From Rhizobiaceae bacterium (GTDB taxonomy: Bacteria > Pseudomonadota > Alphaproteobacteria > Rhizobiales > Rhizobiaceae): a DNA stretch of 64,000 nucleotides. Below the pieces are notes generated by a model. That model saw only the letters and a list, made by a program, of their open reading frames with translations. It did no database searches and had not been told where the DNA came from. The DNA lies in contig JAESUH010000070.1 in the NCBI GenBank assembly GCA_016763155.1, forward strand, positions 2,507 to 66,506, read 5' to 3'. The position numbers were made by a program, and so were the translations under genes. Positions 1 through 64,000 of the stretch are shown here, piece after piece; position 1 is the first letter of the stretch; each line of letters begins with the position of its first letter.

Positions 1-194
1 CCGAAATATGCCTCGGTGTCGAGATATTCATCCAGTTCTTCGAACCCCAGAACAAGCGGGAAGGGGTGACCCTCAAGGCGCATGTCCTGAATTGCCGCAG
101 CAAGAGTGATGATTGAGATTGTGAGAGGTCCGCCAGAAATAGTCAGGTGCTGGACATCGTCGCCGTTTGGCATTTTACCGAAAGTATTTGTCAT
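1..194 (-). CDS. Hypothetical protein, 5' part only (continues beyond the window edge)
   Basis: Minus-strand ATG at 194-192 overlaps the TGA stop (193-191) of the upstream FG-GAP gene as ATGA. It reads MTNTFGKMPNGDDVQHLTISGGPL... and is open to position 1. I recognise no family. Confidence 0.4.
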   Translation of the reverse strand, partial: MTNTFGKMPNGDDVQHLTISGGPLTISIITLAAAIQDMRLEGHPFPLVLGFEELDEYLDTEAYF

Positions 195-1807
195 TGTGGG
201 AACCAATATTTTGGAATGTTGTCATTCTTTTTAATGACCACAAACTGATTTGCAAAAACCCTGTAAGGGGCGCTCCATGAATCATCGGGCCATTTGACCC
301 GGATATTTGCCCGCTCCGCTACGCCCAGGCCAACATGAATAAAACCAAGACTGCCGGATGCATGACCGCCACCGACGCCGACTTTTCGAACGCGGTTATT
401 ATTGCCGGACTTGATGGAGATGGTTGCTCCGATGGCATTTTTGTTTGGTCCGTCCTGCTGCAATTCGATTTGAACCCAATTGCCCATGGGGCGCGGGGAA
501 TTAGGGGCATCGCCACCCAGATTTGCAAACAGACTTACTGGCACTTCTCGATTGACCACGATCAGATCAAGCATACCATCCATGTTAAGATCAACAATGG
601 CTGCGCCGCGGCCGCGGGTATTTAAGCCGATTCCTGCTTTTTTCCCCGCTTCCTTAAACTTGCCGTCAAACTGTCCAAGCAGCATATTGTCGGGGTCATT
701 AGCTGTGAAATCTTTCATTTCAGCGACATTTCCCTTGGCAATAAAAAGGTCAAGTATGCCGTCATTATTGAAATCTGCAAACTCTGAATGCCAGCCAGTT
801 GAGGGTTTGAGGTCACCCCCCATATAGGGCCGGTGAGCCGTGGCGCCGCGCTCCCAGGCAATATCCAGATAGGCTGGTGCGCCATCTGCGTCACGGTCCA
901 GCATCTGGATTTTTGTGTCACCCATAGAGGTCAGGGCGTATTCGGGGAGGCCGTCACCATTGATATCAGCTTCTGCAATTCCCATGCCCCAGATGGTTAG
1001 TTTTTGCCAGCCATCCGCTCTGGTGTAGAGCTTGGGTGTTTTTTCCATTTTCCACATCTGCTCTTCGCCGCCACGATAGTATTGGCGGTCATTGGAAATA
1101 CGAAGAGCCGGTGTTCCTGATTTATTCCAGTCGGTGAAAATCATCGACAAGGCACAATATCCCGGAGTCAGCGCCAGCCTGTTGGAATAGTTGATGGTGG
1201 TGCCGGGGTTTGGGCGGTAGAGGAAATTGTCGTGGCAAGTGCCCCAAGGTGATCCCGGAGCATCGCGATCCACATAATTGCCGATTGCAAGGGTCGGGAA
1301 TTCTGCACCCTCTTCATGGGTTGCGGCAAAGGCTACGGACCATGCCTTGCCACCATCAAAAGCAAATTCTTCATTTGCTTTGGTGAAGCTGCAATCGGGG
1401 CCACCTTTTAGAAGAAGGTTTTCGCCAACACGCAAAAATATCAGATCCTTGAAACCGTCATTATTGATATCCAGAGGATAAACGCCGGTGACTTTTTTAA
1501 GTTCTTTTTCTGTGAGGTTTAGGCTTTTGAATTCGAATTTGAGGGCACCGCCCGTGCTGCTTTTATTGACGAATAATTGTGCCGGGTTGGTGCCGCCTGC
1601 CAAGGCAATATCGGGTCGTCGATCGCCATTGCAATCGAATGTCGCAACACCGCCGCCAACGAAATATTCCCAAGGCCCGGCATAGGTGTGATTGACGCCG
1701 GCCTGTTTTGCCTGTTCCTGCATGATAGGAACGTCCTGGGTTTCCGCCGCCAATGTGGCGGTAGAATAGAGCGCGAGGGCTGTAAAAAAGGAAACGAAGT
1801 TTCTCAT
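191..1807 (-). CDS. Secreted FG-GAP/VCBS-repeat beta-propeller protein with an ASPIC/UnbV-like C-terminus (CRTAC1 family)
   Basis: N-terminal signal peptide (MRNFVSFFTALALYSTATLAA). Repeated D-x-N-x-D-G-x-x-D calcium-type FG-GAP motifs (DINNDGFKD, DINGDGLPE, DFNNDGILD, DLNMDGMLD). C-terminal GGGHASG block typical of UnbV/ASPIC. ATGA overlap with the upstream gene. Confidence 0.75.
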   Translation of the reverse strand: MRNFVSFFTALALYSTATLAAETQDVPIMQEQAKQAGVNHTYAGPWEYFVGGGVATFDCNGDRRPDIALAGGTNPAQLFVNKSSTGGALKFEFKSLNLTEKELKKVTGVYPLDINNDGFKDLIFLRVGENLLLKGGPDCSFTKANEEFAFDGGKAWSVAFAATHEEGAEFPTLAIGNYVDRDAPGSPWGTCHDNFLYRPNPGTTINYSNRLALTPGYCALSMIFTDWNKSGTPALRISNDRQYYRGGEEQMWKMEKTPKLYTRADGWQKLTIWGMGIAEADINGDGLPEYALTSMGDTKIQMLDRDADGAPAYLDIAWERGATAHRPYMGGDLKPSTGWHSEFADFNNDGILDLFIAKGNVAEMKDFTANDPDNMLLGQFDGKFKEAGKKAGIGLNTRGRGAAIVDLNMDGMLDLIVVNREVPVSLFANLGGDAPNSPRPMGNWVQIELQQDGPNKNAIGATISIKSGNNNRVRKVGVGGGHASGSLGFIHVGLGVAERANIRVKWPDDSWSAPYRVFANQFVVIKKNDNIPKYWFPQ

Positions 1808-3216
1808 TGTTCAATCACCAACGTTTTTAGGAATGCAATAATGTTGTCACGGTCATCCTCGCTTAGAGCCATGTAATTGTCCCGCGATTGTTTCGCCTCG
1901 CCCCCATGGGCTTCGATAACTTCTCGCAACGTTGTCATGTCGCCGCGATGGCCATAGGGGCCAGTGGATGCGATGCCCCACAATTCACTCGTTGCAAATA
2001 CGCTGCGTTCAACAAAACGCTGGGAGAGGAGTTCATTGCCAAATTTATCGTTTTCAGCGTCCGTCATCGCGTGGCGTTTCAAATCACCAAACAGAGGCAC
2101 CATGAATTGGCCTTTGTCGTTTTTTGCAAGCTTCGTTGCCCAGCCGCGCAAGGCCAGATCATAAATGGCAGAGGCTTTTACTTCGCTGTCGCGAGTGGTG
2201 CCAGCTGCATCTACGGGGCCAGGATCAGAAAATTGTAAACTGTTGAGAGGCAGCGCTTTGATGTGGCAGCTCGAACATCGGATATCATCAAACAATGCGT
2301 CGCCTTTGGCCGCTGCTGTTTGCCAGACTTCTTGTTTGGGTTTTAATCGGGTTGGTGGCGCTAATGTGGCCTGCCATGCGACCAGAGCGGATATATCACC
2401 GGGCAATAATTCATTGGTAATGCCATCCTTGTCAAAATCATCTTCACCAGTCCAGCGTGTGCCGAAGCGTTCAACTGCCTGCATGCCGTGGTGGTGGTTG
2501 AGGGCGTTGATGGTAAACTGGCGCAGGGAGGTCATCACACCTTTTTGGCTGAAAGGGCGAATGACCAGATCCGTATCCAGTCCGTCCAGTTGCGAAAGAT
2601 CAACAAGACCATCAGGTGATGCCGACAACGTGCCGAAATCAACACCCTTTGTTGTCAGAGAAATTTCGACGGTTTTGTTGTTTTTACGCGCCTCATTTAA
2701 AGCCTGTTTTCGCAAGGCTACCAGATCGGCAGTCATCTCGCGGGCAAGTAATTCTATCAGCCCGGACCCCAGAACGTGGTTGGTGTTGCGTTCATTTGAA
2801 AACTGCGGATCGATGGAATCAGAACCTTGACTGTTGAACCCTTCTGATACGAAAACATTGGATACGAAATTTCCAGCCCCGCCGATAATTGGTTCATTGT
2901 GGCAGCTGGAGCAGGCATTGGAGTCGGTTCCGGTTACGCGGTTGAACTGTTGGGATGGCGGGCGTTTGCGCTTTGTTGGAATAATGGCCTGGGTAGCCAT
3001 TGGTCTGCCTGCGCCATCGGGCGTGGTGAATTTAGCAGAAAACAGTGCTTCACCCTGCTCTACCAATTGGTCCAGGGCCTGTTTGGATAAAACTCCCTGA
3101 GGCATTGGCACGTGGCCGCTGATGGCATTTTCCGACCATGGTTTATCAGCGGCAAGGCCAGAATTTGCATATAGCACAAGGGCGAAGAACGTGGCTGTTC
3201 GTAGTTTAAACTGCAA
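1804..3216 (-). CDS. DUF1111-family di-haem cytochrome c (peroxidase-like / thiol oxidoreductase-like) periplasmic protein
   Basis: Signal peptide; two CxxCH haem-binding motifs (ACSSCHNEP and RCSSCHIKAL); length about 470 aa. A TTG start at 3216 is needed to include the signal peptide, and it overlaps the 3' end of the ROK gene by 11 nt. Confidence 0.75.
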   Translation of the reverse strand: MQFKLRTATFFALVLYANSGLAADKPWSENAISGHVPMPQGVLSKQALDQLVEQGEALFSAKFTTPDGAGRPMATQAIIPTKRKRPPSQQFNRVTGTDSNACSSCHNEPIIGGAGNFVSNVFVSEGFNSQGSDSIDPQFSNERNTNHVLGSGLIELLAREMTADLVALRKQALNEARKNNKTVEISLTTKGVDFGTLSASPDGLVDLSQLDGLDTDLVIRPFSQKGVMTSLRQFTINALNHHHGMQAVERFGTRWTGEDDFDKDGITNELLPGDISALVAWQATLAPPTRLKPKQEVWQTAAAKGDALFDDIRCSSCHIKALPLNSLQFSDPGPVDAAGTTRDSEVKASAIYDLALRGWATKLAKNDKGQFMVPLFGDLKRHAMTDAENDKFGNELLSQRFVERSVFATSELWGIASTGPYGHRGDMTTLREVIEAHGGEAKQSRDNYMALSEDDRDNIIAFLKTLVIEQ

Positions 3217-4435
3217 TTTTCAACACCTTTCCATTGTTAGAATTGATATTCTTATCCACTTCAATCAGCGCTGTTACCGCACAGCCATCGCTAATTAGGG
3301 GATTTTTGTCTTCGTAAAATCGCATGGATATTTGGTCTGGTTGGAACGACATGGGCATTTCACCAATCGCTGCCCTAATAGAATTTTCCAGCAGGTCCTT
3401 TGCCTTCGATCCGGTGCCAACAAAAGCAATTGGAAAAGGGTCAAGCAAGGCAAACAGGCTGGCAAGCCCGGCACCTATTGCTGAACCAGCCCGATCATAG
3501 GATGATTTTGCCAGAGCTACATTGTCGTGCGCTTGAGCAATGATCTCATCCATTTCGTTTTGAGATATATCGCTGCAAGGCTCGCTGTTATCGCCTAACA
3601 TTTTTGCGTTGCGATAAATGGCGTATTCGCTCGCATATGCTTCAATGCAACCGTGCCTACCGCAACGGCAAAGCGCGCCGTTTGGAATATACGTCATATG
3701 ACCGAATTCGGTGGCGGAAGAGCGTTTACCCTGAACAAGTTCGCCATTGTGGTAGAGGCCCATGCCGATGCCCTGTGACAATAGGATAGCTGCAAAATCG
3801 GAATGAAACAGCTCAGGTTCATTCCAACGCAAAGCCTGGGCAATCATATTACAGTCATTGTGAACACTGACGGGCACTCTGAAGACCGGTTCAAGGGATT
3901 GTTTGATCTGCAATTCCTGATGCTGGATTATGGGAGACCAACGCAATTTGGTTGCGTGAATATCTGTTGCACCTTGAACCCCGACAGCCACATGGCGCAG
4001 TTGGTCTGTGGAAATTCCTGCGGTCCGCATTCCAGCGAGAAAGAAGCCTGCCAGCTTCTCCAACAGGGTTTCAGATGAAATTGTCGTGGTTTCAAGGGTG
4101 ATCTCGTCAGTAAAGATTGTGCTCCCCTGATAATCGGCAATCGACATCATGATATGATTGAGTTGTAAAACGATTACGCCGACGCAGGCAAATTCTGGAT
4201 TGAATGTTAGCGTGACTCTTGGCCTGCCCCGTGAATTTGTGGTTTTTGGTGCCTCCTTGCGAAGCAGTACATTTCGCTCAAGTAAGTCAGCGGTAATAGC
4301 GGTGATCGTTGCAGCACTTAACCCTGTGTATTGAGCAAGTTTAGTGCGAGACATGCTGCCCTTCATGCGAAGAATGGCCATGATTTTTGCACGATTTTGT
4401 GTCCGGACATCGTCAGAACGAACTATATTTGCCAT
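3206..4435 (-). CDS. ROK-family transcriptional regulator (NagC/XylR-like)
   Basis: N-terminal winged-HTH (RTKLAQYTGLSAATITAITADL) plus a ROK sugar-kinase-like fold with the Cys-rich zinc motif (GALCRCGRHGCIEAY). Preferred start is ATG 4435, preceded by AGGAGG with a 6-nt spacer; the ORF-track TTG at 4459 is less likely. Divergent from xylF. Confidence 0.85.
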   Translation of the reverse strand: MANIVRSDDVRTQNRAKIMAILRMKGSMSRTKLAQYTGLSAATITAITADLLERNVLLRKEAPKTTNSRGRPRVTLTFNPEFACVGVIVLQLNHIMMSIADYQGSTIFTDEITLETTTISSETLLEKLAGFFLAGMRTAGISTDQLRHVAVGVQGATDIHATKLRWSPIIQHQELQIKQSLEPVFRVPVSVHNDCNMIAQALRWNEPELFHSDFAAILLSQGIGMGLYHNGELVQGKRSSATEFGHMTYIPNGALCRCGRHGCIEAYASEYAIYRNAKMLGDNSEPCSDISQNEMDEIIAQAHDNVALAKSSYDRAGSAIGAGLASLFALLDPFPIAFVGTGSKAKDLLENSIRAAIGEMPMSFQPDQISMRFYEDKNPLISDGCAVTALIEVDKNINSNNGKVLKIAV

Positions 4436-4487
4436 TTGGTTCCTCCTAATCCTCACCAATTACATATTCCAAATTCTGAAATACAAG

Positions 4488-4516
4488 TTGACACATTCGA
4501 AAACTTGAGTCACTAT
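4488..4516 (+). promoter_or_regulatory. Candidate sigma70-type promoter for xylF (-35 TTGACA, 17-nt spacer, -10 CACTAT)
   Basis: TTGACA at 4488-4493 and CACTAT at 4511-4516 in the ROK/xylF divergent intergenic region. The -10 is a weak match. Confidence 0.3.
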
Positions 4517-4646
4517 TTTTTTTGAGGCTCGAATTAAAGAGCTTTTTGATGGTTGTGGGAGGGAACTTCAACCATTTCGTTCACCAAAAATAGTGCGCCT
4601 TGGGCGTATTAACAATGAAATGCGTTATGCGCATAGGGAGAATTTT

Positions 4647-5696
4647 ATGAAAAAACTTAGTACCGCCCTTATGGGTGCTGTATTTGCTGCGTCACTTGCT
4701 GGCTTTGCAGGAAATGCTATTGCAGCTGGCAAAACTATTGCCGTGTCTTGGAAAATTTTCCAGGAAGAACGCTGGAAAAGAGATGAAGCTGTTATCAAGG
4801 CAATCGTTGAAGCTGCTGGTGACAAATATATTTCTTCCGATGCACAGGGTTCTGCAGCTAAGCAGTTGACCGATATCGAATCTCTGATTGCTCAGGGTGC
4901 TGATGTTCTTTTGATCGTGCCTTTCGATTCCGAAGCCATTCTTCCTGCTGTTGATAAAGCTTCTGCTGAAGGCATTCCTATGATTGCCTATGATGTTCAG
5001 ATCGAGCATCCAGATTCACTTTACGTCACTTTCGACAACATTGGCGTTGGCCGTTTGATGGCTAAAGAAATGCTGAAAGTTAAAGACAGCGGAAACTTTG
5101 CCTTCATTAAAGGTGATCCAGGCGATCCAAATGCTACATTCTTGTTCCAGGGTATCATGGAAGTTTTGAAACCAAACATGGATGCCGGCAAAATCAAAAA
5201 CGTTGGCGAAGCATTCTCCGATGGTTGGAAGCCTGAAAATGCACAGCGCAACATGGAACAGATGCTTACAGCTAACGACAACAAAATCGATGCTGTGATT
5301 TCTGAAAATGATGGCATGGCTGGTGGCGTTGTTGCAGCACTTGCTGCACAGGGCATGGCCGGTACAGTTCCTGTAACAGGTCAGGATGGCGATCTTGCTG
5401 CTCTTAACCGTGTTGCAATTGGTACTCAGCTTGTATCAATCTGGAAAGATAGCCGCGCGCTTGGTAAAGTTGCTGCAGAAGCTGCTTTGATGCTTGCTAA
5501 TGGCAAAGCACTGAAAGACATTCCTGGTACTGCACCATTCTCAGGTGGCAAACGCGGTGTAACCGTTACTTCAATCCTGCTTGCTCCAACAGCAATCACC
5601 AAAGACACTCTTGGTAAAGTGATTGATGCTGGCTGGATCGACAAAGCAACTGCTTGTGCCGGTGCTGATGCTGCAATGGTTAGCGCTTGTAAATAA
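4647..5696 (+). CDS. xylF: D-xylose ABC transporter substrate-binding protein
   Basis: Signal peptide MKKLSTALMGAVFAASLAGFAGNAIA. Periplasmic sugar-binding (family 1 / CUT2) sequence. ATG 4647 is preceded by AGGGAG. Lies in a xylFHG-xylB-xylA context. Confidence 0.85.
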   Translation: MKKLSTALMGAVFAASLAGFAGNAIAAGKTIAVSWKIFQEERWKRDEAVIKAIVEAAGDKYISSDAQGSAAKQLTDIESLIAQGADVLLIVPFDSEAILPAVDKASAEGIPMIAYDVQIEHPDSLYVTFDNIGVGRLMAKEMLKVKDSGNFAFIKGDPGDPNATFLFQGIMEVLKPNMDAGKIKNVGEAFSDGWKPENAQRNMEQMLTANDNKIDAVISENDGMAGGVVAALAAQGMAGTVPVTGQDGDLAALNRVAIGTQLVSIWKDSRALGKVAAEAALMLANGKALKDIPGTAPFSGGKRGVTVTSILLAPTAITKDTLGKVIDAGWIDKATACAGADAAMVSACK

Positions 5697-5723
5697 GCTG
5701 TCAGCTAATTGAACTAAATATAA

Positions 5724-5758
5724 GCCGCGCCACCTCATTCAGGCGGCGCGGTTTTTTA
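5724..5758 (+). terminator. Rho-independent hairpin plus T-tract after xylF (intra-operon attenuator)
   Basis: Stem CCGCGCC (5725-5731) / GGCGCGG (5745-5751), followed by TTTTTT (5752-5757). Confidence 0.7.
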
Positions 5759-5812
5759 TCACTCTTTTATTTGAGCCATTAGTGCTTTTATGAATTCACC
5801 CGGGAGAACTTT

Positions 5813-7135
5813 ATGTCAGGTGATGCGCCAAATAACCGCCAAGAGAATGAAATTAAAGAAAGCGCTGTAATACGTTTTCTAAGGGCAACCGAAGTCGATA
5901 CCAGAATGTTGGGAATGATCGGTGCGCTTGTTTTGATCTGGGTTGGTTTTCATTATTACGGTAAAATATTTAATGGTTATGGCGCGTTTTTGACGCCGCG
6001 AAACCTTTGGAACCTATCAGTTCAAACCTCATCTATCGCTGTGATGGCGACCGGGATGGTGTTGGTGATTGTGACCAGACATATTGATTTGTCCGTGGGT
6101 TCCCTGCTTGGGGTTACTGCCATGGTTATGGGGGTAATACAGGTTTGGGTTTTGCCGCAGTTTTTAGGACTGGGTAGCCCCTATATCTGGATCATTACAG
6201 TTGCTGCCGGTTTGGCTTTTGGTGCACTGATTGGTGCATTTCACGGCCTGTTGATTGCCTATCTGGGTATCCCGGCCTTCATTGTAACGCTTGGCGGACT
6301 ATTGGTTTGGCGTGGCTCTGCCTGGTGGGTAGCGCGCGGTGAAACCATTGCACCGGTTGATGCAACATTTGCACTCATTGGTGGTGGTCCTTATGGCACG
6401 GTTGGTGCCACGGGTAGCTGGATTGTGGGGCTGCTTGGCTGTCTTGGCGTTGTCTTCCTGCTGGTTTCGGGCCGAAAACAGCGTGTCAGATTTGGGTTTC
6501 CCCTTCGTCCCGTGTGGGCGGAATGGTTGATTGGTGCGGTTGGTTCCGCGTTAATAATCGGCGCTGTTTTGGTGATGAACGCATATCCATGGCCGAAAGG
6601 TATTATCAAACGCTATGCGGCTGACAATAATATCGAAATTCCTGATGGTGGCATTTTCATATCTCACGGTTTTGCAATTCCGGTATTGATTGCGATTGCG
6701 GTTGGTATCTTTATGACCTTCCTGACCACGCGAACCAGATTCGGGCGCTATGTGTTTGCCATTGGTGGCAATCCGGAAGCAGCCGAACTTGCGGGTATTA
6801 ATACCAAGCGCATGACCATGTTGATCTTTGCCCTGATGGGCGGATTGACCGGTATTTCAGCAGTGATTGCCAGTGCGCGGCTAAATTCAGCAACCAATGC
6901 GCTGGGCCAATTTGACGAACTCTACGTGATTGCAGCAGCGGTTATCGGGGGAACTTCATTTGCTGGTGGTATTGGCACAATCTACGGAGCCATGCTGGGA
7001 GCGCTGGTGATGCAATCTTTGCAATCAGGCATGGTGCTTGTGGGCTTTGATTCAGCCATCCAGCAAATAGTGGTTGGCTGTGTTCTCGTGACTGCCGTTT
7101 ATATCGATACCCTGTATCGCAAGAATTCGACGTGA
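5813..7135 (+). CDS. xylH: Xylose ABC transporter permease
   Basis: Polytopic membrane protein of the CUT2 permease type (AraH/XylH-like). GGGAGA RBS. Adjacent to xylF and xylG. Confidence 0.85.
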
Positions 7136-7136
7136 G

Positions 7137-7937
7137 GTGAATAGAATGAACGCAACAGCAACAAATTCTGTGCCCATGGTTGAGATGAGAGACATCTCTA
7201 TCGCTTTTGGCGGGATCAAGGCGGTGGATCATGCCTCCGTTGAATTGTTCCCTAGTGAAGTGGTGGGCCTGCTCGGACATAATGGGGCGGGGAAATCCAC
7301 CCTTATTAAAATACTGTCCGGGGCTTATACTCGTGATACGGGCGAAATTCGCATTAATGGTGAAATTGCCCATATTGAAAATCCACGTGATGCCAAAGGC
7401 TATGGCATTGAAACCATCTACCAGACCTTGGCCTTGGCCGATAATCTGGATGCGGCGGCAAATCTCTTTTTGGGACGCGAATTGCGCACCAAATGGGGAA
7501 CGCTGGATGATGCGGCGATGGAATCTCGAGCCCGCCAAGTGATGGGTCGGCTTAATCCAAGATTTGAAAAATTCAAGGATCCTGTGAAGGCGCTATCCGG
7601 CGGACAGCGTCAATCCGTGGCGATCGCGCGGGCGATTTTGTTCAATGCCAGAATTTTGGTGATGGATGAACCGACAGCAGCTTTAGGCCCAGAGGAAACT
7701 GCGCAAGTTGCGGATCTTATTTTGCAGTTGAAAAAAGACGGTATCGGTATCTTCCTGATCAGTCACGATATTGAAGATGTGTTTGCATTGGCTGACCGGG
7801 TGGTTGTGATGAAGAACGGTGCCATTGTTGGAACAGCTAATACCGATGACGTCACCAAGGATGAAGTCCTGGGGATGATTATTGCCGGGAAGTGTCCGGC
7901 GAAAGCGATTTCTGGTCCCGGCGCAATAGTAGACTAA
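7137..7937 (+). CDS. xylG: Sugar (xylose) ABC transporter ATP-binding protein, single-cassette form
   Basis: Walker [10 protein letters not shown], signature LSGGQRQ, Walker [11 protein letters not shown]. Only one nucleotide-binding domain (about 265 aa). Start is GTG 7137 or ATG 7146. Confidence 0.8.
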
Positions 7938-7979
7938 TCTGTTTTTAACAGATTGCGGCAATATCGAGGAGTGGATCAA

Positions 7980-9440
7980 ATGTATTTAGGCATTGATCTT
8001 GGCACATCCAGCGTGAAAGCGCTGTTGATGGATGAAAATCAATTGATCATCGGTTCTGCAAGTGCAGGGCTTGAAGTTCATCGGCCCCATACTGGCTGGA
8101 GCGAGCAGAACCCTGCCGATTGGGTTGACGCGACCCTCAAGGCGGTTGGTCAACTTGCTCGCGACCACGCCAAAGCGGTGAAAAAAGTTCGCGGCATCGG
8201 CCTTTCCGGCCATATGCACGGGGCAACTTTGCTGGATAAGGATGATAAAGTCATCCGGCCCTGCATATTGTGGAATGATACCAGAAGCCATTTGGAAGCA
8301 GCAGAACTGGATGCCAATCCGTTATTTCGCTCGCTTTCTGGGAATATTGTATTTCCAGGGTTCACGGCTCCAAAATTGCTTTGGGTCAAAAATAACGAGC
8401 CGGAGAATTTTGATAAAGTTGCAAAAGCCCTGCTGCCTAAAGATTTTCTCAGGCTTTGGCTGACGGGCGAAATGGTATCGGAACCTTCCGATGCTTCCGG
8501 TACAAGCTGGCTTGATGTGGCTAATCGCGACTGGTCGGAAGAATTGCTTAAGGCAAGCGGCATGGAACGCTCGCAAATGCCTGATTTGGTGGAAGGTAGC
8601 GAAGTCAGTGGTATGCTTCGACCTGATCTGGCCAAGGCATGGGGCATGGAGATGGGCGAGGGGCGCGGTGTTATCGTTGCCGGTGGTGGCGGTGATAATG
8701 CGGCATCGGCCATAGGCATGGGCATTGTGGAAGCGGGTTCAGCCTTCCTTTCTCTTGGCACATCCGGCGTATTATTTGCGGCAAATGATAGTTATTTGCC
8801 AAACCCTGAAAGTGCCGTTCATGCATTTTGTCACGCCTTGCCAAATTGCTGGCATCAAATGGGTGTGATTTTATCGGCCACCGATTGTCTCAACTGGTAT
8901 TCTGGTATTACCGGAATGGCGCTTGAAAAGTTGACCGGAGAATTGGGTGAAATCTTGAAGCCACCCACGGGAACAACCTTCCTTCCTTACCTTTCCGGCG
9001 AAAGAACGCCCCATAATGATGCTGCTATTCGAGGTGGCTTTTATGGGCTGGAACATGCCAGCGGCAGGGCGGATTTGACGCAAAGTGTACTGGCAGGTGT
9101 CGGTTTTGCCTTTCGCGATTGTCTTGAGGCCTTGCGTGCAGCGGGCACAAATATTGAGCGGGTCACTGCTGTCGGCGGTGGTTCCAATTCAATTTACTGG
9201 TTGAAAGCCATTTCTAGCATTATCAATCTGCCGATTGATTTGCCAGCTGATGGCGACAATGGAGCAGCCTTTGGGGCTGCACGACTTGGGTTGATGGCGG
9301 CTGAAAAAGTTGACCCGTCTGAGATTTGTACCCAGGCAGAAACCGTACGCACACTTGAACCAGATGCAGACCTAACAAGTAAATTTGACGAAGCCTATGG
9401 GCGCTTCACATCACTCTATCCAGCAATAAAGGGCCTTTAA
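7980..9440 (+). CDS. xylB: Xylulokinase
   Basis: FGGY kinase N-terminus [16 protein letters not shown]; about 485 aa; located between xylG and xylA. Confidence 0.9.
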
Positions 9441-9441
9441 C

Positions 9442-10764
9442 ATGACCACCGGATTCTTTGGCGATATCACTTCCATTCCCTTTGAGGGGCCATCAAGCAC
9501 CAACCCATTGGCATTCAAACATTATGATCCAAATGAAATGGTTGCAGGCAAGCGGATGGAAGACCATTTACGTTTTGCTATTTGCTATTGGCATTCTTTT
9601 TGCTGGCCGGGCGATGACCCGTTTGGCGGCCAGACCTTTGACCGCCCCTGGTTTCCAGACCGTATGTCTGATCCTATGGCTGCGGCTAAACTGAAGGCAG
9701 ATGTGGCCTTTGAAATGTTTTCTGCACTGGGAGCACCCTATTTTTGTTTCCATGATGCAGACGTTCGCCCTGAAGGGGCAAACTTTGCCGAGAACACAAA
9801 AAACCTGAATGAGATTGTCGATTATTTTGAAGGTAAGATGGCCGATACTGGCATCAAGCTTTTATGGGGCACAGCCAACCTCTTTTCCAACCGGCGTTAT
9901 ATGTCTGGCGCGGGCAGTAATCCTGATCCAGATGTGTTTGCCTTTGCCGCTGCAACTGTAAAAACTTGTCTTGATGCCACAATGCGTCTTGGCGGTGAGA
10001 ACTATGTGCTTTGGGGTGGACGCGAAGGGTACGAAACCTTGCTCAACACCAATATGGGTTCCGAGATGGATCAACTCGGTCGCTTCTTTAATCTGGTGGT
10101 GGAATATAAACACAAGATCGGATTTAAAGGCACAATCCTGATTGAACCCAAGCCCCAGGAACCAACCAAGCATCAATATGATTATGATGTAGCAACGGTT
10201 TACGGCTTCCTGAAACGCTACGGCCTAGAAGACGAGGTTCGGGTTAATATCGAACAGGGTCATGCAATTCTTGCCGGGCATTCTTTCGAACATGAATTGG
10301 CAACTGCTAATGCGTTAGGAATTTTTGGTTCTATTGATATGAACCGCAATGATTATCAATCAGGTTGGGATACGGATCAGTTCCCGAATAACGTGCCTGA
10401 AATGGCCATTGCCTATTATCACATTATGCAGGCTGGCGGATTTACCACTGGTGGCACCAATTTTGATTCCAAACTGCGTCGCCAATCAATTTCGCCAGAT
10501 GATTTGTTGATCGGCCATATTGGCGGCATGGATTGCTGCGCACGCGGGGTGAAAGCTGCCCTTGCAATGGTTGAAGATAAAGCACTCTCATCGATTGTTG
10601 ATGAGCGTTATAGCGGATGGAAAAAACCAGAAGCAGACAAAATGCTGACGGGTGGATTCTCGTTGGGCGAGATTGCGGAATGGGTGGAAAAAGCCGATAT
10701 TAATCCGCAACCGAAATCCGGTCGTCAGGAATTGCTGGAAAATATTGTCAATCGTTACGTATAG
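9442..10764 (+). CDS. xylA: Xylose isomerase
   Basis: 440 aa. Classic XylA blocks ([53 protein letters not shown]). Confidence 0.95.
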
Positions 10765-10787
10765 TAGCGAAAAGGTGGGAGAAGCTC

Positions 10788-11843
10788 ATGAGTGCAAACA
10801 TTAAAGGGCCAGCAATTTTTCTGGCACAATTTGCGGGCGATGAAGCGCCGTTTAATTCACTGCAGGCCATAACCAAATGGGCAGGCGATCTTGGCTATAA
10901 GGGGGTGCAAATTCCCTCATGGGATGGTCGGCTGTTCGACTTGGAAAAAGCGGGTGAATCCAAAACCTATTGTGATGAGATTGCTGGCATTTGTGCCGAG
11001 AATGGTTTGGAAATTACCGAAATTTCCACCCATTTGCAGGGGCAATTGGTTGCGGTAAATCCAGCTTATGATCTTCAGTTTGATGCGTTCGCTCCCGAGA
11101 GCGTTCATGGTAATCCGGATGCACGTCAAAAATGGGCTGTGCAGCAAATGTATTTGGCTGCTAAAGCTTCCCAGCATCTTGGCCTCAAAGCATGCCCTTC
11201 TTTTACGGGTTCGTTGGCTTTCCCTTATCTCTATCCTTGGCCTCAGCGCCCGGCTGGATTGATTGAAGAAGCATTTGCAGAACTTGGCAGACGCTGGACA
11301 CCGATCCTGAATGCATTTGAAGATGCGGGCGTTGATATAGCCTATGAAATTCATCCGGGTGAAGATGTGTTTGATGGGGTGACCTATGAGATGTTTTTGG
11401 CCGAGGTGAAAGGTCATTCACGCGCGCGCATTCTTTATGACCCATCGCATTTTGTATTGCAGCAATTGGATTATCTGGCCTTTATCGACATCTACCATGA
11501 GCATATTGCGGCTTTCCATGTGAAGGATGCCGAGTTTAATCCAACCGGTCGCCAGGGCGTTTATTCAGGCTATCAAGGCTGGACCGAGCGGGCCGGGCGT
11601 TTCCGCTCGCTTGGGGATGGTCAGGTAGATTTCAAAGGTATTTTCTCCAAACTTGCTCAATATGATTTTGATCGTTGGGCCGTGCTTGAATGGGAATGTT
11701 GTTTGAAACACCCTGAAGATGGGGCAGCAGAGGGCGCGCCCTTTATTCGTGATCATATTATTCATGTGACAGATAAAGCTTTTGATGATTTTGCCGGTGG
11801 GGAAACCGACTTTGCGCAAATCAAAAAGACGCTGGGTATCTAA
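10788..11843 (+). CDS. Sugar phosphate isomerase/epimerase (xylose-isomerase-like TIM barrel)
   Basis: Length and sequence pattern of the AP-endonuclease-2 / Xyl-isomerase-like TIM barrel family. Good RBS (GGGAGAAG). Confidence 0.8.
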   Translation: MSANIKGPAIFLAQFAGDEAPFNSLQAITKWAGDLGYKGVQIPSWDGRLFDLEKAGESKTYCDEIAGICAENGLEITEISTHLQGQLVAVNPAYDLQFDAFAPESVHGNPDARQKWAVQQMYLAAKASQHLGLKACPSFTGSLAFPYLYPWPQRPAGLIEEAFAELGRRWTPILNAFEDAGVDIAYEIHPGEDVFDGVTYEMFLAEVKGHSRARILYDPSHFVLQQLDYLAFIDIYHEHIAAFHVKDAEFNPTGRQGVYSGYQGWTERAGRFRSLGDGQVDFKGIFSKLAQYDFDRWAVLEWECCLKHPEDGAAEGAPFIRDHIIHVTDKAFDDFAGGETDFAQIKKTLGI

Positions 11844-11889
11844 CGATTGGCCTAGCCGATAGCTAACCGGAATTAACGAGGGTAACAAA

Positions 11890-13056
11890 ATGGTTTCTGC
11901 AAGTTCCAGTCCAAACAGCAAGGCACCTATTCGCTATGGCATGGTCGGTGGGGGAAAAGATGCCTTTATTGGCGCTGTTCACCGGATTGCTGCGCGTATT
12001 GATGGCCATTATGAATTGGTGGCGGGTGCGCTATCTTCTAACCCAACTAAATCGGCAGCTTCGGCACGAGAGCTTGGTCTTGAGCGATCTTATGGAACTT
12101 ACCAAGAGATGGCCAAGGGCGAAGCAACGCGTGAAGGCGGGATTGAAGTGGTTACGATTGTTACGCCGAACCATATGCATTTTCCAATCGCCAAGGCGTT
12201 TTTGCAGGCCGGTATTCATGTGATATGCGACAAGCCGCTAACGTCAACGCTAGCTGATGCAAAGAAGCTGGCAGCGATTGCTAAAAAGAGCGGCAAGCTA
12301 TTTGTATTGACCCACAATTACACAGGCTACCCGATGGTTCGCCAAATGCGAGAGATGGTGGCACGGGGAAAACTTGGCGATATCCGCCTGGTGCAGGCAG
12401 AATATGTGCAGGATTGGCTGACTGAAAAGGTCGAAGCGACCGGGCAAAAACAGGCCGAGTGGCGTACTGATCCCAAACGCTCGGGTGGCGGTGGTGCCAT
12501 TGGTGATATTGGCACCCATGCATTTAATCTGGCCAGTTTCATTAGCGGGCAGCAATTAGATAGTCTGGCCGCAGATCTGGACTCCTTTGTTAAGGGGCGC
12601 AAGCTGGATGACAATGCTCATATCATGATGCGCTTTAAGGGCGGTGCAAAAGGCATGCTATGGGCAAGCCAGGTGGCGCCAGGAAATGAGAATTCCCTTA
12701 AAGTGCGAGTTTTCGGGACTAAAGGTGGCATTGAATGGGAACAGGAAAATCCCAATCATTTCTGGTACACGCCGTTTGGCCAGCCGAAACAATTGATCAC
12801 TCGTGGTGGAGCCGGATCAAGTGCTGTTGCCGACCGGGTAAGCCGAACTCCAGGTGGTCATCCGGAAGGATATCTGGAAGGGTTTGCAACACTCTATAGT
12901 GAAGCTGCCATTGCTATTCGCGCATTGCGTAAGAAGAATGGCAAAATACCCAAAAGCGTGATTTTGCCCACAGTGGAAGACGGGGTCGATGGCCTTCGCT
13001 TTATTGATGCTTGTTTGCGCTCATCAAAGAAAAACGCTGGCTGGATTAAATTCTAG
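11890..13056 (+). CDS. Gfo/Idh/MocA-family NAD(P)-dependent oxidoreductase
   Basis: N-terminal Rossmann motif IRYGMVGGGKDAFIG and the typical EKPL-like CDKPLT motif. Confidence 0.85.
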   Translation: MVSASSSPNSKAPIRYGMVGGGKDAFIGAVHRIAARIDGHYELVAGALSSNPTKSAASARELGLERSYGTYQEMAKGEATREGGIEVVTIVTPNHMHFPIAKAFLQAGIHVICDKPLTSTLADAKKLAAIAKKSGKLFVLTHNYTGYPMVRQMREMVARGKLGDIRLVQAEYVQDWLTEKVEATGQKQAEWRTDPKRSGGGGAIGDIGTHAFNLASFISGQQLDSLAADLDSFVKGRKLDDNAHIMMRFKGGAKGMLWASQVAPGNENSLKVRVFGTKGGIEWEQENPNHFWYTPFGQPKQLITRGGAGSSAVADRVSRTPGGHPEGYLEGFATLYSEAAIAIRALRKKNGKIPKSVILPTVEDGVDGLRFIDACLRSSKKNAGWIKF

Positions 13057-13078
13057 GCTTTGAATCTATTTTTTCGCT

Positions 13079-13096
13079 GTGTGCATGAATGCACAC
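13079..13096. repeat. Perfect 18-bp palindrome GTGTGCATGAATGCACAC
   Basis: Read directly. It lies between the oxidoreductase stop and the small secreted-protein gene and has no adjacent downstream T-tract, so it looks more like a binding site than a terminator. Confidence 0.6.
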
Positions 13097-13173
13097 GCGA
13101 ATTTCTTGATGCTCACTATCTCTAGTTCATCGGAAGGTCCACAACGGACTTCCAGATTACTTGGAGAAGTAAA

Positions 13174-13443
13174 ATGAACATCGCAATTATCAAAAAATCA
13201 GCCATCGCAGCTTTAACAGTCGCGATCATCGCAACCGGTAGTCTTTCTGCCTCAACCAGCACGGCATCCGCCGGCGGCAAACACTTTGGAGCAGCATTGC
13301 TTGGTGGCCTTGCCATTGGACTTATCGCAAGTTCAGCTCGTGGCCGTGGTCGTAGTTATGCTCGTGAGTGCTGGACAGAGCGTCAGTGGAGAGTGAACCG
13401 CTACGGCGAAGAATATTCAGTACGGGTTCGGGTTTGTAACTAA
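13174..13443 (+). CDS. Small secreted/membrane-anchored hypothetical protein (signal peptide, Gly-zipper segment, basic 2-Cys tail)
   Basis: GGAGAAG RBS. Signal peptide ending ASA. GAALLGGLAIGLIA glycine-zipper-like stretch. C-terminal CWTERQWRVNRYGEEYSVRVRVC. Confidence 0.5.
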   Translation: MNIAIIKKSAIAALTVAIIATGSLSASTSTASAGGKHFGAALLGGLAIGLIASSARGRGRSYARECWTERQWRVNRYGEEYSVRVRVCN

Positions 13444-13788
13444 GGTCGGCTTGCCGACATAGACCTCAACAAGAAGATACAATCTAAATACTAATTACTT
13501 CTCCAGAAACCTCGGTTTTATCGCCGGGGCTTTTGGCGTTTTGGGTCGTGGTTTTCCGAATTTATTCCTGAAAACCAGATTGCATGCTCAATTGAAGAAT
13601 GCCCTTGATCAGAGGCGAAATATTCGCCCACCGATAGGTCACCAAAAATATCGGTATACGTTTTTTTAAAGCACTGGACAGGTAGGATAAATCAAGATGT
13701 AATACTTTGGTTGGCGGTACTCACATGTATTGCTAACAATAGTAATTTAGGGCTGTTCTGTGAGGATCAGGCACCCGCTATATAAAAA

Positions 13789-13828
13789 TTGCCGGAAAAC
13801 GGCTTATATTATGTTGCCGGAAAAAGGC
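13789..13828 (+). promoter_or_regulatory. Direct repeat TTGCCGGAAAA(A/C)GGC x2 immediately upstream of livH
   Basis: TTGCCGGAAAA occurs at 13789-13799 and 13814-13824, a 25-bp periodicity, just 5' of the livH RBS. Confidence 0.35.
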
Positions 13829-13845
13829 AGTGTCGGGAGGACGGA

Positions 13846-14721
13846 TTGGAAGTCGTACAGTTATTGCTGGGTGGAATTGCTAGTGGTTGCATATATGGCC
13901 TGATCGCACTCGGATTTGTGCTGATTTATAAAGCTACGGAATCCGTCAATTTTGCCCAAGGCGACATGATGATGCTCGGGGCATTCATTACACTGCAATT
14001 GACGAATACAGATTACTGGAATCTGCCATTTTGGGCCGCTGTTCCTCTGGCAATCGCCATCATGGCGGTGATCGGCTATGGGCTGGAGGCGCTGGTTATT
14101 CGTAAATTGTTCGGACAGCCGCAATTTGCGGTCGTCATCCTCACCATTGCCATCGGGTTTGTGCTGCGTTTTATCGCTGGATTTATCTGGGGCCATCAGC
14201 CGCAATCACTTGAAACGCCTTTTACCGGCATTAATCTCCGTTTTAGCGGTTTAGTGATTGGATTGGACGAGGTCTTTGTCATCGGGGTCACCTTGGTTTT
14301 GACACTGGGGCTTTATCTGTTTTTTGCCAAAACCAAACTTGGGATCGCCATGCAGGCGGCTTCTCAAAACCAGCTTGCAGCCTATTATATGGGAGTGCCC
14401 GTCAAATTGATAAACGGCATCATCTGGGCGATGGCAGGCGGTATTGCGGCAGTGGCCGGGGTGATGTTTGCGGCGCGCGGCGCAATTGATCCTTCAATGG
14501 GGCTGCTTGGGATTAAAGCATTCGCCGCTGCTGTTATCGGGGGCTTTGGCAGTTTGCCCGGAGCGCTGATTGGTGGGCTGATTATCGGCATTATCGAACC
14601 TTTTGCAGCCCGCTACGGCGCGCCTGGCTACAGCCAGATTGCTCCTTATGCATTGATGCTGCTTGTGCTCGTATTGCGGCCAAACGGACTGTTTTCGCAA
14701 GTCCAGAGCAAGAAGGTCTGA
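13846..14721 (+). CDS. livH: Branched-chain amino acid-type (HAAT family) ABC permease
   Basis: Typical LivH N-terminus (QLLLGGIASGCIYGLIALGFVLIY). TTG 13846 is preceded by GGGAGGA. The ORF-track start 13789 adds a non-conserved extension. Confidence 0.85.
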   Translation: MEVVQLLLGGIASGCIYGLIALGFVLIYKATESVNFAQGDMMMLGAFITLQLTNTDYWNLPFWAAVPLAIAIMAVIGYGLEALVIRKLFGQPQFAVVILTIAIGFVLRFIAGFIWGHQPQSLETPFTGINLRFSGLVIGLDEVFVIGVTLVLTLGLYLFFAKTKLGIAMQAASQNQLAAYYMGVPVKLINGIIWAMAGGIAAVAGVMFAARGAIDPSMGLLGIKAFAAAVIGGFGSLPGALIGGLIIGIIEPFAARYGAPGYSQIAPYALMLLVLVLRPNGLFSQVQSKKV

Positions 14722-14727
14722 TTATCG

Positions 14728-15807
14728 ATGCGCATACATTTTAAAACCAAATATGACGACGATATCAATCTTTTTGAAGATGGCCGTAAACTATTTTGGT
14801 ATGTTTTGTTGGTGGTTCTGGCAATCTTGCTGCCGTTTATTTTTGATGAATATTTGCTCGGTGAAGCGGTCAATGTGCTGATCTGGGCAATTGCCGGAAT
14901 GGGGCTGATGATTCTGGCAGGTCACACTGGACAGGCAAGTCTGGGGCATGGGGCTTTCCTTGCCTGCGGTGCCTATATGGAGGTGTGGCTACAGAATAAG
15001 GGTGTGCCGTTCGTTCTGTCTCTACCGCTCGCAGGCCTGTTTGCCGGAATAGTGGGCGCGATAATTGCTATTCCTGCATTGAAGATGTCGGGAATTTATC
15101 TGGCCATTGCAACGCTTGCCATGGGTGTCATTGCTGAAGATGTGATCATTCTACTTGAGCCATATACCGGTGGTATCGACGGGGTGTATGTTGAGGCATT
15201 CACACTGTTTGGTGTGGAAATCGACCGCTACGTCAGCCCAGACAAATTTTACTGGACCTGTCTGGGCGTGGTGATCATCGTCACCTTTGGTTATGCGAAT
15301 TTGCTGCGCTCTTCTACTGGTCGGGCTTTTATGGCGATCAGAGATTCTGAAATTTCTGCACGTGCCATGGGAATTAATGTGGCGCGGTTTAAAACAATTT
15401 CCTTTGGTCTCTCGTGTTTTGTCACCGGCATCGCCGGAGGATTATTAGCTCACTACATGGGAGCGTTCAATTATGAAGCCTTCCTGATTTTGATATCGAT
15501 CCAATTGCTTTTGATGATTGTGGTCGGTGGCATGGGTTCTATTCACGGGGCATTTTTTGGGGCGGCTGTTGTTGGCTTTTTACCGCAATTGGTAACCATT
15601 GTTCGCGAGACTGTGACGACTGTTGCAATTCCCGGACTTGATATGGGCATCTTTGCGCTGATCCTCATTACGATCATTGTGGTAGAGCCAACCGGGCTTT
15701 ACGGACGCTGGATGAAAACCCGCATCTGGTTTGAACTGTTTCCGCTGGCGCGCAAGGATATGTTCCGTCGCAATAAGAGTTATTTGAAAACGGAGCGGAT
15801 GAAATGA
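14728..15807 (+). CDS. livM: HAAT-family ABC permease
   Basis: LivM-like polytopic protein with ATGA overlap to the next gene. Confidence 0.85.
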   Translation: MRIHFKTKYDDDINLFEDGRKLFWYVLLVVLAILLPFIFDEYLLGEAVNVLIWAIAGMGLMILAGHTGQASLGHGAFLACGAYMEVWLQNKGVPFVLSLPLAGLFAGIVGAIIAIPALKMSGIYLAIATLAMGVIAEDVIILLEPYTGGIDGVYVEAFTLFGVEIDRYVSPDKFYWTCLGVVIIVTFGYANLLRSSTGRAFMAIRDSEISARAMGINVARFKTISFGLSCFVTGIAGGLLAHYMGAFNYEAFLILISIQLLLMIVVGGMGSIHGAFFGAAVVGFLPQLVTIVRETVTTVAIPGLDMGIFALILITIIVVEPTGLYGRWMKTRIWFELFPLARKDMFRRNKSYLKTERMK

Positions 15808-16574
15808 GCCTGCTCGAAGTTCGCAATGTTTCAAAAAGCTTTGGCGGCGTACACGCCGTTAAGAATGTTTCCTTTGATGTGAAGGAAGGCGAGGTCTTCA
15901 CCATTGTGGGGCCTAATGGTGCGGGTAAATCGACGATATTCAATCTGATTTCGAGATTTTATGACGTAACGGAAGGCAGCATCAAATTTGACGGCAATGA
16001 AATCACCAGTCTAAAGCCCGATGAAATTGCTGGTATCGGCATTGCGCGCACGTTTCAGAATATTGAATTGTTCGACCATTCAACCGTGTTGCAAAACCTG
16101 TTGGTTGGTCGCCATACAAAACGCAAAACATCCTTCATAGAAAATGTACTTTTTACCCCACGGGTGCGGGCCGAGGAACGTGCTCATCGCAGGGCTGCGG
16201 AAGATGTGATTGAGTTTCTCGATTTACATGCTTATCGCAACAAAATGATTGCGGGGCTTCCTTATGGGGTTCGCAAGGTGGTTGAGATTGGTCGGGCGCT
16301 GGCTTGTGGCCCTCGCATGTTATTGCTGGATGAACCGGCTTCTGGACTGTCAGTAGAAGAAACCCAGGATGTGGCCTACTGGATTGAGGATATGCAGAAG
16401 GATATGGGCTTGACCATTTTGATGGTGGAACATGATATGAGCCTGGTTACCCAGGTATCGGACCGTGTCTTGGCGCTTAATAATGGTGAGATGCTTTCAA
16501 TGGGATCGCCTGAAGAAGTGCAGTCTGATCCCAAGGTCATTGAGGCATATCTGGGTGTGGAGGATGTGACCTGA
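15804..16574 (+). CDS. livG: HAAT-family ABC ATP-binding protein
   Basis: Walker A GPNGAGKST, Walker B LLLDEPASGL, LivG-type C-terminus. Confidence 0.9.
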   Translation: MSLLEVRNVSKSFGGVHAVKNVSFDVKEGEVFTIVGPNGAGKSTIFNLISRFYDVTEGSIKFDGNEITSLKPDEIAGIGIARTFQNIELFDHSTVLQNLLVGRHTKRKTSFIENVLFTPRVRAEERAHRRAAEDVIEFLDLHAYRNKMIAGLPYGVRKVVEIGRALACGPRMLLLDEPASGLSVEETQDVAYWIEDMQKDMGLTILMVEHDMSLVTQVSDRVLALNNGEMLSMGSPEEVQSDPKVIEAYLGVEDVT

Positions 16575-17347
16575 TGGCTGATGCTCCAGTTCTTGAAACA
16601 CGCAATCTCGAAGCTTTCTATGGTGCCGTAATGGCGTTGCGTGGGGTTTCGATCGAGGTGCCGCACGGGAAAATCGTTACAATTCTTGGGGCGAATGGTG
16701 CTGGAAAAACCACGCTTTTGAAAACCATATCCGGCGTGCTTGATCCTGAAAAAGGACAGATTTTGCTGGAAGGCGAGCAAATTCAGGGAATGGACCCTGA
16801 TGCCATCGTGCGCCGTGGTATTGCCCATGTGCCCGAGGGGCGTGAGGTGTTTCCATTTCTAAATGTGGAAGAGAATTTGCGGATGGGTGCCTATACCCGC
16901 TCGGATAATGAAGTCGAGGATGACCTTGAAATGGTCTATTCCTATTTTCCAATTCTCAAGGAACGCATTAATCAGGCTGCGGGTTTTCTTTCAGGCGGCC
17001 AACAACAAATGCTGGCGATTGGTCGTGGCTTGATGGCACGACCAAAGATTCTGTTACTTGATGAACCTTCATTGGGTCTGTCGCCCCTATTGGTTCAGGA
17101 AATATTTGGCATTATCAAACGGCTTAATAGCGAACAAGGCGTCACCATGATGCTGGTGGAGCAGAATGCCAAAGTGGCCTTGAAAGCTGCGCATTTCGGT
17201 TATGTAATGGAAATTGGCCGCATCGTGATGGCTGGAAAATGCGAGGAATTGCTGGCATCGGAAGATATCCAGGAATTCTATCTAGGGGTTAGCGGAGAGA
17301 GCCAGCGGACGCAAAAACGCTGGAAACGGAAGAAGACCTGGCGATGA
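16574..17347 (+). CDS. livF: HAAT-family ABC ATP-binding protein
   Basis: Walker A GANGAGKTT, LSGGQQQML signature, LLLDEPSLGL. Confidence 0.9.
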   Translation: MADAPVLETRNLEAFYGAVMALRGVSIEVPHGKIVTILGANGAGKTTLLKTISGVLDPEKGQILLEGEQIQGMDPDAIVRRGIAHVPEGREVFPFLNVEENLRMGAYTRSDNEVEDDLEMVYSYFPILKERINQAAGFLSGGQQQMLAIGRGLMARPKILLLDEPSLGLSPLLVQEIFGIIKRLNSEQGVTMMLVEQNAKVALKAAHFGYVMEIGRIVMAGKCEELLASEDIQEFYLGVSGESQRTQKRWKRKKTWR

Positions 17348-19194
17348 ATGCACCCTTAAAACCTGGTTCCATGGAGATTGATTACACGTCGAAAGATGGT
17401 TGTGACACCATGGCTACCCTGTTTCGTCAGCGCTGCAAGAAATATGGCAAGCGCACGGCCCACCGCGAAAAGGATTTGGGCATTTGGAATGCCTATAGCT
17501 GGGACGATTATTATAATCACGCGAAATGGATTGGTCTTGGCTTGATATCACTGGGCCTTAAGCGTGGCGATGTGATTTCAATTCTGTCTGAAGACAATAA
17601 GGAATGGCTCTATTTCGATTTAGCTGCTGTTTGCATGGGGGCCATAACTTCTGGTGTTTATACCACTGATGCAGCATCCCAATTGGCTTATCTGGTTAAT
17701 GATTCCGGCACGTCATTTCTGATTGTTGAAAATGACGAGCAGCTTGATAAATTTCTGGAAGCCCGCGCTGACATGCCGGGATTGAAAAAAGTCATCGTGA
17801 TTGACCGGGATGGTTTGCGCGATTTTCAAGATGATATGGTGATGTTCGCCGATGAACTTTATGCCCTTGGCAGGGTGGAAGAAGAGAAAAACCCTGAATT
17901 ATTTGACCAGGAAATTGATCTGGCCAAGCCCGACGATATTCGCATGTTGATTTACACCTCGGGCACGACAGGCCGTCCCAAGGGCGCAATGATCACCCAC
18001 ACCAATATGATTTTCCAAATTAATTCGGTCTATCAATTATTGCACGGGTCCGAGGATGATGAGCAGCTATGCTTTTTGCCGCTTTGTCATGTGTTGGAAC
18101 GGTTGTTTTCAGTTGATTCCCAAATTGCCATGGGCAGCACGGTCAATTTTGCTGAAAGCCCGGAAACGGTTTTTGAAAATTTGCAGGAAGTCTCTCCCCA
18201 TGTGTTTGTGGCGGTGCCTAGACTTTGGGAGAAGATTTATTCTCGCCTGCAAATCCTGCGTAAGGAAGCAACTGCAATCGGGCGCTGGGCCTTTGATAAG
18301 GCCATTGATGCTGGCACGAAGCGCGCAGAATATTTGATGGATGGCGAGGCGGTGCCGACCGGTGTGGCCTTGAGATATAGGTTCTGGGATTTTGTTGTGC
18401 TTGGAAATCTACGCCGGATGATCGGCATGGATCGTATTATTCGCGGGGCGTCGGGTGCTGCTCCCATTTCGCCAGAACTGTTGAAATGGTTTTGGGCGAT
18501 TGGCGTTCCTGTGCTGGAAGGATTTGGCATGACGGAGAGTGGTGGGGTCGCTACAATCAACACCATCAAACACAATAAAATTGGCACTATCGGCGTCACT
18601 TTGCCTGGTGCCGAAACGCGGATTTCGAAGGAAGGTGAAATCCAGCTGAAGGGCCTGCATGTGTTTAAGGGCTATTGGAACAAGCCTGAACAAACTGCCG
18701 AGACTATGACTGAGGATGGCTGGTTAAAAACCGGCGATATGGGCAGTGTTGATAATCAGGGCTATTTCACTATTACGGGTCGTATTAAAGACATCATCAT
18801 TACGGCCGGCGGAAAGAATATCACGCCTGCAGAAATTGAAAGTGCGTTGAAATTCTCACCCTACATCTCTGATGCGGTGGTGATTGGTGACAAGCGAAAA
18901 TACCTCACTTGTCTGGTGATGATTGATCAGGAAAATGTGGAGAATTTTGCTCAGGAGAAACAAATCCCCTTCAGCGATTTTGCTTCTCTTTGTGCAGCAC
19001 CTGAAGTGGTTGAACTAATCGGGACGGACGTGGCAGCGGTTAATAAGCAATTTGCGCGGGTCGAGCAGATTAAGGAATTTCGCCTGATCGATATTTTGTT
19101 GACGGCGGAAGATGAGGAATTAACCCCAACTATGAAACTAAAGCGGGGTTTTGTTGAATCCAGACATAAAGGTCTGATAGACTCGATGTATTAG
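17344..19194 (+). CDS. AMP-forming long-chain acyl-CoA synthetase embedded in the ABC operon
   Basis: AMP-binding motif YTSGTTGRPKGA, TGD motif (WLKTGD), 616 aa. ATGA overlap with livF. Confidence 0.85.
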   Translation: MNAPLKPGSMEIDYTSKDGCDTMATLFRQRCKKYGKRTAHREKDLGIWNAYSWDDYYNHAKWIGLGLISLGLKRGDVISILSEDNKEWLYFDLAAVCMGAITSGVYTTDAASQLAYLVNDSGTSFLIVENDEQLDKFLEARADMPGLKKVIVIDRDGLRDFQDDMVMFADELYALGRVEEEKNPELFDQEIDLAKPDDIRMLIYTSGTTGRPKGAMITHTNMIFQINSVYQLLHGSEDDEQLCFLPLCHVLERLFSVDSQIAMGSTVNFAESPETVFENLQEVSPHVFVAVPRLWEKIYSRLQILRKEATAIGRWAFDKAIDAGTKRAEYLMDGEAVPTGVALRYRFWDFVVLGNLRRMIGMDRIIRGASGAAPISPELLKWFWAIGVPVLEGFGMTESGGVATINTIKHNKIGTIGVTLPGAETRISKEGEIQLKGLHVFKGYWNKPEQTAETMTEDGWLKTGDMGSVDNQGYFTITGRIKDIIITAGGKNITPAEIESALKFSPYISDAVVIGDKRKYLTCLVMIDQENVENFAQEKQIPFSDFASLCAAPEVVELIGTDVAAVNKQFARVEQIKEFRLIDILLTAEDEELTPTMKLKRGFVESRHKGLIDSMY

Positions 19195-19285
19195 GCCCTG
19201 ACTACAAGTCACGGTCGACACAGATTTTGAAGAAGAGATGGACGATAAAGTCCTTAAAAATAACCAGTTGGAGGAGAAAACAACT

Positions 19286-20446
19286 ATGAAAAAACTATTC
19301 GCACTTGCCGCAACGGCTACGTTGCTGGCGATCAGTCCGGTTTCTGCCGAGACCCAAGGGGTAAGTGACACAGAAATTGTCATTGGTGGTCACCATGATT
19401 TGCAGGGCATTTTTGCTGCCTTCTCAGTGCCTGCTGTAAAAGCTATTCAGCTTTATTTTGATAAGATCAATGCCGAAGGCGGCGTTCATGGACGGATGTT
19501 GAAATACATTGCTGAAGATCATGGCTATCAGGTGCCAAAAGCGGTGCAGGCAGCAAACAAGCTTATCAACCGTGATAAAGTGTTTGCCATGCTTTCATCT
19601 TTGGGCACACCGCACAATATTGCGGCGTTCAAATTGATGGATCCGAAAGGCATTCCAAATATTTCACCGCTTACAGCTGCGCGTCAAATGTTGCAAGATC
19701 CTCTTGATAGCCATTATGCGGGCACAGCAACCTATTACGACCAAATGCGTACTGGGGTGAAATGGATGAAAGATAACAAGGGTACGACTACCGTTTGTAC
19801 CATGTTTCTGCCAACGGATTTTGGTAAGGAAATTCAACTTGGTTCAAAAGAAGAAGCTGCTGAACTGGGCTTGAAATATGCTGCTGAAACTACTCATAAG
19901 CCAGATGATGCTGATTTTGCTGGTGCGCTTGGTAAATTGAAAGCAGCTGGTTGTGATCTGGTTACCATGGCTCTTGGTGTTCGTCAGACAATCACTGTAT
20001 TGGCTACTGCCAAGAAAATGGGCCTGACCAATATGAATTTCATGGGAGCGTCAGCTTCTTTCCATACGGTGATTGCAAAAGTACCTGGTGGTTTGACTGA
20101 AGGGTTCTATGCAGCTTCTGGCTGGCAGGATCTTGAAGCGCGTGCTGGTGAACCTGAAGTTGCGGCATGGATCAAAACCTTTACCGAGGCTACTGGTGAA
20201 AAATTCCCTGGTACAGGTGCATTATTGGGCCGCTCAGGTGCAGAACTGATCGTGCGGGCTTTGCAGGCCGCAGGCAAAGATTTGACACATGAATCTTTCC
20301 AGACTGCTATGGAAAGCATGTCATTTGAAGATAAAATTGCTGGTACTACAGTCAAAATGGGTCCTGGCGACCATGTAGCTGCTGATGCTGTTTTCATCTC
20401 GCAAATCGATGGTGGTTCCTGGAAAACGCTTTACGCGTCTGAGTAA
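19286..20446 (+). CDS. HAAT-family (LivK-like) ABC substrate-binding protein
   Basis: Signal peptide MKKLFALAATATLLAISPVSA. GGAGGAG RBS before ATG 19286. Type-I periplasmic binding fold pattern. Confidence 0.85.
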   Translation: MKKLFALAATATLLAISPVSAETQGVSDTEIVIGGHHDLQGIFAAFSVPAVKAIQLYFDKINAEGGVHGRMLKYIAEDHGYQVPKAVQAANKLINRDKVFAMLSSLGTPHNIAAFKLMDPKGIPNISPLTAARQMLQDPLDSHYAGTATYYDQMRTGVKWMKDNKGTTTVCTMFLPTDFGKEIQLGSKEEAAELGLKYAAETTHKPDDADFAGALGKLKAAGCDLVTMALGVRQTITVLATAKKMGLTNMNFMGASASFHTVIAKVPGGLTEGFYAASGWQDLEARAGEPEVAAWIKTFTEATGEKFPGTGALLGRSGAELIVRALQAAGKDLTHESFQTAMESMSFEDKIAGTTVKMGPGDHVAADAVFISQIDGGSWKTLYASE

Positions 20447-20482
20447 ATCTAATCTGGCGTTAGCCATTTTCAAGAACATTAA

Positions 20483-20510
20483 ACCGGGCCTTGATTGGGT
20501 CCGGTTTTTT
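20483..20510 (+). terminator. Rho-independent terminator after the substrate-binding protein gene
   Basis: ACCGGGCC / GGGTCCGGT stem (8 bp with one G-U) followed by TTTTTT (20505-20510). Confidence 0.7.
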
Positions 20511-20541
20511 CATTTAAGTAAGGCATAGTTGGAGGATAAAT

Positions 20542-21309
20542 ATGGATGTAATAAAATATGAGGTAGTGGGTGCTATTGCCACCATCACCTTGAACCGTCC
20601 AGAGGCAAGGAATGCATTTAACCGTGCGTTGCGCAGCGAGCTATTGGCAGCAATTGGCAAGGCGGAGGCCGATGAAGCCGTTCGCATTGTAATCCTTCAA
20701 GGTGAAGGGCGTGGGTTTTGTGCCGGGGCAGATTTGAGCGAAAAGCGCTACCAGCCTGTGGATGTGCAATTAGAAACTGAATATAAGCCGATCCTGCTTG
20801 CAATCATCGAGGGGCAAAAAATCTATATTGCCAGCGTATCGGGTGCAGCGGCTGGTATTGGTTCTGCACTGGCTATGAGTTGCGACATGATGTTTATGGC
20901 GGAAGATGCCTATATTTATCTGGCTTTTGCAGCAATTGGCCTGGTTCCTGATGGTGGCTCGAATTGGCATCTTCTAAACAAGCTTGGCAAAGTGCGTGCA
21001 TTTGAAACGATCGTCGAAGCGCGAAAAATGCCAGCAGCAGAGTGCTTGGAGCTTGGCATTGTCAATGCGGTTGTGCCGGTGGAAGAATTAAAACGCTATA
21101 CGTTGGAACGGGCAAAAAAGCTGGCGCTTGGCGCACCGCTTGCTCAAGCTGCGGTTAAGCGGCTATTGCGCGAAGCAGGCTCGCTATCGCTGGCTGAAAC
21201 AATGACAGCGGAAGCAAAAGAACAAAAAGCGCTGATTGAAAGCAAGGACTTTCAAAATGCGGTGAAATCCTTTTTTGAAAAACGTAAACCGGAATTTTCC
21301 GGCAACTAA
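20542..21309 (+). CDS. Enoyl-CoA hydratase/isomerase (crotonase) family protein
   Basis: Crotonase pattern (ITLNRPEARNAF, GRGFCAGADL). Confidence 0.9.
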   Translation: MDVIKYEVVGAIATITLNRPEARNAFNRALRSELLAAIGKAEADEAVRIVILQGEGRGFCAGADLSEKRYQPVDVQLETEYKPILLAIIEGQKIYIASVSGAAAGIGSALAMSCDMMFMAEDAYIYLAFAAIGLVPDGGSNWHLLNKLGKVRAFETIVEARKMPAAECLELGIVNAVVPVEELKRYTLERAKKLALGAPLAQAAVKRLLREAGSLSLAETMTAEAKEQKALIESKDFQNAVKSFFEKRKPEFSGN

Positions 21310-21323
21310 TTAGGGTATCGGCT

Positions 21324-22664
21324 ATGGATATTAAGGGTAAAACTGCGGCTGATCTTGGCAGGTTGATTGATGTAGGAAAAGTTGATCCTGTTGAACTTAC
21401 CCAGACCTATCTGGATGCTATTGCTGATTCAGAATATGGGCCGGATATCTATGTCCGTACAACGCCGGAAAGGGCGTTGTGCGAGGCCGCCAGTGCCAAA
21501 GACCGCGCCAAGCGCGGAATGCGCAAAAGCAAACTGGATGGAGTGCCAGTTTCCTGGAAAGATTTGTTTGATACGGCAGGGGTGGAAACCGAGGCCGGGT
21601 CTCAATTGCTGGCTGGGCGTGTTCCAGACAAGGATTGCGAAGTGTTGCGCAGGGCAGCAGAGGCCGGCTGTATCTGCCTTGGTAAGACCCATATGTCGGA
21701 ACTTGCCTTTTCCGGCCTTGGGGTAAATCCGAGGACTGCAACACCACCAAACCGGTTTGATCCTGCATTGGCTCCAGGTGGGTCTTCATCCGGAGCTGCA
21801 GCTTCAGTTTCGTATGATCTTGCGCCGATTGGCATTGGTTCTGATACGGGCGGTTCCGTGCGGTTGCCATCTGGCTGGAATGGTCTGGTGGGATTGAAAA
21901 CAACCCACGGTCTGATTTCAACGGAAGGGGTTGTGCCTCTTTGTCAAGGTTTTGATACTGTCGGGCCATTGGCAAGAAGTGTTGAAGATGCTGGCTTGAT
22001 GCATGAAATTTTGTCAGGGAATACTGTTGATTTTGACCAATTGCCAGATCTTTCGCAATGCCGGTTTTTGATTAGCGAAACTATCTACCTTGAAGGTTGT
22101 GATAGCCGCCAATTACAGGCATTTGAACTGGCGGTTGAACAATTGGCCAAGACCGGAGCAAAAATAGAATATGCGCCTGTTCCTGAAATTGCTGGGATAT
22201 TAGAACTGGCAAAAGATTTGTTCCCGTTTGAAGCTTACCGCGAATGGGGCGCTGAAATCGAAGCCAATCCAGATGCGATGTTTGAACCGGTGAAGAAACG
22301 CTTCATGGGGGGCAAATCAGTTACTCAGGAAACCTATGAAGTTGCAAATCAGAAAATGTTGGAATATCGTGAGTGCTATGATACGCGGCTTTCAGGCTTC
22401 GATGCAGCCCTTGCGCCGACCACTCCGAATAGTCCGCCACGGACAGACAAATTGCTTGCCGATATTGACTATTTTTGGGACGCAAATTTACTTGCCTTGC
22501 GTAATACACGAGTGGGAAACCTGCTTGGCCTGTGCGGATTGACCTTGCCAACTGCAACGGATAATGCCGGGTTGATGTTTCTTGCGACGCCTAATTCGGA
22601 AGAACGGTTGTTACAAATTGGCAGGGTTTGCGAAGGCGTTATTTTTGAGGGATACCAGCAATAA
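21324..22664 (+). CDS. Amidase (amidase-signature family, GatA-like)
   Basis: AS motif GGSSSGAAASV and GSDTGGSVRLP. Confidence 0.85.
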   Translation: MDIKGKTAADLGRLIDVGKVDPVELTQTYLDAIADSEYGPDIYVRTTPERALCEAASAKDRAKRGMRKSKLDGVPVSWKDLFDTAGVETEAGSQLLAGRVPDKDCEVLRRAAEAGCICLGKTHMSELAFSGLGVNPRTATPPNRFDPALAPGGSSSGAAASVSYDLAPIGIGSDTGGSVRLPSGWNGLVGLKTTHGLISTEGVVPLCQGFDTVGPLARSVEDAGLMHEILSGNTVDFDQLPDLSQCRFLISETIYLEGCDSRQLQAFELAVEQLAKTGAKIEYAPVPEIAGILELAKDLFPFEAYREWGAEIEANPDAMFEPVKKRFMGGKSVTQETYEVANQKMLEYRECYDTRLSGFDAALAPTTPNSPPRTDKLLADIDYFWDANLLALRNTRVGNLLGLCGLTLPTATDNAGLMFLATPNSEERLLQIGRVCEGVIFEGYQQ

Positions 22665-23919
22665 ATGTTTGTTTGACGGCGCGGTCATCTCCCATGATCA
22701 TCATCGCGAACAATACATCATGGATGGAATTTGAAAGGGCGTGACGTTCTTTCATAATTGGGGTGGCCTCAGGATCAAGTACGATAATATCTGCAAAACT
22801 ACCAGTATTCAGTGTGCCAATTTCCTGCTCCAGTCCGAGAACCCGCGCATTTCCAAGGCTTGCTGCGTAAAACGCATCATAGGCACTGATACGCTCGCCC
22901 GCCAATTGAGAAACGATATAGGCGTCGCGCATGGTCTCAAGCATGGAATAGCTTGTCCCGCCGCCAATATCGGTGCCCATGGCAATTGGTACATTGGCCC
23001 GATGGGTGTTGTGATATTTAAACAGGCCGGACCCCAGGAAATTGTTTGAAGTCGGGCAGTGGACAATAGCCGACCCGCTTTCTGAAAGGCGATCAAGTTC
23101 GCGTTGGCTGAGGTGGATACCATGCGCAAACATTGCCTTTTTTCCAAGCAGACCAAAATGATCGTAAACGTCAGTATAGTCTTTGCTGTCAGGGAAATCT
23201 TTTACCACGCTGGCAATTTCCGCGTGGTTTTCAGACAAATGAGTTTGCATCCAGGTATCAGGGTATTCTTTAAACAATGTACCTGCTGCATCCAATTGTG
23301 CTGGCGTGGAAGTTACTGCAAATCGTGGGCTAACCGCATAGCCAAGGCGGCCAGTCCCGGCCCATTTTTCAATGAGAGATTTCGACTGGTCATAAGCGGT
23401 AGTGGCCGTATCAAGCAAGCCGTCGGGAGCGTTGCGGTCCATCATGGTTTTGCCAGAAATCAACGCCATGTTCCGCGATTGCGCTTCGCTGAATAATGCA
23501 TCAAGCGCTACTTCATGGATGGTTGAAAAAGCAAGGCAGGATGTGGTGCCGTTACGAGCCAGTTCGTCAATGAAAAACGTCGCTGCTGCGGCTGCAATAT
23601 TAGCATCGCCATAGCGCTGTTCTTCAATAAATGTGTAGCGATTTAGCCAGTCGAGCAGGTCTTTGCCAAAGGCTGCAATCATGCGGTATTGGGGAAAATG
23701 CAAATGCGCATCGATGAATCCCGGCATGATGAGGCAATCGCCATAATTTTCACGGGGTAGGGAATCGTATTCTGCCGGGAGATCTGAGGCATTGCCACGC
23801 CATAAAATCTTCCCCTGATCCATCACCAAAGCGCCTTTAATGGTGTGGGAAAAGGGTTCGTTATCACCGATGATTGGATCAGATGTGAATTCCAGCAATT
23901 GGCCACATATTATTTGCAT
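22639..23919 (-). CDS. guaD: Guanine deaminase
   Basis: Amidohydrolase metal motif PGFIDAHLHFPQ, THLSEN, and about 426 aa, typical of GuaD. Its 3' end overlaps the convergent amidase by 26 nt. Confidence 0.8.
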   Translation of the reverse strand: MQIICGQLLEFTSDPIIGDNEPFSHTIKGALVMDQGKILWRGNASDLPAEYDSLPRENYGDCLIMPGFIDAHLHFPQYRMIAAFGKDLLDWLNRYTFIEEQRYGDANIAAAAATFFIDELARNGTTSCLAFSTIHEVALDALFSEAQSRNMALISGKTMMDRNAPDGLLDTATTAYDQSKSLIEKWAGTGRLGYAVSPRFAVTSTPAQLDAAGTLFKEYPDTWMQTHLSENHAEIASVVKDFPDSKDYTDVYDHFGLLGKKAMFAHGIHLSQRELDRLSESGSAIVHCPTSNNFLGSGLFKYHNTHRANVPIAMGTDIGGGTSYSMLETMRDAYIVSQLAGERISAYDAFYAASLGNARVLGLEQEIGTLNTGSFADIIVLDPEATPIMKERHALSNSIHDVLFAMMIMGDDRAVKQTFIAGIPQK

Positions 23920-24024
23920 AAAAATTCACTCGTAATGTTGGTTTAGCGTTCGATTTGATTTAGCTTAGGCTTTTAAGACCTAAATTGCGAAACAACTAAT
24001 TGCATATATTTTGCGGAGACAAAA

Positions 24025-25137
24025 ATGAAAACTAGAGCTGCCGTTGCATTTGAAGCAGGTAAACCACTGGAAATTTGTGAAGTCGATCTTGAAGGTCCTC
24101 GCGAAGGTGAAGTGTTGGTGGAAATTAAAGCTACCGGTATTTGCCACACAGATGAATTCACCAAATCTGGTGCTGACCCCGAGGGAATTTTCCCGGCCAT
24201 TTTAGGCCATGAGGGTGCCGGTGTGGTTGTGGAAGTGGGTGCTGGCGTTAAATCGCTGAAGGTTGGCGATCATGTCATTCCGCTTTATACGCCGGAATGC
24301 CGCGAATGCGACTATTGCCTCAACCCTAAAACAAATTTGTGCCAATCTATTCGTACAACTCAGGGTGCTGGCTTGATGCCGGATGGTACAAGCCGATTCT
24401 CTATTAATGGCAAGCCAATTTTCCATTATATGGGCACATCAACCTTTGCAAACCACACGGTTGTGCCGGAAATTGCTCTGGCCAAGGTTCGTTCTGACGC
24501 ACCATTTGAAAAGATTTGCTATATCGGTTGCGGCGTTACCACAGGTATTGGTGCTGTGATCAACACGGCTAAGGTTGAGGTTGGCTCCAGCGTGGTTGTG
24601 TTTGGTCTTGGCGGTATTGGACTGAATGTTATTCAGGGTGCCAAACTTGCTGGCGCGAATATGATTGTCGGGGTGGATATGAACCCATCCAAAAAGGAAT
24701 GGGGCGAGAAATTCGGCATGACCCATTTCGTCAATCCATCCGAGCTGGGTGAAGATGACCTGGTCAACCATATTGTGGAACTCACAGGTGGCGGTGCAGA
24801 CTATTCCTTCGAGTGCATAGGCAGTGTCAAAGTTATGCGTGCAGCACTTGAGTGCACACATAAGGGATGGGGCGAATCCATTATCATCGGTGTTGCAGGA
24901 GCGGGGCAGGAAATTTCCACACGTCCATTCCAATTGGTCACCGGTCGTACTTGGCGCGGCACAGCTTTTGGCGGTGCACGGGGTCGGACTGATGTTCCAA
25001 AAATCGTTGATTGGTATATGGAAGGTAAAATCCAGATTGATCCAATGATCACGCATATTCTGCCTTTGGAAGACATCAATAAAGGTTTTGACCTGATGCA
25101 TTCTGGCGAAAGCATTCGCAGTGTGGTGGTGTTTTAA
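24025..25137 (+). CDS. frmA: S-(hydroxymethyl)glutathione dehydrogenase / class III alcohol dehydrogenase
   Basis: MKTRAAVAFEAGKPLEI...GICHTDEFT...GHEGAGVV; 370 aa. Textbook class III ADH sequence. Confidence 0.93.
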   Translation: MKTRAAVAFEAGKPLEICEVDLEGPREGEVLVEIKATGICHTDEFTKSGADPEGIFPAILGHEGAGVVVEVGAGVKSLKVGDHVIPLYTPECRECDYCLNPKTNLCQSIRTTQGAGLMPDGTSRFSINGKPIFHYMGTSTFANHTVVPEIALAKVRSDAPFEKICYIGCGVTTGIGAVINTAKVEVGSSVVVFGLGGIGLNVIQGAKLAGANMIVGVDMNPSKKEWGEKFGMTHFVNPSELGEDDLVNHIVELTGGGADYSFECIGSVKVMRAALECTHKGWGESIIIGVAGAGQEISTRPFQLVTGRTWRGTAFGGARGRTDVPKIVDWYMEGKIQIDPMITHILPLEDINKGFDLMHSGESIRSVVVF

Positions 25138-25203
25138 GCCATCGCCAATTCGCAAATTTATATCGATGCAGATGCATGCCCGGTAAAGGATGAAACTTTC
25201 CGG

Positions 25204-25593
25204 GTGGCAGGGCGCTATGGTTTAAAAACCATCGTGGTATCCAATGGCGGCCTGCGCCCATCGCGTGATCCAATGATAGATAACGTGGTGGTTGCTGCCG
25301 GTGCGGATATTGCCGATGATTGGATTGCTGAACGCTGCGGCGAGGGGGATGTGGTGATCACGTCCGATATTCCGCTGGCCAAGCGATGCATTGATGCGGG
25401 GGCCCAAGTGCTTGGGCCTACGGGCAAATTATTTTCCAAAGAGAATATCGGCATGGCGTTAGCCATGCGTGATCTCAAACAGCAATTGCGTGAAAGCGGT
25501 GAAATCAAGGGCTATAATGCTTCGTTCACTCGCAGGGATCGCTCGGAATTTCTAAATTCTCTTGATCGAATTGTTACAAGCATTCTCAAATAA
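25204..25593 (+). CDS. YaiI/YqxD (DUF188) family protein. The true N-terminus probably lies upstream of the first canonical start (see finding).
   Basis: Matches the YaiI pattern (DVVITSDIPLA...). The conserved N-terminal IYIDADACP motif is encoded at 25156-25182, in frame, upstream of GVG-type start GTG 25204. Confidence 0.75.
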   Translation: MAGRYGLKTIVVSNGGLRPSRDPMIDNVVVAAGADIADDWIAERCGEGDVVITSDIPLAKRCIDAGAQVLGPTGKLFSKENIGMALAMRDLKQQLRESGEIKGYNASFTRRDRSEFLNSLDRIVTSILK

Positions 25594-25612
25594 TTTTTAA
25601 GGGTCGATTGCC

Positions 25613-26446
25613 ATGAAAACCATCTCCACCGCGAAATCCCATGGGGGAATTCAAGGGGTTTATTCTCACCATTCCACCGCCAATAATTGTGAAATGACCT
25701 TTGCCGTTTTCGTACCACCACAGGCAGCTGAACGACCTTGCCCTGTGCTTTGGTATCTATCTGGCCTCACCTGCAATCATTCCAATGTAATGGATAAGGG
25801 TGAATACCGTGCGGCAGCAGCAGAACACGGGGTCATTATTGTTTGTCCTGATACCAGCCCGCGCGGGGATGATGTGGCGGATGATCCTGATGATTGGCAA
25901 TTTGGCACGGGGGCTGGCTTTTATCTGGATGCTAGCGAGGAGCCCTATGCTGAGAACTATAATATGTATTCCTATGTGACTAAGGAATTGCCGGAAATTA
26001 TTGCGTCTGAATTTAATGCGGATATGTCGAAGCAAGGAATATTTGGCCATTCCATGGGTGGCCACGGGGCTTTGACGATCGCGCTGAAAAACCCGGATCG
26101 TTATACCAGCGTTTCCGCGTTTGCTCCCATTGCTGAACCAAGCAAAGCAGATTGGTCCGTTGGGGCTTTGGAAAAATATCTCGGCAATGATCAAAGTAAG
26201 TGGCGTGAATATGATACATGTTCATTGCTTGAAGACGGTCATAATTTGCCTGAAATACTGGTGGATCAGGGAGCAAAGGATGATCATTTGGTACGGCTTG
26301 CACCTGAAGCCCTCAAGGCTGCTTGCGAAAAAGCAGGTGTGGCGCTGACGCTTAATATGCGGGAAGGTTATGATCACTCTTACTTTTTTGTATCCAGTTT
26401 TATGGCATCGCAAATTGCCTGGCATGGCGCGCGTCTCAACGGTTAA
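25613..26446 (+). CDS. fghA: S-formylglutathione hydrolase (esterase D)
   Basis: GHSMGGHGA nucleophile elbow; 277 aa; FrmB/FghA-type sequence next to frmA. Confidence 0.93.
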   Translation: MKTISTAKSHGGIQGVYSHHSTANNCEMTFAVFVPPQAAERPCPVLWYLSGLTCNHSNVMDKGEYRAAAAEHGVIIVCPDTSPRGDDVADDPDDWQFGTGAGFYLDASEEPYAENYNMYSYVTKELPEIIASEFNADMSKQGIFGHSMGGHGALTIALKNPDRYTSVSAFAPIAEPSKADWSVGALEKYLGNDQSKWREYDTCSLLEDGHNLPEILVDQGAKDDHLVRLAPEALKAACEKAGVALTLNMREGYDHSYFFVSSFMASQIAWHGARLNG

Positions 26447-26627
26447 CCAGTCTAAAAGTCTCAAGAAATCTTGGGCTGGTCTTTGCGCCATATCGGGGCT
26501 ATCTTATGCAAATTATTTGATTGCGCCGAGGAGAATTGGCGCGTCACTGGGGCGCTTCTCGAAAGGGATATCGGATTTCGGATCGAAGTGCCTAAGACAT
26601 TAAGCGTAAACGCTGGAGGAATAAAAC

Positions 26628-28337
26628 ATGGCGAAGAAGAGCAAAAAGTTACCGGAGATTGAACGTCCATGGTTGAAGTCCTATCCGGACATCATTCCTG
26701 CTGAAATTTCTGAACTTGAACACGCATCCGTTGCGGATTTGCTGGAAGAATCCTGCCGGAAATTTGCCGCCCGCCCAGCCTTTAGCTGCATGGGCAAGAC
26801 CATGAATTATGACGAGTTGCTGGAGAAATCTGACAAGGTTGGCACCTGGCTTCAGGCCAAGGGCCTGGTCAAAGGCGACAGGGTGGCAATCATGATGCCG
26901 AACCTATTGCAATATCCAATTGTTTTGATGGGGATCTTGCGTGCTGGACTGACCGTTGTGAACGTCAATCCGCTTTATACCCCGCGTGAATTGAAGCACC
27001 AATTATCGGATAGTGGCGCGAAAGCGATATTCGTGTTGGAGAATTTTGCCTATACGGTTGAAGAGGTGTTGGATTCTGTTCCAACTGAGCATGTGGTCGT
27101 CACCAAAATGGGCGATTTGCTGGGAGGTCTAAAAGGCGCTGTCGTCAATATCGTTGTTAAACATGTCAAAAAACTGGTGCCGGCATGGTCCATTCCTGGT
27201 CATGAAACGATGAATGATGTGCTTGGTAGCAATAGCGGAAACACATCCTTTGTGCCTGTTCAAAGCGGACATGATGATATTGCCTTTTTGCAATATACAG
27301 GTGGGACAACGGGCGTTTCAAAAGGGGCAGCCCTTAGTAACCGGAATGTTTTATCGAATGCTGCACAAAATGATTTGTGGTTGAAGGTTCTCGATGGTGG
27401 TACAGGATTGCCTGAGCGGCCGATCTATATCTGTGCGCTGCCGCTCTATCATATTTTTGCCCTGACAGTGAATGCGATCATGGGAATGAATGTTGGCGCG
27501 CATAATGTTTTGATCCCAAATCCGCGAGATATTCCTGGCTTTGTGAAAGAACTTGCCAATTGGAAGTTTCATGTGTTTCCCGGCCTGAACACCTTGTTCA
27601 ATGGGCTGCTGAATAATGAAGATTTCCGCAAGCTGGATTTCAGTTCTTTGCTCTTGGCCCTTGGCGGAGGTATGGCGGTGCAACGTCCCGTTGCCGAGCG
27701 ATGGCATGACGTGACCGGTTGTAATATTTCAGAAGGTTACGGCCTTTCAGAAACCTCTCCGGTGGCGACAGCCAATCGTTTTGACCTAGAGAAATTTTCT
27801 GGCACGATTGGTTTGCCTCTTCCATCGACCGATATCGTTATTCGTGATGATGACGGGAAAGATTTGCCTCTTGGTGAAGTGGGTGAAATTTGTATTCGTG
27901 GGCCTCAGGTGATGGCTGGTTATTGGAACCGACCTGATGAGACTGAGAATGTTATGACCGAGGATAATTTCTTCAAATCGGGCGATTTGGGTTTTATGAA
28001 TGAAGCTGGGCAAACAACAATTGTTGACCGCAAAAAAGATATGATTCTGGTTTCAGGCTTTAATGTTTACCCCAATGAGATCGAAGAAGTGGCAGCAAGC
28101 CATGATGGTATTCTTGAAGCGGCGGCAATCGGTATTCCGGATGAACACTCTGGAGAAGTCGTTAAATTATTCGTTGTGAAGAGCGATGATAATTTAACGG
28201 AAAAAGATGTACGGGACTGGTGTGCCAAAAACCTTACCAATTACAAACGGCCAAAAGTAATTGAATTCCGCGATGAACTACCAAAAACCAATGTGGGCAA
28301 AATCCTTCGACGCCTATTGCGCGAAGGCGAAGAATAA
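26628..28337 (+). CDS. fadD: Long-chain fatty acid--CoA ligase
   Basis: FadD-like N-terminus (PWLKSYP), YTGGTTGVSKGA AMP motif, 569 aa. Confidence 0.9.
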   Translation: MAKKSKKLPEIERPWLKSYPDIIPAEISELEHASVADLLEESCRKFAARPAFSCMGKTMNYDELLEKSDKVGTWLQAKGLVKGDRVAIMMPNLLQYPIVLMGILRAGLTVVNVNPLYTPRELKHQLSDSGAKAIFVLENFAYTVEEVLDSVPTEHVVVTKMGDLLGGLKGAVVNIVVKHVKKLVPAWSIPGHETMNDVLGSNSGNTSFVPVQSGHDDIAFLQYTGGTTGVSKGAALSNRNVLSNAAQNDLWLKVLDGGTGLPERPIYICALPLYHIFALTVNAIMGMNVGAHNVLIPNPRDIPGFVKELANWKFHVFPGLNTLFNGLLNNEDFRKLDFSSLLLALGGGMAVQRPVAERWHDVTGCNISEGYGLSETSPVATANRFDLEKFSGTIGLPLPSTDIVIRDDDGKDLPLGEVGEICIRGPQVMAGYWNRPDETENVMTEDNFFKSGDLGFMNEAGQTTIVDRKKDMILVSGFNVYPNEIEEVAASHDGILEAAAIGIPDEHSGEVVKLFVVKSDDNLTEKDVRDWCAKNLTNYKRPKVIEFRDELPKTNVGKILRRLLREGEE

Positions 28338-28354
28338 GGCTCTAGCCGGCTGGA

Positions 28355-31300
28355 CTATTCAGCCGGTTCACCCACGGATTGATTTTTTGTCGCGTTTGCT
28401 GAGGGGGCCTTTAAGCCTTTCAACAGGTCGGCTTTATCGGCTTCCATTTTATCAACAGACGTTTCTTTGACCGGGCCATAGCCGCGCACTTTGGCGGGTA
28501 GGCTGGCGAGAGCCGTTATGGTAGCGCGGTTCTTTTTATCCATGCTTGGGATAAGGTCTGCCATCAGTTTTTCATAATCGGCGATGAGCTGGCGTTCCAT
28601 CTTGCGTTCTGGTGAATATCCAAAAATATCAAATGTTCCGCCGCGTAAGTTTTTAAATTTTGCCATGATTTTGAAAAGACGATGAGTCCAGGCACCGAAC
28701 TCTTTTTTTGCAGGACGTCCATTAGGAAGCGTTTCACCGCCAATTAATGGTGGGGCCAAATGGTAAGTCAGAGTGAAATCACCTTCGAACGTCTCTGCGA
28801 TTTGTTTGTCAAACGTACCATCGCTATGTAGCCGCGCCACTTCATACTCATCCTTATAGGATAGCAATTTGAAATAATTGCGAGCGATGGCATTGGTTAG
28901 ATCTTGTTTGCGCCCGATCTTTGCTTCGGCCTCTTTGGCACGGGTGACGAGTGCCCGATATTTATCCGCGAGCTTCTTATCTTGATAATCGATCAGGAAT
29001 TCTGCCCGACGATCAATGATTTGCTCCAGGGTTTCAGGCTCGCCAGATATCGTTTTTGCACCTGACAAAATTGCGTTGGCTTCGTCAGGATTAGCGGCAA
29101 ATCTACGGCCCCACAGGAATGCGGTTTTGTTGGCCTGAATGGCGATGCCGTTCAATTCTATCGCCTGTTCGATTGATGCATGTTTGAGGGGAAGAAGCCC
29201 CTTTTGACAGGCATAGCCGACCATCATGATGTTGGTTGAAATTGTGTCACCGCACACCAGTTCGGCGAGTTTGGTGAATTCCACCATGCCCGGATTATCG
29301 ATCGTATATTGCTTGATGGCATCTACAACGGATTGCTCTTTAAAATCAAAATCGCCGTCAAATACGAAATCTGAAACGGGGCTGAGATGGGTGTTGATAA
29401 CGGCGTTAGTGATATCTTTTGCATAAAGGGCAATGGAATTTTGATCTGCTGCCACTACGCTATCGGCTGCAAGCAGTAGGTTTGCTTCTCCGGTTATGAT
29501 TTGCGCTGATGAGACTAGATCAGGGGTTGGAGCCAGCCTTACATGGCTGAGCACGGCTCCGCCTTTTTGCGCCAGACCGGCCATATCGAGGATGATTGCC
29601 GCTTTATCTTCCAGATGAGCAGCCATGCCCAATATCGCGCCAATGGTTAGAACGCCGGTTCCACCAACGCCGGTGATGGCGATGTTGAAGACACCATTGA
29701 GCGGCAACACTTCTGGCTCCGGTAACGTTTCATCGCTTATTGCTGGCAATTGCGGCTTGCGCAAAGTGCCGCCATTTACGGTGACAAAGGAGGGACAGAA
29801 GCCGTTAATGCAGGAGAAATCTTTGTTGCAGCTGGATTGATTGATCTTACGCTTCCGGCCGAATTCTGTTTCCAGTGGTTCGACCGAAATACAGTTGGAT
29901 TGAACCGAACAGTCGCCGCAGCCTTCACAAACCAATGGGTTTATCACCACGTGTTTTTTTGGCGTTTCTGCCAAACCACGTTTGCGGCGGCGGCGCAATT
30001 CTGTGGCGCAGGTTTGATCGTAAATGATGGCGGTACAGCCCTCAACCTCGCGCAAGTGCTTTTGTACTTCGTCAAGATGTTCGCGAGAACGCATTTGCGT
30101 GCCATTGGCATAGGCGGAACGGGGGTAGCGGTCGGGATCATCCGATACCAACCAGACTTCCTTCACGCCTTCGGATTTTAATTGAAGTGATATCTGGACT
30201 GGGTTGAGATTGCCGTCATGTTGCTGACCGCCGGTCATAGCAACGGCGTCATTATAGAGAATTTTGTAGGTGACATTGGCACCTGAGGCGACCGCCTGGC
30301 GAATGGCCATGGAGCCTGAATGAAAATAGGTGCCATCGCCTAAATTTACGAACACATGTTTTTCATCAGTGAAGGGCGTAATGCCGGTCCAGCTAATGCC
30401 TTCACCGCCCATATGGGTGAAGGTTTCTGTGTGTCGGCCCATCCATACTGCCATGAAATGGCAGCCAATACCGGCCATGGCGCGACTGCCATCCGGCACT
30501 TTGGTCGAAGTGTTGTGGGGGCAACCAGAGCAAAAATGCGGTGTACGCACAATTGTATTTTCATGGGCAAGGCGAATATTGCTGCGCATTTCAAAATGGG
30601 CGAGTTTTTGTTTGATGAGCTTTTTCAAATTCGCTGGCAGATTGAGCTTCAACAAACGCGCAGCGATGATGCGCAGCGCAATGCCTGATGTCAGTTCATC
30701 ATGCAGGGAAATAATCTGTTCGCCGTTCTCGTCATATTTTCCGATTACGCGCGGCCGTTTTTTCTCAGGTAGGTTGAATAATTGATCCTTGAGTTGCCCT
30801 TCAATTATTTCTCGGCGTTCTTCGATAACAATAATTTCTTCTAGTCCAGTGGCGAATTCTCGAACACCTTCGGGTTCCAGAGGCCATGGCATGCGGACTT
30901 TAAACAGGCGAATTCCAAGCTTCTCTGCAGCGGCTTTATCTATGCCTAACTGGCGCAAAGCTTCACGCACGTTTTCATAGGCTTTGCCGGAAGAAATGAT
31001 ACCAAATCGTGGTTTCTTGCTGGTATAGATCAGTTGATTGACATTATTTGCCCGCGCAAAGGCAAGAGCTGCAAACACTTTGTAATCCTGAAGGCGGGCA
31101 TCCTGTTCAAGAATGCCATCGGGCCAACGTAAGTTCAGGCCGCCGGCTGGCATTTCAAAATCGGTGGGGATGATGAATTTTCTATCCTCGCCTGCAAGGT
31201 CTACAACGCCGGTGGTTTCAATCGTATCGGCAATCACCTTAAAGCCAACCCAGCAGCCGGAATAGCGGGACATGGCAATGCCAAGCAGACCAAGTTCGAT

Positions 31301-31918
31301 GAACTCATGCACGCTGGAAGGAAATAGCATGGGCATGGAAGCTGCAATAAAGCCGTGATCGGATTGGTGAGCAACGGTGGAAGAACGGGCCTGATGGTCG
31401 TCGCCAGCGAAGCATAATACGCCACCATGAGGCGATGTGCCGGCAGAATTGGCATGTTTGAAAACATCACCGGAACGATCAACACCCGGTCCCTTGCCGT
31501 ACCATAGGCCCAAAATACCGTCTTTGCGTGCTCCGGGAGACAGAAATAGTTGCTGGCTGCCCCAAATAGCGGTGGCTGCGAGATCTTCATTGACGCCGGG
31601 TTGGAAAACAACGTCGTATTCATCAAGCAGCTTTTTTGCGCTCTTTAACGCAAAATCATATCCACCAATTGGGGAGCCGCGATAACCGGAGATGAATGTG
31701 CCAGTGTTTAATCCAGCTTGTTGGTCTCTGCGCATTTGAACCATGGGTAGGCGAACTAGCGCCTGAGTGCCGTTCATGAAAACCTTGCCGGAAGTTGCCG
31801 TGTATTTATCCTCCAGTGACACGAGTTTTTTGGCATTTCCTACAGGTTCAATTTTTCCCACGGTATTTCCTTTTGCTCGATAAGTCGTTAATTTCATTAT
31901 GCGCTTTTTGAGAAACAT
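28355..31918 (-). CDS. Indolepyruvate:ferredoxin oxidoreductase family protein (fused alpha/beta, about 1180 aa)
   Basis: Conserved N-terminal KY...G.V...GTQALVRLP block. TPP-binding and 2x[4Fe-4S]-like Cys clusters (CEGCGDC; CNKDFSCINGFCPSF). Start (31918 or 31897) is uncertain. Confidence 0.88.
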   Translation of the reverse strand: MFLKKRIMKLTTYRAKGNTVGKIEPVGNAKKLVSLEDKYTATSGKVFMNGTQALVRLPMVQMRRDQQAGLNTGTFISGYRGSPIGGYDFALKSAKKLLDEYDVVFQPGVNEDLAATAIWGSQQLFLSPGARKDGILGLWYGKGPGVDRSGDVFKHANSAGTSPHGGVLCFAGDDHQARSSTVAHQSDHGFIAASMPMLFPSSVHEFIELGLLGIAMSRYSGCWVGFKVIADTIETTGVVDLAGEDRKFIIPTDFEMPAGGLNLRWPDGILEQDARLQDYKVFAALAFARANNVNQLIYTSKKPRFGIISSGKAYENVREALRQLGIDKAAAEKLGIRLFKVRMPWPLEPEGVREFATGLEEIIVIEERREIIEGQLKDQLFNLPEKKRPRVIGKYDENGEQIISLHDELTSGIALRIIAARLLKLNLPANLKKLIKQKLAHFEMRSNIRLAHENTIVRTPHFCSGCPHNTSTKVPDGSRAMAGIGCHFMAVWMGRHTETFTHMGGEGISWTGITPFTDEKHVFVNLGDGTYFHSGSMAIRQAVASGANVTYKILYNDAVAMTGGQQHDGNLNPVQISLQLKSEGVKEVWLVSDDPDRYPRSAYANGTQMRSREHLDEVQKHLREVEGCTAIIYDQTCATELRRRRKRGLAETPKKHVVINPLVCEGCGDCSVQSNCISVEPLETEFGRKRKINQSSCNKDFSCINGFCPSFVTVNGGTLRKPQLPAISDETLPEPEVLPLNGVFNIAITGVGGTGVLTIGAILGMAAHLEDKAAIILDMAGLAQKGGAVLSHVRLAPTPDLVSSAQIITGEANLLLAADSVVAADQNSIALYAKDITNAVINTHLSPVSDFVFDGDFDFKEQSVVDAIKQYTIDNPGMVEFTKLAELVCGDTISTNIMMVGYACQKGLLPLKHASIEQAIELNGIAIQANKTAFLWGRRFAANPDEANAILSGAKTISGEPETLEQIIDRRAEFLIDYQDKKLADKYRALVTRAKEAEAKIGRKQDLTNAIARNYFKLLSYKDEYEVARLHSDGTFDKQIAETFEGDFTLTYHLAPPLIGGETLPNGRPAKKEFGAWTHRLFKIMAKFKNLRGGTFDIFGYSPERKMERQLIADYEKLMADLIPSMDKKNRATITALASLPAKVRGYGPVKETSVDKMEADKADLLKGLKAPSANATKNQSVGEPAE

Positions 31919-32016
31919 TTACAGTTCAAAATTTGATGATTTTTGAAATTGAAAATTGTGGCTATCAGGCGTATGTAGTCAATTAAATCATCCTTATGCA
32001 TAAACAGAGACCCGAT

Positions 32017-33009
32017 ATGTCAAAATTTCTTGTTGCTGCCCTTTATAAATTTGTATCCCTGCCGGATTTTCACGATCTGCAAAAGCCAATTCTTGCCAAG
32101 TGTCAGGAAGAAGGCGTTATGGGAACGTTACTATTGGCGGAAGAGGGGATAAACGGAACTGTTGCCGGTTCTGAAAAGGGCATCCGCAACCTGTTGGCCT
32201 ATCTGAAGAAAGATCCGCGGTTTAGCGATCTTGATCATAAAGAAAGCTGGGCGGAGAACGAAAACCCATTTTACCGTATGAAAGTGCGTCTGAAGAAGGA
32301 AATCGTTGCCCTTGGGGTAAAAGGTGTGAGCCCTACCAAGGAAGTCGGCGAATATGTGAATCCTGAGGACTGGAATGCGTTGATTGAAGACCCTGATGTG
32401 GTGGTGATTGATACACGTAATGATTATGAGGTTTCAATTGGTACGTTCAAAGGTGCCGTTGATCCCAAAACCACCACTTTTCGCGAATTTCCAGAATGGT
32501 TTCGTGCGCAAAAGAATTTGCATAACAAACCCAAAATCGCGATGTTTTGCACCGGTGGCATAAGGTGTGAAAAATCCACTTCGTTTCTGAAGGCTGAAGG
32601 GTTTGAAGATGTTTACCACCTCAATGGCGGCATCCTGAAATATCTGGAAACAGTGCCCGAGGCTGAAAGCCTTTGGGAAGGTGAATGTTTTGTTTTTGAC
32701 CAGCGTGTGAGCGTTGGTCACGGGCTAAAGCAGGGGCCCTATGATTTGTGCCATGCTTGTCGCCATCCAATTACCGAAGAAGATAAGCATTCAAAGCATT
32801 ATCTGGCCGGGGTTTCCTGCCCGAAATGCCATGACAAAATGAGCGCTGACCAGCGCAAGCGGTTTAGCGAGCGTCAGCACCAGATTCAACTGGCAAAAGC
32901 ACGCGGTGAAACACACATTGCAGCAGATCAGAATGCACAGAAATTGCGCAAAAAACTGGCAATGGAAGAGCATGTATTGCGTTCCAATGCGCAGCATTCA
33001 CCCAGTTGA
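32017..33009 (+). CDS. trhO: Rhodanese-domain tRNA uridine(34) hydroxylase (UPF0176 / YceA family)
   Basis: LYKFV...F N-terminus; rhodanese active-site loop CTGGIRCEK; C-terminal Cys pairs. Confidence 0.85.
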
Positions 33010-33014
33010 ATTTG

Positions 33015-33665
33015 ATGGCTGAAAAACGGCCAGTTCTGTATTCATTTCGCCGTTGTCCCTATGCCATGCGCGCGAGGCTGGCCATATCGGTTAGCGGGGT
33101 TGAGTGCGAGTTGCGCGAAATTGTGTTGCGTGACAAAGCGCCTGAATTTTTGCAGGCGTCACCCAAGGCAACGGTCCCTGTTCTTATCGATGAAGACGGG
33201 AATGTAGTTGAAGAAAGCCTTGATATCGCCTTATGGGCTTTGGCGCGTCATGATCCGGATAATTGGCTGAAGCCAGAGATTAGCAGCATTGAAGAAATGC
33301 ATGCCCTGATTGGTGAGGCAGATGGGCCGTTTAAATCCAGGCTTGATAGATATAAATATGCGAACCGTCATGACGGAATAGACCCCAATGAGGAACGTCA
33401 GGCAGCAAGTGAATTTCTGCTATTGCTTGATCAGCGATTGACTGATCAGCAATATTTGTTTGGCTCGCGCATTTGTCTGGCTGATATGGCGATTGCACCA
33501 TTTGTGCGGCAGTTTGCCAATGTGGATCGAGACTGGTTTGATAGCCAAGAATGGCCGAAATTACTGAGCTGGCTGGAGAGTTTTCTTGAAAGTGGGCGCT
33601 TTCAATCCATTATGGAAAAATATCCTAAATGGCAGACTGGCGATACGTTAACGATTTTTCCATAA
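33015..33665 (+). CDS. Glutathione S-transferase family protein
   Basis: Thioredoxin-like N-terminus LYSFRRCPYAMRARLAI plus a GST C-terminal domain. ATG 33015 lies just after the trhO stop. Confidence 0.8.
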   Translation: MAEKRPVLYSFRRCPYAMRARLAISVSGVECELREIVLRDKAPEFLQASPKATVPVLIDEDGNVVEESLDIALWALARHDPDNWLKPEISSIEEMHALIGEADGPFKSRLDRYKYANRHDGIDPNEERQAASEFLLLLDQRLTDQQYLFGSRICLADMAIAPFVRQFANVDRDWFDSQEWPKLLSWLESFLESGRFQSIMEKYPKWQTGDTLTIFP

Positions 33666-33705
33666 TTTTAATTGAAGTTGTCGTCAGTATTCCTCTGAAA
33701 CACCA

Positions 33706-34260
33706 GTGTTATGTTATTGTCGAATAAATATTATGGTTAGAATTCTTACAATTGGGCTATCTTTTTACTGGTTCTTTTTTTGGTTGATGAATGCGTTGGA
33801 CAAGGTCTTAAACAGACAAGACCTTGGGATATTGCGTTGGAATGGCCGGGAACGATCCGGGCAATTTGCTGGCTATCTGGAGAAGATGAACCTGTCGGTT
33901 GATCTGTATGTCCCGCTAATGATTTTTGCTTTTGTGGTTGAACTGGCTGTGGCATTAGCGTTTTTGCGTGTTCTTGTTGTTTTGATAAAACAGCGACACA
34001 TCGTTCGGTTTATGCCGCAGGAATGTCTGAAGCTCCCGATATTTCTCAGCATAATGGTGTTCACCGGCTTTTCGGTGTTCGATGTTGTTGCCGGTGATCG
34101 CGCAGAATTGCTGGAGCATGGCACCTATATGTGTCTGGTTGGCGTGACATGGATTATTGCCAGCTTTGAAAGCGTGCTCGATGTAGTGCCGCAGCGTGAC
34201 TACGCAGGAACGGAGCGACGCTCAGAAACCATGACTGATCGGCGTGGGGATGTGGATTAA
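33706..34260 (+). CDS. Hypothetical integral membrane protein (about 4 TM segments)
   Basis: Hydrophobic segments only; no family recognised. Start may be ATG 33733. Confidence 0.45.
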   Translation: MLCYCRINIMVRILTIGLSFYWFFFWLMNALDKVLNRQDLGILRWNGRERSGQFAGYLEKMNLSVDLYVPLMIFAFVVELAVALAFLRVLVVLIKQRHIVRFMPQECLKLPIFLSIMVFTGFSVFDVVAGDRAELLEHGTYMCLVGVTWIIASFESVLDVVPQRDYAGTERRSETMTDRRGDVD

Positions 34261-34278
34261 ATCCTGCCCGGTATTTTC

Positions 34279-35319
34279 TTATGAAGGTGCCAAACCACGC
34301 AGACGCTCGGAGCGACGCCGCAACATTTCCAGAACTGTCAGCAGTGCAATTGAAATTGCCACAAGGATTGTTGCAACAGCCAGAATTGTCGGAGAAATTT
34401 GCTCGCGAATTCCGGAGAACATTTGGCGCGGAATGGTGCGCTGTTCCACATCTGCCAGGAAGATGACGGCCACAACTTCATCCATCGATGTGATGAATGC
34501 AAACAGTGCGCCCGATATCATACCTGGCATGATTAAAGGCATAATGACCTTGTGAAATGTAGTCCACCCATTGGCGCCCATGCTTTGGGCAGCACGGATT
34601 AATGAGCGATCAAAGCCCGATAGCGTTGCTGTAACCGTGATGATTACAAACGGTATGCCCAGGGTGGCGTGAGCCAGAATGATGCCCGGGAAAGTTTTTG
34701 CAAGGCCAATGTCTGAATAAAAGAAGAACATGCCGGTTGCTGTGATTACCAGTGGTACAATCATAGGCGAAATAAGTAGGCCGGTGATTAACCCGCGATA
34801 TGGCATTTCAGGGCGAGACAGGCCGAGGGCTGCAAGCGTTCCCAACACGGTAGCAATGATGGTTGCAAAGAATGCGATGAAGAATGAGTTACGAGTAGCA
34901 CGCACCCACTGAGCATTGTTCCACATGTCGCTATACCAAGCGCTGCCAACTGCATCAGGATTTGTCATGCCATTGGAGAAAATATCCTCATACCACCGCA
35001 AGGAATAGGCCGTTGATTCAAATGACAGCATACCGTCAGTAAAGGTGAAATATGGTTCAGCATTAAAGGATAGCGGAATGATAATGATGATGGGCGTAAT
35101 CAGAAAAACGAAAATGAAAGTACAAATTGTCAGGAATAAATACTGCCAAATACGTTCCACAGTGGTTGCGTAAGGTGGCAGCTCTTTCATGAAAAACAGC
35201 GGTGTGCCGAATAGGAAAATAAAGCCAAGCAACACTGCGAAGTGTTGGGTAATTGCCAGCACAATCACACAGGCGACGGCAAAGGCAATATGATGTTTTT
35301 GAAATTTAGACATGTCCAT
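34279..35319 (-). CDS. ABC transporter permease (PotC-like)
   Basis: Binding-protein-dependent transport inner-membrane component with an EAA-like loop (AAQSMGANGWTTFHKV). Confidence 0.85.
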   Translation of the reverse strand: MDMSKFQKHHIAFAVACVIVLAITQHFAVLLGFIFLFGTPLFFMKELPPYATTVERIWQYLFLTICTFIFVFLITPIIIIIPLSFNAEPYFTFTDGMLSFESTAYSLRWYEDIFSNGMTNPDAVGSAWYSDMWNNAQWVRATRNSFFIAFFATIIATVLGTLAALGLSRPEMPYRGLITGLLISPMIVPLVITATGMFFFYSDIGLAKTFPGIILAHATLGIPFVIITVTATLSGFDRSLIRAAQSMGANGWTTFHKVIMPLIMPGMISGALFAFITSMDEVVAVIFLADVEQRTIPRQMFSGIREQISPTILAVATILVAISIALLTVLEMLRRRSERLRGLAPS

Positions 35320-35325
35320 ATCGCG

Positions 35326-36618
35326 TCACCCGAAGCTGAGTTTGTCGATGCCGACAAGCTTGTTGTAGAGCCAGTAAAGTACAAGAACGACTACCAGCAA
35401 GATCGTGCCAAGGGCGGCACCCAGGCTCCAGTTCAATGATTTCTGGATGTGGTAGGCAATCAGATTTGAAATCAATAACCCGTCTTCACCGCCAACCAGG
35501 GCTGGCGTAATATAGTAACCAATCGCCAAAATGAATACGAGCAGGGTGCCCGCGGCAATGCCTGGTAATGTTAGCGGAAAATATACCCTTCTATATGCAG
35601 TAAACGGGGTTGCGCCCATGGAACGGGCAGCACGCATATAGCTCACGGGTATCGTTTTCATCACAGAAAATAACGGCAGGATCATAAAGGGAAGCAAGAT
35701 ATGCACCATAGCAATGATCGTGCCGGTCTGATTATAAATCATCTGGATGCGGCCATCATCGGATATGAGCCCTATAAATACCAATATGTCATTTATCACG
35801 CCCTGGGTTTGCAGAATTGCAATCCATGCGGTCGTTCTCACCAGCAGTGAGGTCCAGAAGGGCAATAACACCAAAATCATCAACAGGTTGGATGTTCGTA
35901 GAGGCAGAACTGATAGCAAATAAGAAACCGGGAAGGCGATTATCAAACACAGGAACGTAATGATTGCCGACAACCTAAGTGTCTTGAAAAAGTTTGAGAC
36001 ATAAATCTGATAGAGTTCTTCTGCGGCAACAATATTGCCATTGTCGTCATATTTATGATCAAGTGCGGCCAGATAAAAGGCTATCGTGTAATCACTGGAA
36101 ACGCGCTTCAAATTGCGCCAAATTATCTGATTGTCCCACTTTTTATCGATTTTAAACAGAGCTTCCTTATAGGGACCTTCGGTGATCGTGCTCAATTTTC
36201 TTGATGTGGATGTGAACAGGCTGCGACTGCCAGGAATTGCATAATTCATCCGAGTGGCCAGATTGCCAACGGTTTTGCCGATTTCTCGGTTCTTACGGGC
36301 TATCTGCATGTCTTTTACAAATAGTTCAAAAGTCTCTTCGGACGGGAAGCCAATGCCGTCCCAATTTTTAATGGCTACTGCGAAATTAGGTAGAACGTTC
36401 GTTCCGGCTGGATTGTGAACCGAACGAAACAGCATTTGACCAATAGGCACAACGAAACTGATAATCAAAAACAACACCAATGGCAGGGTCAGCAAAAATG
36501 CCCTGGAACGCGCCTTTTTGGTGGTTTGCACCAGTTTTTGCTTGAGGGGAATCCCATCGGAGGTGAGCAATACGCCATCGGCGTTTGTGTTTCCCTGATC
36601 AAGTGTAGTGCTGGTCAT
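35326..36618 (-). CDS. ABC transporter permease (PotB-like)
   Basis: EAA loop AARSMGATPFTAYRRV. Preferred start ATG 36618 follows GAGGAAA. Confidence 0.85.
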   Translation of the reverse strand: MTSTTLDQGNTNADGVLLTSDGIPLKQKLVQTTKKARSRAFLLTLPLVLFLIISFVVPIGQMLFRSVHNPAGTNVLPNFAVAIKNWDGIGFPSEETFELFVKDMQIARKNREIGKTVGNLATRMNYAIPGSRSLFTSTSRKLSTITEGPYKEALFKIDKKWDNQIIWRNLKRVSSDYTIAFYLAALDHKYDDNGNIVAAEELYQIYVSNFFKTLRLSAIITFLCLIIAFPVSYLLSVLPLRTSNLLMILVLLPFWTSLLVRTTAWIAILQTQGVINDILVFIGLISDDGRIQMIYNQTGTIIAMVHILLPFMILPLFSVMKTIPVSYMRAARSMGATPFTAYRRVYFPLTLPGIAAGTLLVFILAIGYYITPALVGGEDGLLISNLIAYHIQKSLNWSLGAALGTILLVVVLVLYWLYNKLVGIDKLSFG

Positions 36619-36681
36619 ATTTTTTCCTCGACAATCGATGAGGATGCGCATTTTTGCGCATCCTCTTATTAGTCAAGCTGA

Positions 36682-37770
36682 TTAGCCAGCAAGCCAAGCG
36701 TTGAAACGCTCGTTCAACTGGTCAGCATTGTCAGCCCAGAAGTTGAAATCATTCTGGACAGCGTTTTTCAGATTGTCTGGATTTGTTGGCATCTGAGGAC
36801 CCATATCGATGTCCTTATTGTGGTATTTGCCAACAAGAGAACCGGAAGACTTACGAGCAGGGCCGTAAGAAATGTATGAAGCCTGAGCAGCCAACCGTTC
36901 AGTAGCAGTTGAGAATTTCAGGAAGTCCATTGCCAATTCTTTGTTTTTTGTACCTTTAGGAATAACCCAAAGATCAAGATCCCAAACCTGGCCATCCCAG
37001 ACGATTTCAAATGCTTTGCCTTCGCCAGCAACCGCATTGAAAATACGACCGTTATAAGCAGTAGTCATGGAAACTTCGCCATCAGCCAGAAGCTGTGGAG
37101 GCTGAGCACCAGCTTCCCACCAAACAACGTCACCTTTGATGGTGTCGAGTTTTTTGAATGCGCGATCAACACCTTCTGGAGTAGCAAGCACACCATAAAC
37201 GTCTTTCGCAAGAACGCCATCAGCGATCAAAGCAAACTCAAGGTTTACTTTTGCGCCTTTGCGTAGACCACGTTTGCCAGGGAATTTTTCTACGTTAAAG
37301 AAATCAGCCATGGTAGTTGGGCCAGCGGTAGGGAATTTACCTTTGTCATATGCAAAAATTGTGGACCAAACGATGTTTGCCACTGCACAATCATGCAATG
37401 TACCTTCGATGAAGTCAGTTGCAGCTGGAGTGCCATCGGCACCATCTGGCAAAGTAGATGCATCAATGGTTTCCAACAGGCCTTCGTCGCATGCGCGAAT
37501 GGCATCAGAAAGTTCCACGTCAACGATGTCCCAGGTTACGTTACCTGCTTCAACCTGAGCTTTAATCTCAGCGCTACCACCATTATAGTCTTCAGACTTG
37601 ATGGAGTTGCCAGTTTTAGCCATCCAAGGCTTGTGATATGCTTCGACCTGAGATTTGGTGTATGCACCACCCCAGGAAACGACGGTGATTTCACCGGCAT
37701 TTGTGACCGTTGCACCAGCTAGCAGGCTTACGCCTACAACTGTTGATGCAAGGAGTTTAGACAAGTTCAT
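36682..37770 (-). CDS. ABC transporter substrate-binding protein (PotD/PotF-like, family 1)
   Basis: Signal peptide MNLSKLLASTVVGVSLLAGATVTNA; size and pattern of polyamine/opine-type binding proteins. Confidence 0.85.
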   Translation of the reverse strand: MNLSKLLASTVVGVSLLAGATVTNAGEITVVSWGGAYTKSQVEAYHKPWMAKTGNSIKSEDYNGGSAEIKAQVEAGNVTWDIVDVELSDAIRACDEGLLETIDASTLPDGADGTPAATDFIEGTLHDCAVANIVWSTIFAYDKGKFPTAGPTTMADFFNVEKFPGKRGLRKGAKVNLEFALIADGVLAKDVYGVLATPEGVDRAFKKLDTIKGDVVWWEAGAQPPQLLADGEVSMTTAYNGRIFNAVAGEGKAFEIVWDGQVWDLDLWVIPKGTKNKELAMDFLKFSTATERLAAQASYISYGPARKSSGSLVGKYHNKDIDMGPQMPTNPDNLKNAVQNDFNFWADNADQLNERFNAWLAG

Positions 37771-37875
37771 AATTGTTCTCCTTCTTTTTTTATAATTAGT
37801 TTCATCAGTGATGAAACGGCTATTATGTACCCAATTCCAGCTCGTGGCCGGGGATACTAATTTCTGATTGATTTT

Positions 37876-38964
37876 CTATAGAACGTCCAGCGCTTTACAA
37901 TCACTGGAATTCCACCCGATATTGACTTTCTGACCTTCATTTAATTCCCGTTTGTCAGCACGGTTACGTACCTTGACGATGAATTCAGAATTGCCTGCAA
38001 CGTTCATGCGAACACGAATATGATCACCGAGATAAATCAGTTCTTCAATGTCGCCGGTCAGTTGGTTTTGCATGGATTTTGGCGGGTCTATTTCAATGCG
38101 CTCCGGGCGCAGGGATAGGGAGGTTCTTTCCCCCACACTATTCACATTTATCCGAGCAGCCTGGATTATTGTTCCATCATCAAGCTTTACGGTGCAATCA
38201 TCGCCCTTGATCTTCTCAACGACACCCAGCAATTTATTGTTTTCCCCAATAAACTGGGCAACAAATGCATTTTTCGGATTCTCGTAAAGTTCTTGTGCTG
38301 ACGATAATTGCTGAATGACACCATCTTCAAAAACAGCAACCCGGTCTGACATGGTCAGGGCCTCGGTTTGGTCGTGGGTCACATAGACCACTGTTACGCC
38401 GAGGCGTTCGTGTATGTGTTTGATTTCGTATTGCATTTGCTCGCGCAATTGCTTGTCGAGTGCGCCCAATGGTTCATCCATCAGGACCAGATCCGGTTCA
38501 AAAACCAGTGCGCGGGCAACGGCTACACGCTGTTGCTGGCCGCCGGAAAGTTGTGCCGGGCGCCGATCACCAAAGATCCCGAGTTCAACCATATCCAGAG
38601 CGCGCTGTACTTTTTCCTGGGTCTCAGCCTTGCTCATATTTCGAACTTGCAAAGGAAATGCCAGGTTTTCAGCGACGGACATGTGAGGGAACAATGCGTA
38701 ATTCTGGAAGACCATTCCGATACCGCGCTTATGGGGCGGTACGTGATTGATGGACTGTCCATCCAGGTAAATATCGCCATTGGTTGCTGGTTCAAAACCG
38801 GCCAACATCATCAGGCAAGTTGTCTTGCCAGAGCCTGATGGCCCAAGCATTGTGACGAATTCACCTTTTGCGATATCGAGATTTAAATCTTTTACGACAA
38901 GGGTTTCCCCGTCGTAACTTTTTTGAACTTTTTCAAAACGGACAAACGCGTCATTTGCGGCCAT
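37876..38964 (-). CDS. ABC transporter ATP-binding protein (PotA-like, with C-terminal TOBE/regulatory domain)
   Basis: Walker A GPSGSGKTT, LSGGQQQRVAVARAL, LVLMDEPLGALD. Confidence 0.9.
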   Translation of the reverse strand: MAANDAFVRFEKVQKSYDGETLVVKDLNLDIAKGEFVTMLGPSGSGKTTCLMMLAGFEPATNGDIYLDGQSINHVPPHKRGIGMVFQNYALFPHMSVAENLAFPLQVRNMSKAETQEKVQRALDMVELGIFGDRRPAQLSGGQQQRVAVARALVFEPDLVLMDEPLGALDKQLREQMQYEIKHIHERLGVTVVYVTHDQTEALTMSDRVAVFEDGVIQQLSSAQELYENPKNAFVAQFIGENNKLLGVVEKIKGDDCTVKLDDGTIIQAARINVNSVGERTSLSLRPERIEIDPPKSMQNQLTGDIEELIYLGDHIRVRMNVAGNSEFIVKVRNRADKRELNEGQKVNIGWNSSDCKALDVL

Positions 38965-39204
38965 GAACGGTTATTCTACCTTTTTCTTGGGGCAATCCAA
39001 TCTAGCGTCAGATTTACCCGCCTCCCAGTAATTGCAACAGTGAAGCCTTTCAAAGAGTAATGGTCAATGCCCATGCGTCATTTTTTGTTTTATTTCCGTC
39101 ACATTGTAGATAAAATTTGCCGAATAAGTTGATCTGACCGGTTCAACTGATTTATTTTAGTGAATAATTCGGTGCTCATTAAGAAGTTATTCGAAGATGT
39201 AATC

Positions 39205-40455
39205 TCACATTATAATATTATGGTCTGGGCCGAATGGAAATCCGGTTATATTAGTTGCGCCCGATTCGCCAATAACAAGAATATCATGTTCGCGGTATCC
39301 GCCAGCACCATCTATACCTTCCGGCACCATGATCATTGGTTCCATGGAAACCACCATGCCGGGTTGTAATATTGTGTCCACATCTTCGCGCAATTCAACG
39401 CCTGCCTCGCGACCATAATAATGGCTCAGCACACCGAAGGAATGTCCGTAACCAAAGGAGCGGTATTTTAACAAATCATGTGAGGCATAAATTTCATTGA
39501 GAGATTTTGCGATATCACTGCATTTGTTTCCTGGCCGCAATAATTTCAGTCCGGCGCGATGTACGTCGCAATTTATTTCCCACAATCGCAAATGCTCGTC
39601 GCTGGCATGGTCGCAAAATAGAGTGCGTTCAAGGGCGGTATAATACCCAAACATCATCGGGAAACAATTGAGGGACAGGATATCTCCCGATTGCACTTTC
39701 TTATTGGTGACCGGATTATGCGCGCCATCGGTGTTGATGCCGGACTGGAACCAGGTCCAGGTGTCCATCAATTCGACATGGGGAAACCTGTTGGCGATTT
39801 CTTTGACCATGGCGCTGGTTGAAGCCAAAGCCACTTCATGTTCTGCAACGTCTGCATGAATTGCGTCGACACATGCCTTTCCGCCAATATCTGCAATATT
39901 GGCGCTGATGGTAATGAGCTCTATCTCTTCATCAGATTTGAGCGAGCGCATCCACATTGAAGCTTGCGCTACATCGACGAATTCTGCGTTGGGGAATGTT
40001 TCTTTTAATGCTTCAAGATATTCAAGGTTCAAATGATCGAACTCTACGCCGATGCGGATTTTGCCACTGGCGGGGGATTGCCCGATGATTTCCCTCAATC
40101 CATGAAAAAAGTTATCTCTGCGCCAATCTGTATAAGTGACATTTTCACCATGGGTCATGCGACCCGGCTGGCCACCATCAATGCCCGCACTCAAGGTGGT
40201 GGTGTTTTGGCTGTCGATGACACAGGCATATTTGCGACCGAAATAGCAATAGAGAAAGCCGGTATAATAGTTGATGCAGTGATAACTAGTGAGAATGACG
40301 CAATGGATATCATTCTCAGCCATATGATGGCGCATGGCATTTTGCCTGCGGTCCATTTCACTGCTTGAAAACGGCGACCATGCTTTTTCACCATTATTCA
40401 ATTGCATTAGCTGGTGCATATTTGTGCTGGGGTCGATTGAATTGAAATTTTGCAT
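39205..40455 (-). CDS. Creatinase (creatine amidinohydrolase)
   Basis: Long blocks I recognise from characterised Pseudomonas-type creatinase (INYY..FLYC.FGR.YA, WTWFQSGINTDGAHNPVT, ILSLNCFPM.GYYTALERTLF, FGYGHSFG.LSHYYGREAG, GGYREHDIL). Confidence 0.9.
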   Translation of the reverse strand: MQNFNSIDPSTNMHQLMQLNNGEKAWSPFSSSEMDRRQNAMRHHMAENDIHCVILTSYHCINYYTGFLYCYFGRKYACVIDSQNTTTLSAGIDGGQPGRMTHGENVTYTDWRRDNFFHGLREIIGQSPASGKIRIGVEFDHLNLEYLEALKETFPNAEFVDVAQASMWMRSLKSDEEIELITISANIADIGGKACVDAIHADVAEHEVALASTSAMVKEIANRFPHVELMDTWTWFQSGINTDGAHNPVTNKKVQSGDILSLNCFPMMFGYYTALERTLFCDHASDEHLRLWEINCDVHRAGLKLLRPGNKCSDIAKSLNEIYASHDLLKYRSFGYGHSFGVLSHYYGREAGVELREDVDTILQPGMVVSMEPMIMVPEGIDGAGGYREHDILVIGESGATNITGFPFGPDHNIIM

Positions 40456-40630
40456 GATTGCCTATCCGTTTATTTTAACGCGCAATTTTCCCGAAAACTG
40501 GTTTCCACTTTTCGGATTGTGCTCTGGTTTCCTCAGTTTAGGCATGAATTAAAAAACCGCTTGCGCAATCGTGCGACAAAATATGTCGTTTTCAGGTGGT
40601 CAGGCTTGTGGAAATTTAGCCGCACAAATC

Positions 40631-41419
40631 CTATTTGGCGATCACCAATTCAGAAATAATCTCCGATTGCAGCCAGCCGGTGATGTGGCCTGCAACTCTG
40701 GCTGCTGCCGTATCTGCATCCTGCATGGTGGCTGCCATCTCGCAAAGGGTGGCAAAGCTTTGGCCTTGCTGCACCAAATCGATCAACATGCCTTCTTCGG
40801 CATTCAGGGGCCGATACTGGCACATCATGTTGTTGCGCCAGGCTAAGGTATAAAGGGGCTCATCAAGATTTTCAGGTTGCTCTGGTGTCTCGTCTTCAAC
40901 CAGAGCCATATATATGGCGAGCGCGTTGGTTTGTTGTTTTAGCAAACAACAGGAAGAATGTAGTTTGAAAGTTAAGCCAGTGACGAGTTCGGGCGGGATT
41001 GCTGCCAGATCATCCATGGTGGCGACATCATCATTGGAAGCGTCAAAGGCATCTTCAATGGCTTTTTCTATGGCTGCAATTTCGGCAAGAACCGGATGGG
41101 CACCAGCACTTTCATGATCGGAAAGGAATTTTGGAAAATATCTGCCAAACCAGCGCACATTTGGGTGGTTTGAGGGGTAGGCTTCTACATATTGAGCGGC
41201 CAGTTGATAAAATTGTTCATCGCCAACGAATTTCCATGTGTTCTCATAGTCTCCTGACAAAATTTCGATCAGGCGCGACAGATAGGCAAATTGATAAACG
41301 CCGAAGCGTTTTTCAGCAGTTGTATTTTCGGGCACTGAAATTCGCGGTAACGTGCCGTCCGTGCGTTTAAGAATATCGCTTTGCATTTGCGACTGAAGTT
41401 CTGCCAGTTTTTTTGCCAC
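40631..41419 (-). CDS. DUF2063-family partner protein of the MNIO enzyme (BufC/MbnC-like)
   Basis: DUF2063 pattern (RFGVYQFAYLSRLIEIL...YP...FG.YFP.FL). Its GTG start shares one base with the upstream TAG stop (TAGTG). Confidence 0.85.
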   Translation of the reverse strand: MAKKLAELQSQMQSDILKRTDGTLPRISVPENTTAEKRFGVYQFAYLSRLIEILSGDYENTWKFVGDEQFYQLAAQYVEAYPSNHPNVRWFGRYFPKFLSDHESAGAHPVLAEIAAIEKAIEDAFDASNDDVATMDDLAAIPPELVTGLTFKLHSSCCLLKQQTNALAIYMALVEDETPEQPENLDEPLYTLAWRNNMMCQYRPLNAEEGMLIDLVQQGQSFATLCEMAATMQDADTAAARVAGHITGWLQSEIISELVIAK

Positions 41420-42276
41420 TATGCTGCTGTCTCCAATTGTTCATGCGACAATACCCCAGATGCAATATGGCGGGCACGGTTTAATTCGTCCAACAATTCG
41501 GCTAGGGGCGGGATGTTATCGTCGCGCTCAATCATAGTCGATACAGGGCCGAAGCGCCTTAGGGCTTTTTCATAGAGGTCAAATACTTCGTCACAAACCG
41601 GCTGGTCGTGGGTATCGATGAGCACATCGTCGCCTTCGCTGTGGCCTGCGAGATGGAATTGCACAACCCGCTCAACCGGGATTTGGTCAATGAAATTGCC
41701 GTCGTCAAACTGGTGGTTTTGTCCTGAAACAAAGACGTTGTTTACATCCAGCAATAGCCAGCAATCGGCGCGTTTGGCAATTTCTGCAACAAAGGTCCAT
41801 TCATCCATTTCGGATTCTTCGAATTCGATATAGGAGGAAACGTTTTCAATGGCGATGCGGCGACCGAGGAAATCCTGCACTTGTTCAATGCGCGAGGCCA
41901 CGTGGTTCAACGCCTCTTCTGTATAGGGAATGGGCAGCAGATCGTGGAGATTTACCCCATGCACACCGGTCCAGCATAAATGATCAGAAATCCACTTTGG
42001 ATTAACCCGATCAGCCAGGGTTTTTAATCTCGTCAGATAATCCATATTCAAGGGAGCAGTTGATGCAATCGACATGGAAACCCCGTGCATGACGAGGGGA
42101 TATCGCTCCATAATTTGATCCAGCATTTTCAGCGGGCGACCACCTTCGACCATGTAGTTTTCAGAGATTATCTCAAACCAGTCGATGGGCAATTCAGATG
42201 TCGCTTCAAGAATTTCGGTATAATGCTGAGGTCTTAACCCCAGCCCAAAACCGAGAAATGGAGGCTTTTCAACCAT
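41419..42276 (-). CDS. DUF692 / UPF0276 multinuclear non-haem iron oxidase (MNIO; BufB/MbnB-like)
   Basis: LGFGLGLRPQHY, DWFEIISENYM, HGVSMSI, ISDHLCW, IENVSSY, LLLDVNN: the hallmark DUF692 TIM-barrel blocks. Confidence 0.9.
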   Translation of the reverse strand: MVEKPPFLGFGLGLRPQHYTEILEATSELPIDWFEIISENYMVEGGRPLKMLDQIMERYPLVMHGVSMSIASTAPLNMDYLTRLKTLADRVNPKWISDHLCWTGVHGVNLHDLLPIPYTEEALNHVASRIEQVQDFLGRRIAIENVSSYIEFEESEMDEWTFVAEIAKRADCWLLLDVNNVFVSGQNHQFDDGNFIDQIPVERVVQFHLAGHSEGDDVLIDTHDQPVCDEVFDLYEKALRRFGPVSTMIERDDNIPPLAELLDELNRARHIASGVLSHEQLETAA

Positions 42277-42365
42277 GGCGTGATTCCCTGCTAGAGTATT
42301 TTTAAAAAAAATGGAAGGCCGGTTTCCTGAATGGTGTGATTACAACCATAAATTATTGTGAATTT

Positions 42366-42399
42366 GAAAGCAAAAACTCGTCCGGGAAACCGGACGAGT
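42366..42399 (-). terminator. Strong hairpin plus U-tract between the precursor gene and the MNIO gene (attenuator)
   Basis: Perfect 10-bp stem ACTCGTCCGG / CCGGACGAGT (42376-42385 / 42390-42399) with a 4-nt loop. On the minus strand it is followed by TTTTGCTTTC. Confidence 0.65.
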
Positions 42400-42429
42400 G
42401 GCAATAGTCAAAGGTGAAACCAATGAGAA

Positions 42430-42696
42430 TTACATTTGTGTAAGTGTGCCGCCTTTAGCTGTGCAATCTGCTTTGGTCATTTCCAAGAAGCCCTGGCCGC
42501 TGCAGCTGTTCAAGCCTTTGCAAGAAGATTTTGCAGTTTTACAAGCGCTCTGGCCTTTGCAAGAGTTTACGCCAAAGCACTGAATTTTTGCATCCTGTGC
42601 CATAGAAGGGGTAGCCATAGTCATTGCTGAACCTGCAATGGCAAGTGCAAATGCTGCTGCTGCAAGTGTAGCGCCTGATTTTCCGGTATGTTTCAT
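42430..42696 (-). CDS. Bufferin-like RiPP precursor: Sec signal peptide plus a 6-Cys core (BufA2 / 6-Cys class, DUF2282-related)
   Basis: MKHTGKSGATLAAAAFALAIAGSAMTMATPSMA | QDAKIQCFGVNSCKGQSACKTAKSSCKGLNSCSGQGFLEMTKADCTAKGGTLTQM. GGAG RBS 9 nt upstream of ATG 42696. Lies directly upstream of the DUF692-DUF2063 pair. Confidence 0.8.
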   Translation of the reverse strand: MKHTGKSGATLAAAAFALAIAGSAMTMATPSMAQDAKIQCFGVNSCKGQSACKTAKSSCKGLNSCSGQGFLEMTKADCTAKGGTLTQM

Positions 42697-42830
42697 AGAA
42701 CCAATTCTCCAAATAGTGTTTTCCCAAAACGGGTAAGTCACTTTGAGCAAGTTCAATGATGACTATCAATTAACGCTTTCGTGAAGTCGGGAATATAGTT
42801 CCATATTTTCCATAAGCTATTGATTTATAA

Positions 42831-42862
42831 TAAAAAATATCCGGGAGAATGCTCCCGGATAT
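42831..42862 (-). terminator. Rho-independent terminator of the SCP2 gene transcript
   Basis: 11-bp perfect stem ATATCCGGGAG / CTCCCGGATAT (42837-42862) with loop AATG. On the minus strand it is followed by a T-run (complement of A-run 42832-42837). Confidence 0.7.
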
Positions 42863-42963
42863 GAGGTTTTTGCGGCCTGTCGGCCAAATAGTAAATCAGA
42901 AATAAAGTATTCGTGAAATATTGCCGTTTTGGGCTGAATTCAACTTTGAATAGTGACTTGGGT

Positions 42964-43260
42964 TTAAAGGATTGAACTCAATTTCATGGCAACACTCATG
43001 TCGCCGTCGACCCGAATTTTTCCCTGCATAAAGGCTGCGGTGGGGTCCAGATCGCCTGCGATCAGCTCGTTTAAGGTTTCAAGGTCGAGGGATACGGTGC
43101 AATCAGCATCGCCACCATCGGTAGAAACTGTATTGGGAGTGGATGCACCATCAACAAAGACGGAGCCGTCATCACCACAATCGAATTTTACAGTGGCGCC
43201 GAGGCCGCTGGAATCGCCGACTTTGGCACGGATTGATTCTGCTGCTGCTTCAATGGTCAT
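42964..43260 (-). CDS. SCP2 sterol/lipid-carrier domain protein
   Basis: 98 aa. SCP2 pattern (TVKFD...D..F..G....P.AAFMQGKI.V.GDM..AMKL). Confidence 0.85.
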   Translation of the reverse strand: MTIEAAAESIRAKVGDSSGLGATVKFDCGDDGSVFVDGASTPNTVSTDGGDADCTVSLDLETLNELIAGDLDPTAAFMQGKIRVDGDMSVAMKLSSIL

Positions 43261-43362
43261 TGAATATTCCTTTGTAATCCGAATAATTCTTACTATTACG
43301 TAAGATGTAATAGACTTGCATTAAACCAAGCGGGCAGGGGAGTAAAGACCCCTGCTACAATC

Positions 43363-44985
43363 TCACTTCATCAACACGTCACCAAATGATTCCCGCAAAA
43401 GGTTTTTGCGGATTTTTCCAGTGGCATTGCGAGGGATCTCATCGGTAATTTGTACCGCATCCGGTATCCACCATTTTGCAACTTTTCCCTCATAGAATTT
43501 CTGCATATCTTCGGTGGTTACGGTTTTGCCTTCAACGGGAACAACAATTAGTAATGGGCGCTCTTCCCATTTTGCGTGTCGTGCTGCAATGACGGCTGCG
43601 TCTGCAATATTTGGATGGGCCATAGCGAGACCTTCCAGTTCAACGGACGAAATCCATTCGCCGCCAGATTTGATGATATCCTTGGAGCGATCACGAATGG
43701 TCATGTTGCCATCGGCATCGATGACTGCCACATCGCCGGTTGGGAACCAGCCATCGACCAGTGGGTCACCACCTTCACCGCTGAAATATTCTGAAATGAC
43801 CCATGGGCCACGGCAGTAAAGATCACCCTGGGCAATTCCGTCATTTGGCAATTGGTTTGCTTCTTCGTCAAACACGCCAAGTTCTATGCCAAAGGGCGGG
43901 CGCCCCTGATTGATGCGCAGTGCGTTCTGCTCTTCCTTAGACAGGGACAGGTGCTTGTATTTCAAATTGTTGACGGAACCCAGCGGGCTAAGCTCTGTCA
44001 TGCCCCATGCATGAATAACATCCACATCATAATCATCTCTGAAGGTATCAATCATGGAAGGTGGGCAGGCCGAGCCGCCAATGACCGTGCGGTCCATATG
44101 CGGTAATTTGGTATTGGTATCGCTCAAATGTTGCAACAGTCCAGACCAAATGGTGGGAACGCCTGCGCTAAAGGAGACCTTCTCCCTATTGAGTAATCCT
44201 ACCAGACTTTTGCCGTCTAGGCCGGGACCCGGCATGACCAGTTTTGCGCCGACCAACGGTGCGGAATAGGCAATGCCCCAGGCATTGACATGAAACATCG
44301 GGACCACGGGCAATACGCTGTCGCAAGCCGAGAGGTTCATGACATCAGGCGTGGCGCTCATAATGGTGTGGAGCAGGGTAGAGCGATGAGAATAAAGCGC
44401 GCCCTTTGGATTGCCGGTAGTACCAGAAGTGTAACACAGGCTGGAGGCGTCTTTTTCATCCAAGTCAGCTGACCAACTTGCGTTTTCGTCTCCTGTTGCC
44501 AGAAAATCTTCGTAAGACTCCATCCATGGATGAGCGGCGGCCAGTTCCTCGTTATGTGGTTCCATCAGCACGAACAATTCAACGCAGGTTAATTTATCAC
44601 GCAAGGCATCAACCAGTGGAAGGAACGTCTGATCAAAGAAGATGATGCGGTCTTCGGCGTGGTTGATGATGTAGATAAATTGTTCCGGGAACAGGCGCGG
44701 ATTGAGAGTGTGGCAGACAAGGCCAGCGCCGGGGATTGCGTAATATAATTCAAGGTGGCGATGGTTGTTCCAGGCGATGGTGGCAATACGATCTGATTTG
44801 TTCATGCCACGCTTTAAAAGAGCTGAACTAAGTCGCAATGCTCTTGCGCGAACCTCTGCATAATTTGTTCGGGTCTCACCGCCATTGGTGTTTACCGAGA
44901 TTACTTCACCATCACTGTGATATTTCGCGGCGTGGTCAATTATTCCCGAAATGAGCAATTGTTGCTCCATCATCAAACCATGCAT
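43363..44985 (-). CDS. Medium/long-chain acyl-CoA ligase (AMP-binding)
   Basis: YTSGTTGNPKGA motif. Start ATG 44985 follows GGAGGA with a 6-nt spacer. The ORF-track extension to 45177 is AT-rich, non-conserved and would overlap ilvA. Confidence 0.88.
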   Translation of the reverse strand: MHGLMMEQQLLISGIIDHAAKYHSDGEVISVNTNGGETRTNYAEVRARALRLSSALLKRGMNKSDRIATIAWNNHRHLELYYAIPGAGLVCHTLNPRLFPEQFIYIINHAEDRIIFFDQTFLPLVDALRDKLTCVELFVLMEPHNEELAAAHPWMESYEDFLATGDENASWSADLDEKDASSLCYTSGTTGNPKGALYSHRSTLLHTIMSATPDVMNLSACDSVLPVVPMFHVNAWGIAYSAPLVGAKLVMPGPGLDGKSLVGLLNREKVSFSAGVPTIWSGLLQHLSDTNTKLPHMDRTVIGGSACPPSMIDTFRDDYDVDVIHAWGMTELSPLGSVNNLKYKHLSLSKEEQNALRINQGRPPFGIELGVFDEEANQLPNDGIAQGDLYCRGPWVISEYFSGEGGDPLVDGWFPTGDVAVIDADGNMTIRDRSKDIIKSGGEWISSVELEGLAMAHPNIADAAVIAARHAKWEERPLLIVVPVEGKTVTTEDMQKFYEGKVAKWWIPDAVQITDEIPRNATGKIRKNLLRESFGDVLMK

Positions 44986-45141
44986 ATGAATTCCTCCAAC
45001 TAAAATCTGCTTTAAGTCTATTCCAATAAGTGGTGGTGTGTGAAGGATATTTTGATGAATTGCAAATCTATTTTTGTTGAAGAATTCGTGGGATTCAAAT
45101 AAGATTGTCTGAAATATTGAGCCAATATATGGAAAATAAAT

Positions 45142-46398
45142 ATGGCTGATTTTGTAATCGAAACTGCCCGGGTTCATGCAGACTTAAAAGCGGTACTTGA
45201 ACCCACGCCGCTGCAATATAATCAATATCTTAGCGATCTGCATGATGCGGATATTTGGCTGAAGCGGGAAGATTTGTCTCCGGTTCGCAGTTATAAAATT
45301 CGCGGGGCCTATACGTTTTTCAATGAATATTTGAAGCAGGACAATTCAATTGAGCATTTTGTTTGTGCTTCTGCTGGCAATCATGCGCAGGGTTTTTCCC
45401 ATGCTTGCCGCAATTACAAAAAAAATGGCGTGATATTTATGCCGATGACAACGCCACAGCAAAAAATTATGAAAACCAAATCCTTTGGCGAAACTTATGT
45501 GGAAGTTGTTCTGGTGGGGGACAGTTTTGACGAGGCCAATCAGGCCGCCCTTAAATATTGCAAAGAAAAAGGCGGAGTTATGGTGCCGCCTTTTGATGAT
45601 GAACGGATCATCCTTGGGCAGGCGACAATTGCTAAGGAAATATTGGAACAATTGCCGGATGGGACTCGGGTTGATTTAATGATCCTGCCGGTTGGTGGTG
45701 GTGGTCTGGCGGCAGGTGTTACCCAATATTTGAAGGAACGATCTCCCGATACAGAATTTTATTTTGTTGAACCGGACAACGCTCCGAGCCTGCATAATAG
45801 CTTGAAGGCTGGCGAGCGGATTAAATTGCTTGGCATTGATAATTTCATTGATGGAGCAGCGGTTGCAGAAATTGGGGCGATAAATTTTGGCTACCTGAAA
45901 GGGTTTGATGCATCGCAGATTGTGCTTGCACCAACCAATGGCGTTTGCGCCACAATGATTGAGATGCTCAATATTGAAGGCATCGTGCTTGAGCCCGCAG
46001 GCGCTTTATCCGTCGATGCGCTGAAACGATTGCCCAAGGAACAGGTGGTTGGGAAAACCATTTGCTGCGTTACGTCTGGTGGGAATTTTGATTTCGAACG
46101 GCTGCCGGAAGTCAAAGAGCGCGCATTGAAATTCTCAGGTTTGAAGAAATATTTCATATTGAAATTACCTCAAAGGCCGGGTGCATTGAAGGACTTTCTT
46201 TTAATGCTTGGACCCAATGATGATATTGCGCGGTTTGAATATTTGAAAAAATCGGCTCGAAATTTTGGTTCGGTATTGATTGGAATTGAAACCACCAATG
46301 CCGAAAATTTCGAAGTTCTTACAGATAAATTTGATGAAGGTGGGCTTGGGTTTCAGGACATTACAGATAATGATCTTGTGGCAAGTCTGGTGATATAG
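45142..46398 (+). CDS. ilvA: Threonine ammonia-lyase (short form, one regulatory domain)
   Basis: PLP Lys motif (SYKIRGA), GNHAQG, GGGGL loop, about 418 aa. Confidence 0.88.
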   Translation: MADFVIETARVHADLKAVLEPTPLQYNQYLSDLHDADIWLKREDLSPVRSYKIRGAYTFFNEYLKQDNSIEHFVCASAGNHAQGFSHACRNYKKNGVIFMPMTTPQQKIMKTKSFGETYVEVVLVGDSFDEANQAALKYCKEKGGVMVPPFDDERIILGQATIAKEILEQLPDGTRVDLMILPVGGGGLAAGVTQYLKERSPDTEFYFVEPDNAPSLHNSLKAGERIKLLGIDNFIDGAAVAEIGAINFGYLKGFDASQIVLAPTNGVCATMIEMLNIEGIVLEPAGALSVDALKRLPKEQVVGKTICCVTSGGNFDFERLPEVKERALKFSGLKKYFILKLPQRPGALKDFLLMLGPNDDIARFEYLKKSARNFGSVLIGIETTNAENFEVLTDKFDEGGLGFQDITDNDLVASLVI

Positions 46399-46404
46399 GA
46401 AAAA

Positions 46405-46902
46405 ATGATGGCTGATAAAATGAATCCAATTCGGGATACAGATGACGATGCGCGCATTCTTGCTCGCAAACTGATTGCGGAGGCAACTTTTGGCGCTATT
46501 GCGGTTCAGGAACCGGATACCGGCGTGCCGCTGGTGAGCCGTGTGGCGATTGCCACTGACCCTGAAGGCAGGCCGATATTTCTGGCCTCTGAACTTTCCA
46601 TTCATTCGAAATGCCTCGAACAAAACGGCAAGTGCTCTGTGCTTTTGGGAGAGCCCGGCAAGGGGGATCCGCTGGCCCATCCGCGCATAACCCTGATTTG
46701 CAATGCGGTGAAAATCGAACGCGGCTCAAAAGAAAGGGACCGCCTGCGCGATCCCTTTCTGGAGCAACACCCAAAGGCGAAGCTCTATATAGATTTTGGT
46801 GACTTCCATTTCTACCGATTGGAGATTGAACGGGCCAATCTCAATGGTGGATTTGGTAAAGCCTATCTTCTAACCGCGGAAGACTTTGCCGTTAATTCTT
46901 AA
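46405..46902 (+). CDS. Pyridoxamine 5'-phosphate oxidase-like / HugZ-family FMN- or haem-binding protein
   Basis: Split-barrel family pattern; 165 aa. Its 3' end overlaps the convergent allantoicase gene by 33 nt. Confidence 0.7.
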   Translation: MMADKMNPIRDTDDDARILARKLIAEATFGAIAVQEPDTGVPLVSRVAIATDPEGRPIFLASELSIHSKCLEQNGKCSVLLGEPGKGDPLAHPRITLICNAVKIERGSKERDRLRDPFLEQHPKAKLYIDFGDFHFYRLEIERANLNGGFGKAYLLTAEDFAVNS

Positions 46903-47913
46903 TCTGCTGACACCGCCATCTGGGCGGATGTTGAAGCGGATATGGGTGATGGGTTTTTGCGAGACAATCTTTTCAGAGTCATATTGATGGACGAAATCCA
47001 TCTGTAGTTTTTGCCCTGGCAAGATGACTTCCCAATTTTCTGAGGCTTCCAATTCTTCCGGTGAAAGATCTGTATTATGATCTGGCAAATATGCCCCAAG
47101 CACTTCGCCGGTTTCTGGATAGTTTCCTTTAAAATGCGCTGTGTCGATGGTAACCGATGATATGGTGCCGGCATGGCCCAGGCGGATGATGGTCCAGTCA
47201 TAGCCCGGCCCGCGGCGACGTGCTGTTTCCCAGCCATCGCCCATATTCACACCACGACCTGGTGTAAGCAGCTTTTCCGGTGAACCGTAATGTGAATCGG
47301 ACCAATGCAAGGGTTGTGCGCCGTGAAACAGGAAGGCCAGGTCGATCTCTTGATCGTCGGCCACTTTGCTCCAGTCAAAATGACTTTGGCCATAGACCCG
47401 CAACCGGGCAACGCCGCCATCTGGATAAATATGCAGGCGCAAATGGGTCCAGATTTCTTCACCCATTTTTTCAGGATCATCGATCGGTTTGAAATGATGA
47501 GAGTCGGGGCCAAGTTCCTTGGAGGATAATATCTCCTGCCAATCGGAATTCTCGTCCGGGGTTTCACCTTCCTCCAATTTCACTGCTTCGATGGAAGCTG
47601 CTGGCGCGTTATTTCCGGTAAAATGCGAGGTGTCGATATTAAAACCTGCGATTGAACCGGGGCGTGCCAATTGGATGATGGCCCAGTCATGGCCCGGTGT
47701 GCGTTTGCGTCGGGATTCCCAACCATCCATCCATTTGCCATTGTCATCAAATTTATCAGGAATGAAAACCGGAGCATCATCGCTCAACATGCGAGAGAGC
47801 GGCGCAAAAAATTCGTCCGATGTGGCGATAGCGCGCGCGCCAAGGCTGGCGGAGGCGAGGTTGATGGTGCCATTTACGAAATCAGGAAGGGGTGTTTGAT
47901 CAGGTTTTTGCAA
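46870..47913 (-). CDS. alc: Allantoicase
   Basis: Duplicated allantoicase repeat (SDEFFAP...GKWMDGWESRR and GDGWETARRR). Confidence 0.9.
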   Translation of the reverse strand: MQKPDQTPLPDFVNGTINLASASLGARAIATSDEFFAPLSRMLSDDAPVFIPDKFDDNGKWMDGWESRRKRTPGHDWAIIQLARPGSIAGFNIDTSHFTGNNAPAASIEAVKLEEGETPDENSDWQEILSSKELGPDSHHFKPIDDPEKMGEEIWTHLRLHIYPDGGVARLRVYGQSHFDWSKVADDQEIDLAFLFHGAQPLHWSDSHYGSPEKLLTPGRGVNMGDGWETARRRGPGYDWTIIRLGHAGTISSVTIDTAHFKGNYPETGEVLGAYLPDHNTDLSPEELEASENWEVILPGQKLQMDFVHQYDSEKIVSQKPITHIRFNIRPDGGVSRLRINGKVFRG

Positions 47914-47921
47914 GGCTAATT

Positions 47922-49340
47922 TTACTCCGGTAGTAGGTCGTTAAGGCGCAGACGGGCGATTTTTTCCACTTGCTGACAAGCGGTAGAAAATTCGGCATCG
48001 GCGTCATTGTTAATACGTGTTTTGAAGGCGCTCAATATTTCTGATTTGGATAGACCTTTTACCGCGATGATGAAAGGGAAACCAAATTTGGCGACATAGT
48101 CATTGTTGAGGCCGGTGAAAGTGGTGCGCTCTTCATCGGTAAGTGCGTCGAGACCGGCGGAGGCCTGTTCGCTGGTAGATTCAGCGGTGAGTTGCTTGGC
48201 AGCAGCTAGTTTTCCGGCCAGATCGGGGTGAGCGTTTAGGACGCCCAATCGTTCTTCATGGCTGGCAGAACGGAACTTTCTTGCCAAAGCCGAGTGAAGA
48301 CCTGCGACACTATCGTGGGCGGGTCCAAGTTCATCGGCATGGGCGCGTCCTGCAATCCAAGGGGAATTTTCAAAAACTCCGCCATATGCCTTGAGAAATG
48401 TTTGCTGCTCCATCCGGCTTGGTCGTTCGAACGGCCTATAGGGATGATGTTCAATCCAGTGATTGGCAATATCGATGCGACGCGGAAACCATACATTCTC
48501 GTGGCCCATGGCATATTCGATAAAACGCTTCAGCGCAGCAATACGGCCGGGACGCCCGACAAGGCGGCAATGGAGGCCGATATTGAATAATTTTGGTGCG
48601 CCTTCGCAGCCTTCCTCATAAAGAATGTCGAAAGAATCTTTTAGATAAGTGTAAAACGGATCGCCGCTGTTAAATCCCGCAGGGATGGCAAAGCGCATAT
48701 CATTGCTATCGAGGGTATAGGGAATGATTAGTAGCGGCTTTTCCCCGGTATCATGCCAATAGGGCAAATCGTCGGAATAAGAATCGGAGCAATAGGTAAT
48801 GCCTTTCTGCTCGGAAACCAGATCAACCGTATTTATCGAACAACGACCGGTGTACCAGCCCTGTGGTGCGCTGCCGGTTACTTCCTTGTGCAGCCGGATG
48901 GCTTCTACAATATCGGCGCGTTCATCCTCTGGCGCATAATCTTTATACTCAATCCATTTTAGGCCGTGGGAGGCTATTTCCCAACCGGCATCCTGCATGG
49001 CGGCAACCTGTTCCGGCGCGCGTGCAAGGGCTGTTGCCACTCCATAAACTGTGACCGGGATTTCCTTGCCGGTGAATAATTTGTGCAGACGCCAAAAGCC
49101 TGCGCGTGCACCATATTCATAGATGGTTTCCATGTTCCAGTGGCGTTGCCCCTGCCACTGGGCGGCCCCTACGATCTCGGAAAGAAATGCTTCAGATGCG
49201 GCATCCCCATGCAGAACATTGTTTTCGCCGCCTTCTTCATAATTGATGACGAACTGAACCGCTATTTTTGCGCCATTGGGCCATTTGGGGTCGAGACCGT
49301 TCGGGCCATTTCCGCGGAAATCTCTTGGATATCTGTTCAT
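47922..49340 (-). CDS. puuE: Fusion protein: allantoinase PuuE (polysaccharide-deacetylase type) plus OHCU decarboxylase
   Basis: The N-terminal ~300 aa show the PuuE pattern (WPNGAKIAVQFVINYEEGGEN). The C-terminal ~165 aa show the UraD pattern (HPDLAGK, ST.EQASAGLD, KFGFPFIIAVKG). Confidence 0.88.
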   Translation of the reverse strand: MNRYPRDFRGNGPNGLDPKWPNGAKIAVQFVINYEEGGENNVLHGDAASEAFLSEIVGAAQWQGQRHWNMETIYEYGARAGFWRLHKLFTGKEIPVTVYGVATALARAPEQVAAMQDAGWEIASHGLKWIEYKDYAPEDERADIVEAIRLHKEVTGSAPQGWYTGRCSINTVDLVSEQKGITYCSDSYSDDLPYWHDTGEKPLLIIPYTLDSNDMRFAIPAGFNSGDPFYTYLKDSFDILYEEGCEGAPKLFNIGLHCRLVGRPGRIAALKRFIEYAMGHENVWFPRRIDIANHWIEHHPYRPFERPSRMEQQTFLKAYGGVFENSPWIAGRAHADELGPAHDSVAGLHSALARKFRSASHEERLGVLNAHPDLAGKLAAAKQLTAESTSEQASAGLDALTDEERTTFTGLNNDYVAKFGFPFIIAVKGLSKSEILSAFKTRINNDADAEFSTACQQVEKIARLRLNDLLPE

Positions 49341-49427
49341 GTTTGTGCCGAAATAATTGAGATTGCAGTTTTATCGAAATTGCCATTGCCAAATAAGGTC
49401 AAAGTGTAAAAACTATATGTCACAAAA

Positions 49428-49439
49428 CCATGCGCATGG
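49428..49439. promoter_or_regulatory. Perfect 12-bp palindrome CCATGCGCATGG in the puuE/uraH divergent promoter region
   Basis: Read directly from the sequence; the function is inferred only. Confidence 0.35.
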
Positions 49440-49490
49440 GATGGAACCCAGTCAAGCGTATGGTAAGAAAAAATGAGGGACAATTAAAAT

Positions 49491-49847
49491 ATGAGCGGCT
49501 TCCTTACGACCCATGTTCTGGACACAGCCAGCGGAAAACCCGCAAGTGGCTTGGCAATAACGCTATATCGCGACAATAACGGCGAATTGGAAAAATTGAA
49601 ATCGGTAGTGACCAATGAAGATGGCCGCTGCGATGGACCAATTCTGGACCAGTCCGAATTTGCAATTGGCACCTATGAGTTACACTTTATGGCGGGAGAT
49701 TATCTCAAACGTCAGGGTGGTGATTTGCCTGACCCACTGTTTTTGGATGTGGTGCCAATTCGCTTTGGTATTGCAGATAAAACATCTCATTATCATGTGC
49801 CTCTGCTGATTTCAGCCTTTGGCTATTCAACCTATCGGGGGAGCTAA
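49491..49847 (+). CDS. uraH: 5-hydroxyisourate hydrolase (transthyretin-like)
   Basis: [14 protein letters not shown]-terminus and C-terminal YRGS signature. Confidence 0.93.
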
Positions 49848-49850
49848 ACC

Positions 49851-51098
49851 ATGTGGCCAATAGCTTGGGACTGGATGAGTCTTGCAATTCGCTGGGTGCA
49901 TATTATCACCGGCATTGCGTGGATCGGATCGTCGTTTTATTTCATCGCGCTTGATCTTAGCCTGAAAAAACACAAAGGCCTGCCCGAAGGGGTTGGCGGT
50001 GATACCTGGCAGGTGCATGGGGGTGGTTTTTACCACATGCAAAAATATACAGTAGCGCCTGCCTCCATGCCGGAAGAGCTGACATGGTTCAAATGGGAAT
50101 CCTATGCCACATGGATTTCCGGCTTCTTTATGATTTGCGTTCTCTATTACGGTTCATCAGAGCTGTTTTTGATTGATCGCAATGTTGCGGATTTAAGCCA
50201 GTGGCAGGCCATCGGGCTTGGCTTTGGCGGCATGTTGCTTGGCTGGGTGCTTTATGATCAGCTTTGCAAATCTCCCATCGGCAAGAACGACAATCTGCTT
50301 TCCATATTGGTGTTTATCTTTACGGTGGCAATTGGCTGGGGCTTTTTGCAGGTGTTTTCCGGGCGTGGGGCATTTGTCCACACTGGCGCGCTGATTGCGA
50401 CCATCATGTCAGCCAATGTGATCATGATTATCATTCCTAACCAGAAGAAAACCGTTGCGTCCCTGCTGGCAGGAGAAGCGCCTGATCCGTCTCTTGGCCT
50501 GCAGGCCAAGCAGCGTTCAATGCATAATAATTATCTCACCTTGCCGGTGTTGTTCCTGATGCTATCGAACCATTATCCGCTGGCTTATGCCACCAAATAT
50601 GCGTGGATCATCATCGCGCTGGTGCTGGTGATTGGCGTGGTAATTCGCCACTTTTTCAACATGCATCATGCCAAAAAGGGTGAGCCTTTCTGGACATGGC
50701 TGGTGGCGACGATTTGCTTCATTCTCATCATGTGGCTGTCACAGGCGGGACCTGTAAACCATGAGGAAGCCGCAAGCTCTACCCACGCGCCAACGGCAAT
50801 TGAAGAGAAATTGGCAAGTGCCGAAAATTTCGAAATGGTGCGCGACATAGTGCTTGGCCGCTGTTCCATGTGCCACGCACAAGAACCCGGCTGGGAAGGC
50901 ATCCCTTTCCCACCCAAAAGCGTGGTGCTGGAAGAAGACAAAGACATCATCCGCCACGCAGAACTAATCTACAAACAAGCCGCAATCACCAACGCCATGC
51001 CGCCGGGGAATTTAAGTTTTATTACGATGGAAGAGCGTGCTGTTCTGGCAAAATGGTATGAGGAGGCGATAGGGTCTCCACGGCATTTTTTGTGGTGA
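49851..51098 (+). CDS. puuD: Membrane-bound urate hydroxylase PuuD (C-terminal cytochrome c domain)
   Basis: Polytopic N-terminal domain (IRWVHIITGIAWIGSSFYF) plus a C-terminal CSMCH haem motif. Lies in the ureide cluster. Confidence 0.85.
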   Translation: MWPIAWDWMSLAIRWVHIITGIAWIGSSFYFIALDLSLKKHKGLPEGVGGDTWQVHGGGFYHMQKYTVAPASMPEELTWFKWESYATWISGFFMICVLYYGSSELFLIDRNVADLSQWQAIGLGFGGMLLGWVLYDQLCKSPIGKNDNLLSILVFIFTVAIGWGFLQVFSGRGAFVHTGALIATIMSANVIMIIIPNQKKTVASLLAGEAPDPSLGLQAKQRSMHNNYLTLPVLFLMLSNHYPLAYATKYAWIIIALVLVIGVVIRHFFNMHHAKKGEPFWTWLVATICFILIMWLSQAGPVNHEEAASSTHAPTAIEEKLASAENFEMVRDIVLGRCSMCHAQEPGWEGIPFPPKSVVLEEDKDIIRHAELIYKQAAITNAMPPGNLSFITMEERAVLAKWYEEAIGSPRHFLW

Positions 51099-51128
51099 GG
51101 CTGCACCTAACGGATGATACATTATTAC

Positions 51129-51914
51129 CTATTGAATATTAGGCACAGGAATCCAGCTGTGCTCAGATTTTTGGTGAAGGATGCCTCTGAAGTCGATTGT
51201 TGTTGTTCCTGTTTGCTTTAGCTCTATCCGCAAAGGGTAATTTGGGCTTAGTGCTTGGCTTAATGGCTTCATATTAATCCCATTATGTTTGCTTCCATCA
51301 GTCAATACGTAGCCTGGGTCGAAACCACCAATAAATGGGCTGCCTCCCATCTTCCAGGTCAGTTCTCCTTCAGAATTTCCAATGAGCACCAAAAAGTGTG
51401 GATTCGGCTCCAGTAGATGGGATGCGTTAACAACTATTTTTTTGGTTCCGTTTTCTTCTGTTAACACTGAGTAGGAAAGATTTGAAAAACCCTGATGTTG
51501 TGGTGTGAACGATGCATTGCCTTGTGTTACGCTTACGATCTGAGCAATTGCAGGATCTAATCCAATTGTATGCATGTCGATATAAAGGGTTTGCATGAGA
51601 ACTGGCGGCATTGCTGTTCCGTCCACACGTACAGGTATTATTCTTGTATGGCCTTTTGACGCCGAGTAGAGAGCGTTTTGCCATTCGAGTCTCACCATGC
51701 CACTGTCTAAACTATTCGCCGATACGAAGAAGAAAACAAATTCTGGAGCCTCCAACCCTTTGTTCATTTGGTCAATGATTCCATCACCTGGTTTGATTGA
51801 CCATGAGTCATAAAAAACTTGATCTTCACCAAATATCCCTGTCAATTTGACCGCAACAGCTTCCACTATTGGTTTGTCGCTAAAGTTATGACTTAGAAAT
51901 ATTTTATGAGACAT
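51129..51914 (-). CDS. TIR-domain protein with a C-terminal domain of unknown function
   Basis: The N-terminal ~125 aa fit the bacterial TIR pattern (KIFLSHNFSD..., FVFFFVSANSLDSGMVRLEWQNAL with a candidate catalytic Glu). The gene and its upstream spacer look more AT-rich than the neighbours. Confidence 0.8.
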   Translation of the reverse strand: MSHKIFLSHNFSDKPIVEAVAVKLTGIFGEDQVFYDSWSIKPGDGIIDQMNKGLEAPEFVFFFVSANSLDSGMVRLEWQNALYSASKGHTRIIPVRVDGTAMPPVLMQTLYIDMHTIGLDPAIAQIVSVTQGNASFTPQHQGFSNLSYSVLTEENGTKKIVVNASHLLEPNPHFLVLIGNSEGELTWKMGGSPFIGGFDPGYVLTDGSKHNGINMKPLSQALSPNYPLRIELKQTGTTTIDFRGILHQKSEHSWIPVPNIQ

Positions 51915-52210
51915 TTTTTCAATCCGCTAAATTTAGACTTATTGAGGTATAAATTTCATTGCTAACAAATTTCACGTAATGATTTATTCAAACAGATTCT
52001 AATAATATTTGTAAATTCTTTTATTTGATTAACTGTTTGAAATAAATTGATCATTTTTGCTGCTTAGCTCTGATCTATGCAGTTCTACTGCGTGAACATG
52101 TATGGGCTGGGTGTCAACCGCTAACAACCTTTTCAACATCATCTAAATCTGACATGATGATCCTAACAAATTTGTACAAAATATTTGCCTTACCTCAGGG
52201 AGAAACAATC

Positions 52211-53008
52211 ATGAAATTTATACCTACAATCATTCTCGCGGCTGCCGCGACATTTGCTTTTGCTGCTCATTCTTTGGCGGCTGATTTGCCTGATTTGGGG
52301 GGGAAGACGATTGTTGTGGTGACTGAGAATGCTTATCCACCGTTGCAGTTTGTTGACCCGAAAACCAGCAAGGCGATTGGTTGGGAATATGATGCTGTGA
52401 ACGACATGGCCAAGCGACTTAATTTCAAGGTTGAATATCAAAACACCTCTTGGGATGCGATGATTCAGGCTGTTTCTGACGATCAGTATAATATGGGCAT
52501 GACCGGCATTACCATCAAAGATGAGCGCAAGGAGAAGGTTGATTTTTCTGATGCCTATATGCGTTCAGAAATGTTCATGCTGGTGCGTGGCGATGAGAGC
52601 CGTTTCACCGATGGCAAAAGCTTTGGTGCTTTCAAAGAGGGCCTTGTGGGCGCGCAGGCAGGTACATCACCGTTTTATACAGCCGTCTACAGCATGCTCG
52701 ATGGCGATGAAGCCAACCCGCGGGTCAAATTATTTGATACATTCGGTTCAAGCGTACAGGCTTTGAAAACCGGCGATGTGGACGTTGTGTTGACCGATGG
52801 TGTTGCTGCAAATGGCTATGTGGATGCATCCAATGGCGGCCTGAAAGTTATCGGCGACGCCATGGGTACTGAAGATTTTGGTTTCATCTTTCCTAAGGGC
52901 TCAGACCTTGTTGGGCCGATCAATGCAGCGATTGCTGAAATGAAAAAAGATGGCACCATTGCCGCCCTCAATAAGAAATGGTTTCTGGACTACAAATTTG
53001 GCCAATAA
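52211..53008 (+). CDS. Polar amino acid ABC transporter substrate-binding protein (family 3)
   Basis: Signal peptide [23 protein letters not shown]; GGGAGA RBS; family-3 pattern ([12 protein letters not shown]). Confidence 0.85.
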
Positions 53009-53058
53009 GACGGCCATTTGAAGTGATTATGCATTTTCAAATTTGCGGGTAGGGGGCG

Positions 53059-53877
53059 ATGAAATCTTCCCCTTCCGACAGCGCCACCAAGGCAGATTTT
53101 CCCTGGTGGCTGATGATAGTCATTGTTATCGGCGTTGCTCTGGCAATATTTATTGCGGTCAGCGACCTTTACGCGCAGGTTTTTCGGGCGGTTTCCAAAG
53201 GGGTGTATATCACCATCTTTGTGACCCTGCTCGGCTTTACGCTGGCCTCTGTGATTGGCTTGTTACTGGCTGTAATGGGGCTTTCCAAATCGCTGATCCT
53301 TAGACAGATTTCGCGCTTCTATGTGGAAGTCATTCGCGGTATTCCTGTTCTTGTTCTGCTGTTTTATATAGCCTTTGTCGGTGCGCCGGGTTTCGTTGCG
53401 CTGTGGAATTTAGTGACTTCGCCGCTGGTTGATGCAGGGCTTGTCGACAAGATGACCGTGCGAGATTTCCCGCTGCTGTGGCGCGCTATTATTGCGCTTA
53501 CAATTGGGTATTCTGCCTTTATTGCAGAGGTGTTTCGTGCCGGAATTCAATCGGTGGATGCGGGGCAGATTGAGGCCGCAAAGGCGCTGGGGCTTTCCAG
53601 CTTTAAGCGCTTTCGCTTTATTGTTATGCCTCAGGCCATCCGCACCATTGCGCCACCGCTGGGCAATGATTTTATCGCTATGGTGAAAGATTCCTCGCTG
53701 GTTTCCATCCTTGGCGTTGCCGATGTTACCCAGATGGGCAAGATATACGCCTCGGGCTCGTTCCGGTTTTTCGAAACCTATTCTATTGTGGCTTACATTT
53801 ATTTGCTTATGACCATCAGCCTGTCTTTGATGCTGAGAGCGCTGGAGCGCCGTATGCGTAAAAAATGGCAGGAGTGA
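53059..53877 (+). CDS. Polar amino acid ABC transporter permease (His/Glu/Gln/Arg/opine family)
   Basis: EAA loop (EAAKALGLSSFKRFRFIVMPQA); about 5-6 TM segments. Confidence 0.88.
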   Translation: MKSSPSDSATKADFPWWLMIVIVIGVALAIFIAVSDLYAQVFRAVSKGVYITIFVTLLGFTLASVIGLLLAVMGLSKSLILRQISRFYVEVIRGIPVLVLLFYIAFVGAPGFVALWNLVTSPLVDAGLVDKMTVRDFPLLWRAIIALTIGYSAFIAEVFRAGIQSVDAGQIEAAKALGLSSFKRFRFIVMPQAIRTIAPPLGNDFIAMVKDSSLVSILGVADVTQMGKIYASGSFRFFETYSIVAYIYLLMTISLSLMLRALERRMRKKWQE

Positions 53878-53895
53878 TTTGTTAGGGCCCGGAAC

Positions 53896-54372
53896 CTAGC
53901 TGCGTTGTTTTCCAACACGGCCAGCAGTTTTTGGCCAAGGCAGCTTCAATTGGGCCTCGGCAATTGGTTTCAATAATTTGATAATATGGGCGCTGGCGGG
54001 TACGGCTTTGTTTTCTTTCATGTCCACATGCAGCAAAATCTGCTCGCCACTGGCCAGTTCCATGCCTGTTTTGCCATGCAGGATGCGTTGGAAAATGTGG
54101 AGCTTCTTTTCGCTCCAGTCCAGCAGTTGAAATTCTACGGCTACGGGCTCACCTTCGCGAATTTCAGTCTTGTTGAGGATGTGGGTTTCCACGGAATAGT
54201 AGGAAAAACCGGTGGCTACATAGTCCATATCCATGCCAATTCTGCGCAGGAATTCATCCGATCCTTCGCTGATCAAATGCAGATAGCGGGCTTCTGTCAT
54301 GTGGCCGTTATAGTCTATCCAGTCTTCATGGATTCGGGTCTCGAAAATTTTAATAGGTTTTGTCGCATCCAT
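53896..54372 (-). CDS. Hotdog-fold acyl-CoA thioesterase (4HBT/YbgC-like)
   Basis: Pattern F.....V...D.D.NGHM. Preferred start ATG 54372 avoids overlap with the divergent CoA-transferase gene. Confidence 0.75.
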   Translation of the reverse strand: MDATKPIKIFETRIHEDWIDYNGHMTEARYLHLISEGSDEFLRRIGMDMDYVATGFSYYSVETHILNKTEIREGEPVAVEFQLLDWSEKKLHIFQRILHGKTGMELASGEQILLHVDMKENKAVPASAHIIKLLKPIAEAQLKLPWPKTAGRVGKQRS

Positions 54373-54459
54373 GGGTTTTGCCTGTCGAATTTCGTGTATG
54401 GTCGAGCATAATTGATTGTTTGAAACTGTCCAGCGGACAGACATATCGGAGGCTGAAAA

Positions 54460-55665
54460 TTGCAGCAACAAGGCGTTTTAAGTGGGTATAAAATTATTGA
54501 TCTAACCAGTGTTGTGCTGGGGCCGTTTTGCACCCAGATGATGGGTGATTTAGGCGCGGAGGTGATCAAGGTTGAAACCTTGGCTGGTGACACGATGCGC
54601 CATGCGGGGCCGCATGTAACCCCAGGAATGGGGCCGATCTATCTTACAATCAACCGCAATAAACGCTCATTGACGCTGGATTTACGCAAGGAAGAAGCCA
54701 AGGAAGTTTTGAGAAAACTCATCAAGGAAGCGGATGGGTTTATCCATAATATTCGCGCCGGTGGTATGCGGCGATTGGGTTTTGATTATGAAAGCGTGAA
54801 AGCAATCAATCCCAAGATATTATATCTGCACGCGGTGGGCTATGGGTCAGAAGGGCCTTATGCGGAGCGTCAGGCCTATGACGATCTGGTGCAATGCGCC
54901 AGCGGAATGGCATCCATGTTGCCTTTGCAGGATGGTAGCGAGGCACCGCGATATTTTCCGGGGTTGGTGGCCGATAAAACCACAGGGCTTTATGCAGCTT
55001 ACGCGATGATGGCAGGGTTTTTGCACCGGGAACGCACGGGCAGGGGGCAGTTTATCGAAGTGCCGATGCTTGAATGCATGGTGAATTTCACCATGGCGGA
55101 AAACCTTTATGGACGAACATTTGTGCCACCAAAGGGAGGCACCACCTACACCCGCTCCATCAATCCGCAACGCAAACCCTATAAAACAAAAGACGGCTAT
55201 CTCGGTATCATGCCTTATACGGATGCCAATTGGGCTGATTTTTTCACGCTTGGGGGAATGCCTGATTTGATGAAAGATCCTAAATTCAACACTTATGCCA
55301 ATCGTACTGAAAATATCACGGAGCTATACAATACGATTGAGGAAATAGCCCTGCAAAAGACCAGTCAGGAATGGATGAGCGTATTGGGCAAAGCCAATGT
55401 GCCTTGCATGAAAGTTCAGTCGCTCGATGAGGTTTTGGAAGATCCACAATTGGTGGAAACCGGTTTTTTTGAACAGCGGGAACATCCCACTGAAGGGACT
55501 TATGTGGCGGTCAATAATCCGGTGGCGTTTTCAGATTCTCCCACCCATATCTACCGGGATCCCCCGGTGATTGGGCAGGATAATCTGGAAATTCTCGCCG
55601 AGCTTGGCTATAGCGAGAAAGATATCGAAAGCATTCAAAATGCCGGCGCTCTGGGCAAGGAGTAG
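54460..55665 (+). CDS. Family III CoA-transferase (CaiB/BaiF)
   Basis: L.G.KIIDLT.V.LGP N-terminus; 401 aa. TTG start preceded by GGAGG. Confidence 0.88.
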   Translation: MQQQGVLSGYKIIDLTSVVLGPFCTQMMGDLGAEVIKVETLAGDTMRHAGPHVTPGMGPIYLTINRNKRSLTLDLRKEEAKEVLRKLIKEADGFIHNIRAGGMRRLGFDYESVKAINPKILYLHAVGYGSEGPYAERQAYDDLVQCASGMASMLPLQDGSEAPRYFPGLVADKTTGLYAAYAMMAGFLHRERTGRGQFIEVPMLECMVNFTMAENLYGRTFVPPKGGTTYTRSINPQRKPYKTKDGYLGIMPYTDANWADFFTLGGMPDLMKDPKFNTYANRTENITELYNTIEEIALQKTSQEWMSVLGKANVPCMKVQSLDEVLEDPQLVETGFFEQREHPTEGTYVAVNNPVAFSDSPTHIYRDPPVIGQDNLEILAELGYSEKDIESIQNAGALGKE

Positions 55666-55683
55666 CCCCTCTCGCGAGGGGCT
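55664..55683. terminator. 8-bp GC-rich hairpin between the convergent CoA-transferase and thiolase genes (no T-tract)
   Basis: AGCCCCTC tcgc GAGGGGCT, overlapping the TAG stop of the CoA-transferase gene. Confidence 0.4.
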
Positions 55684-55690
55684 AAACAAG

Positions 55691-56893
55691 CTAGGCTACT
55701 TCAAATAGCCCGGCTCCGCCCATTCCGCCGCCAATGCACATGGTGACAACCACATATTTTACACCGCGGCGTTTGCCTTCGATGAGTGCGTGGCCGGTCA
55801 TACGTGCGCCGGACATGCCGTATGGGTGGCCGATGGAGATGGCGCCACCATTTACATTGTATTTTTCCGGGTCAATGCCGAGGCGATCGCGGCAATAGAT
55901 TGCCTGAGATGCGAAGGCTTCGTTTAATTCCCAAAGACCGATATCATCGACGCTAAGGCCGTGGGCCTTGAGCAGTTTTGGAACGGCAAAGACCGGGCCA
56001 ATGCCCATCTCTTCTGGGTCGCAACCGGCGACCATCATGCCGCGATAGATGCCGAGGGGTTCAAGGTTGCGTTTTTCAGCTTCCTTTGCTTCCATCAATA
56101 CAGAAGCGGAGGCACCATCTGAAAGCTGCGATGCATTTCCTGCTGTGATGAATTTTCCCTCGGGAATTTTCTGACCGCCCTGGAATACGAGTTTCAGCTG
56201 GCTAAGGCTTTCAACCGTTGTTGATGGGCGATTGCCCTCGTCTTTTTCCAGTGTGACTTCTACGTCAGAGACTTCCTTGGTTTCCCTGTCCATGACTTTC
56301 ATGGATGTTTTCAGGGGAACAATCTCCGCATCCAGTCTGCCAGCTGCCTGGGCTGCTGCTGTGCGTAACTGGGACTGGTAGGCATATTCGTCCTGAGCCT
56401 CGCGGGAGATGCCATAGCGTTCTGCCACGATCTCTGCTGTTTCAAGCATCGACATATAGGTCGCGGGGATGTTTTCCTTTAACCATGGGTCGGCAGCACG
56501 AAAAAGGTTCATTTTATCGTTCTGGCAGAGCGAGATGGATTCAAGGCCACCACCAACAGTGATGGTCATGCCATCGCTGATGATTTGCTTTGCAGCTGTT
56601 GCAATCGCCATCAGGCCGGAGGCGCATTGGCGATCTACGGTCATGCCGGAAACACTGGTTGGCAATCCTGCCCGAAGGGCGCATTGGCGTGCGGTGTTCA
56701 TATTGGTGGAGCCCTGTTGAATGGCGGCTCCCATGATTACATCATCTATTTCGCCGCCATCTACGCCTGAGCGTTTGACCGCGTTAGCGATGGCGTGGCC
56801 ACCGATTTCTTGGGCTGAGGTGTCGTTGAAAGCACCACGATAGGCTTTGCCAATCGGTGTGCGTGCGGTGGAGACTATAACTGCTTCGCGCAT
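55691..56893 (-). CDS. Acetyl-CoA C-acyltransferase (thiolase)
   Basis: [20 protein letters not shown], active-site Cys block (DRQCASG), C-terminal [10 protein letters not shown] and CIGGGMG. Confidence 0.92.
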
Positions 56894-56902
56894 GATTTTC
56901 CC

Positions 56903-57805
56903 TTAGGATTTTGTTGCGTTTTGGACGATTTTGATGACGTGTTCGGTACCGGTGTAGAAAACATCGGCATTTGACATATCGCTGATGGCAGAGAAGCTTT
57001 CTGCAATGCCATCGGCGTTGCGTTGGTCTTCGGCCAGGTGTTTGCCTTTGCTTTCGCGAATTTCCATGGTGGCGTAAGTGCCAGCGCCAGCAAACATTAC
57101 CGTATGATTTGGTGCGTCGCGGCTGACCAAAAAGACAGCGGCAGGGGTGACGTATTTTGGTTTTAGGGCTTCCAGCATATCCGGTGTCATGATGTCTTCG
57201 GTCATTCTGGTGGCAGCTGTTGGGGCGAGGCAACTGATTTGAATGTTGTTTTTAGCCCCTTCAATGCAAAGGGTGTTCATCAAGCCGACTACGCCCATTT
57301 TCGCAGCACCATAATTTGCCTGACCAAAATTGCCGTACACTCCAGAAGTGGAGGTGGTCATCAATATGCGACCATAATTTTGCTCTTTCATCTGGTTCCA
57401 GACAGCGCGGGAACAATTGGCGGAGCCATTGAGGTGAACGGCGACAACGCTGTCCCAGTCTGCTGTGGTCATTTTACCGAATGAGCGATCGCGCAAAATA
57501 CCGGCATTGTTGATGAGGATATCAACCCGTCCCCATTCGGCGACGGCCTGTGCTACCATCTTTTCACAGTCTTCGTAATTGGCAACATTTGCGCCATTGG
57601 CGATTGCTTCGCCGCCTGCGGCGCGAATTTCGGCCACAACTTCTTCTGCTGGAGATAGTGAACCGCCTGAGCCGTCTCTTGCTCCACCAAAATCGTTGAC
57701 CACGACCTTGGCTCCGCGTTTTGCCAGTTCAAGGGCGTGAGATTTTCCCAAGCCGTTTCCAGCACCAGTGACAATGGCCACCTGGCCATCAAATTCAATC
57801 GTCAT
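56903..57805 (-). CDS. SDR-family (3R)-hydroxyacyl-CoA dehydrogenase, MFE-2 dehydrogenase-domain-like
   Basis: VTGAGNGLG, VVVNDFGG, NNAGILRDRSF, YGNFGQANYGAAK: the pattern of the HSD17B4/MFE-2 N-terminal domain. Confidence 0.85.
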   Translation of the reverse strand: MTIEFDGQVAIVTGAGNGLGKSHALELAKRGAKVVVNDFGGARDGSGGSLSPAEEVVAEIRAAGGEAIANGANVANYEDCEKMVAQAVAEWGRVDILINNAGILRDRSFGKMTTADWDSVVAVHLNGSANCSRAVWNQMKEQNYGRILMTTSTSGVYGNFGQANYGAAKMGVVGLMNTLCIEGAKNNIQISCLAPTAATRMTEDIMTPDMLEALKPKYVTPAAVFLVSRDAPNHTVMFAGAGTYATMEIRESKGKHLAEDQRNADGIAESFSAISDMSNADVFYTGTEHVIKIVQNATKS

Positions 57806-57821
57806 ATCTTAGATAACTCCG

Positions 57822-58286
57822 TTATAGTTTAGTGACGGCCATGCCGAGCCATTCGGCAATGAGGGCCGGTTTTTCTTCGCCTTCAATTTCCACGCTGACA
57901 ATGTAACGTGATAAAAATTCTCCCGGTTTGCGTTCGGTGCATTCAGCCAATTGGAAATTTCCCCGTATTCGTGAACCAGATCGCACTGGGGTTAGAAAAC
58001 GTATCTTGTCAAATCCGTAATTGATTGAGCGCACGGCTTCTGTGGCTTTTGGCATTGCATCTATGGCAAATTTTGAAAGTAAAGACAGGGTGAGAAAGCC
58101 ATGCGCAATGGTTCCTCCATAAGGGGTTTCAGCCTTTGCACGGGCTTCATCCACATGAATGAACTGATGATCATGGGTTGCGTCTGCGAATTGGTCGATC
58201 ATGGCCTGACTGACCTCGATCCAATCTGATGTGGTTTCGAAATTGCCCGCGCGGGCAATGATTTCTTTAATTGGGATGGTTTCCAA
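57822..58286 (-). CDS. MaoC-like (R)-specific enoyl-CoA hydratase
   Basis: Hotdog hydratase-2 motif (ATHDHQFIHVD...A......GTIAHGF). Confidence 0.88.
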   Translation of the reverse strand: METIPIKEIIARAGNFETTSDWIEVSQAMIDQFADATHDHQFIHVDEARAKAETPYGGTIAHGFLTLSLLSKFAIDAMPKATEAVRSINYGFDKIRFLTPVRSGSRIRGNFQLAECTERKPGEFLSRYIVSVEIEGEEKPALIAEWLGMAVTKL

Positions 58287-58297
58287 AATGGTGACCT

Positions 58298-59110
58298 TTA
58301 ATCAAACAGAGGTGGAGCGGAGAGCAAATGAGTGCCGCCGCAAAGCGGCAGGATAGCGCCCGTAACGTAGGAGCCACCTTTTCCACATAAAAAGAGAGTG
58401 GCACCGGCAATATCATCGGGAGAACCAATACGTCCAAGAGGGACACCAGCGCCAACTTTAGCGGCTTTTTCGTCGCTATCTGTGGCAAAGGCGGTCATTT
58501 TACTTTGGAACGGGCCTGGCGCAAAAGCATTGATAGTGATGCGCCGCTCCGCCAGTTCCTTGCCTAGAATTTTGGTTAGATGGTGTACAGCAGCTTTTGA
58601 CGCGGAATAGGAGTAGGCACCGTCTCCCAATGGGCAATTGCCCATGATGGAGCCAAGATTTATCACCCGTGCAGGGTCCTCATCGCTTGCGCCTTTTTCC
58701 AGCAAGGGGAGTAATTGCTGGGTGAGGTGAAACAAGCCGGTAACGTTTACATCCATAACTTTTGCCCAGGCGCCGTAGGGAAATTCGCCCAGAGGCGTTC
58801 CCCAAGTGACACCGGCATTATTGACCAGAATATTCAACGCTTCGCAGCGGGATTTAACCTCGGATACAAGGTTGTTCACACCTTCTTCAGTGCCCACATT
58901 GCCGGAAAAGCCTTCTGCTTTGCCTGCAGGCTTGGTTACGTTGATCTCATTGGCAACTTTGATGCATTCGTCGCCCTTGCGTGAGGCAATCATCACATGG
59001 GCTCCTGCTTCAACCAGAGCCGTTGCAATCATTCGGCCAATGCCGGAAGCTCCGCCAGTGACCAGTGCCGTTTTTCCCTCGAGTGAAAACAGGCGATTTA
59101 AAATATTCAT
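58298..59110 (-). CDS. SDR-family oxidoreductase
   Basis: TGGASGIG, NNAG, YSASKAA catalytic motif. Preferred start is ATG 59110. Confidence 0.85.
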   Translation of the reverse strand: MNILNRLFSLEGKTALVTGGASGIGRMIATALVEAGAHVMIASRKGDECIKVANEINVTKPAGKAEGFSGNVGTEEGVNNLVSEVKSRCEALNILVNNAGVTWGTPLGEFPYGAWAKVMDVNVTGLFHLTQQLLPLLEKGASDEDPARVINLGSIMGNCPLGDGAYSYSASKAAVHHLTKILGKELAERRITINAFAPGPFQSKMTAFATDSDEKAAKVGAGVPLGRIGSPDDIAGATLFLCGKGGSYVTGAILPLCGGTHLLSAPPLFD

Positions 59111-59258
59111 AAATTTCTCCATCCAAATGGCAGGGTGCCATCGCATTTTATTGTTTTCTTACATTATCGCTCTTGTGTGTGATGACAAGATGCATGATTG
59201 ATTGTTTGTAGCTTTTTTGTTCAAAATTAAGCACCGAATTTCAGTGAGGAGAATGAAT

Positions 59259-60524
59259 ATGAGTAGCGGTTCAGAAATGAAAACTGGCGATGCAATGGCA
59301 CTTGGCATGAGTGAGCGGCTGCGCCCGCTGCATGGGAAAGTTGCAAAAATGATAGCCGAGGAAATTTTGCCGCTGGATGATGAATATCTTGCCGAGGTGG
59401 AAAAGGGAGACCGATGGACCCATACGCCAAGGCAGGATGAAATTCTCAACAGTTTGAAAGCCAAGGCAAAGGAACGTGGCCTGTGGAATTTCTGGCTAAC
59501 TGATTCTGATCGGGGCTATGGATTGAGCACCGTGGAATATGCTTATCTGGCCGAGGAAATGGGTAAATCTCACCTTGGGGCCGAGATATTTAACTGTAGC
59601 GCGCCTGACACGGGCAATATGGAAGTGCTGGAGCGCTACGGTACTGAGGAGCACAAGAAGAAATGGTTAGCGCCTTTGCTGGAAGGTGAGATTCGTTCTG
59701 CCTATTTGATGACTGAGCCTGATGTGGCCTCGTCTGATGCGACCAATATCGAGATGAGCTGTATCCGGGAAGGTGACGAATACGTGCTCAATGGTGAAAA
59801 ATGGTGGTCATCTGGAGCAGGTGATTCTCGTTGTAAAATTTACATTGTGATGGTGGCATCACCTGACGAAGAGCGCACGAGACACCAACAGCATTCAATG
59901 ATTCTGGTTTCTGCCGATACGCCGGGAATTACCAAAATACGCCCGATGCAGGTTTATGGCCTGGATGATGCGCCGCATGGTCATTTGCATATTAAATTTG
60001 AAAATGTACGCGTGCCTGCCAGTGATTTATTGCTTGGTGAGGGGCGAGGGTTCGAAATTTCGCAGGGGCGGCTTGGACCCGGACGGATTCACCATTGTAT
60101 GCGTGCCATTGGACAGGCTGAGCGCGCATTGGAACAAATGTGCCAACGATCTATTCGCCGTGAAGCATTTGGCAAACCACTGGCACAATTGGGTGGCAAT
60201 TTTGATATTATCGCCAACTGCCGGATGGAAATTGAGCAGGCACGTCTGCTTTGCCTGAAAGCTGCATGGATGATGGATCAAGGGGATGCACGCGCTGCGG
60301 CACCATGGATTTCACAGATTAAAGTGGTGGCTCCTCTAATGGCGCTTAAAGTCATCGATGAAGCCGTGCAAATGCATGGAGCGCAGGGGATTTCGCAGGA
60401 TTTCTCACTGGCTCGTGCCTGGCAACATGTGCGCACCTTGCGGTTTGCTGATGGGCCGGATGCCGTGCATCGCCGTCAGGTCGCTAGGGCGGAACTGAAA
60501 AAATATACTCAGCAAAAAATGTAA
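59259..60524 (+). CDS. Acyl-CoA dehydrogenase family protein (ACAD10/11-like subgroup)
   Basis: ACAD three-domain pattern. GAGGAG RBS 7 nt before ATG 59259. Confidence 0.88.
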
Positions 60525-60543
60525 CCCCGGAGATTTTGCGAAA

Positions 60544-61512
60544 ATGAAAGCGATTATTTGCGAGGAATATGGCTCGATCGATAAATTGGTATATGGGGAT
60601 ATGGATGACCCCATTGCCGGTGAAAATGATTTGGTCATTGAAGCTGAAGCCATCGGTGTGAATTACCCCGATGGGTTGCTGGTTCAGGGGCTATATCAGG
60701 CAAAACCACCAACACCCTTTGTGCCTGGCATGGAGGTGGTTGGCCATGTGATTTCAATTGGCTCGGCTGTTGATAATTTTAAGGTCGGAGACCGGGTTGC
60801 CGCGATTTCTCAATTGGGATGTTACGCGGAAAAAGTGCTGGTGAACAAATCCGTTGTCATGCCTGTTCCTGATGGGATAAGTGGCGATGCAGTAACGGCT
60901 CTTTTATGCGGGTTCGGTACTTCCCATCATGCTCTCAAACAGCGTGCACAATTGGCAGAAGGTGAAACGCTTGTTGTGACGGGGGCCGCTGGTTTAACCG
61001 GGCTTGCGGCTGTGCAATTGGGCAAGGCCATGGGTGCCAGAGTTATTGGTGTGGCTTCAACTGAGGAAAAACGGAAAATCGTGCTGGAAAACGGTGCAGA
61101 TATTGCGCTTGGGTATGAAAACCTGAAGGATAACCTCAAGGAAGCCACCAATGGCAAGGGAGCCGACGTGGTGTTTGATGTGGTTGGTGGAGAAGTGTTT
61201 GACGCCTGTTCACGCGCCATGGCCTGGAAAGGGCGCTTGCTGGTGGTGGGATTTGCCTCCGGCACCATCCCTAAATTTCCAGTCAATCTGGCGCTGGTTA
61301 AAGGCTATAGTGTGGTTGGCGTGTTCTGGGGCACATTTACCCGCACGGAACCGAAAGTCTATGCGGAAAATATGGCTGAGTTGATGGGCTGGTATGAGAC
61401 CGGGAAAATTAAACCCTATGTGGAAAACACATTTGCGCTTAAGGATGCATCTGCTGCCCTCAATTATATTCATGACCGCAAGGCGGTCGGTAAAATTGTG
61501 CTGAAACCATAA
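60544..61512 (+). CDS. NADPH:quinone oxidoreductase-like MDR (zeta-crystallin type)
   Basis: MDR fold without structural zinc Cys residues; Rossmann motif VTGAAGLTG. Confidence 0.85.
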   Translation: MKAIICEEYGSIDKLVYGDMDDPIAGENDLVIEAEAIGVNYPDGLLVQGLYQAKPPTPFVPGMEVVGHVISIGSAVDNFKVGDRVAAISQLGCYAEKVLVNKSVVMPVPDGISGDAVTALLCGFGTSHHALKQRAQLAEGETLVVTGAAGLTGLAAVQLGKAMGARVIGVASTEEKRKIVLENGADIALGYENLKDNLKEATNGKGADVVFDVVGGEVFDACSRAMAWKGRLLVVGFASGTIPKFPVNLALVKGYSVVGVFWGTFTRTEPKVYAENMAELMGWYETGKIKPYVENTFALKDASAALNYIHDRKAVGKIVLKP

Positions 61513-61521
61513 GGGAATTTC

Positions 61522-62553
61522 ATGTCGCACCCAGAAAAAATGTTCGCGCTGGTTTTGTTGAATGATGGTTTTTCCAATACTCAGGAAGGGCCATCCATCA
61601 CGACTCTGGAACCTTTTCTTGAGGCAAAGGAAATAGATGTTCCTCAACCTCGTGACGGGCAGGTATTAATTCGATTGATTCGGGCCAATATTAATCCATC
61701 GGACTTGCATTTCATCAAGGGTGAATACGGATTGCCGCGAAGAATAGGCGTTCCTGCAGGGTTTGAAGGTGTTGGTGAAGTGATATTTGCCGGCAGTGGC
61801 GGCGAGGGCCTTGTGGGAAAACGCGTGGCGTTTTTAGCCTCGGCTTCTGGGGCGTGGGCTGAATATGTCATCGCAGATGCGATCACCTGTATTCCTGTGC
61901 GTGATGATTTGCGTGATGAGGATGCGGCAACCCTGTTTGTTAATCCACTCACAGCGGTTGCTATGTTTGATGAGGTTAAAAAGGCCGATACTACAAGCTT
62001 CATCATGACAGCGGCCGCAAGCCAGCTTTGTAAGCTGATCACCGGTCTTGCCAAGGATGAGGGCATTCATGCCATCTCGATTGTGCGCCGGGATGAACAA
62101 ATTGAAACATTGAAAGATCATGGTGCTACCCATGTTCTGAACTGTACGGCACCAGATTTTGAGCAAGCCATTGGCAAAATTATGCGTGATGAAAAACCGC
62201 GTATCATGCTGGATGCTGTGGCTGATCAAATCTCGGCGGATATGTTTTTTGCAATGCCAAACCGTTCGCGCTGGGTGGTTTATGGCAAGCTATCAATAGA
62301 GGCTCCGGTTATGAGCCAAATGGGGCAGTTTGTTTTCACCGGCAAATCAATTGAAGGCTTCTGGCTGACTAAATGGATGCAAGCCAAACCGCCGCAAGAG
62401 CAAATGGCTGTTATTGCGCAGGTGCAGGAACTATTTGCCAGTGGTAAGTGGAAAACCGATATCCGTGCCAGTGTACCCTTGCGCGATGCCATGAAGCGAT
62501 TGCCTGAAGAACTTAGCCATATGAACACCGGGAAAGTGATGTTGGTGCCATGA
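61522..62553 (+). CDS. MDR-family zinc-independent dehydrogenase/reductase
   Basis: GroES-like N-terminus plus a Rossmann domain. ATGA overlap with the next gene. Confidence 0.8.
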   Translation: MSHPEKMFALVLLNDGFSNTQEGPSITTLEPFLEAKEIDVPQPRDGQVLIRLIRANINPSDLHFIKGEYGLPRRIGVPAGFEGVGEVIFAGSGGEGLVGKRVAFLASASGAWAEYVIADAITCIPVRDDLRDEDAATLFVNPLTAVAMFDEVKKADTTSFIMTAAASQLCKLITGLAKDEGIHAISIVRRDEQIETLKDHGATHVLNCTAPDFEQAIGKIMRDEKPRIMLDAVADQISADMFFAMPNRSRWVVYGKLSIEAPVMSQMGQFVFTGKSIEGFWLTKWMQAKPPQEQMAVIAQVQELFASGKWKTDIRASVPLRDAMKRLPEELSHMNTGKVMLVP

Positions 62554-63473
62554 TCATTTGTTGCGGGGAAGCGCTGATCGATATGTTGCCGCGACAAATG
62601 GAAGATGGCAGTGAAGTTTTGCTGCCCGTTCCTGGCGGGGCGATATTCAATACTGCGATTGCGCTTGGACGGTTGGGTGAAGAAGCGGGTTTTTTCTCAG
62701 GTCTTTCGACAGATCTATTCGGAGAGAAACTTGCGGCTGCACTTGAAGCCTCAAAGGTTGATTACCGATATGCGGTGCGCAGTGGCGCGCCCACAACCTT
62801 GGCCTTCGTTAAACTTACGAATGGTCAGGCGAAATACACCTTCTATGATGAGAATACTGCCGGTCGGTTGCTGAGCGAAAAAGACCTTCCACAATTTGGT
62901 GATGAGGTCACCGCTTTGCATTTTGGAACTATCAGTCTGATATCTGAACCCTGCGGCGCAACGCTGGAAGCTTTGATGAAACGCGAACACAAAGCCCGGA
63001 TCATGTCGCTCGATCCTAATATCCGTGCGAGTTTCATACCCGATGCAACTGCTCATCGCGCGCGCATGAGTCGAATGATCGCTATGAGCGATATCGTCAA
63101 AGTATCTGATGAGGATTTTGACTGGCTGGTGCCGGGTGGAACTTTTGAAGATAGCGCCAAAACCTGGATTGAGAACGGTATGTCACTGGTGGTTTTGACC
63201 ATGGGCGCTGAAGGGTGCCGGGTTATCACTGCTCACCATGATGTGGTGGTTCCGGTGCAAAAAGTGCAGGTGGTTGATACCGTGGGTGCTGGCGATTCTT
63301 TCGATGGCGGTCTGCTTGCAGGGCTAAGCCGGGCAGGGGTGCTAACCAAATCTGCATTGCGCGATATGGATGAAGAAACCCTTCGCGGTGCAGTGGAACT
63401 GGCCGTAAAAGTGGCCGCAATTTCTGTTACCCGCGCTGGTGCTAATCCACCGTGGCAGGATGAACTAAACTAG
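62550..63473 (+). CDS. PfkB-family carbohydrate kinase (fructokinase-like)
   Basis: N-terminus CCGEALIDM and C-terminal DTVGAGDSF motif. Confidence 0.85.
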   Translation: MIICCGEALIDMLPRQMEDGSEVLLPVPGGAIFNTAIALGRLGEEAGFFSGLSTDLFGEKLAAALEASKVDYRYAVRSGAPTTLAFVKLTNGQAKYTFYDENTAGRLLSEKDLPQFGDEVTALHFGTISLISEPCGATLEALMKREHKARIMSLDPNIRASFIPDATAHRARMSRMIAMSDIVKVSDEDFDWLVPGGTFEDSAKTWIENGMSLVVLTMGAEGCRVITAHHDVVVPVQKVQVVDTVGAGDSFDGGLLAGLSRAGVLTKSALRDMDEETLRGAVELAVKVAAISVTRAGANPPWQDELN

Positions 63474-63475
63474 GT

Positions 63476-63736
63476 TTACCAGTCTTTTTTCCAACGACTA
63501 AGCTTTGGCAGGCCACGGGTAAAAATCCAGGCCATAAAGCCTGGCATGCCGTGCCCTTTGAGGGCATCTACACAATGAGCCTGCATTTGTTTGACGGTGA
63601 AATCCGGATGAGTGAATTTTCCATCCTTGTAGCAGAGTGAGCAGTATTCAATGCTGCGCGATCCATCGGTATTGGTGCCGCCACCTTCCGAATCTTTTTC
63701 CATGGGCATTCCGCAACTTTGACAATATTTGCTCAT
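63476..63736 (-). CDS. Zinc-ribbon domain protein
   Basis: MSKYCQSCGMP...YCSLCY gives two CxxC pairs. ATG 63736 is preferred over the TTG at 63787. Confidence 0.6.
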   Translation of the reverse strand: MSKYCQSCGMPMEKDSEGGGTNTDGSRSIEYCSLCYKDGKFTHPDFTVKQMQAHCVDALKGHGMPGFMAWIFTRGLPKLSRWKKDW

Positions 63737-63764
63737 TTCTACCTCTCGCCGGGTCTGGGAATTG

Positions 63765-63804
63765 TTGTAAGTAATATTTACAAACAATGGACCATTGTCA
63801 ATGG
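63765..63804. promoter_or_regulatory. Candidate MerR-type operator array: TTGTAA-N7-TTACAA, then CAATGG-a-CCATTG-t-CAATGG
   Basis: Dyads read directly at 63765-63783 and 63785-63804, in the 115-bp spacer between the zinc-ribbon gene and the MerR gene. Confidence 0.4.
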
Positions 63805-63851
63805 TTTTTTGATTTGCTAGGATTGGGCAATCAAAGAATTGGCGAGAGCAG

Positions 63852-64000
63852 ATGAGAATAGGCGAACTAGCAAAACGCTCCCATATGAGCAGGGATACGA
63901 TCCGTTTTTATGAACGCAACGGATTGATTTTCTCCATGCCCAGTTCCAGCGGCACGAATTCCTATCGGGATTATTTTGAAGAAACCGTAGAGATTCTCTC
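63852..64000 (+). CDS. MerR-family transcriptional regulator, N-terminal part (runs off the window)
   Basis: MRIGELAKRSHMSRDTIRFYERNGL is the canonical MerR HTH. The frame is open to the window end. Confidence 0.85.
   Translation, partial: MRIGELAKRSHMSRDTIRFYERNGLIFSMPSSSGTNSYRDYFEETVEIL

Follow-up and report, generated by a model that had tools for sequence, protein, structure and literature searches.

The window analysed here, the whole stretch of 64 kb of DNA that was available, carries on its minus strand three co-directional genes which very probably form a canonical bufferin-2 (buf2ABC) biosynthetic operon of an alphaproteobacterial host, probably one of the Hyphomicrobiales: bufA2 (42430..42696), bufB (41419..42276) and bufC (40631..41419). 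A first-pass annotation had proposed a bufferin-like MNIO RiPP operon of three co-directional minus-strand genes at this place, and had named profile-HMM searches as a check. All three ORFs were found and all three proteins matched, with scores above the cutoffs of NF050166, NF050167 and PF09836, respectively; the E-values span 1e-19 to 1e-118, which excludes chance. That the BufA2, BufB and DUF2063 profiles are all passed supports placing the predicted products in the Buf2 (BUF_6/12Cys, 'Cys-Lys') class, a membership based on NCBIfam models and not on a direct alignment to Caulobacter BufA2.

The locus is real but ordinary. The same annotation had presented it as the strongest candidate for a novel system in the window, which overstates the case: bufferin 2 was named and partly characterised as a family between 2024 and 2026 (PMC11626156, PMC12452194, PMC13097082), curated NCBI models exist for it, and the BufA2-type precursors count about 2,400 representatives when grouped at 50% identity. 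The locus thus enlarges an already very large family of copper-binding RiPPs of the periplasm by one member of environmental origin and leaves the logic of the system unchanged. Its value is modest: it provides a clean Buf2 cluster, minimal in its three genes, from a marine lineage of low GC content, and a mass of its product can be predicted and tested.

The precursor and its two partner proteins

The longest precursor ORF (42756..42430, 108 aa) starts with TTG. An ATG at 42696 opens an 88-aa form and is preceded at nine bases by a GGAGA Shine–Dalgarno sequence, and independent gene callers arrived at the same 88-aa product on identical metagenome scaffolds; the likely start is therefore not at 42756, where an in-frame TTG lies further upstream. 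Accordingly, the span of 40631-42756 initially given for the operon holds for the genes but not for its right end, while the 88-aa peptide with six cysteines was correctly described. BufA2 scores 95.6 bits against the equivalog model NF050166 (Cu_RiPP_BufA2; cutoff 60), covering profile positions 1-78 of 79, and a Pfam search gave no PF10048 (DUF2282) match. Its six Cys (residues 40, 46, 52, 59, 65 and 78) are invariant among 114 aligned homologues. Three of the four central ones, Cys46, Cys52 and Cys59, are followed by Lys. The fourth, Cys65 (CysV), precedes a Ser, found there in 4 of the 114 homologues while 108 carry Lys, so that one of the modification sites in BufA2 is a naturally occurring Cys-Ser variant; flanked in this way, Cys65 may be a poorer substrate.

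The N-terminus of BufA2 consists of a basic n-region (MKHTGKSG), a hydrophobic stretch of about 20 residues and an SMA|QD site in keeping with the -3/-1 rule; neither a lipobox Cys nor a twin-Arg motif was seen there. Judged by inspection and not by a dedicated predictor, residues 1-33 (42696..42598) are thus predicted to be a Sec signal peptide, in agreement with what had been claimed, and would leave a predicted core of 55 aa, QDAKIQCFGVNSCKGQSACKTAKSSCKGLNSCSGQGFLEMTKADCTAKGGTLTQM. The AlphaFold model of BufA2 is of low confidence (pLDDT 59.5) and too uncertain for a fold search; in it, Cys40 lies in a β-strand and a short helix contains Cys78, which agrees with descriptions of bufferins.

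BufB (285 aa), the predicted MNIO (DUF692) bufferin maturase, contains the hallmark blocks IDWFEIISENYM, ISDHLCW and IENVSSY that had been pointed out before, matches Pfam PF05114 (MbnB_TglH_ChrH) with E = 1e-115 and reaches 392.6 bits against NF050167 (cutoff 310). The iron ligands of MNIOs are, in MbnB numbering, H54, H90, E133, D163, N166, H192, D208, H210 and E239 (PMC9060507). All nine positions are kept in BufB, eight of them (H99, E144, D177, N180, H208, D221, H223 and E250) by alignment to MbnB (7TCR) and H64 by alignment to a conserved His of 3BWW. An operon for a secreted methanobactin-like chalkophore serving copper acquisition would likewise use an MNIO acting on the Cys of a small peptide, and BufB does have weak homology to MbnB (E = 4e-13). 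However, the MbnB model TIGR04159 gives only 77.9 where its cutoff is 325, the precursor combines a Sec signal with a 55-aa core instead of being a short MbnA leader-core peptide, the partner is a DUF2063 protein and not MbnC, and no genes for a TonB receptor, a MATE exporter or MbnPH lie within the 64 kb. These membership tests refute a chalkophore system, which we regard as hardly credible.

The closest solved structure to BufB is 3BWW (E = 4.5e-49), and HvfB is the second-best NCBIfam match at 295.9 bits; both would suit a captophorin operon of the oxazolin/fontiphorin type (HvfABC, EGKCG-repeat, 'Lys-Cys') in place of Buf2. The HvfB score nevertheless stays below its cutoff of 360, and BufC scores 37.4 against the HvfC model (cutoff 142). 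BufA2 has no EGKCG repeats and its Lys residues come after the Cys, not before. Enzymes of the Cys-Lys class have an Asp after the catalytic Asp (Asp251 in BufB2) where Lys-Cys enzymes have a Phe (PMC13097082). BufB carries D252-D253 (ERDD) in place of the ERDF of 3BWW, and since this Asp-Asp dyad follows the rule for the Cys-Lys class it counts for the Buf2 assignment, next to which a captophorin operon is exceedingly improbable.

BufC (262 aa) is the predicted DUF2063 partner (PME type 1) and scores 69 bits against PF09836 (cutoff 27.2); a homologue is named 'HvfC/BufC family' in UniRef. A single-sequence search of the PDB with BufC gave no match and a profile search only a weak one to 3DEE (E = 0.027), and for this reason the protein was examined by structure prediction and Foldseek. 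The AlphaFold2 model (mean pLDDT 93.9) has 3DEE (NGO1945) as its best Foldseek match (E = 2.2e-6, probability 1.0), followed by TglI (E = 1.5e-5), and the lasso-peptide RRE proteins TbiB1 and 6JX3 are matched with a probability of 0.95-0.99 over about 70 residues. As modelled, BufC thus has the NGO1945 fold together with a C-terminal RRE-like winged-helix domain.

At the junction of the two enzyme genes (gcaTAGTGgca), the G of the bufB stop codon is also the first base of the bufC GTG start, exactly as first described. A start-stop overlap at this position is present in 57 of 76 related loci, which supports translational coupling of bufB and bufC and hence the co-translation that had been predicted for them. 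The order A-B-C is kept in about 76 of 80 related loci. Since the gene downstream of bufC varies in almost all of these 80 loci (here it is an M24 creatinase-like gene), they have no conserved fourth gene. DoxX/BufD was rejected as such a gene on the same ground, and the archetype buf2 operon is also without DoxX.

The window is identical to metagenome scaffolds labelled TULL18-1, and the closest BufB in a collection of species-representative genomes is 79% identical. A related MAG is syntenic with the locus, which shows that it has been inherited vertically while keeping its place in the chromosome; in related genomes the locus is syntenic and conserved, with constraint at the protein level. 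Known RNA families and tRNAs were not found in the window. Neither a copper-resistance gene nor a SigF/NrsF pair nor DoxX was found within the 64 kb, so that the link of this locus to copper comes entirely from homology.

Putative control elements of the operon

Comparison of the 80 loci brought out two regulatory features, a precursor-proximal hairpin and an upstream palindrome, which could guide expression studies across the family. All elements described below are given for the minus strand. The gene adjoining the unit on its 5′ side is an SCP2-domain gene (42964..43260). Its bidirectional terminator-like hairpin (42837..42862) sets the 5′ limit of the buf2 unit; it is an 11-bp stem with a T run, and two related genomes keep the structure although bases have changed.

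Closer to bufA2 lies a 33-nt block (CCCGACTTCACGAAAGCGTTAATTGATAGTCAT, 42759..42791), a candidate bufA2 promoter/operator, which shows only three isolated differences when aligned with two related genomes (L084 and L086) whose BufC proteins are only 67-68% identical. Inside it is a palindrome-like site, TCACGAAAGCGTTA (42785..42772), a one-mismatch copy of TCACG-N4-CGTGA. With at most one mismatch, this motif occurs in 25 of 77 bufA2 upstream regions as against 0-2 of 76 controls; the enrichment is seen with a spacer of four only and in alphaproteobacteria. We tentatively suggest, as a possibility that we place somewhat short of even, that a transcription factor, acting by itself or jointly with SigF, may control many alphaproteobacterial Buf2 operons by binding the 14-bp TCACG-N4-CGTGA site just upstream of the promoter. 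Cultivated carriers of the palindrome include Zhengella, Methylocella and Bradyrhizobium. A literature search found no paper on this palindrome. When the ORFs neighbouring the loci that carry it were clustered, no conserved regulator gene was found, the clusters being lineage-specific synteny groups and spurious high-GC ORFs. If the suggestion is correct, finding the factor would reveal the signal that switches on bufferin 2 outside Caulobacter.

In a published survey, sigma/anti-sigma genes are present in Buf1 clusters and not in Buf2 clusters, and the window contains no sigma or anti-sigma gene. The SigF/ECF16 promoter upstream of bufA has been described as (T/C)GTAAC-N17-CGAA (PMC3511200, PMC8315932), and TGTAAC occurs in 21 of 77 other bufA2 upstream regions and in none of the controls. 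Here, TGGAAC-N16-CGAA is found at 42803..42778; it departs from the consensus by one mismatch and by one base in the spacer, and its -35 part is not conserved in two syntenic relatives. We have therefore not adopted it as an ECF16/SigF promoter. An EcfG-type reading (GGAAC...CGTT) was rejected because its spacer measures 22 nt. A consensus scan detected no sigma-70 promoter on the minus strand; a weak sigma-70-like TTGATA-N18-CAAAGT is a possible candidate.

The second feature sits about 30 nt past the bufA2 stop codon and resembles an intrinsic terminator, with a hairpin ACUCGUCCGG-UUUC-CCGGACGAGU followed by UUUUUGCUUUC (42366..42399). Its folding energy of -23.5 kcal/mol (z = -5.4) was equalled in none of 200 shuffles, and conservation of the structure includes a compensatory change from T-A to C-G. 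The bufA2-bufB spacers of related loci are unusually structured as well, 59% of them having z < -2 compared with 17% of controls. We propose from its folding and conservation that the hairpin could be an attenuator or a 3′-stabiliser which uncouples expression of the precursor from that of the enzymes. A second precursor or other small gene in the 153-nt spacer was considered and discarded; it contains only implausible TTG ORFs of 27-37 aa.

A strong canonical terminator at this position might instead block bufBC altogether, in which case the locus would be decaying or silent, with its genes intact and the peptide exported unmodified. Such an interpretation would agree with the consensus scan, which found no sigma-70 promoter before bufB, and with the existence of stand-alone precursor genes in other genomes (PMC12452194). 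Against it, the catalytic residues are all intact, the hairpin is conserved in functional-looking loci across families, and the synteny and protein-level constraint seen in relatives extend to this locus. We therefore hold a silent locus to be very unlikely.

Proposed maturation pathway and role of the product

We have combined these data in a model for the buf2ABC operon. Transcription would start between the SCP2-gene terminator and bufA2, within the 140 nt that hold the conserved palindrome block; a regulatory role is ascribed to this block on account of its conservation. The hairpin after bufA2, in view of its structure and conservation, would then let only part of the transcripts pass into bufBC; as a consequence of this partial read-through, the precursor is proposed to be made in excess over the enzymes. 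BufB and BufC, coupled in translation through their overlapping codons, would act as a complex by analogy with BufB1C1 and MbnBC. In the cytoplasm, the multi-iron BufB would carry out an O2-dependent four-electron oxidation that converts core Cys13, Cys19, Cys26 and Cys32 to 5-thiooxazoles (-4 Da each) on a substrate presumably recruited by BufC. This step is modelled by homology on the mass data for Caulobacter Buf2 and on NMR of Buf1, fontiphorin and relatives. In Caulobacter Buf2, a shift of -4.03 Da was found on each of the four central Cys while CysI and CysVI are unmodified (PMC11626156), and the evidence for these modifications consists solely of mass shifts and a 305-nm absorbance, with no NMR (PMC12452194). 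The earlier remark that the 6-Cys class is barely characterised chemically is thus a fair one, and the chemistry of the class is still assigned by analogy only. The modified peptide would be exported by Sec, cut by signal peptidase after SMA33 and closed by an outer Cys7-Cys45 disulfide. Unmodified and reduced, the core has a calculated average mass of 5653.5 Da; by this model it would be lighter by about 16.1 Da after reduction (four times 4.03) and by about 18.1 Da with the disulfide in place, and would absorb at 305 nm. The resulting periplasmic product of about 5.6 kDa would sequester excess Cu(I)/Cu(II) and so protect against copper stress, as judged from the Caulobacter phenotype.

The same biosynthesis could also serve another role, with the thiooxazole peptide acting in the periplasm as a redox buffer or sink, either against oxidants (HOCl, H2O2) or against other thiophilic metals (Cd, Cr, Au). 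In Caulobacter, the buf operons first came to light among the SigF targets, with chromate, dichromate and cadmium as inducers (PMC3511200), and ECF16 sigma factors of the same type answer HOCl in Brucella (PMC8315932). The ECF16 regulon, by which buf operons are driven elsewhere, therefore also answers chromate, cadmium and HOCl. A DUF692/DUF2063 operon of S. meliloti is not induced by H2O2, Cd or chromate (PMC6180224), so that inducers differ between species, and no copper gene lies nearby in the window, two observations that would leave room for such a role. On the other hand, reporter fusions of bufA1 and bufA2 answered Cu and not Fe, Zn or Mn, and the founders of the family show a copper-growth phenotype and direct binding of Cu(I)/Cu(II) (PMC11626156). 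A link to copper detoxification has also been made for fontiphorin and its relatives (PMC13097082). A role other than copper sequestration thus appears unlikely to us, and protection from copper is the reading we prefer.

Comparison with known systems

The closest counterpart is buf2ABC of Caulobacter vibrioides (CCNA_03001-02999), which has the same order of precursor (Sec, six Cys), MNIO and DUF2063 gene and likewise no DoxX (PMC11626156; PMC12452194). The Caulobacter operon, devoid of bufD/DoxX, is induced by copper and protects against it (PMC11626156). Both systems share the Cys-Lys motifs and the Asp-Asp dyad of the enzyme, and the proteins described here pass the equivalog models named after the Caulobacter system. 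In contrast, the present host is an uncultured marine alphaproteobacterium of another lineage, CysV is followed by Ser and not by Lys, and there is no SigF/NrsF pair within 64 kb; the ECF16-like promoter is degenerate and non-conserved, a conserved palindromic block being found instead.

The buf1ABCD/gig (gold-induced genes) operons of the DUF2282 bufferin 1 resemble the locus in their MNIO and DUF2063 proteins, Sec-exported precursor, 5-thiooxazole chemistry and periplasmic copper-binding role. Buf1 precursors, however, match PF10048 and have four Cys of which two are modified, and their operons usually include DoxX and often SigF/NrsF, whereas here there are six Cys, no PF10048 match and no DoxX.

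In the HvfABC oxazolin, fontiphorin and bulbicupramide systems, an MNIO with a DUF2063/RRE partner also places copper-binding heterocycles on Cys (PMC11252979, PMC13097082, PMC12538549), and the closest solved structures for both the enzyme (3BWW) and the partner (3DEE) come from this EGKCG 'Lys-Cys' captophorin branch. These systems differ by their EGKCG-repeat precursors and Asp-Phe enzyme from the repeat-free, Asp-Asp case described here, for which the HvfB and HvfC models stay below cutoff.

The last system compared is methanobactin (MbnABC). The first-pass annotation had attributed DUF2063 partners to the MNIOs of bufferins and methanobactins alike, which is right for the former and loosely worded for the latter; to our knowledge, MbnC, the partner in methanobactin synthesis, does not belong to the DUF2063 proteins. 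Both systems use a multi-iron MNIO, with a conserved set of iron ligands, to make a copper ligand by oxidising Cys in a ribosomally made peptide. The methanobactin product, however, is an oxazolone-thioamide made with MbnC as partner and secreted for copper acquisition with dedicated transport genes, and BufB stays far below the cutoff of the MbnB model.

A conserved three-gene bufferin operon

Three co-directional minus-strand genes, evident from the ORF table and the sequence, encode a precursor peptide (bufA2), an MNIO (bufB, 42276..41419, 285 aa) and a DUF2063 protein (bufC, 41419..40631, 262 aa, GTG start). The maximal bufA2 ORF (42756..42430) opens at an upstream TTG, but an ATG at 42696, nine bases past a GGAGA, is the plausible start and gives an 88-aa product that gene callers predict alike on identical metagenome scaffolds labelled TULL18-1. 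The genes placed at 40631-42756 by the first-pass annotation are thus correct, but the right-hand end lies about 60 nt too far out. Its other observations hold: the 88-aa peptide has six cysteines and a signal-peptide-like N-terminus, the bufB ORF carries all three motif strings quoted for it, and the last base of the bufB TAG stop is the G of the bufC GTG start.

That this is a bufferin operon, as proposed, is confirmed by curated profiles, the cutoffs being passed for both peptide and enzyme. The peptide scores 95.6 bits (cutoff 60) against NCBIfam NF050166, 'BufA2 family periplasmic bufferin-type metallophore', which it covers essentially end to end. It has a basic N-terminus, a hydrophobic segment of ~20 residues, an SMA-QD site and cysteines at positions 40, 46, 52, 59, 65 and 78. 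A search with it returned 732 proteins, for the most part alphaproteobacterial. In an alignment of 114 of these the six cysteines are invariant and a Lys follows each of the four central ones in at least 89% of sequences; the Ser after the fifth Cys in the window's peptide recurs in only 4 of the 114. Searching 1.84 billion representatives with a profile gave 2,445 family members (E <= 1e-3), including two-domain forms, in agreement with the published '6/12 Cys' description of Buf2 (PMC12452194). AlphaFold models the precursor with low confidence (pLDDT 59.5); in this model a beta-strand holds the first Cys and a short helix the last, as has been proposed for the disulfide of bufferins (PMC11626156).

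BufB scores 392.6 bits (cutoff 310) against NF050167, 'MNIO family bufferin maturase' (NCBIfam), and falls below the cutoffs of the HvfB (295.9, cutoff 360), ApyH (103.6, cutoff 400), MbnB (77.9, cutoff 325) and ChrH (55.9, cutoff 600) models; it matches Pfam MbnB_TglH_ChrH with E = 1e-115. Aligned to solved MNIOs and the published MbnB ligand list (PMC9060507), residues H64, H99, E144, D177, N180, H208, D221, H223 and E250 occupy all nine iron-ligand positions. BufB reads ERDD where 3BWW, an EGKCG-class homologue, has ERDF, and an Asp at this site is a reported signature of MNIOs acting on 'Cys-Lys' substrates such as BufA2 (PMC13097082).

BufC matches Pfam DUF2063 with 69 bits, and AlphaFold2, given 108 homologues, yields a confident model (pLDDT 93.9, pTM 0.89). 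The best PDB match of the model is the reference DUF2063 partner protein NGO1945 (3DEE, E = 2e-6, probability 1.0), followed by TglI, which partners the MNIO TglH; as a third match, the C-terminal ~70 residues resemble leader-binding RRE proteins of lasso-peptide pathways. BufC is thus built from a helical DUF2063 domain with an RRE-like domain C-terminal to it, the layout described for BufC1. The first-pass annotation had also rated the locus highly as a possible novel system, a view that does not stand in the light of the 2024-2026 literature and the curated family models.

Architecture and genomic setting

Scanning one genome per species for MNIO relatives gave more than 590, of which the best 80 loci (61-79% identity to BufB) are distributed over Rhodobacteraceae, a large number of Hyphomicrobiales families and some gamma- and betaproteobacteria. 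In about 76 of these 80 the MNIO gene is immediately preceded by a BufA2-like ORF and immediately followed by a BufC-like one. The gene 3' of bufC differs nearly everywhere, so that the unit comprises three genes without DoxX. The bufB and bufC ORFs overlap by 4 nt (ATGA type) in 53 of 76 loci and by 1 nt, as in the window, in 4; this conservation points to translational coupling as a conserved trait and supports the co-translation proposed earlier. The window has one bufA2, and many of the related loci carry a pair of BufA2-like ORFs, in most cases arranged in tandem 5' of bufB (L006, L023, L029, L031-L033, L035, L037, L038, L040, L041, L043-L045, L048, L049, L054, L062 and L070).

In GCA_002401155.1, a related MAG annotated as Hyphomicrobiales, the operon lies at the same chromosomal place, flanked likewise by SCP2, acyl-CoA ligase, threonine dehydratase and creatinase/ABC-transporter genes, which shows that it is inherited vertically and does not lie on a mobile element. 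Both syntenic relatives carry an arginase-family gene (PF00491; L084 6836..7795, L086 6836..7798) between bufC and a creatinase-like M24 gene, whereas in the window no more than 175 nt separate these two genes (40456..40630), reflecting a lineage-specific gain or loss.

The remainder of the 64-kb window encodes ordinary metabolism (xylose use, branched-chain amino-acid transport, purine catabolism, fatty-acid oxidation); metal-resistance genes, sigma factors and DoxX are all absent from it. A xylose-type utilisation cluster (3206..11843) comprises a ROK regulator, a sugar ABC transporter, an FGGY kinase and xylose-isomerase-like TIM-barrel proteins, and a purine/urate catabolism set (46870..51098) includes allantoicase, an OHCU decarboxylase-deacetylase fusion and a membrane urate oxidase. 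A stand-alone gene (51129..51914, minus strand), with purine-catabolism genes on one side and amino-acid ABC transporter genes on the other, encodes a 261-aa protein with an N-terminal TIR domain (PF13676, E = 2e-21), an uncharacterised C-terminal half and weak PADLOC matches (PDC-S66, TIR-NLR); it may be a defence or NADase gene. A 1187-aa protein (28355..31918, minus strand) carries TPP-enzyme, POR and DUF6537 domains and looks like a fused indolepyruvate/2-oxoacid:ferredoxin oxidoreductase; a 184-aa ORF following a GST gene (33706..34260, plus strand) has no Pfam or PADLOC match. The maximal acyl-CoA ligase ORF (604 aa, 43363..45177, minus strand) overlaps the start of the divergent threonine dehydratase gene (45142..46398, plus strand); since the gene as called on the identical scaffold begins later and encodes 540 aa, the 604-aa form is probably an over-extension.

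Candidate regulatory elements

The terminator of the SCP2 gene (42862..42837, minus strand) bounds the unit upstream of bufA2. Between it and the bufA2 ribosome-binding site lies a 33-nt block (42791..42759, minus strand), nearly unchanged in two relatives despite a BufC identity of only 67-68%, and containing the palindrome-like site TCACGAAAGCGTTA (42772..42785, minus strand). Allowing at most one mismatch, the 14-bp TCACG-N4-CGTGA occurs in 25 of 77 bufA2 upstream regions against 0-2 of 76 in five sets of control windows. The enrichment is confined to spacer 4, other spacers of 2-11 nt giving 0-3 matches, and all matches upstream of bufA2 are alphaproteobacterial (among related loci L001, L003, L007-L010, L013, L014, L017-L021, L024, L026, L028, L030, L031, L045, L046, L048, L052, L057 and L080). 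In three loci the palindrome lies immediately 5' of an ECF16-type -35 element. Our literature search gave no description of this motif, and no regulator gene is conserved near the bufA2 loci that carry it; we regard it as a candidate operator. A longer palindrome resembling it in sequence, TCACGAAT-N5-ATTCGTGA (42896..42916), follows the stop codon of the SCP2-domain gene and precedes that gene's terminator; conserved in three genomes, it shows no mismatch in L084, the related MAG locus, and two in the window. The SigF-type promoter motif TGTAAC-N17-CGAA (PMC3511200, PMC8315932) is clear in a subset of loci, TGTAAC being present in 21 of 77 bufA2 upstream regions and in no controls; the window has only a degenerate version, which is not conserved.

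Thirty nucleotides past the bufA2 stop, a perfect 10-bp GC-rich hairpin (-23.5 kcal/mol, z = -5.4) is followed by a U tract and is kept in relatives with a compensatory change. Across related loci, 59% of bufA2-bufB spacers are unusually structured, versus 17% of control regions. On the simplest reading, the hairpin would act as a leaky terminator or a 3'-end stabiliser raising the precursor-to-enzyme ratio, by analogy with what is usual in RiPP operons.

Proposed function and relation to known bufferins

By homology, BufB and BufC would convert the four central cysteines of BufA2 to 5-thiooxazoles in the cytoplasm, after which Sec would export the modified peptide, the outer Cys pair would oxidise to a disulfide and the periplasmic product would bind excess copper. 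Direct evidence comes from other systems. In Caulobacter Buf2 each central Cys loses 4.03 Da, CysI and CysVI are unmodified and a 305-nm band appears; induction is specific to copper, and there is a copper-growth phenotype (PMC11626156). The modification itself was, according to the authors, not determined chemically (PMC12452194); 5-thiooxazoles have been shown by NMR in related MNIO/DUF2063 products (PMC13097082). The questions of exact 6-Cys bufferin chemistry and of regulation outside Caulobacter are family-wide and not particular to this locus; on the latter, the palindrome and the hairpin provide small, testable leads.

The Caulobacter buf2ABC archetype has the same three-gene layout and 'lacks a bufD1-like gene' (PMC11626156). 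The present locus shares every sequence-testable trait of the Buf2 bufferin family, and it does not fit the definitions of the Buf1, methanobactin and oxazolin systems.

Follow-up and report, generated by a model that had tools for sequence, protein, structure and literature searches.

The minus strand of the 64,000-nt stretch of Rhizobiaceae DNA analyzed here (the window) carries a small ORF, bufA2, with two further genes, bufB and bufC, downstream of it (Table 1). Translation of bufA2 gives MKHTGKSGATLAAAAFALAIAGSAMTMATPSMAQDAKIQCFGVNSCKGQSACKTAKSSCKGLNSCSGQGFLEMTKADCTAKGGTLTQM (88 aa), the same sequence as that quoted in the first-pass annotation. The spacer between bufA and bufB, both of which lie on the same strand, is 153 nt long. 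The GTG start of bufC overlaps the TAG stop of bufB by 1 nt (TAGTG, 41417-41421; junction CATAGTGGC), an overlap suggestive of coupled translation of maturase and partner. The flanking genes, none of them related to metals, encode an ABC transporter, a creatinase/M24 protein, an SCP2 protein, an acyl-CoA synthetase, a threonine dehydratase and proteins of purine catabolism; no copper-related gene or regulator was found near bufA2. The purine/urate catabolism group (46870-51098), which comprises an allantoicase, a polysaccharide-deacetylase/OHCU-decarboxylase fusion and a protein with the Pfam Urate_ox_N domain, is unrelated to the bufferin cluster. The nearest genomes are those of marine Hyphomicrobiales/Rhizobiaceae MAGs, with 86-90% identity.

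Table 1. Features of the bufA2 locus and of the encoded precursor, with positions in the window.
Feature	Positions	Strand	Basis or details
bufC, DUF2063 partner, 262 aa	40631..41419	minus	Pfam DUF2063 (PF09836), 69 bits (cut-off 27.2)
bufB, MNIO (DUF692) maturase, 285 aa	41419..42276	minus	NF050167 MNIO_BufB, 392.6 bits (cut-off 310); Pfam MbnB_TglH_ChrH, E 1e-115
Terminator-like hairpin (10-bp stem, 7 G-C pairs, 4-nt loop) with TTTTTGCTTTC	42366..42399 (hairpin 42399-42376)	minus	bufA-bufB spacer; terminator scan
bufA2, 88-aa bufferin-2 precursor ORF	42430..42696	minus	ATG at 42696, stop 42432..42430; NF050166, homologues, third-position substitutions
Core, residues 34-88, 55 aa with six Cys	42433..42597	minus	Core-only search, Cys alignment
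Internal repeat unit 2, residues 55-69, AKSSCKGLNSCSGQG (Cys IV, Cys V)	42490..42534	minus	Self-match, hhalign
Internal repeat unit 1, residues 36-50, AKIQCFGVNSCKGQS (Cys I, Cys II)	42547..42591	minus	Self-match, hhalign
Sec-type signal peptide, residues 1-33 (n-region MKHTGK, Ala-rich h-region, c-region TPSMA)	42598..42696	minus	Rule-based n/h/c criteria and family columns; predicted cleavage A33/Q34
Shine-Dalgarno sequence GGAGA	42706..42710	minus	9 nt 5' of the bufA2 ATG; invariant in L001-L003
Bidirectional terminator-like hairpin, 11-bp stem	42837..42862	.	Between the SCP2-domain gene (43260-42964, minus) and bufA; position conserved in L001-L003

A longer, TTG-initiated ORF of 108 aa was ruled out as the gene, because the homologues begin at the Met of the 88-aa ORF and because nucleotide conservation relative to three related genomes (L001-L003) climbs steeply at its ribosome-binding site and ATG. 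Pairwise comparison of bufA2 with three related genomes yielded 9/3/32, 8/5/29 and 10/4/40 substitutions at the first, second and third codon positions, respectively. Most substitutions thus fall at the third position, and the frame is therefore under purifying selection.

The encoded protein matches the NCBIfam equivalog model NF050166 ("BufA2 family periplasmic bufferin-type metallophore") with 95.6 bits at a cut-off of 60, residues 8-85 being aligned with positions 1-78 of the 79 in the model. Published defining features of Buf2 (BUF_6/12Cys) are a Sec signal peptide, six Cys and pairing with MNIO/DUF2063 genes (PMC11626156, PMC12452194). The 88-aa protein is an ordinary member of BufA2 (BUF_6/12Cys, bufferin 2), a kind already known, and its description in the first-pass annotation as an MNIO-associated 6-Cys bufferin-type RiPP precursor is borne out by family HMMs, synteny and the Cys pattern. 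The full-length query retrieved 732 homologous proteins (90% clustering), and the core alone retrieved 1176 clusters (50% identity, E<=1e-3), two-domain 12-Cys forms among them.

Two other families of MNIO-associated peptides were considered and rejected. Membership in the oxazolin/Buf_EGKCG family was discarded since BufA2 has no EGKCG motif and its MNIO reaches 295.9 bits with the HvfB model (cut-off 360); membership in the methanobactins was discarded since the MNIO reaches 77.9 bits with the MbnB model (cut-off 325) and the precursor combines a signal peptide with a core of 55 aa. A sub-threshold match to Pfam DUF7640 (18 bits versus 28.1) covers residues 35-67 (window positions 42496-42594) and recurs in 18 of 25 family members; it may stem from distant relatedness between Cys-rich proteins or from composition. 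The 511-aa protein P0229, a hit of the core-only search, joins three domains: a SAM methyltransferase (N-terminal), a MerC membrane domain and Buf2 (C-terminal). Fusions of MerC with Buf2 are known (PMC12452194), and we found no mention of an added methyltransferase in that study.

The association with an MNIO enzyme, which had been proposed from the sequence, was confirmed by matches above the cut-offs to the BufB and DUF2063 models directly downstream of bufA2 (Table 1). BufC exceeds the cut-off of the generic DUF2063 model only; HvfC is the one NCBIfam partner model that it matches, weakly (37 bits, below the cut-off). No DoxX gene, no BufA1/DUF2282 gene and no further copy of bufA, bufB or bufC was found within the window, which fits the buf2ABC type, and the cluster layout contains no sigma/anti-sigma pair. 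Published buf2ABC clusters are without bufD and typically without sigma/NrsF genes (PMC12452194).

The order bufA-bufB-bufC is kept in 45 of 80 related genomic loci, which come from Alpha-, Gamma- and 'Delta'-proteobacteria. In 33 of the 80 loci a bufA2-like gene stands alone, with neither BufB nor BufC encoded within about 6 kb, and stand-alone precursor genes have also been reported for bufferins (PMC12452194). Both observations would suit a secreted mini-protein rich in Cys that stays unmodified, has three disulfides or metallothionein-like thiolate sites and is not an MNIO substrate. For the gene in the window this is extremely improbable: bufB follows it 153 nt further downstream on that strand, in the arrangement kept in the 45 loci, the bufA2 product passes the BufA2 equivalog model, and the characterized homologue is modified at four central Cys (PMC11626156).

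Several related loci have more elaborate arrangements. Five of them (L015, L031, L037, L069 and L076; at about 5400-6800) contain two or three tandem bufA2-like genes before a single bufB-bufC pair. An alphaproteobacterial MAG (L007) has a complete buf1 cluster at 727-3162 (DUF2282, MNIO, DUF2063, DoxX) and, about 3 kb downstream, buf2ABC at 6001-7884. Second MNIO/DUF2063 pairs or DUF2282 ORFs are present in four loci (L043, L079, L019 and L044).

The signal peptide of BufA2 was called with rule-based n/h/c criteria and family alignment statistics (121 sequences). The n-region is basic (K2, H3 and K6; net charge +2), the h-region is Ala-rich with a mean Kyte-Doolittle value of ~2.3-2.5 in 12-residue windows (residues 9-22), and the c-region has P30 at -4, S31 at -3 and A33 at -1, which gives the predicted site SMA/QD and a 55-aa core; TMA28/T is an alternative -3/-1 site. 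Inspection of the N-terminal sequence revealed neither a twin-arginine motif nor a lipobox Cys. In the family, position -1 is Ala in 97 of 121 sequences, -3 is small (A/V/S/T) in 99 of 121 and -4 is Pro in 71 of 121, and all 119 homologues with a complete N-terminus share the n/h/c layout. The cleavable Sec signal, the cleavage site and the mature region of ~55 aa that had been read from the sequence at first pass are thus upheld, by rule, through the n/h/c architecture and the -3/-1 positions, both conserved in the family. That reading had also held a Sec signal in place of a RiPP leader to be unusual. This part did not stand, since a Sec signal on the precursor is a published hallmark of Buf2 and therefore not new.

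An older annotation as "predicted integral membrane protein", the name "uncharacterized membrane protein" given to some relatives, and the length of the uncharged N-terminal stretch (27 residues) would agree with an uncleaved signal-anchor that tethers the Cys-rich domain to the inner membrane. Membrane attachment does occur in the family, as about 16% of Buf2 proteins are lipoproteins (PMC12452194). Nevertheless, a signal-anchor is very unlikely here, since Pro at -4 and small residues at -3/-1 are conserved across the family, BufA2 has no lipobox Cys, and the C. vibrioides bufferins, whose signal peptide exports a reporter, are cleaved at the predicted signal-peptidase site according to MS (PMC11626156).

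The signal peptide of BufA2, read as cleavable, is also conserved in sequence. S7, G8, A12, A14 and A15 show almost no variation among 120 homologues (window positions 42655-42696, given as residues 1-15), a set that is biased because it was retrieved with the full-length query, and the NF050166 model spans the signal peptide from residue 8 onwards. Among 93 representatives selected by the core, 13 have the strict leader motif SG-x-x-L-A-A-A, and a looser Ala-rich pattern, T/S-G-x-x-L-A-x-A-A, is common. It is reported by Junger et al. (ACS Chem Biol 2026) that the Sec signal peptide of bufferins doubles as a leader and that precursor recognition lies at least partly within this signal peptide/leader. 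The conservation seen here at the sequence level fits such a dual role; given that the strict motif occurs in only 13 of 93 representatives, it is consistent with a leader function and is not independent proof of it.

The six Cys of BufA2 (residues 40, 46, 52, 59, 65 and 78) are separated by gaps of 5, 5, 6, 5 and 12 residues, i.e., C-x5-C-x5-C-x6-C-x5-C-x12-C, and the corresponding columns vary little or not at all among 120-121 homologues. Exactly this spacing was found in 119 of 160 domains (50%-identity representatives from the core-only search), and variation in these domains is confined to the gaps III-IV (6-8) and V-VI (12-13). The spacing given in the first-pass annotation is therefore right and represents the majority pattern among homologues. 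In the same 160 domains Cys II, IV and V stand in N-x-C-K-G, Cys III in [SN]-x-C-K-[TS], Cys I in V-[HK]-C-x-G and Cys VI in x-[DE]-C, so that the motif [NS]-x-C-K-[GT] marks Cys II-V. In C. vibrioides Buf2 a mass shift of -18 Da was explained by four times -4 on the four central Cys plus one S-S bond, Cys I and VI being unmodified and thought to be disulfide-bonded (PMC11626156). The Cys in x-C-K-[GT] are the same four that carry the -4 Da shift, and the short motif thus tracks the modification sites. The calculated monoisotopic mass of the BufA2 core is 5649.59 Da unmodified and 5631.45 Da in the mature form, and would be 5614.43 Da with Q34 cyclized.

The core also contains an internal repeat. 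Its top ungapped self-match pairs residues 36-59 (AKIQCFGVNSCKGQSACKTAKSSC) with residues 55-78 (AKSSCKGLNSCSGQGFLEMTKADC) at an offset of 19 with a BLOSUM62 score of 62, which was reached in none of 2000 full shuffles (mean 22, max 44) and in none of 2000 shuffles with fixed Cys (mean 29, max 58); weaker peaks of self-identity at offsets 6, 13 and 25 point to a finer periodicity. About 106 and 116 distinct sequences went into the profiles of the two halves, which hhalign aligned in register over 15 columns, A-x3-C-x-G-x-N-s-C-K-G-Q-[SG] (probability 95.9%, P 6e-9). The 19-residue repeat A-x3-C-x-G-x-N-x-C-K-G-Q is a family-wide property beyond chance, and the shuffles and the half-profile alignment thus substantiate the internal duplication noticed in the sequence at first pass. 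Its interpretation as a duplicated recognition motif for the MNIO enzyme is only partly apt: the short motif does match the four modified Cys, but the repeat at offset 19 pairs the unmodified Cys I with the modified Cys IV.

The C-terminal KADCTAKGGTL had been likened to the tail of DUF2282-type peptides. BufA2 does not belong to Pfam DUF2282 (PF10048) or BufA1, as neither it nor 24 relatives gave a match at E<=10 and it has six Cys, not four; a DUF2282 ORF from L007, used as a control, scored 89 bits on PF10048. In BLASTP, BufA2 and the DUF2282 protein of L007 aligned with 17.7 bits (E 0.015), the tail lying outside the alignment. At the profile level, hhalign aligned the Buf2 core with 11 DUF2282 ORFs from related loci over 47 columns through the last Cys and the tail (probability 82%, P 1e-5). 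The relationship is thus visible with profiles and not with pairwise BLASTP, and the resemblance of the tail holds at the profile level without membership in the DUF2282 family. The tail C-x3-GG is aligned (CEKLGGSL in L079, CTAKGGTL in BufA2), and F70 of BufA2 is aligned with a conserved Trp of DUF2282.

In the same alignment Cys I, III, IV and VI of Buf2 correspond to Cys I, II, III and IV of Buf1, and Cys II and V, each of which lies inside the repeated motif G-x-N-x-C-K-G-Q, have no counterpart. BufA1 (DUF2282/PF10048) resembles BufA2 in that a signal peptide precedes a small folded core, whose outer Cys form a disulfide and whose inner Cys are converted to thiooxazoles by MNIO and DUF2063 proteins; an aromatic residue (W versus F70) and, in some members, a tail of the C-x3-GG type are also shared. 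It differs in having four Cys instead of six, and Buf1 clusters usually add DoxX and often SigF/NrsF. As a tentative reading, which we regard as possible though rather doubtful, the Buf2 core could represent a four-Cys scaffold of the Buf1 type with two copies of a 19-residue module, which would add the modifiable Cys II and V on either side of the ancestral central pair. We found neither the 19-residue repeat nor the mapping of Buf1 and Buf2 Cys described in PMC11626156 or PMC12452194. If the two-module reading is true, Buf2 would contain two pseudo-symmetric pairs of thiooxazoles, giving a second copper site or a site with four heterocycles, in contrast to the single two-heterocycle site of Buf1.

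An AF2 model of BufA2, built from a 120-sequence alignment, was of low confidence (mean pLDDT 60.5). It has strands at residues 38-41 and 70-73 and helices at 49-53 and 75-80, with Cys40 in the first strand and Cys78 in the second helix. The published Buf2 fold consists of a two-stranded sheet and a short helix joined by the outer disulfide (PMC11626156), and the layout of the low-confidence model resembles this description. The Cys-rich loop was poorly predicted, as expected because its final shape depends on the heterocycles and the metal. No sequence relative of BufA2 was found in the PDB and Foldseek gave no fold match for the model; in view of this and of the low confidence, we make no structural reading of the half-repeats.

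The terminator-like hairpin between bufA and bufB (Table 1) folds at the RNA level with z = -4.1 relative to shuffled sequence. In L001-L003 compensatory substitution (T>C / A>G) retains the stem, the T-tract is invariant, and a strict terminator-like hairpin is present in the bufA-bufB spacer of 15 of the 45 syntenic loci. A partial terminator that gives an excess of precursor over enzyme is familiar in other RiPP operons. Judged by its sequence, the hairpin probably is such a partial terminator or attenuator that sets a high precursor-to-enzyme ratio: together with the U-tract it would halt most transcripts, so that precursor mRNA would exceed enzyme mRNA.

On the other side of bufA, the bidirectional hairpin separates the SCP2-domain gene from bufA, which is therefore regarded as its own transcription unit. 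A 31-nt block 5' of bufA (42759-42789; CGACTTCACGAAAGCGTTAATTGATAGTCAT on the minus strand) is nearly invariant in the window and L001-L003, and its flanks vary; it may be a promoter or an operator. The sigma-70 scan detected nothing on the minus strand upstream of bufA. The Caulobacter SigF promoter, GTAACC-N16-CGAA (PMC3511200), has no match upstream of bufA or in the 31-nt block, and the whole window contains 29 matches to the SigF motif versus 37.8 expected.

Among characterized systems, Buf2 of C. vibrioides is similar both in the precursor and in the cluster. Its BufA2 (CCNA_03001) is described as starting likewise with a Sec signal peptide, the cores of the two proteins measure about 55-61 aa and contain six conserved Cys, and its operon has the order bufA-bufB(MNIO)-bufC(DUF2063) with neither DoxX nor adjacent sigma/anti-sigma genes. 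The gene in the window differs in belonging to another host lineage and in that no SigF-type promoter was detected upstream.

Oxazolin (HvfA, Buf_EGKCG) and bulbicupramide (MmrA) share with BufA2 an N-terminal signal or leader region (Sec in HvfA) and repeated Cys motifs; they acquire 5-thiooxazoles through an MNIO/DUF2063(RRE) pair and bind copper, properties that we ascribe to BufA2 by homology. In these peptides EGKCG occurs in 17-residue repeats of variable copy number, predicted to form a beta-helix or to be disordered, whereas in BufA2 N-x-C-K-G lies within a fixed six-Cys domain. In the methanobactin system (MbnA/MbnBC), too, an MNIO and a partner oxidize Cys of a ribosomal peptide to a copper-binding heterocycle, but MbnA has a classical leader without a Sec signal and a short core, the chemistry is that of oxazolone/thioamide, and the product is exported as a chalkophore.

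We conclude that the ORF is very probably bufA2 and encodes the precursor in a buf2ABC cluster of three genes carried by a marine Hyphomicrobiales-like alphaproteobacterium; for the modification chemistry, the choice of Cys, the cleavage, the export and the copper ligand we infer from homology to C. vibrioides Buf2 the following course. The 88-aa precursor would be synthesized in the cytoplasm and bound by BufB and BufC, the former a multinuclear non-haem iron oxidase and the latter a DUF2063 protein with an RRE-like domain, partly via the unusually conserved signal peptide acting as a leader. The two proteins would oxidize the central Cys 46, 52, 59 and 65, each in [NS]-x-C-K-[GT], to 5-thiooxazoles. 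The peptide would then be exported by Sec and cleaved by signal peptidase I after A33, the Cys40-Cys78 disulfide would form in the periplasm, and the mature small protein of 55 aa would sequester excess copper.

Expression of C. vibrioides Buf2 is copper-induced and protects against copper (PMC11626156). A related MNIO/DUF2063 cluster in Microbulbifer is not copper-responsive (PMC12538549), and the physiological trigger or the metal may therefore differ. The Microbulbifer result would also agree with a genuine BufA2-type modified peptide whose role is other than copper buffering and concerns another soft metal, or redox or oxidant stress. The same holds for the neighborhood of bufA2, where no copper gene, regulator or SigF-type promoter was found, and for the MerC-Buf2 fusions, which point to mercury in some relatives (PMC12452194; P0229). 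Such a role is nonetheless unlikely, since thiooxazoles mediate copper binding in both characterized bufferins as well as in oxazolin and bulbicupramide, which are related.

The gene adds an environmental case, found in a marine alphaproteobacterium, to a widespread class of periplasmic metal-defence peptides, and standard annotation pipelines would name bufA2 already. The internal repeat, the mapping of Buf1 Cys to Buf2 Cys and the bufA-bufB hairpin are minor additions that leave the picture of the family unchanged; they could steer Cys-scanning, metal-stoichiometry and expression experiments on Buf2 peptides.

Follow-up and report, generated by a model that had tools for sequence, protein, structure and literature searches.

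What function does a lone TIR-domain gene serve at the 3′ end of puuD, on the chromosome of a Rhizobiaceae bacterium, when nothing around it looks like a defence island? In the window considered here (the whole analysed stretch of DNA, 64,000 nt of contig JAESUH010000070.1), a Pfam scan of the other 40 long ORFs returned metabolic and transport families only, among the 25 families listed.

Gene organisation at the puuD junction

The gene is complete and encodes a protein of 261 aa, whose parts and surroundings are as follows.

51129..51914, minus strand: complete gene for the 261-aa TIR plus beta-sandwich protein (ORF list; stop codon at 51129-51131)
51561..51914, minus strand: TIR domain, residues 1-118 (Pfam TIR_2, Foldseek)
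51684..51686, minus strand: codon of Glu77, the predicted catalytic glutamate (TTC on the plus strand, GAA on the minus strand)
51477..51560, minus strand: linker (residues 119-146), made up of a helix and then, at residues 132-146, the conserved loop QGNASFTPQHQGFSNL (conservation, AlphaFold)
51132..51476, minus strand: C-terminal 9-strand beta-sandwich, residues 147-261, a putative sensor or docking module (domain-only model)
51915..52210, no strand: AT-rich spacer between the divergent TIR and SBP genes, whose promoters it presumably contains (GC)
51099..51128, no strand: 30-bp gap separating the stop codons of the convergent puuD and TIR genes, where the strain-specific segment has its left edge
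51097..53907, no strand: strain-specific segment with the TIR gene, spacer, SBP gene and permease gene (blastn and tblastn against sister loci)
52211-53008: SBP gene, divergent from the TIR gene
53059-53877: permease gene, inside the strain-specific segment

The puuD stop lies at 51098, 30 bp from the convergent TIR gene, and a terminator-like hairpin is found in the plus strand at 51142-51163. Around the locus the ORF list holds no neighbour co-oriented with the TIR gene, and the Pfam scan detected no ThsA, SLOG, Macro or SIR2 gene adjoining it. An initial annotation had described a 261-aa ORF with IFLSH and FVFFFVSANSLDSGMVRLEWQNAL motifs, convergent with puuD, devoid of operon partners and with no ThsA-like, SLOG, Macro or SIR2 effector beside it; each of these points stands, both motifs being present in the product of 51129..51914. 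That product is a 100% match to MBL4598682.1 and MBL4697038.1, both from Rhizobiaceae MAGs. The ORF is intact and keeps every residue that is invariant in the family. A sigma-70 consensus scan of the spacer upstream of the TIR gene gave no promoter match, and the same spacer (51915..52210) showed no similarity to the regions upstream of other family members.

The TIR domain and its active site

Residues 5-116 score 77.2 bits with Pfam TIR_2 (PF13676), far over the cutoff of 28 (E=2e-21), a strong hit that confirms the bacterial TIR pattern recognised earlier. Foldseek searches with the TIR model returned PdTIR, AbTir, BtTir, BtpA, MyD88 and SARM1 at probability 1.0, and the flavodoxin-like alpha/beta fold can be superimposed on solved TIRs with a target-normalised TM of 0.6-0.7. 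AbTir, SARM1 and BtpA, among these matches, are TIRs of the NADase kind. By sequence and fold together the best PDB matches are PdTIR and Brucella BtpA/TcpB, with an identity to the closest cores of 20-27% that is restricted to the generic TIR core.

Glu77 stands where helix alphaC starts. It is invariant across 51 family sequences and aligns with the catalytic glutamate of PdTIR, BtpA, Cat1 and 9m0n (TIR-TPR). A conserved glutamate position for NAD+ cleavage had already been proposed, and judging from the alignment Glu77 is probably that residue. The W-x-x-x-E arrangement of the reference TIRs is not kept: Met73 occupies the Trp position, which is Met in at least 90% of the family, and a tryptophan (Trp78) follows Glu77 instead. 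With Met73 in place of the canonical Trp, the chemistry may differ or the activity may be weak.

A separate C-terminal beta-sandwich

The C-terminal 115 residues form a beta-sandwich domain of their own, which the initial annotation had overlooked. Modelled alone, residues 147-261 give a confident 9-strand fold (pLDDT 92.4, pTM 0.85). The domain has no match in Pfam, NCBIfam or PHROGs. Its Foldseek matches in the PDB are weak (TM at most 0.53, E at least 2.5e-3) and comprise cohesin, CBM3 and the diphtheria-toxin receptor-binding domain, while a search of BFVD brought up no convincing match, its one marginal hit having E=9e-4 and TM 0.32. Such generic fold matches point to no ligand. In an exhaustive phmmer search covering 1.8 billion representatives, every occurrence of the domain was in a TIR fusion or in an N-terminally truncated fragment of one.

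In the full-length model (mean pLDDT 80) the relative orientation of the two domains is not fixed, since pTM is 0.50, and AlphaFold confidence drops below 50 at residues 135-143, within the linker loop. The beta-sandwich is likely the sensor of the protein.

Spread, divergence and selection in the family

More than 1,100 homologues (E at most 1e-3) were found in Alpha-, Beta- and Gammaproteobacteria, Bacillota and Gemmatimonadota, with relatives at 60-72% identity in Sphingomonas, Halomonas, Vibrio, Rhodocista and Gemmatimonadales; the hosts include free-living marine, soil and wastewater taxa. The family is widespread, and many of its genes are at present annotated only as "TIR domain-containing protein".

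Divergence is unevenly distributed along the protein. Mean pairwise identity within the family reaches 82% in the TIR domain and falls to 46% in the C-terminal domain, the linker being the best-conserved stretch of all (89%). Both domains evolve under purifying selection: dN/dS is 0.06 in the TIR and 0.17 in the C-terminal domain, where it was the higher of the two in each of 17 pairs. Positive selection on the C-terminal domain was considered and rejected, the domain-wide dN/dS being below 1; a value this far under 1 is as compatible with relaxed constraint as with an arms race. The pattern of divergence fits a conserved enzyme joined to a variable sensor.

Base composition and the variable puuD junction

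Among 48 long ORFs (mean GC 0.488, SD 0.021), the TIR gene has the lowest GC content, 0.422, which ranks in the 2nd percentile of same-size windows; its GC3 is 0.389. The spacer departs further: GC is 0.311 over its whole 296 bp (51915-52210) and 0.305 at 51915-52153, the 0.2 percentile of same-size windows. Windowed GC therefore bears out the AT-richness first reported for the gene and some 300 bp of upstream spacer (0.422 and 0.31); in the gene itself it is real but modest. It also extends to the family, whose genes are more AT-rich than their flanks at 47 of 50 dereplicated loci (p=8e-12).

The gene is not conserved at this junction: none of 80 PuuD-anchored loci of related genomes carries it (absent at 80/80), which settles the earlier concern that it might be a conserved housekeeping gene at this site. 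Blastn synteny with the loci of two sisters (L009 and L010) stops at 51096 and returns near 53908. This gap means that the strain-specific segment, bounded by puuD and a thioesterase gene, exceeds the TIR gene and includes the SBP and permease genes. The islet proposed initially was accordingly right as to the AT-rich gene and spacer and too narrow as to what is strain-specific, the segment also taking in these two transport-side genes.

In place of the TIR gene, the two closest sisters hold other AT-rich cargo at the same junction: a weakly SIR2-like gene in one and a Zn-ribbon/TM gene in the other. The SIR2-like resemblance is below the Pfam cutoff, and this gene had no NCBIfam, PDB or PHROG match. 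The lineage hence presents three different AT-rich cargos between puuD and the thioesterase gene, and the junction is variable; from sequence, a defensive identity of its cargo is weakly supported. No att-like direct repeat, integrase or tRNA was found beside the TIR gene in the window, where the flanking repeats are short and at chance level, apart from one 15-nt inverted repeat.

A mobile gene that travels alone

Neighbourhoods were surveyed by clustering the ORFs within ±4 genes of family members at 119 loci, which collapse into 78 dereplicated groups. No neighbour family recurs in more than 4 of these 78 groups. Among 130 flanking ORFs, Pfam found no family in more than 2 and PADLOC no recurring defence effector, and no antitoxin-like partner recurs among the 78 dereplicated loci. 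Upstream ORFs of similar size in Vibrio and Bacillus-plasmid loci were examined as a possible common partner and rejected as unrelated (E=35). In every lineage examined the gene is genomically solitary.

Signs of mobility are found in several settings. Family members adjoin integrases at some loci, reside on Bacillus plasmids of about 8 kb and occur on 32 IMG/VR contigs; the 50,697 deposited phage genomes of INPHARED contain no member. The E. coli member (WP_000576799), alignable over its full length at 40% identity (E=7e-70), lies between P2 gpA and the portal gene gpQ of a P2 prophage. This interval is the old/tin anti-phage hotspot (Rousset et al. 2022, PMC9122126), for which solitary TIR_2 genes are listed in the tables of that study (PMC9122126). 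The E. coli member is therefore inside a validated P2 anti-phage hotspot, and members of the family occupy known or apparent defence hotspots.

Comparison with known TIR systems

At E up to 1, the PADLOC 2.0 scan matched only PDC-S66, TIR-NLR, spbK, bSEFIR, Aga_TIR and RT-TIR, all weakly and through the TIR alone. Membership in PDC-S66 was rejected (30.7 bits, E=5e-8), given that residues 3-95 align to positions 149-240 of a 282-position model, that is, with the TIR only and elsewhere in the protein. TIR-NLR and retron-TIR were likewise set aside as memberships after profile and fold scans. For SPARTA, Foldseek matches cover the TIR alone with an RMSD of 12-24 A and there is no Argonaute neighbour; the TIR effectors of CBASS/Pycsar (TIR-SAVED, TIR-STING) were rejected, since the C-terminal domain has no Pfam match, its fold matches are cohesin and CBM modules and not SAVED or STING, and no neighbouring gene encodes a cyclase.

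One parallel is SpbK from ICEBs1 of Bacillus subtilis, a single-protein TIR NADase that is activated by portal-driven clustering and causes abortive infection (PMC12847820). Both are single genes of mobile elements that join a TIR with a catalytic or predicted catalytic glutamate to a non-TIR, putative sensor part. Unlike SpbK, in which the sensor is N-terminal and the TIR C-terminal, the window protein has the reverse order and a beta-sandwich unrelated to the SpbK sensor. The two sequences resemble each other weakly, and only within the TIR (PADLOC spbK, E=2e-4; PDB 9phb, E=0.002-0.02). Membership was rejected, as only residues 3-71 align with the spbK model (positions 149-221) and the domain order is reversed.

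A second parallel is offered by the single-protein systems TIR-V, -VI and -IX of E. coli, which are triggered by the portal or tail-fibre protein of a phage and depend on their catalytic residue (PMC11350192); they come from the survey of 64 clusters by Wang et al. 2024 (PMC11350192). Like these experimentally protective proteins, the window protein is a stand-alone TIR with no other Pfam domain. As far as the published description allows comparison, the C-termini of TIR-V and TIR-IX can be superimposed whereas their N-termini differ; this implies a TIR at the C-terminal end, opposite to its place in the window protein. The closest solved TIR cores are those of PdTIR, BtpA/TcpB and AbTir, the last of which is a proven NADase. 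In these proteins too the TIR comes last, preceded by a coiled-coil or another N-terminal region, and the beta-sandwich is absent.

Thoeris ThsB resembles the window protein as a small bacterial TIR protein with a catalytic glutamate that senses phage proteins. Thoeris, however, requires an adjacent ThsA, and it was rejected here because none is encoded beside the gene in the window, none recurs in the 78 family loci or among the 130 flanking ORFs, and no ThsB profile matched. The cargo of the P2 gpA-gpQ interval (old, tin, 2TM+1TM+TIR; PMC9122126) is comparable by location, the E. coli family member being at exactly that hotspot, whereas the window copy is chromosomal and outside any prophage. 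The validated TIR systems of that study are TIR-NLR (STAND+TPR) and the three-gene 2TM+1TM+TIR (PMC9122126), both unlike the two-domain window protein.

A proposed single-protein defence and its alternatives

We propose that the gene by itself encodes a complete anti-phage defence, a single protein acting through abortive infection, and assign this a rough probability of 0.6. The mechanism would follow that of SpbK, by analogy with its portal-clustered TIRs. The N-terminal TIR would be an NAD+-cleaving enzyme, inactive as long as the protein is dispersed. Upon infection, the C-terminal beta-sandwich may dock on a repetitive phage structure such as portal, capsid, tail tube or tail fibre, and many docked copies would bring the TIRs into head-to-tail arrays in which the active site is completed around Glu77. 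NAD+ would then be hydrolysed, possibly giving ADPR or cADPR, and the infected cell, starved of NAD+, would abort phage production. The gene itself was gained by horizontal transfer into the small variable spot downstream of puuD. We infer NADase activity, activation by clustering, phage sensing by the C-terminal domain and the abortive outcome; a full-text literature search for the E. coli accessions gave no match, and no report of NADase activity or phage protection was found for any family member. What the proposal builds on is a TIR with a conserved glutamate, a separate beta-sandwich and a solitary, mobile, AT-rich gene under purifying selection.

The initial annotation had seen a solitary bacterial TIR in a foreign AT-rich islet, a description that holds in view of the lack of a recurrent neighbour in 78 loci and the absence from 80/80 related loci, and had left its role divided between a single-gene defence and an orphan sensor. 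The comparative evidence favours the former and argues against the latter: the lack of a recurrent partner in 78 loci, transfer of the gene on its own and the place of the E. coli member in the P2 hotspot together speak for a single-gene module. An orphan, Thoeris-like signal generator, whose TIR would make a messenger of the cADPR or His-ADPR type for an effector encoded elsewhere, gets only a small chance from us. Many bacterial TIRs do produce signals rather than deplete NAD+ (PMC12847820), and the deviation from W-x-x-x-E could mean a different product chemistry. Yet no ThsA, SLOG, Macro, SAVED or caspase-like neighbour is present in the window or recurs in the 78 loci, PADLOC gave no ThsB model at E up to 1, and ThsB structures are absent from the sequence and fold matches. 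The gene has also spread unaccompanied, crossing phyla and reaching both 8-kb plasmids and the P2 hotspot, where size is limited; a gene tied to one particular effector encoded elsewhere would hardly move in this way.

That members are found beside integrases, within P2 prophages and on small plasmids and IMG/VR contigs would also suit competition between mobile elements or addiction to them, through a prophage- or plasmid-borne toxin or superinfection-exclusion factor, with the window copy as a leftover of a past insertion that has little current function; the missing integrase and att-like repeat around it do suggest an old insertion. We regard this as unlikely, as the ORF is intact with all family-invariant residues, the family is under purifying selection, and no antitoxin-like partner recurs, the Vibrio and Bacillus upstream ORFs being unrelated. 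The two readings overlap in part, because a prophage hotspot gene that excludes phages is already an anti-phage defence (PMC9122126). That the TIR is non-enzymatic or works in ordinary physiology, as a scaffold or regulator whose defence-like context is a coincidence, is distinctly improbable in our estimate. It would accommodate Met in place of the canonical Trp before the catalytic glutamate, and 20 of 32 tested E. coli TIR clusters gave no protection against the phage panel used (Wang et al., PMC11350192); against it, both the invariance of Glu77 and the very high conservation of the TIR point to an active site under constraint, and the patchy distribution, AT-richness in 47/50 loci, hotspot positions and absence from all 80 PuuD loci are unlike a housekeeping gene. 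Finally, the PDB best matches (PdTIR, Brucella BtpA/TcpB) and a host from the Rhizobiaceae might evoke a Tcp-like virulence or symbiosis effector, which in the manner of BtpA/TcpB or PdTIR would block eukaryotic TIR signalling or drain host NAD+. This is very hard to sustain: the similarity is limited to the generic core, the architecture (TIR N-terminal, beta-sandwich C-terminal) differs, no secretion-system genes are nearby in the window, and the family is found in P2 prophage hotspots as well as in free-living bacteria of marine, soil and wastewater origin.

A bolder extension of the single-protein defence is that the family founds a class of TIR immune receptors in which an undescribed beta-sandwich directly recognises a phage structural protein, and in which the linker loop QGNASFTPQHQGFSNL together with M-x-x-x-E-W provides an activation switch or a product chemistry that would be new, setting the family apart from SpbK, Thoeris and TIR-V/IX. 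We put this forward tentatively, as a possibility that we ourselves doubt.

Significance

Of all bacterial counterparts of the TIR immune receptors of plants and animals, single-protein TIR defences are the simplest, and trigger and activation mechanism are known for few of them, namely SpbK and E. coli TIR-V, -VI and -IX. The family described here brings a compact two-domain protein of 261 aa with an unusually conserved, predicted enzymatic half and a variable candidate sensor half, and it has a member in P2 prophages of the genetically tractable E. coli. For the host genome, the 3′ junction of puuD represents a small site of cargo exchange. If validated, the family would add to the TIR repertoire a new sensor module that can be dissected through C-terminal domain swaps, and it would give a better annotation to the many genes now carrying that generic TIR label.

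The TIR gene and its site

A 261-aa protein with the motifs cited in the initial annotation is encoded on the minus strand by a 786-nt ORF, 51129-51914. The proposed TIR pattern is borne out by a Pfam TIR_2 match over residues 5-116, which scores 77.2 bits (gathering score 28; E=2e-21). As had also been read from the sequence, the gene converges on puuD (Urate_ox_N, 49851-51098), the two stop codons lying 30 bp apart; on its other side it diverges from a family-3 solute-binding-protein (SBP) gene starting at 52211. The claimed AT-richness of gene and spacer holds: the gene's GC of 0.422 is the lowest among 48 long window ORFs (mean 0.488, SD 0.021), its GC3 is 0.389, and the upstream spacer, at 0.305-0.311, falls in the lowest 0.2% of same-size windows. 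Since ORF, TIR_2 match, gene arrangement and low GC are all present, the observation is confirmed.

A terminator-like hairpin with a T-run (51142-51163, plus strand) lies just beyond the puuD stop, within the 3′-terminal part of the convergent TIR CDS, so puuD termination overlaps the end of the TIR gene. The AT-rich spacer is flanked by a perfect 15-nt inverted repeat, ATGAAATTTATACCT (arms 51945-51959 and 52211-52225), whose right arm forms codons 1-5 of the SBP gene (MKFIP) and whose left arm forms a mini-ORF of 6 codons that precedes the TIR gene. A copy with one mismatch occurs at 39483-39497, and three matches with up to 2 mismatches were observed against 0.28 expected by chance.

Two other loci in the window stand out. 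The ORF at 4593-5696 (plus strand; overall GC 0.46) has the window's lowest GC3 (0.356), under that of the TIR gene, and may be foreign or atypically expressed. At 40631-42700 (minus strand), Pfam identifies an MbnB/TglH/ChrH family (DUF692-type) and HvfC_N-domain gene pair downstream of an 88-aa ORF, the layout of a putative RiPP-like or metal-binding-peptide cluster.

Cargo exchange between puuD and the thioesterase gene

Synteny with the loci of the two closest sister genomes (L009 and L010; PuuD 87-89% identical) ends at the puuD stop codon (51096) and picks up again with the thioesterase gene, near 53908 for L009 and 54017 for L010. The cargo in between is:

51097-53907, window: TIR, SBP and permease genes
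7247-8346, L009: 334-aa ORF with weak SIR2 similarity
7247-8393, L010: 267-aa ORF with a Zn ribbon and multiple TM segments

The L009 ORF matches PADLOC Aga_SIR2 (6e-6), falls under the Pfam SIR2_2 cutoff and carries GAGFSAG and KLHGS motifs, while the L010 ORF is convergent with puuD in the same arrangement as the TIR gene. Cargo GC is 0.42 (TIR gene), 0.42 (L009) and 0.37 (L010), against 0.49 for the hosts. This junction is a small cargo-exchange site. That the TIR gene could be a housekeeping resident conserved here across the family, which the initial annotation had named as a refuting outcome, is ruled out because it is missing from all 80 PuuD-anchored loci from related genomes.

The neighboring SBP and permease genes (52211-53877) have no adjacent ABC ATPase gene, are found at the junction in neither sister genome and look native in composition (GC 0.47-0.51); they may have moved to the junction or may be an incomplete transporter.

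Protein architecture

The protein comprises two domains and a linker:

Residues 1-118: TIR domain; Foldseek of the AlphaFold model matches PdTIR, AbTir, BtTir, BtpA, MyD88 and SARM1
Codon 51684-51686, minus strand: Glu77, predicted catalytic, invariant in 51 homologues
Residues 119-146: linker, holding the protein's most conserved stretch, the loop QGNASFTPQHQGFSNL
Residues 147-261: C-terminal 9-strand beta-sandwich (modelled alone, pLDDT 92.4, pTM 0.85)

The full-length model is of moderate confidence (mean pLDDT 80, pTM 0.50). In phmmer and profile alignments alike, Glu77 falls on the motif glutamate (W-x-x-x-E) of PdTIR, BtpA, Cat1 and the TIR-TPR protein 9m0n; across the family Met73 replaces the Trp of this motif, and an invariant Trp78 directly follows Glu77. 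The loop (residues 132-146, window 51477-51518) is nearly invariant across phyla and includes residues modelled at pLDDT <50 (135-143), a hint that an interface or switch may take shape only upon oligomerization or complex formation.

The C-terminal domain matched nothing in Pfam, NCBIfam or PHROG. In the PDB it resembles only generic folds, and weakly (cohesin, CBM3, diphtheria-toxin receptor-binding domain; TM ≤0.53, E≥2.5e-3); BFVD yielded nothing convincing, its single match being marginal (E=9e-4, TM 0.32). An exhaustive phmmer search over 1.84 billion cluster representatives returned 72 matches, the full-length ones having about 120 residues ahead of the domain. Each of the 12 sequences retrieved is either a TIR fusion or a fragment of one that lacks its N-terminal part, so the beta-sandwich is private to this family.

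Family spread and divergence

Searching 5.8 billion proteins gave 1,107 family matches at E≤1e-3, of which the best 120 are all ~260-300 aa with full-length coverage. Outside the source genome, Rhizobiaceae MAG GCA_016764085.1, even the nearest relatives share just 60-72% identity (Sphingomonas, Halomonas, Vibrio fluvialis, Rhodocista, Gemmatimonadales); remoter members occur in Ralstonia, Bacillus thuringiensis, E. coli and Klebsiella. Averaged over pairs of members, identity reaches 82% in the TIR and 89% in the linker and falls to 46% in the beta-sandwich. Over 17 moderately diverged, mutually non-independent pairs, median dN/dS was 0.064 for TIR plus linker versus 0.166 for the C-terminal domain, which was higher in 17/17 and never exceeded 0.6. 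By these ratios both halves are under purifying selection, the C-terminal half gaining amino-acid changes about three times faster.

Genomic context of family members

Loci were gathered by exact protein look-up (8), from metagenomes (80) and from IMG/VR (32). ORFs were called and neighbors within ±4 genes clustered; across 119 loci, forming 78 groups at 90% TIR identity, no neighbor family recurred in more than 4 groups. Among 130 immediate flanking ORFs no Pfam family occurred in more than 2, and PADLOC returned scattered methyltransferases and DRT reverse transcriptases, none recurrent. The gene is solitary in all lineages examined.

Some members adjoin integrases, others portal or terminase genes, and some are carried by ~8-kb Bacillus plasmids with a recombinase alongside; a search of 50,697 deposited phage genomes found none. 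On B. thuringiensis plasmid pHS18-8 (8,287 bp, tiny and non-mobilizable), the member takes about one tenth of the length, amid a tyrosine recombinase, an HTH regulator and DUF3967/DUF6731 proteins, and another Bacillus plasmid, of ~8.8 kb, has a full-length member too. Compared with DNA >1.5 kb away, the gene has the higher AT content in 47 of 50 dereplicated loci (mean difference -9.3 GC points, Wilcoxon p=8e-12), yet its GC follows that of the host (r=0.75).

A 266-aa full-length homologue (WP_000576799 or WP_000576798; 40% identity over residues 5-258, E=7e-70) occurs in 9 of 5,426 complete E. coli genomes. In both genomes inspected a P2-like prophage holds it, with the replication gene gpA on one side and the portal gene gpQ on the other, a placement shared by three IMG/VR contigs. 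This interval is the old/tin locus, a hotspot for which 1,650 gene arrangements are described; it has yielded validated anti-phage systems, and solitary TIR_2 genes in such hotspots appear in supplementary tables (Rousset et al. 2022, PMC9122126). Full-text searches for the homologue accessions gave no match, and no sign of phage testing was found in the literature. Co-cargo beside the TIR gene varies by strain, being a 386-aa hypothetical protein in one prophage (L202, 5459-6619) and a DUF4145 protein in the other (L203, 5809-6549); neither matches NCBIfam, and both may be further candidate defence genes.

Proposed function

Direct support exists for the domain make-up, the conserved Glu, the gene's solitary and mobile nature, its hotspot sites and its selection pattern, and we consider the gene an anti-phage defence gene with a probability of about 0.8. 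The narrower proposal of a self-contained NADase is favored with less assurance and by analogy. Active-site formation in TIR NADases requires self-association. [quoted passage not shown] For the present protein we infer enzymatic activity, activation by clustering, a C-terminal sensor and an abortive outcome: the beta-sandwich would bind a repetitive phage structure, gathering the N-terminal TIRs into clusters that would hydrolyse NAD+, and infection would abort.

The protein would thus act like SpbK and TIR-V/VI/IX, but its domain order is reversed and its beta-sandwich is private. Matches to PADLOC 2.0 systems are partial and confined to the TIR, and the NCBIfam retron-TIR match is sub-threshold. 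By sequence it lies outside every named system so compared, the clusters of the E. coli TIR survey of Wang et al. (PMC11350192) being compared by description only.

An orphan Thoeris-like signal generator is unlikely, because no gene could depend on a specific unlinked effector and still move alone between phyla, to 8-kb plasmids and to the P2 hotspot; moreover, neither ThsB nor ThsA signal was found by PADLOC or in the family neighborhoods. A role in mobile-element competition or addiction overlaps with defence, and family loci have no antitoxin-like partner. A Tcp-type virulence effector does not fit, as neither architecture nor ecology matches. A non-enzymatic or non-defensive TIR is possible, given that 20 of 32 clusters had no phenotype in Wang et al. 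(PMC11350192) and that Met stands in place of the motif's Trp.

A solitary TIR defence gene is unsurprising in itself; the value here lies in a large, tractable and uncharacterised family that offers a new candidate sensor domain.
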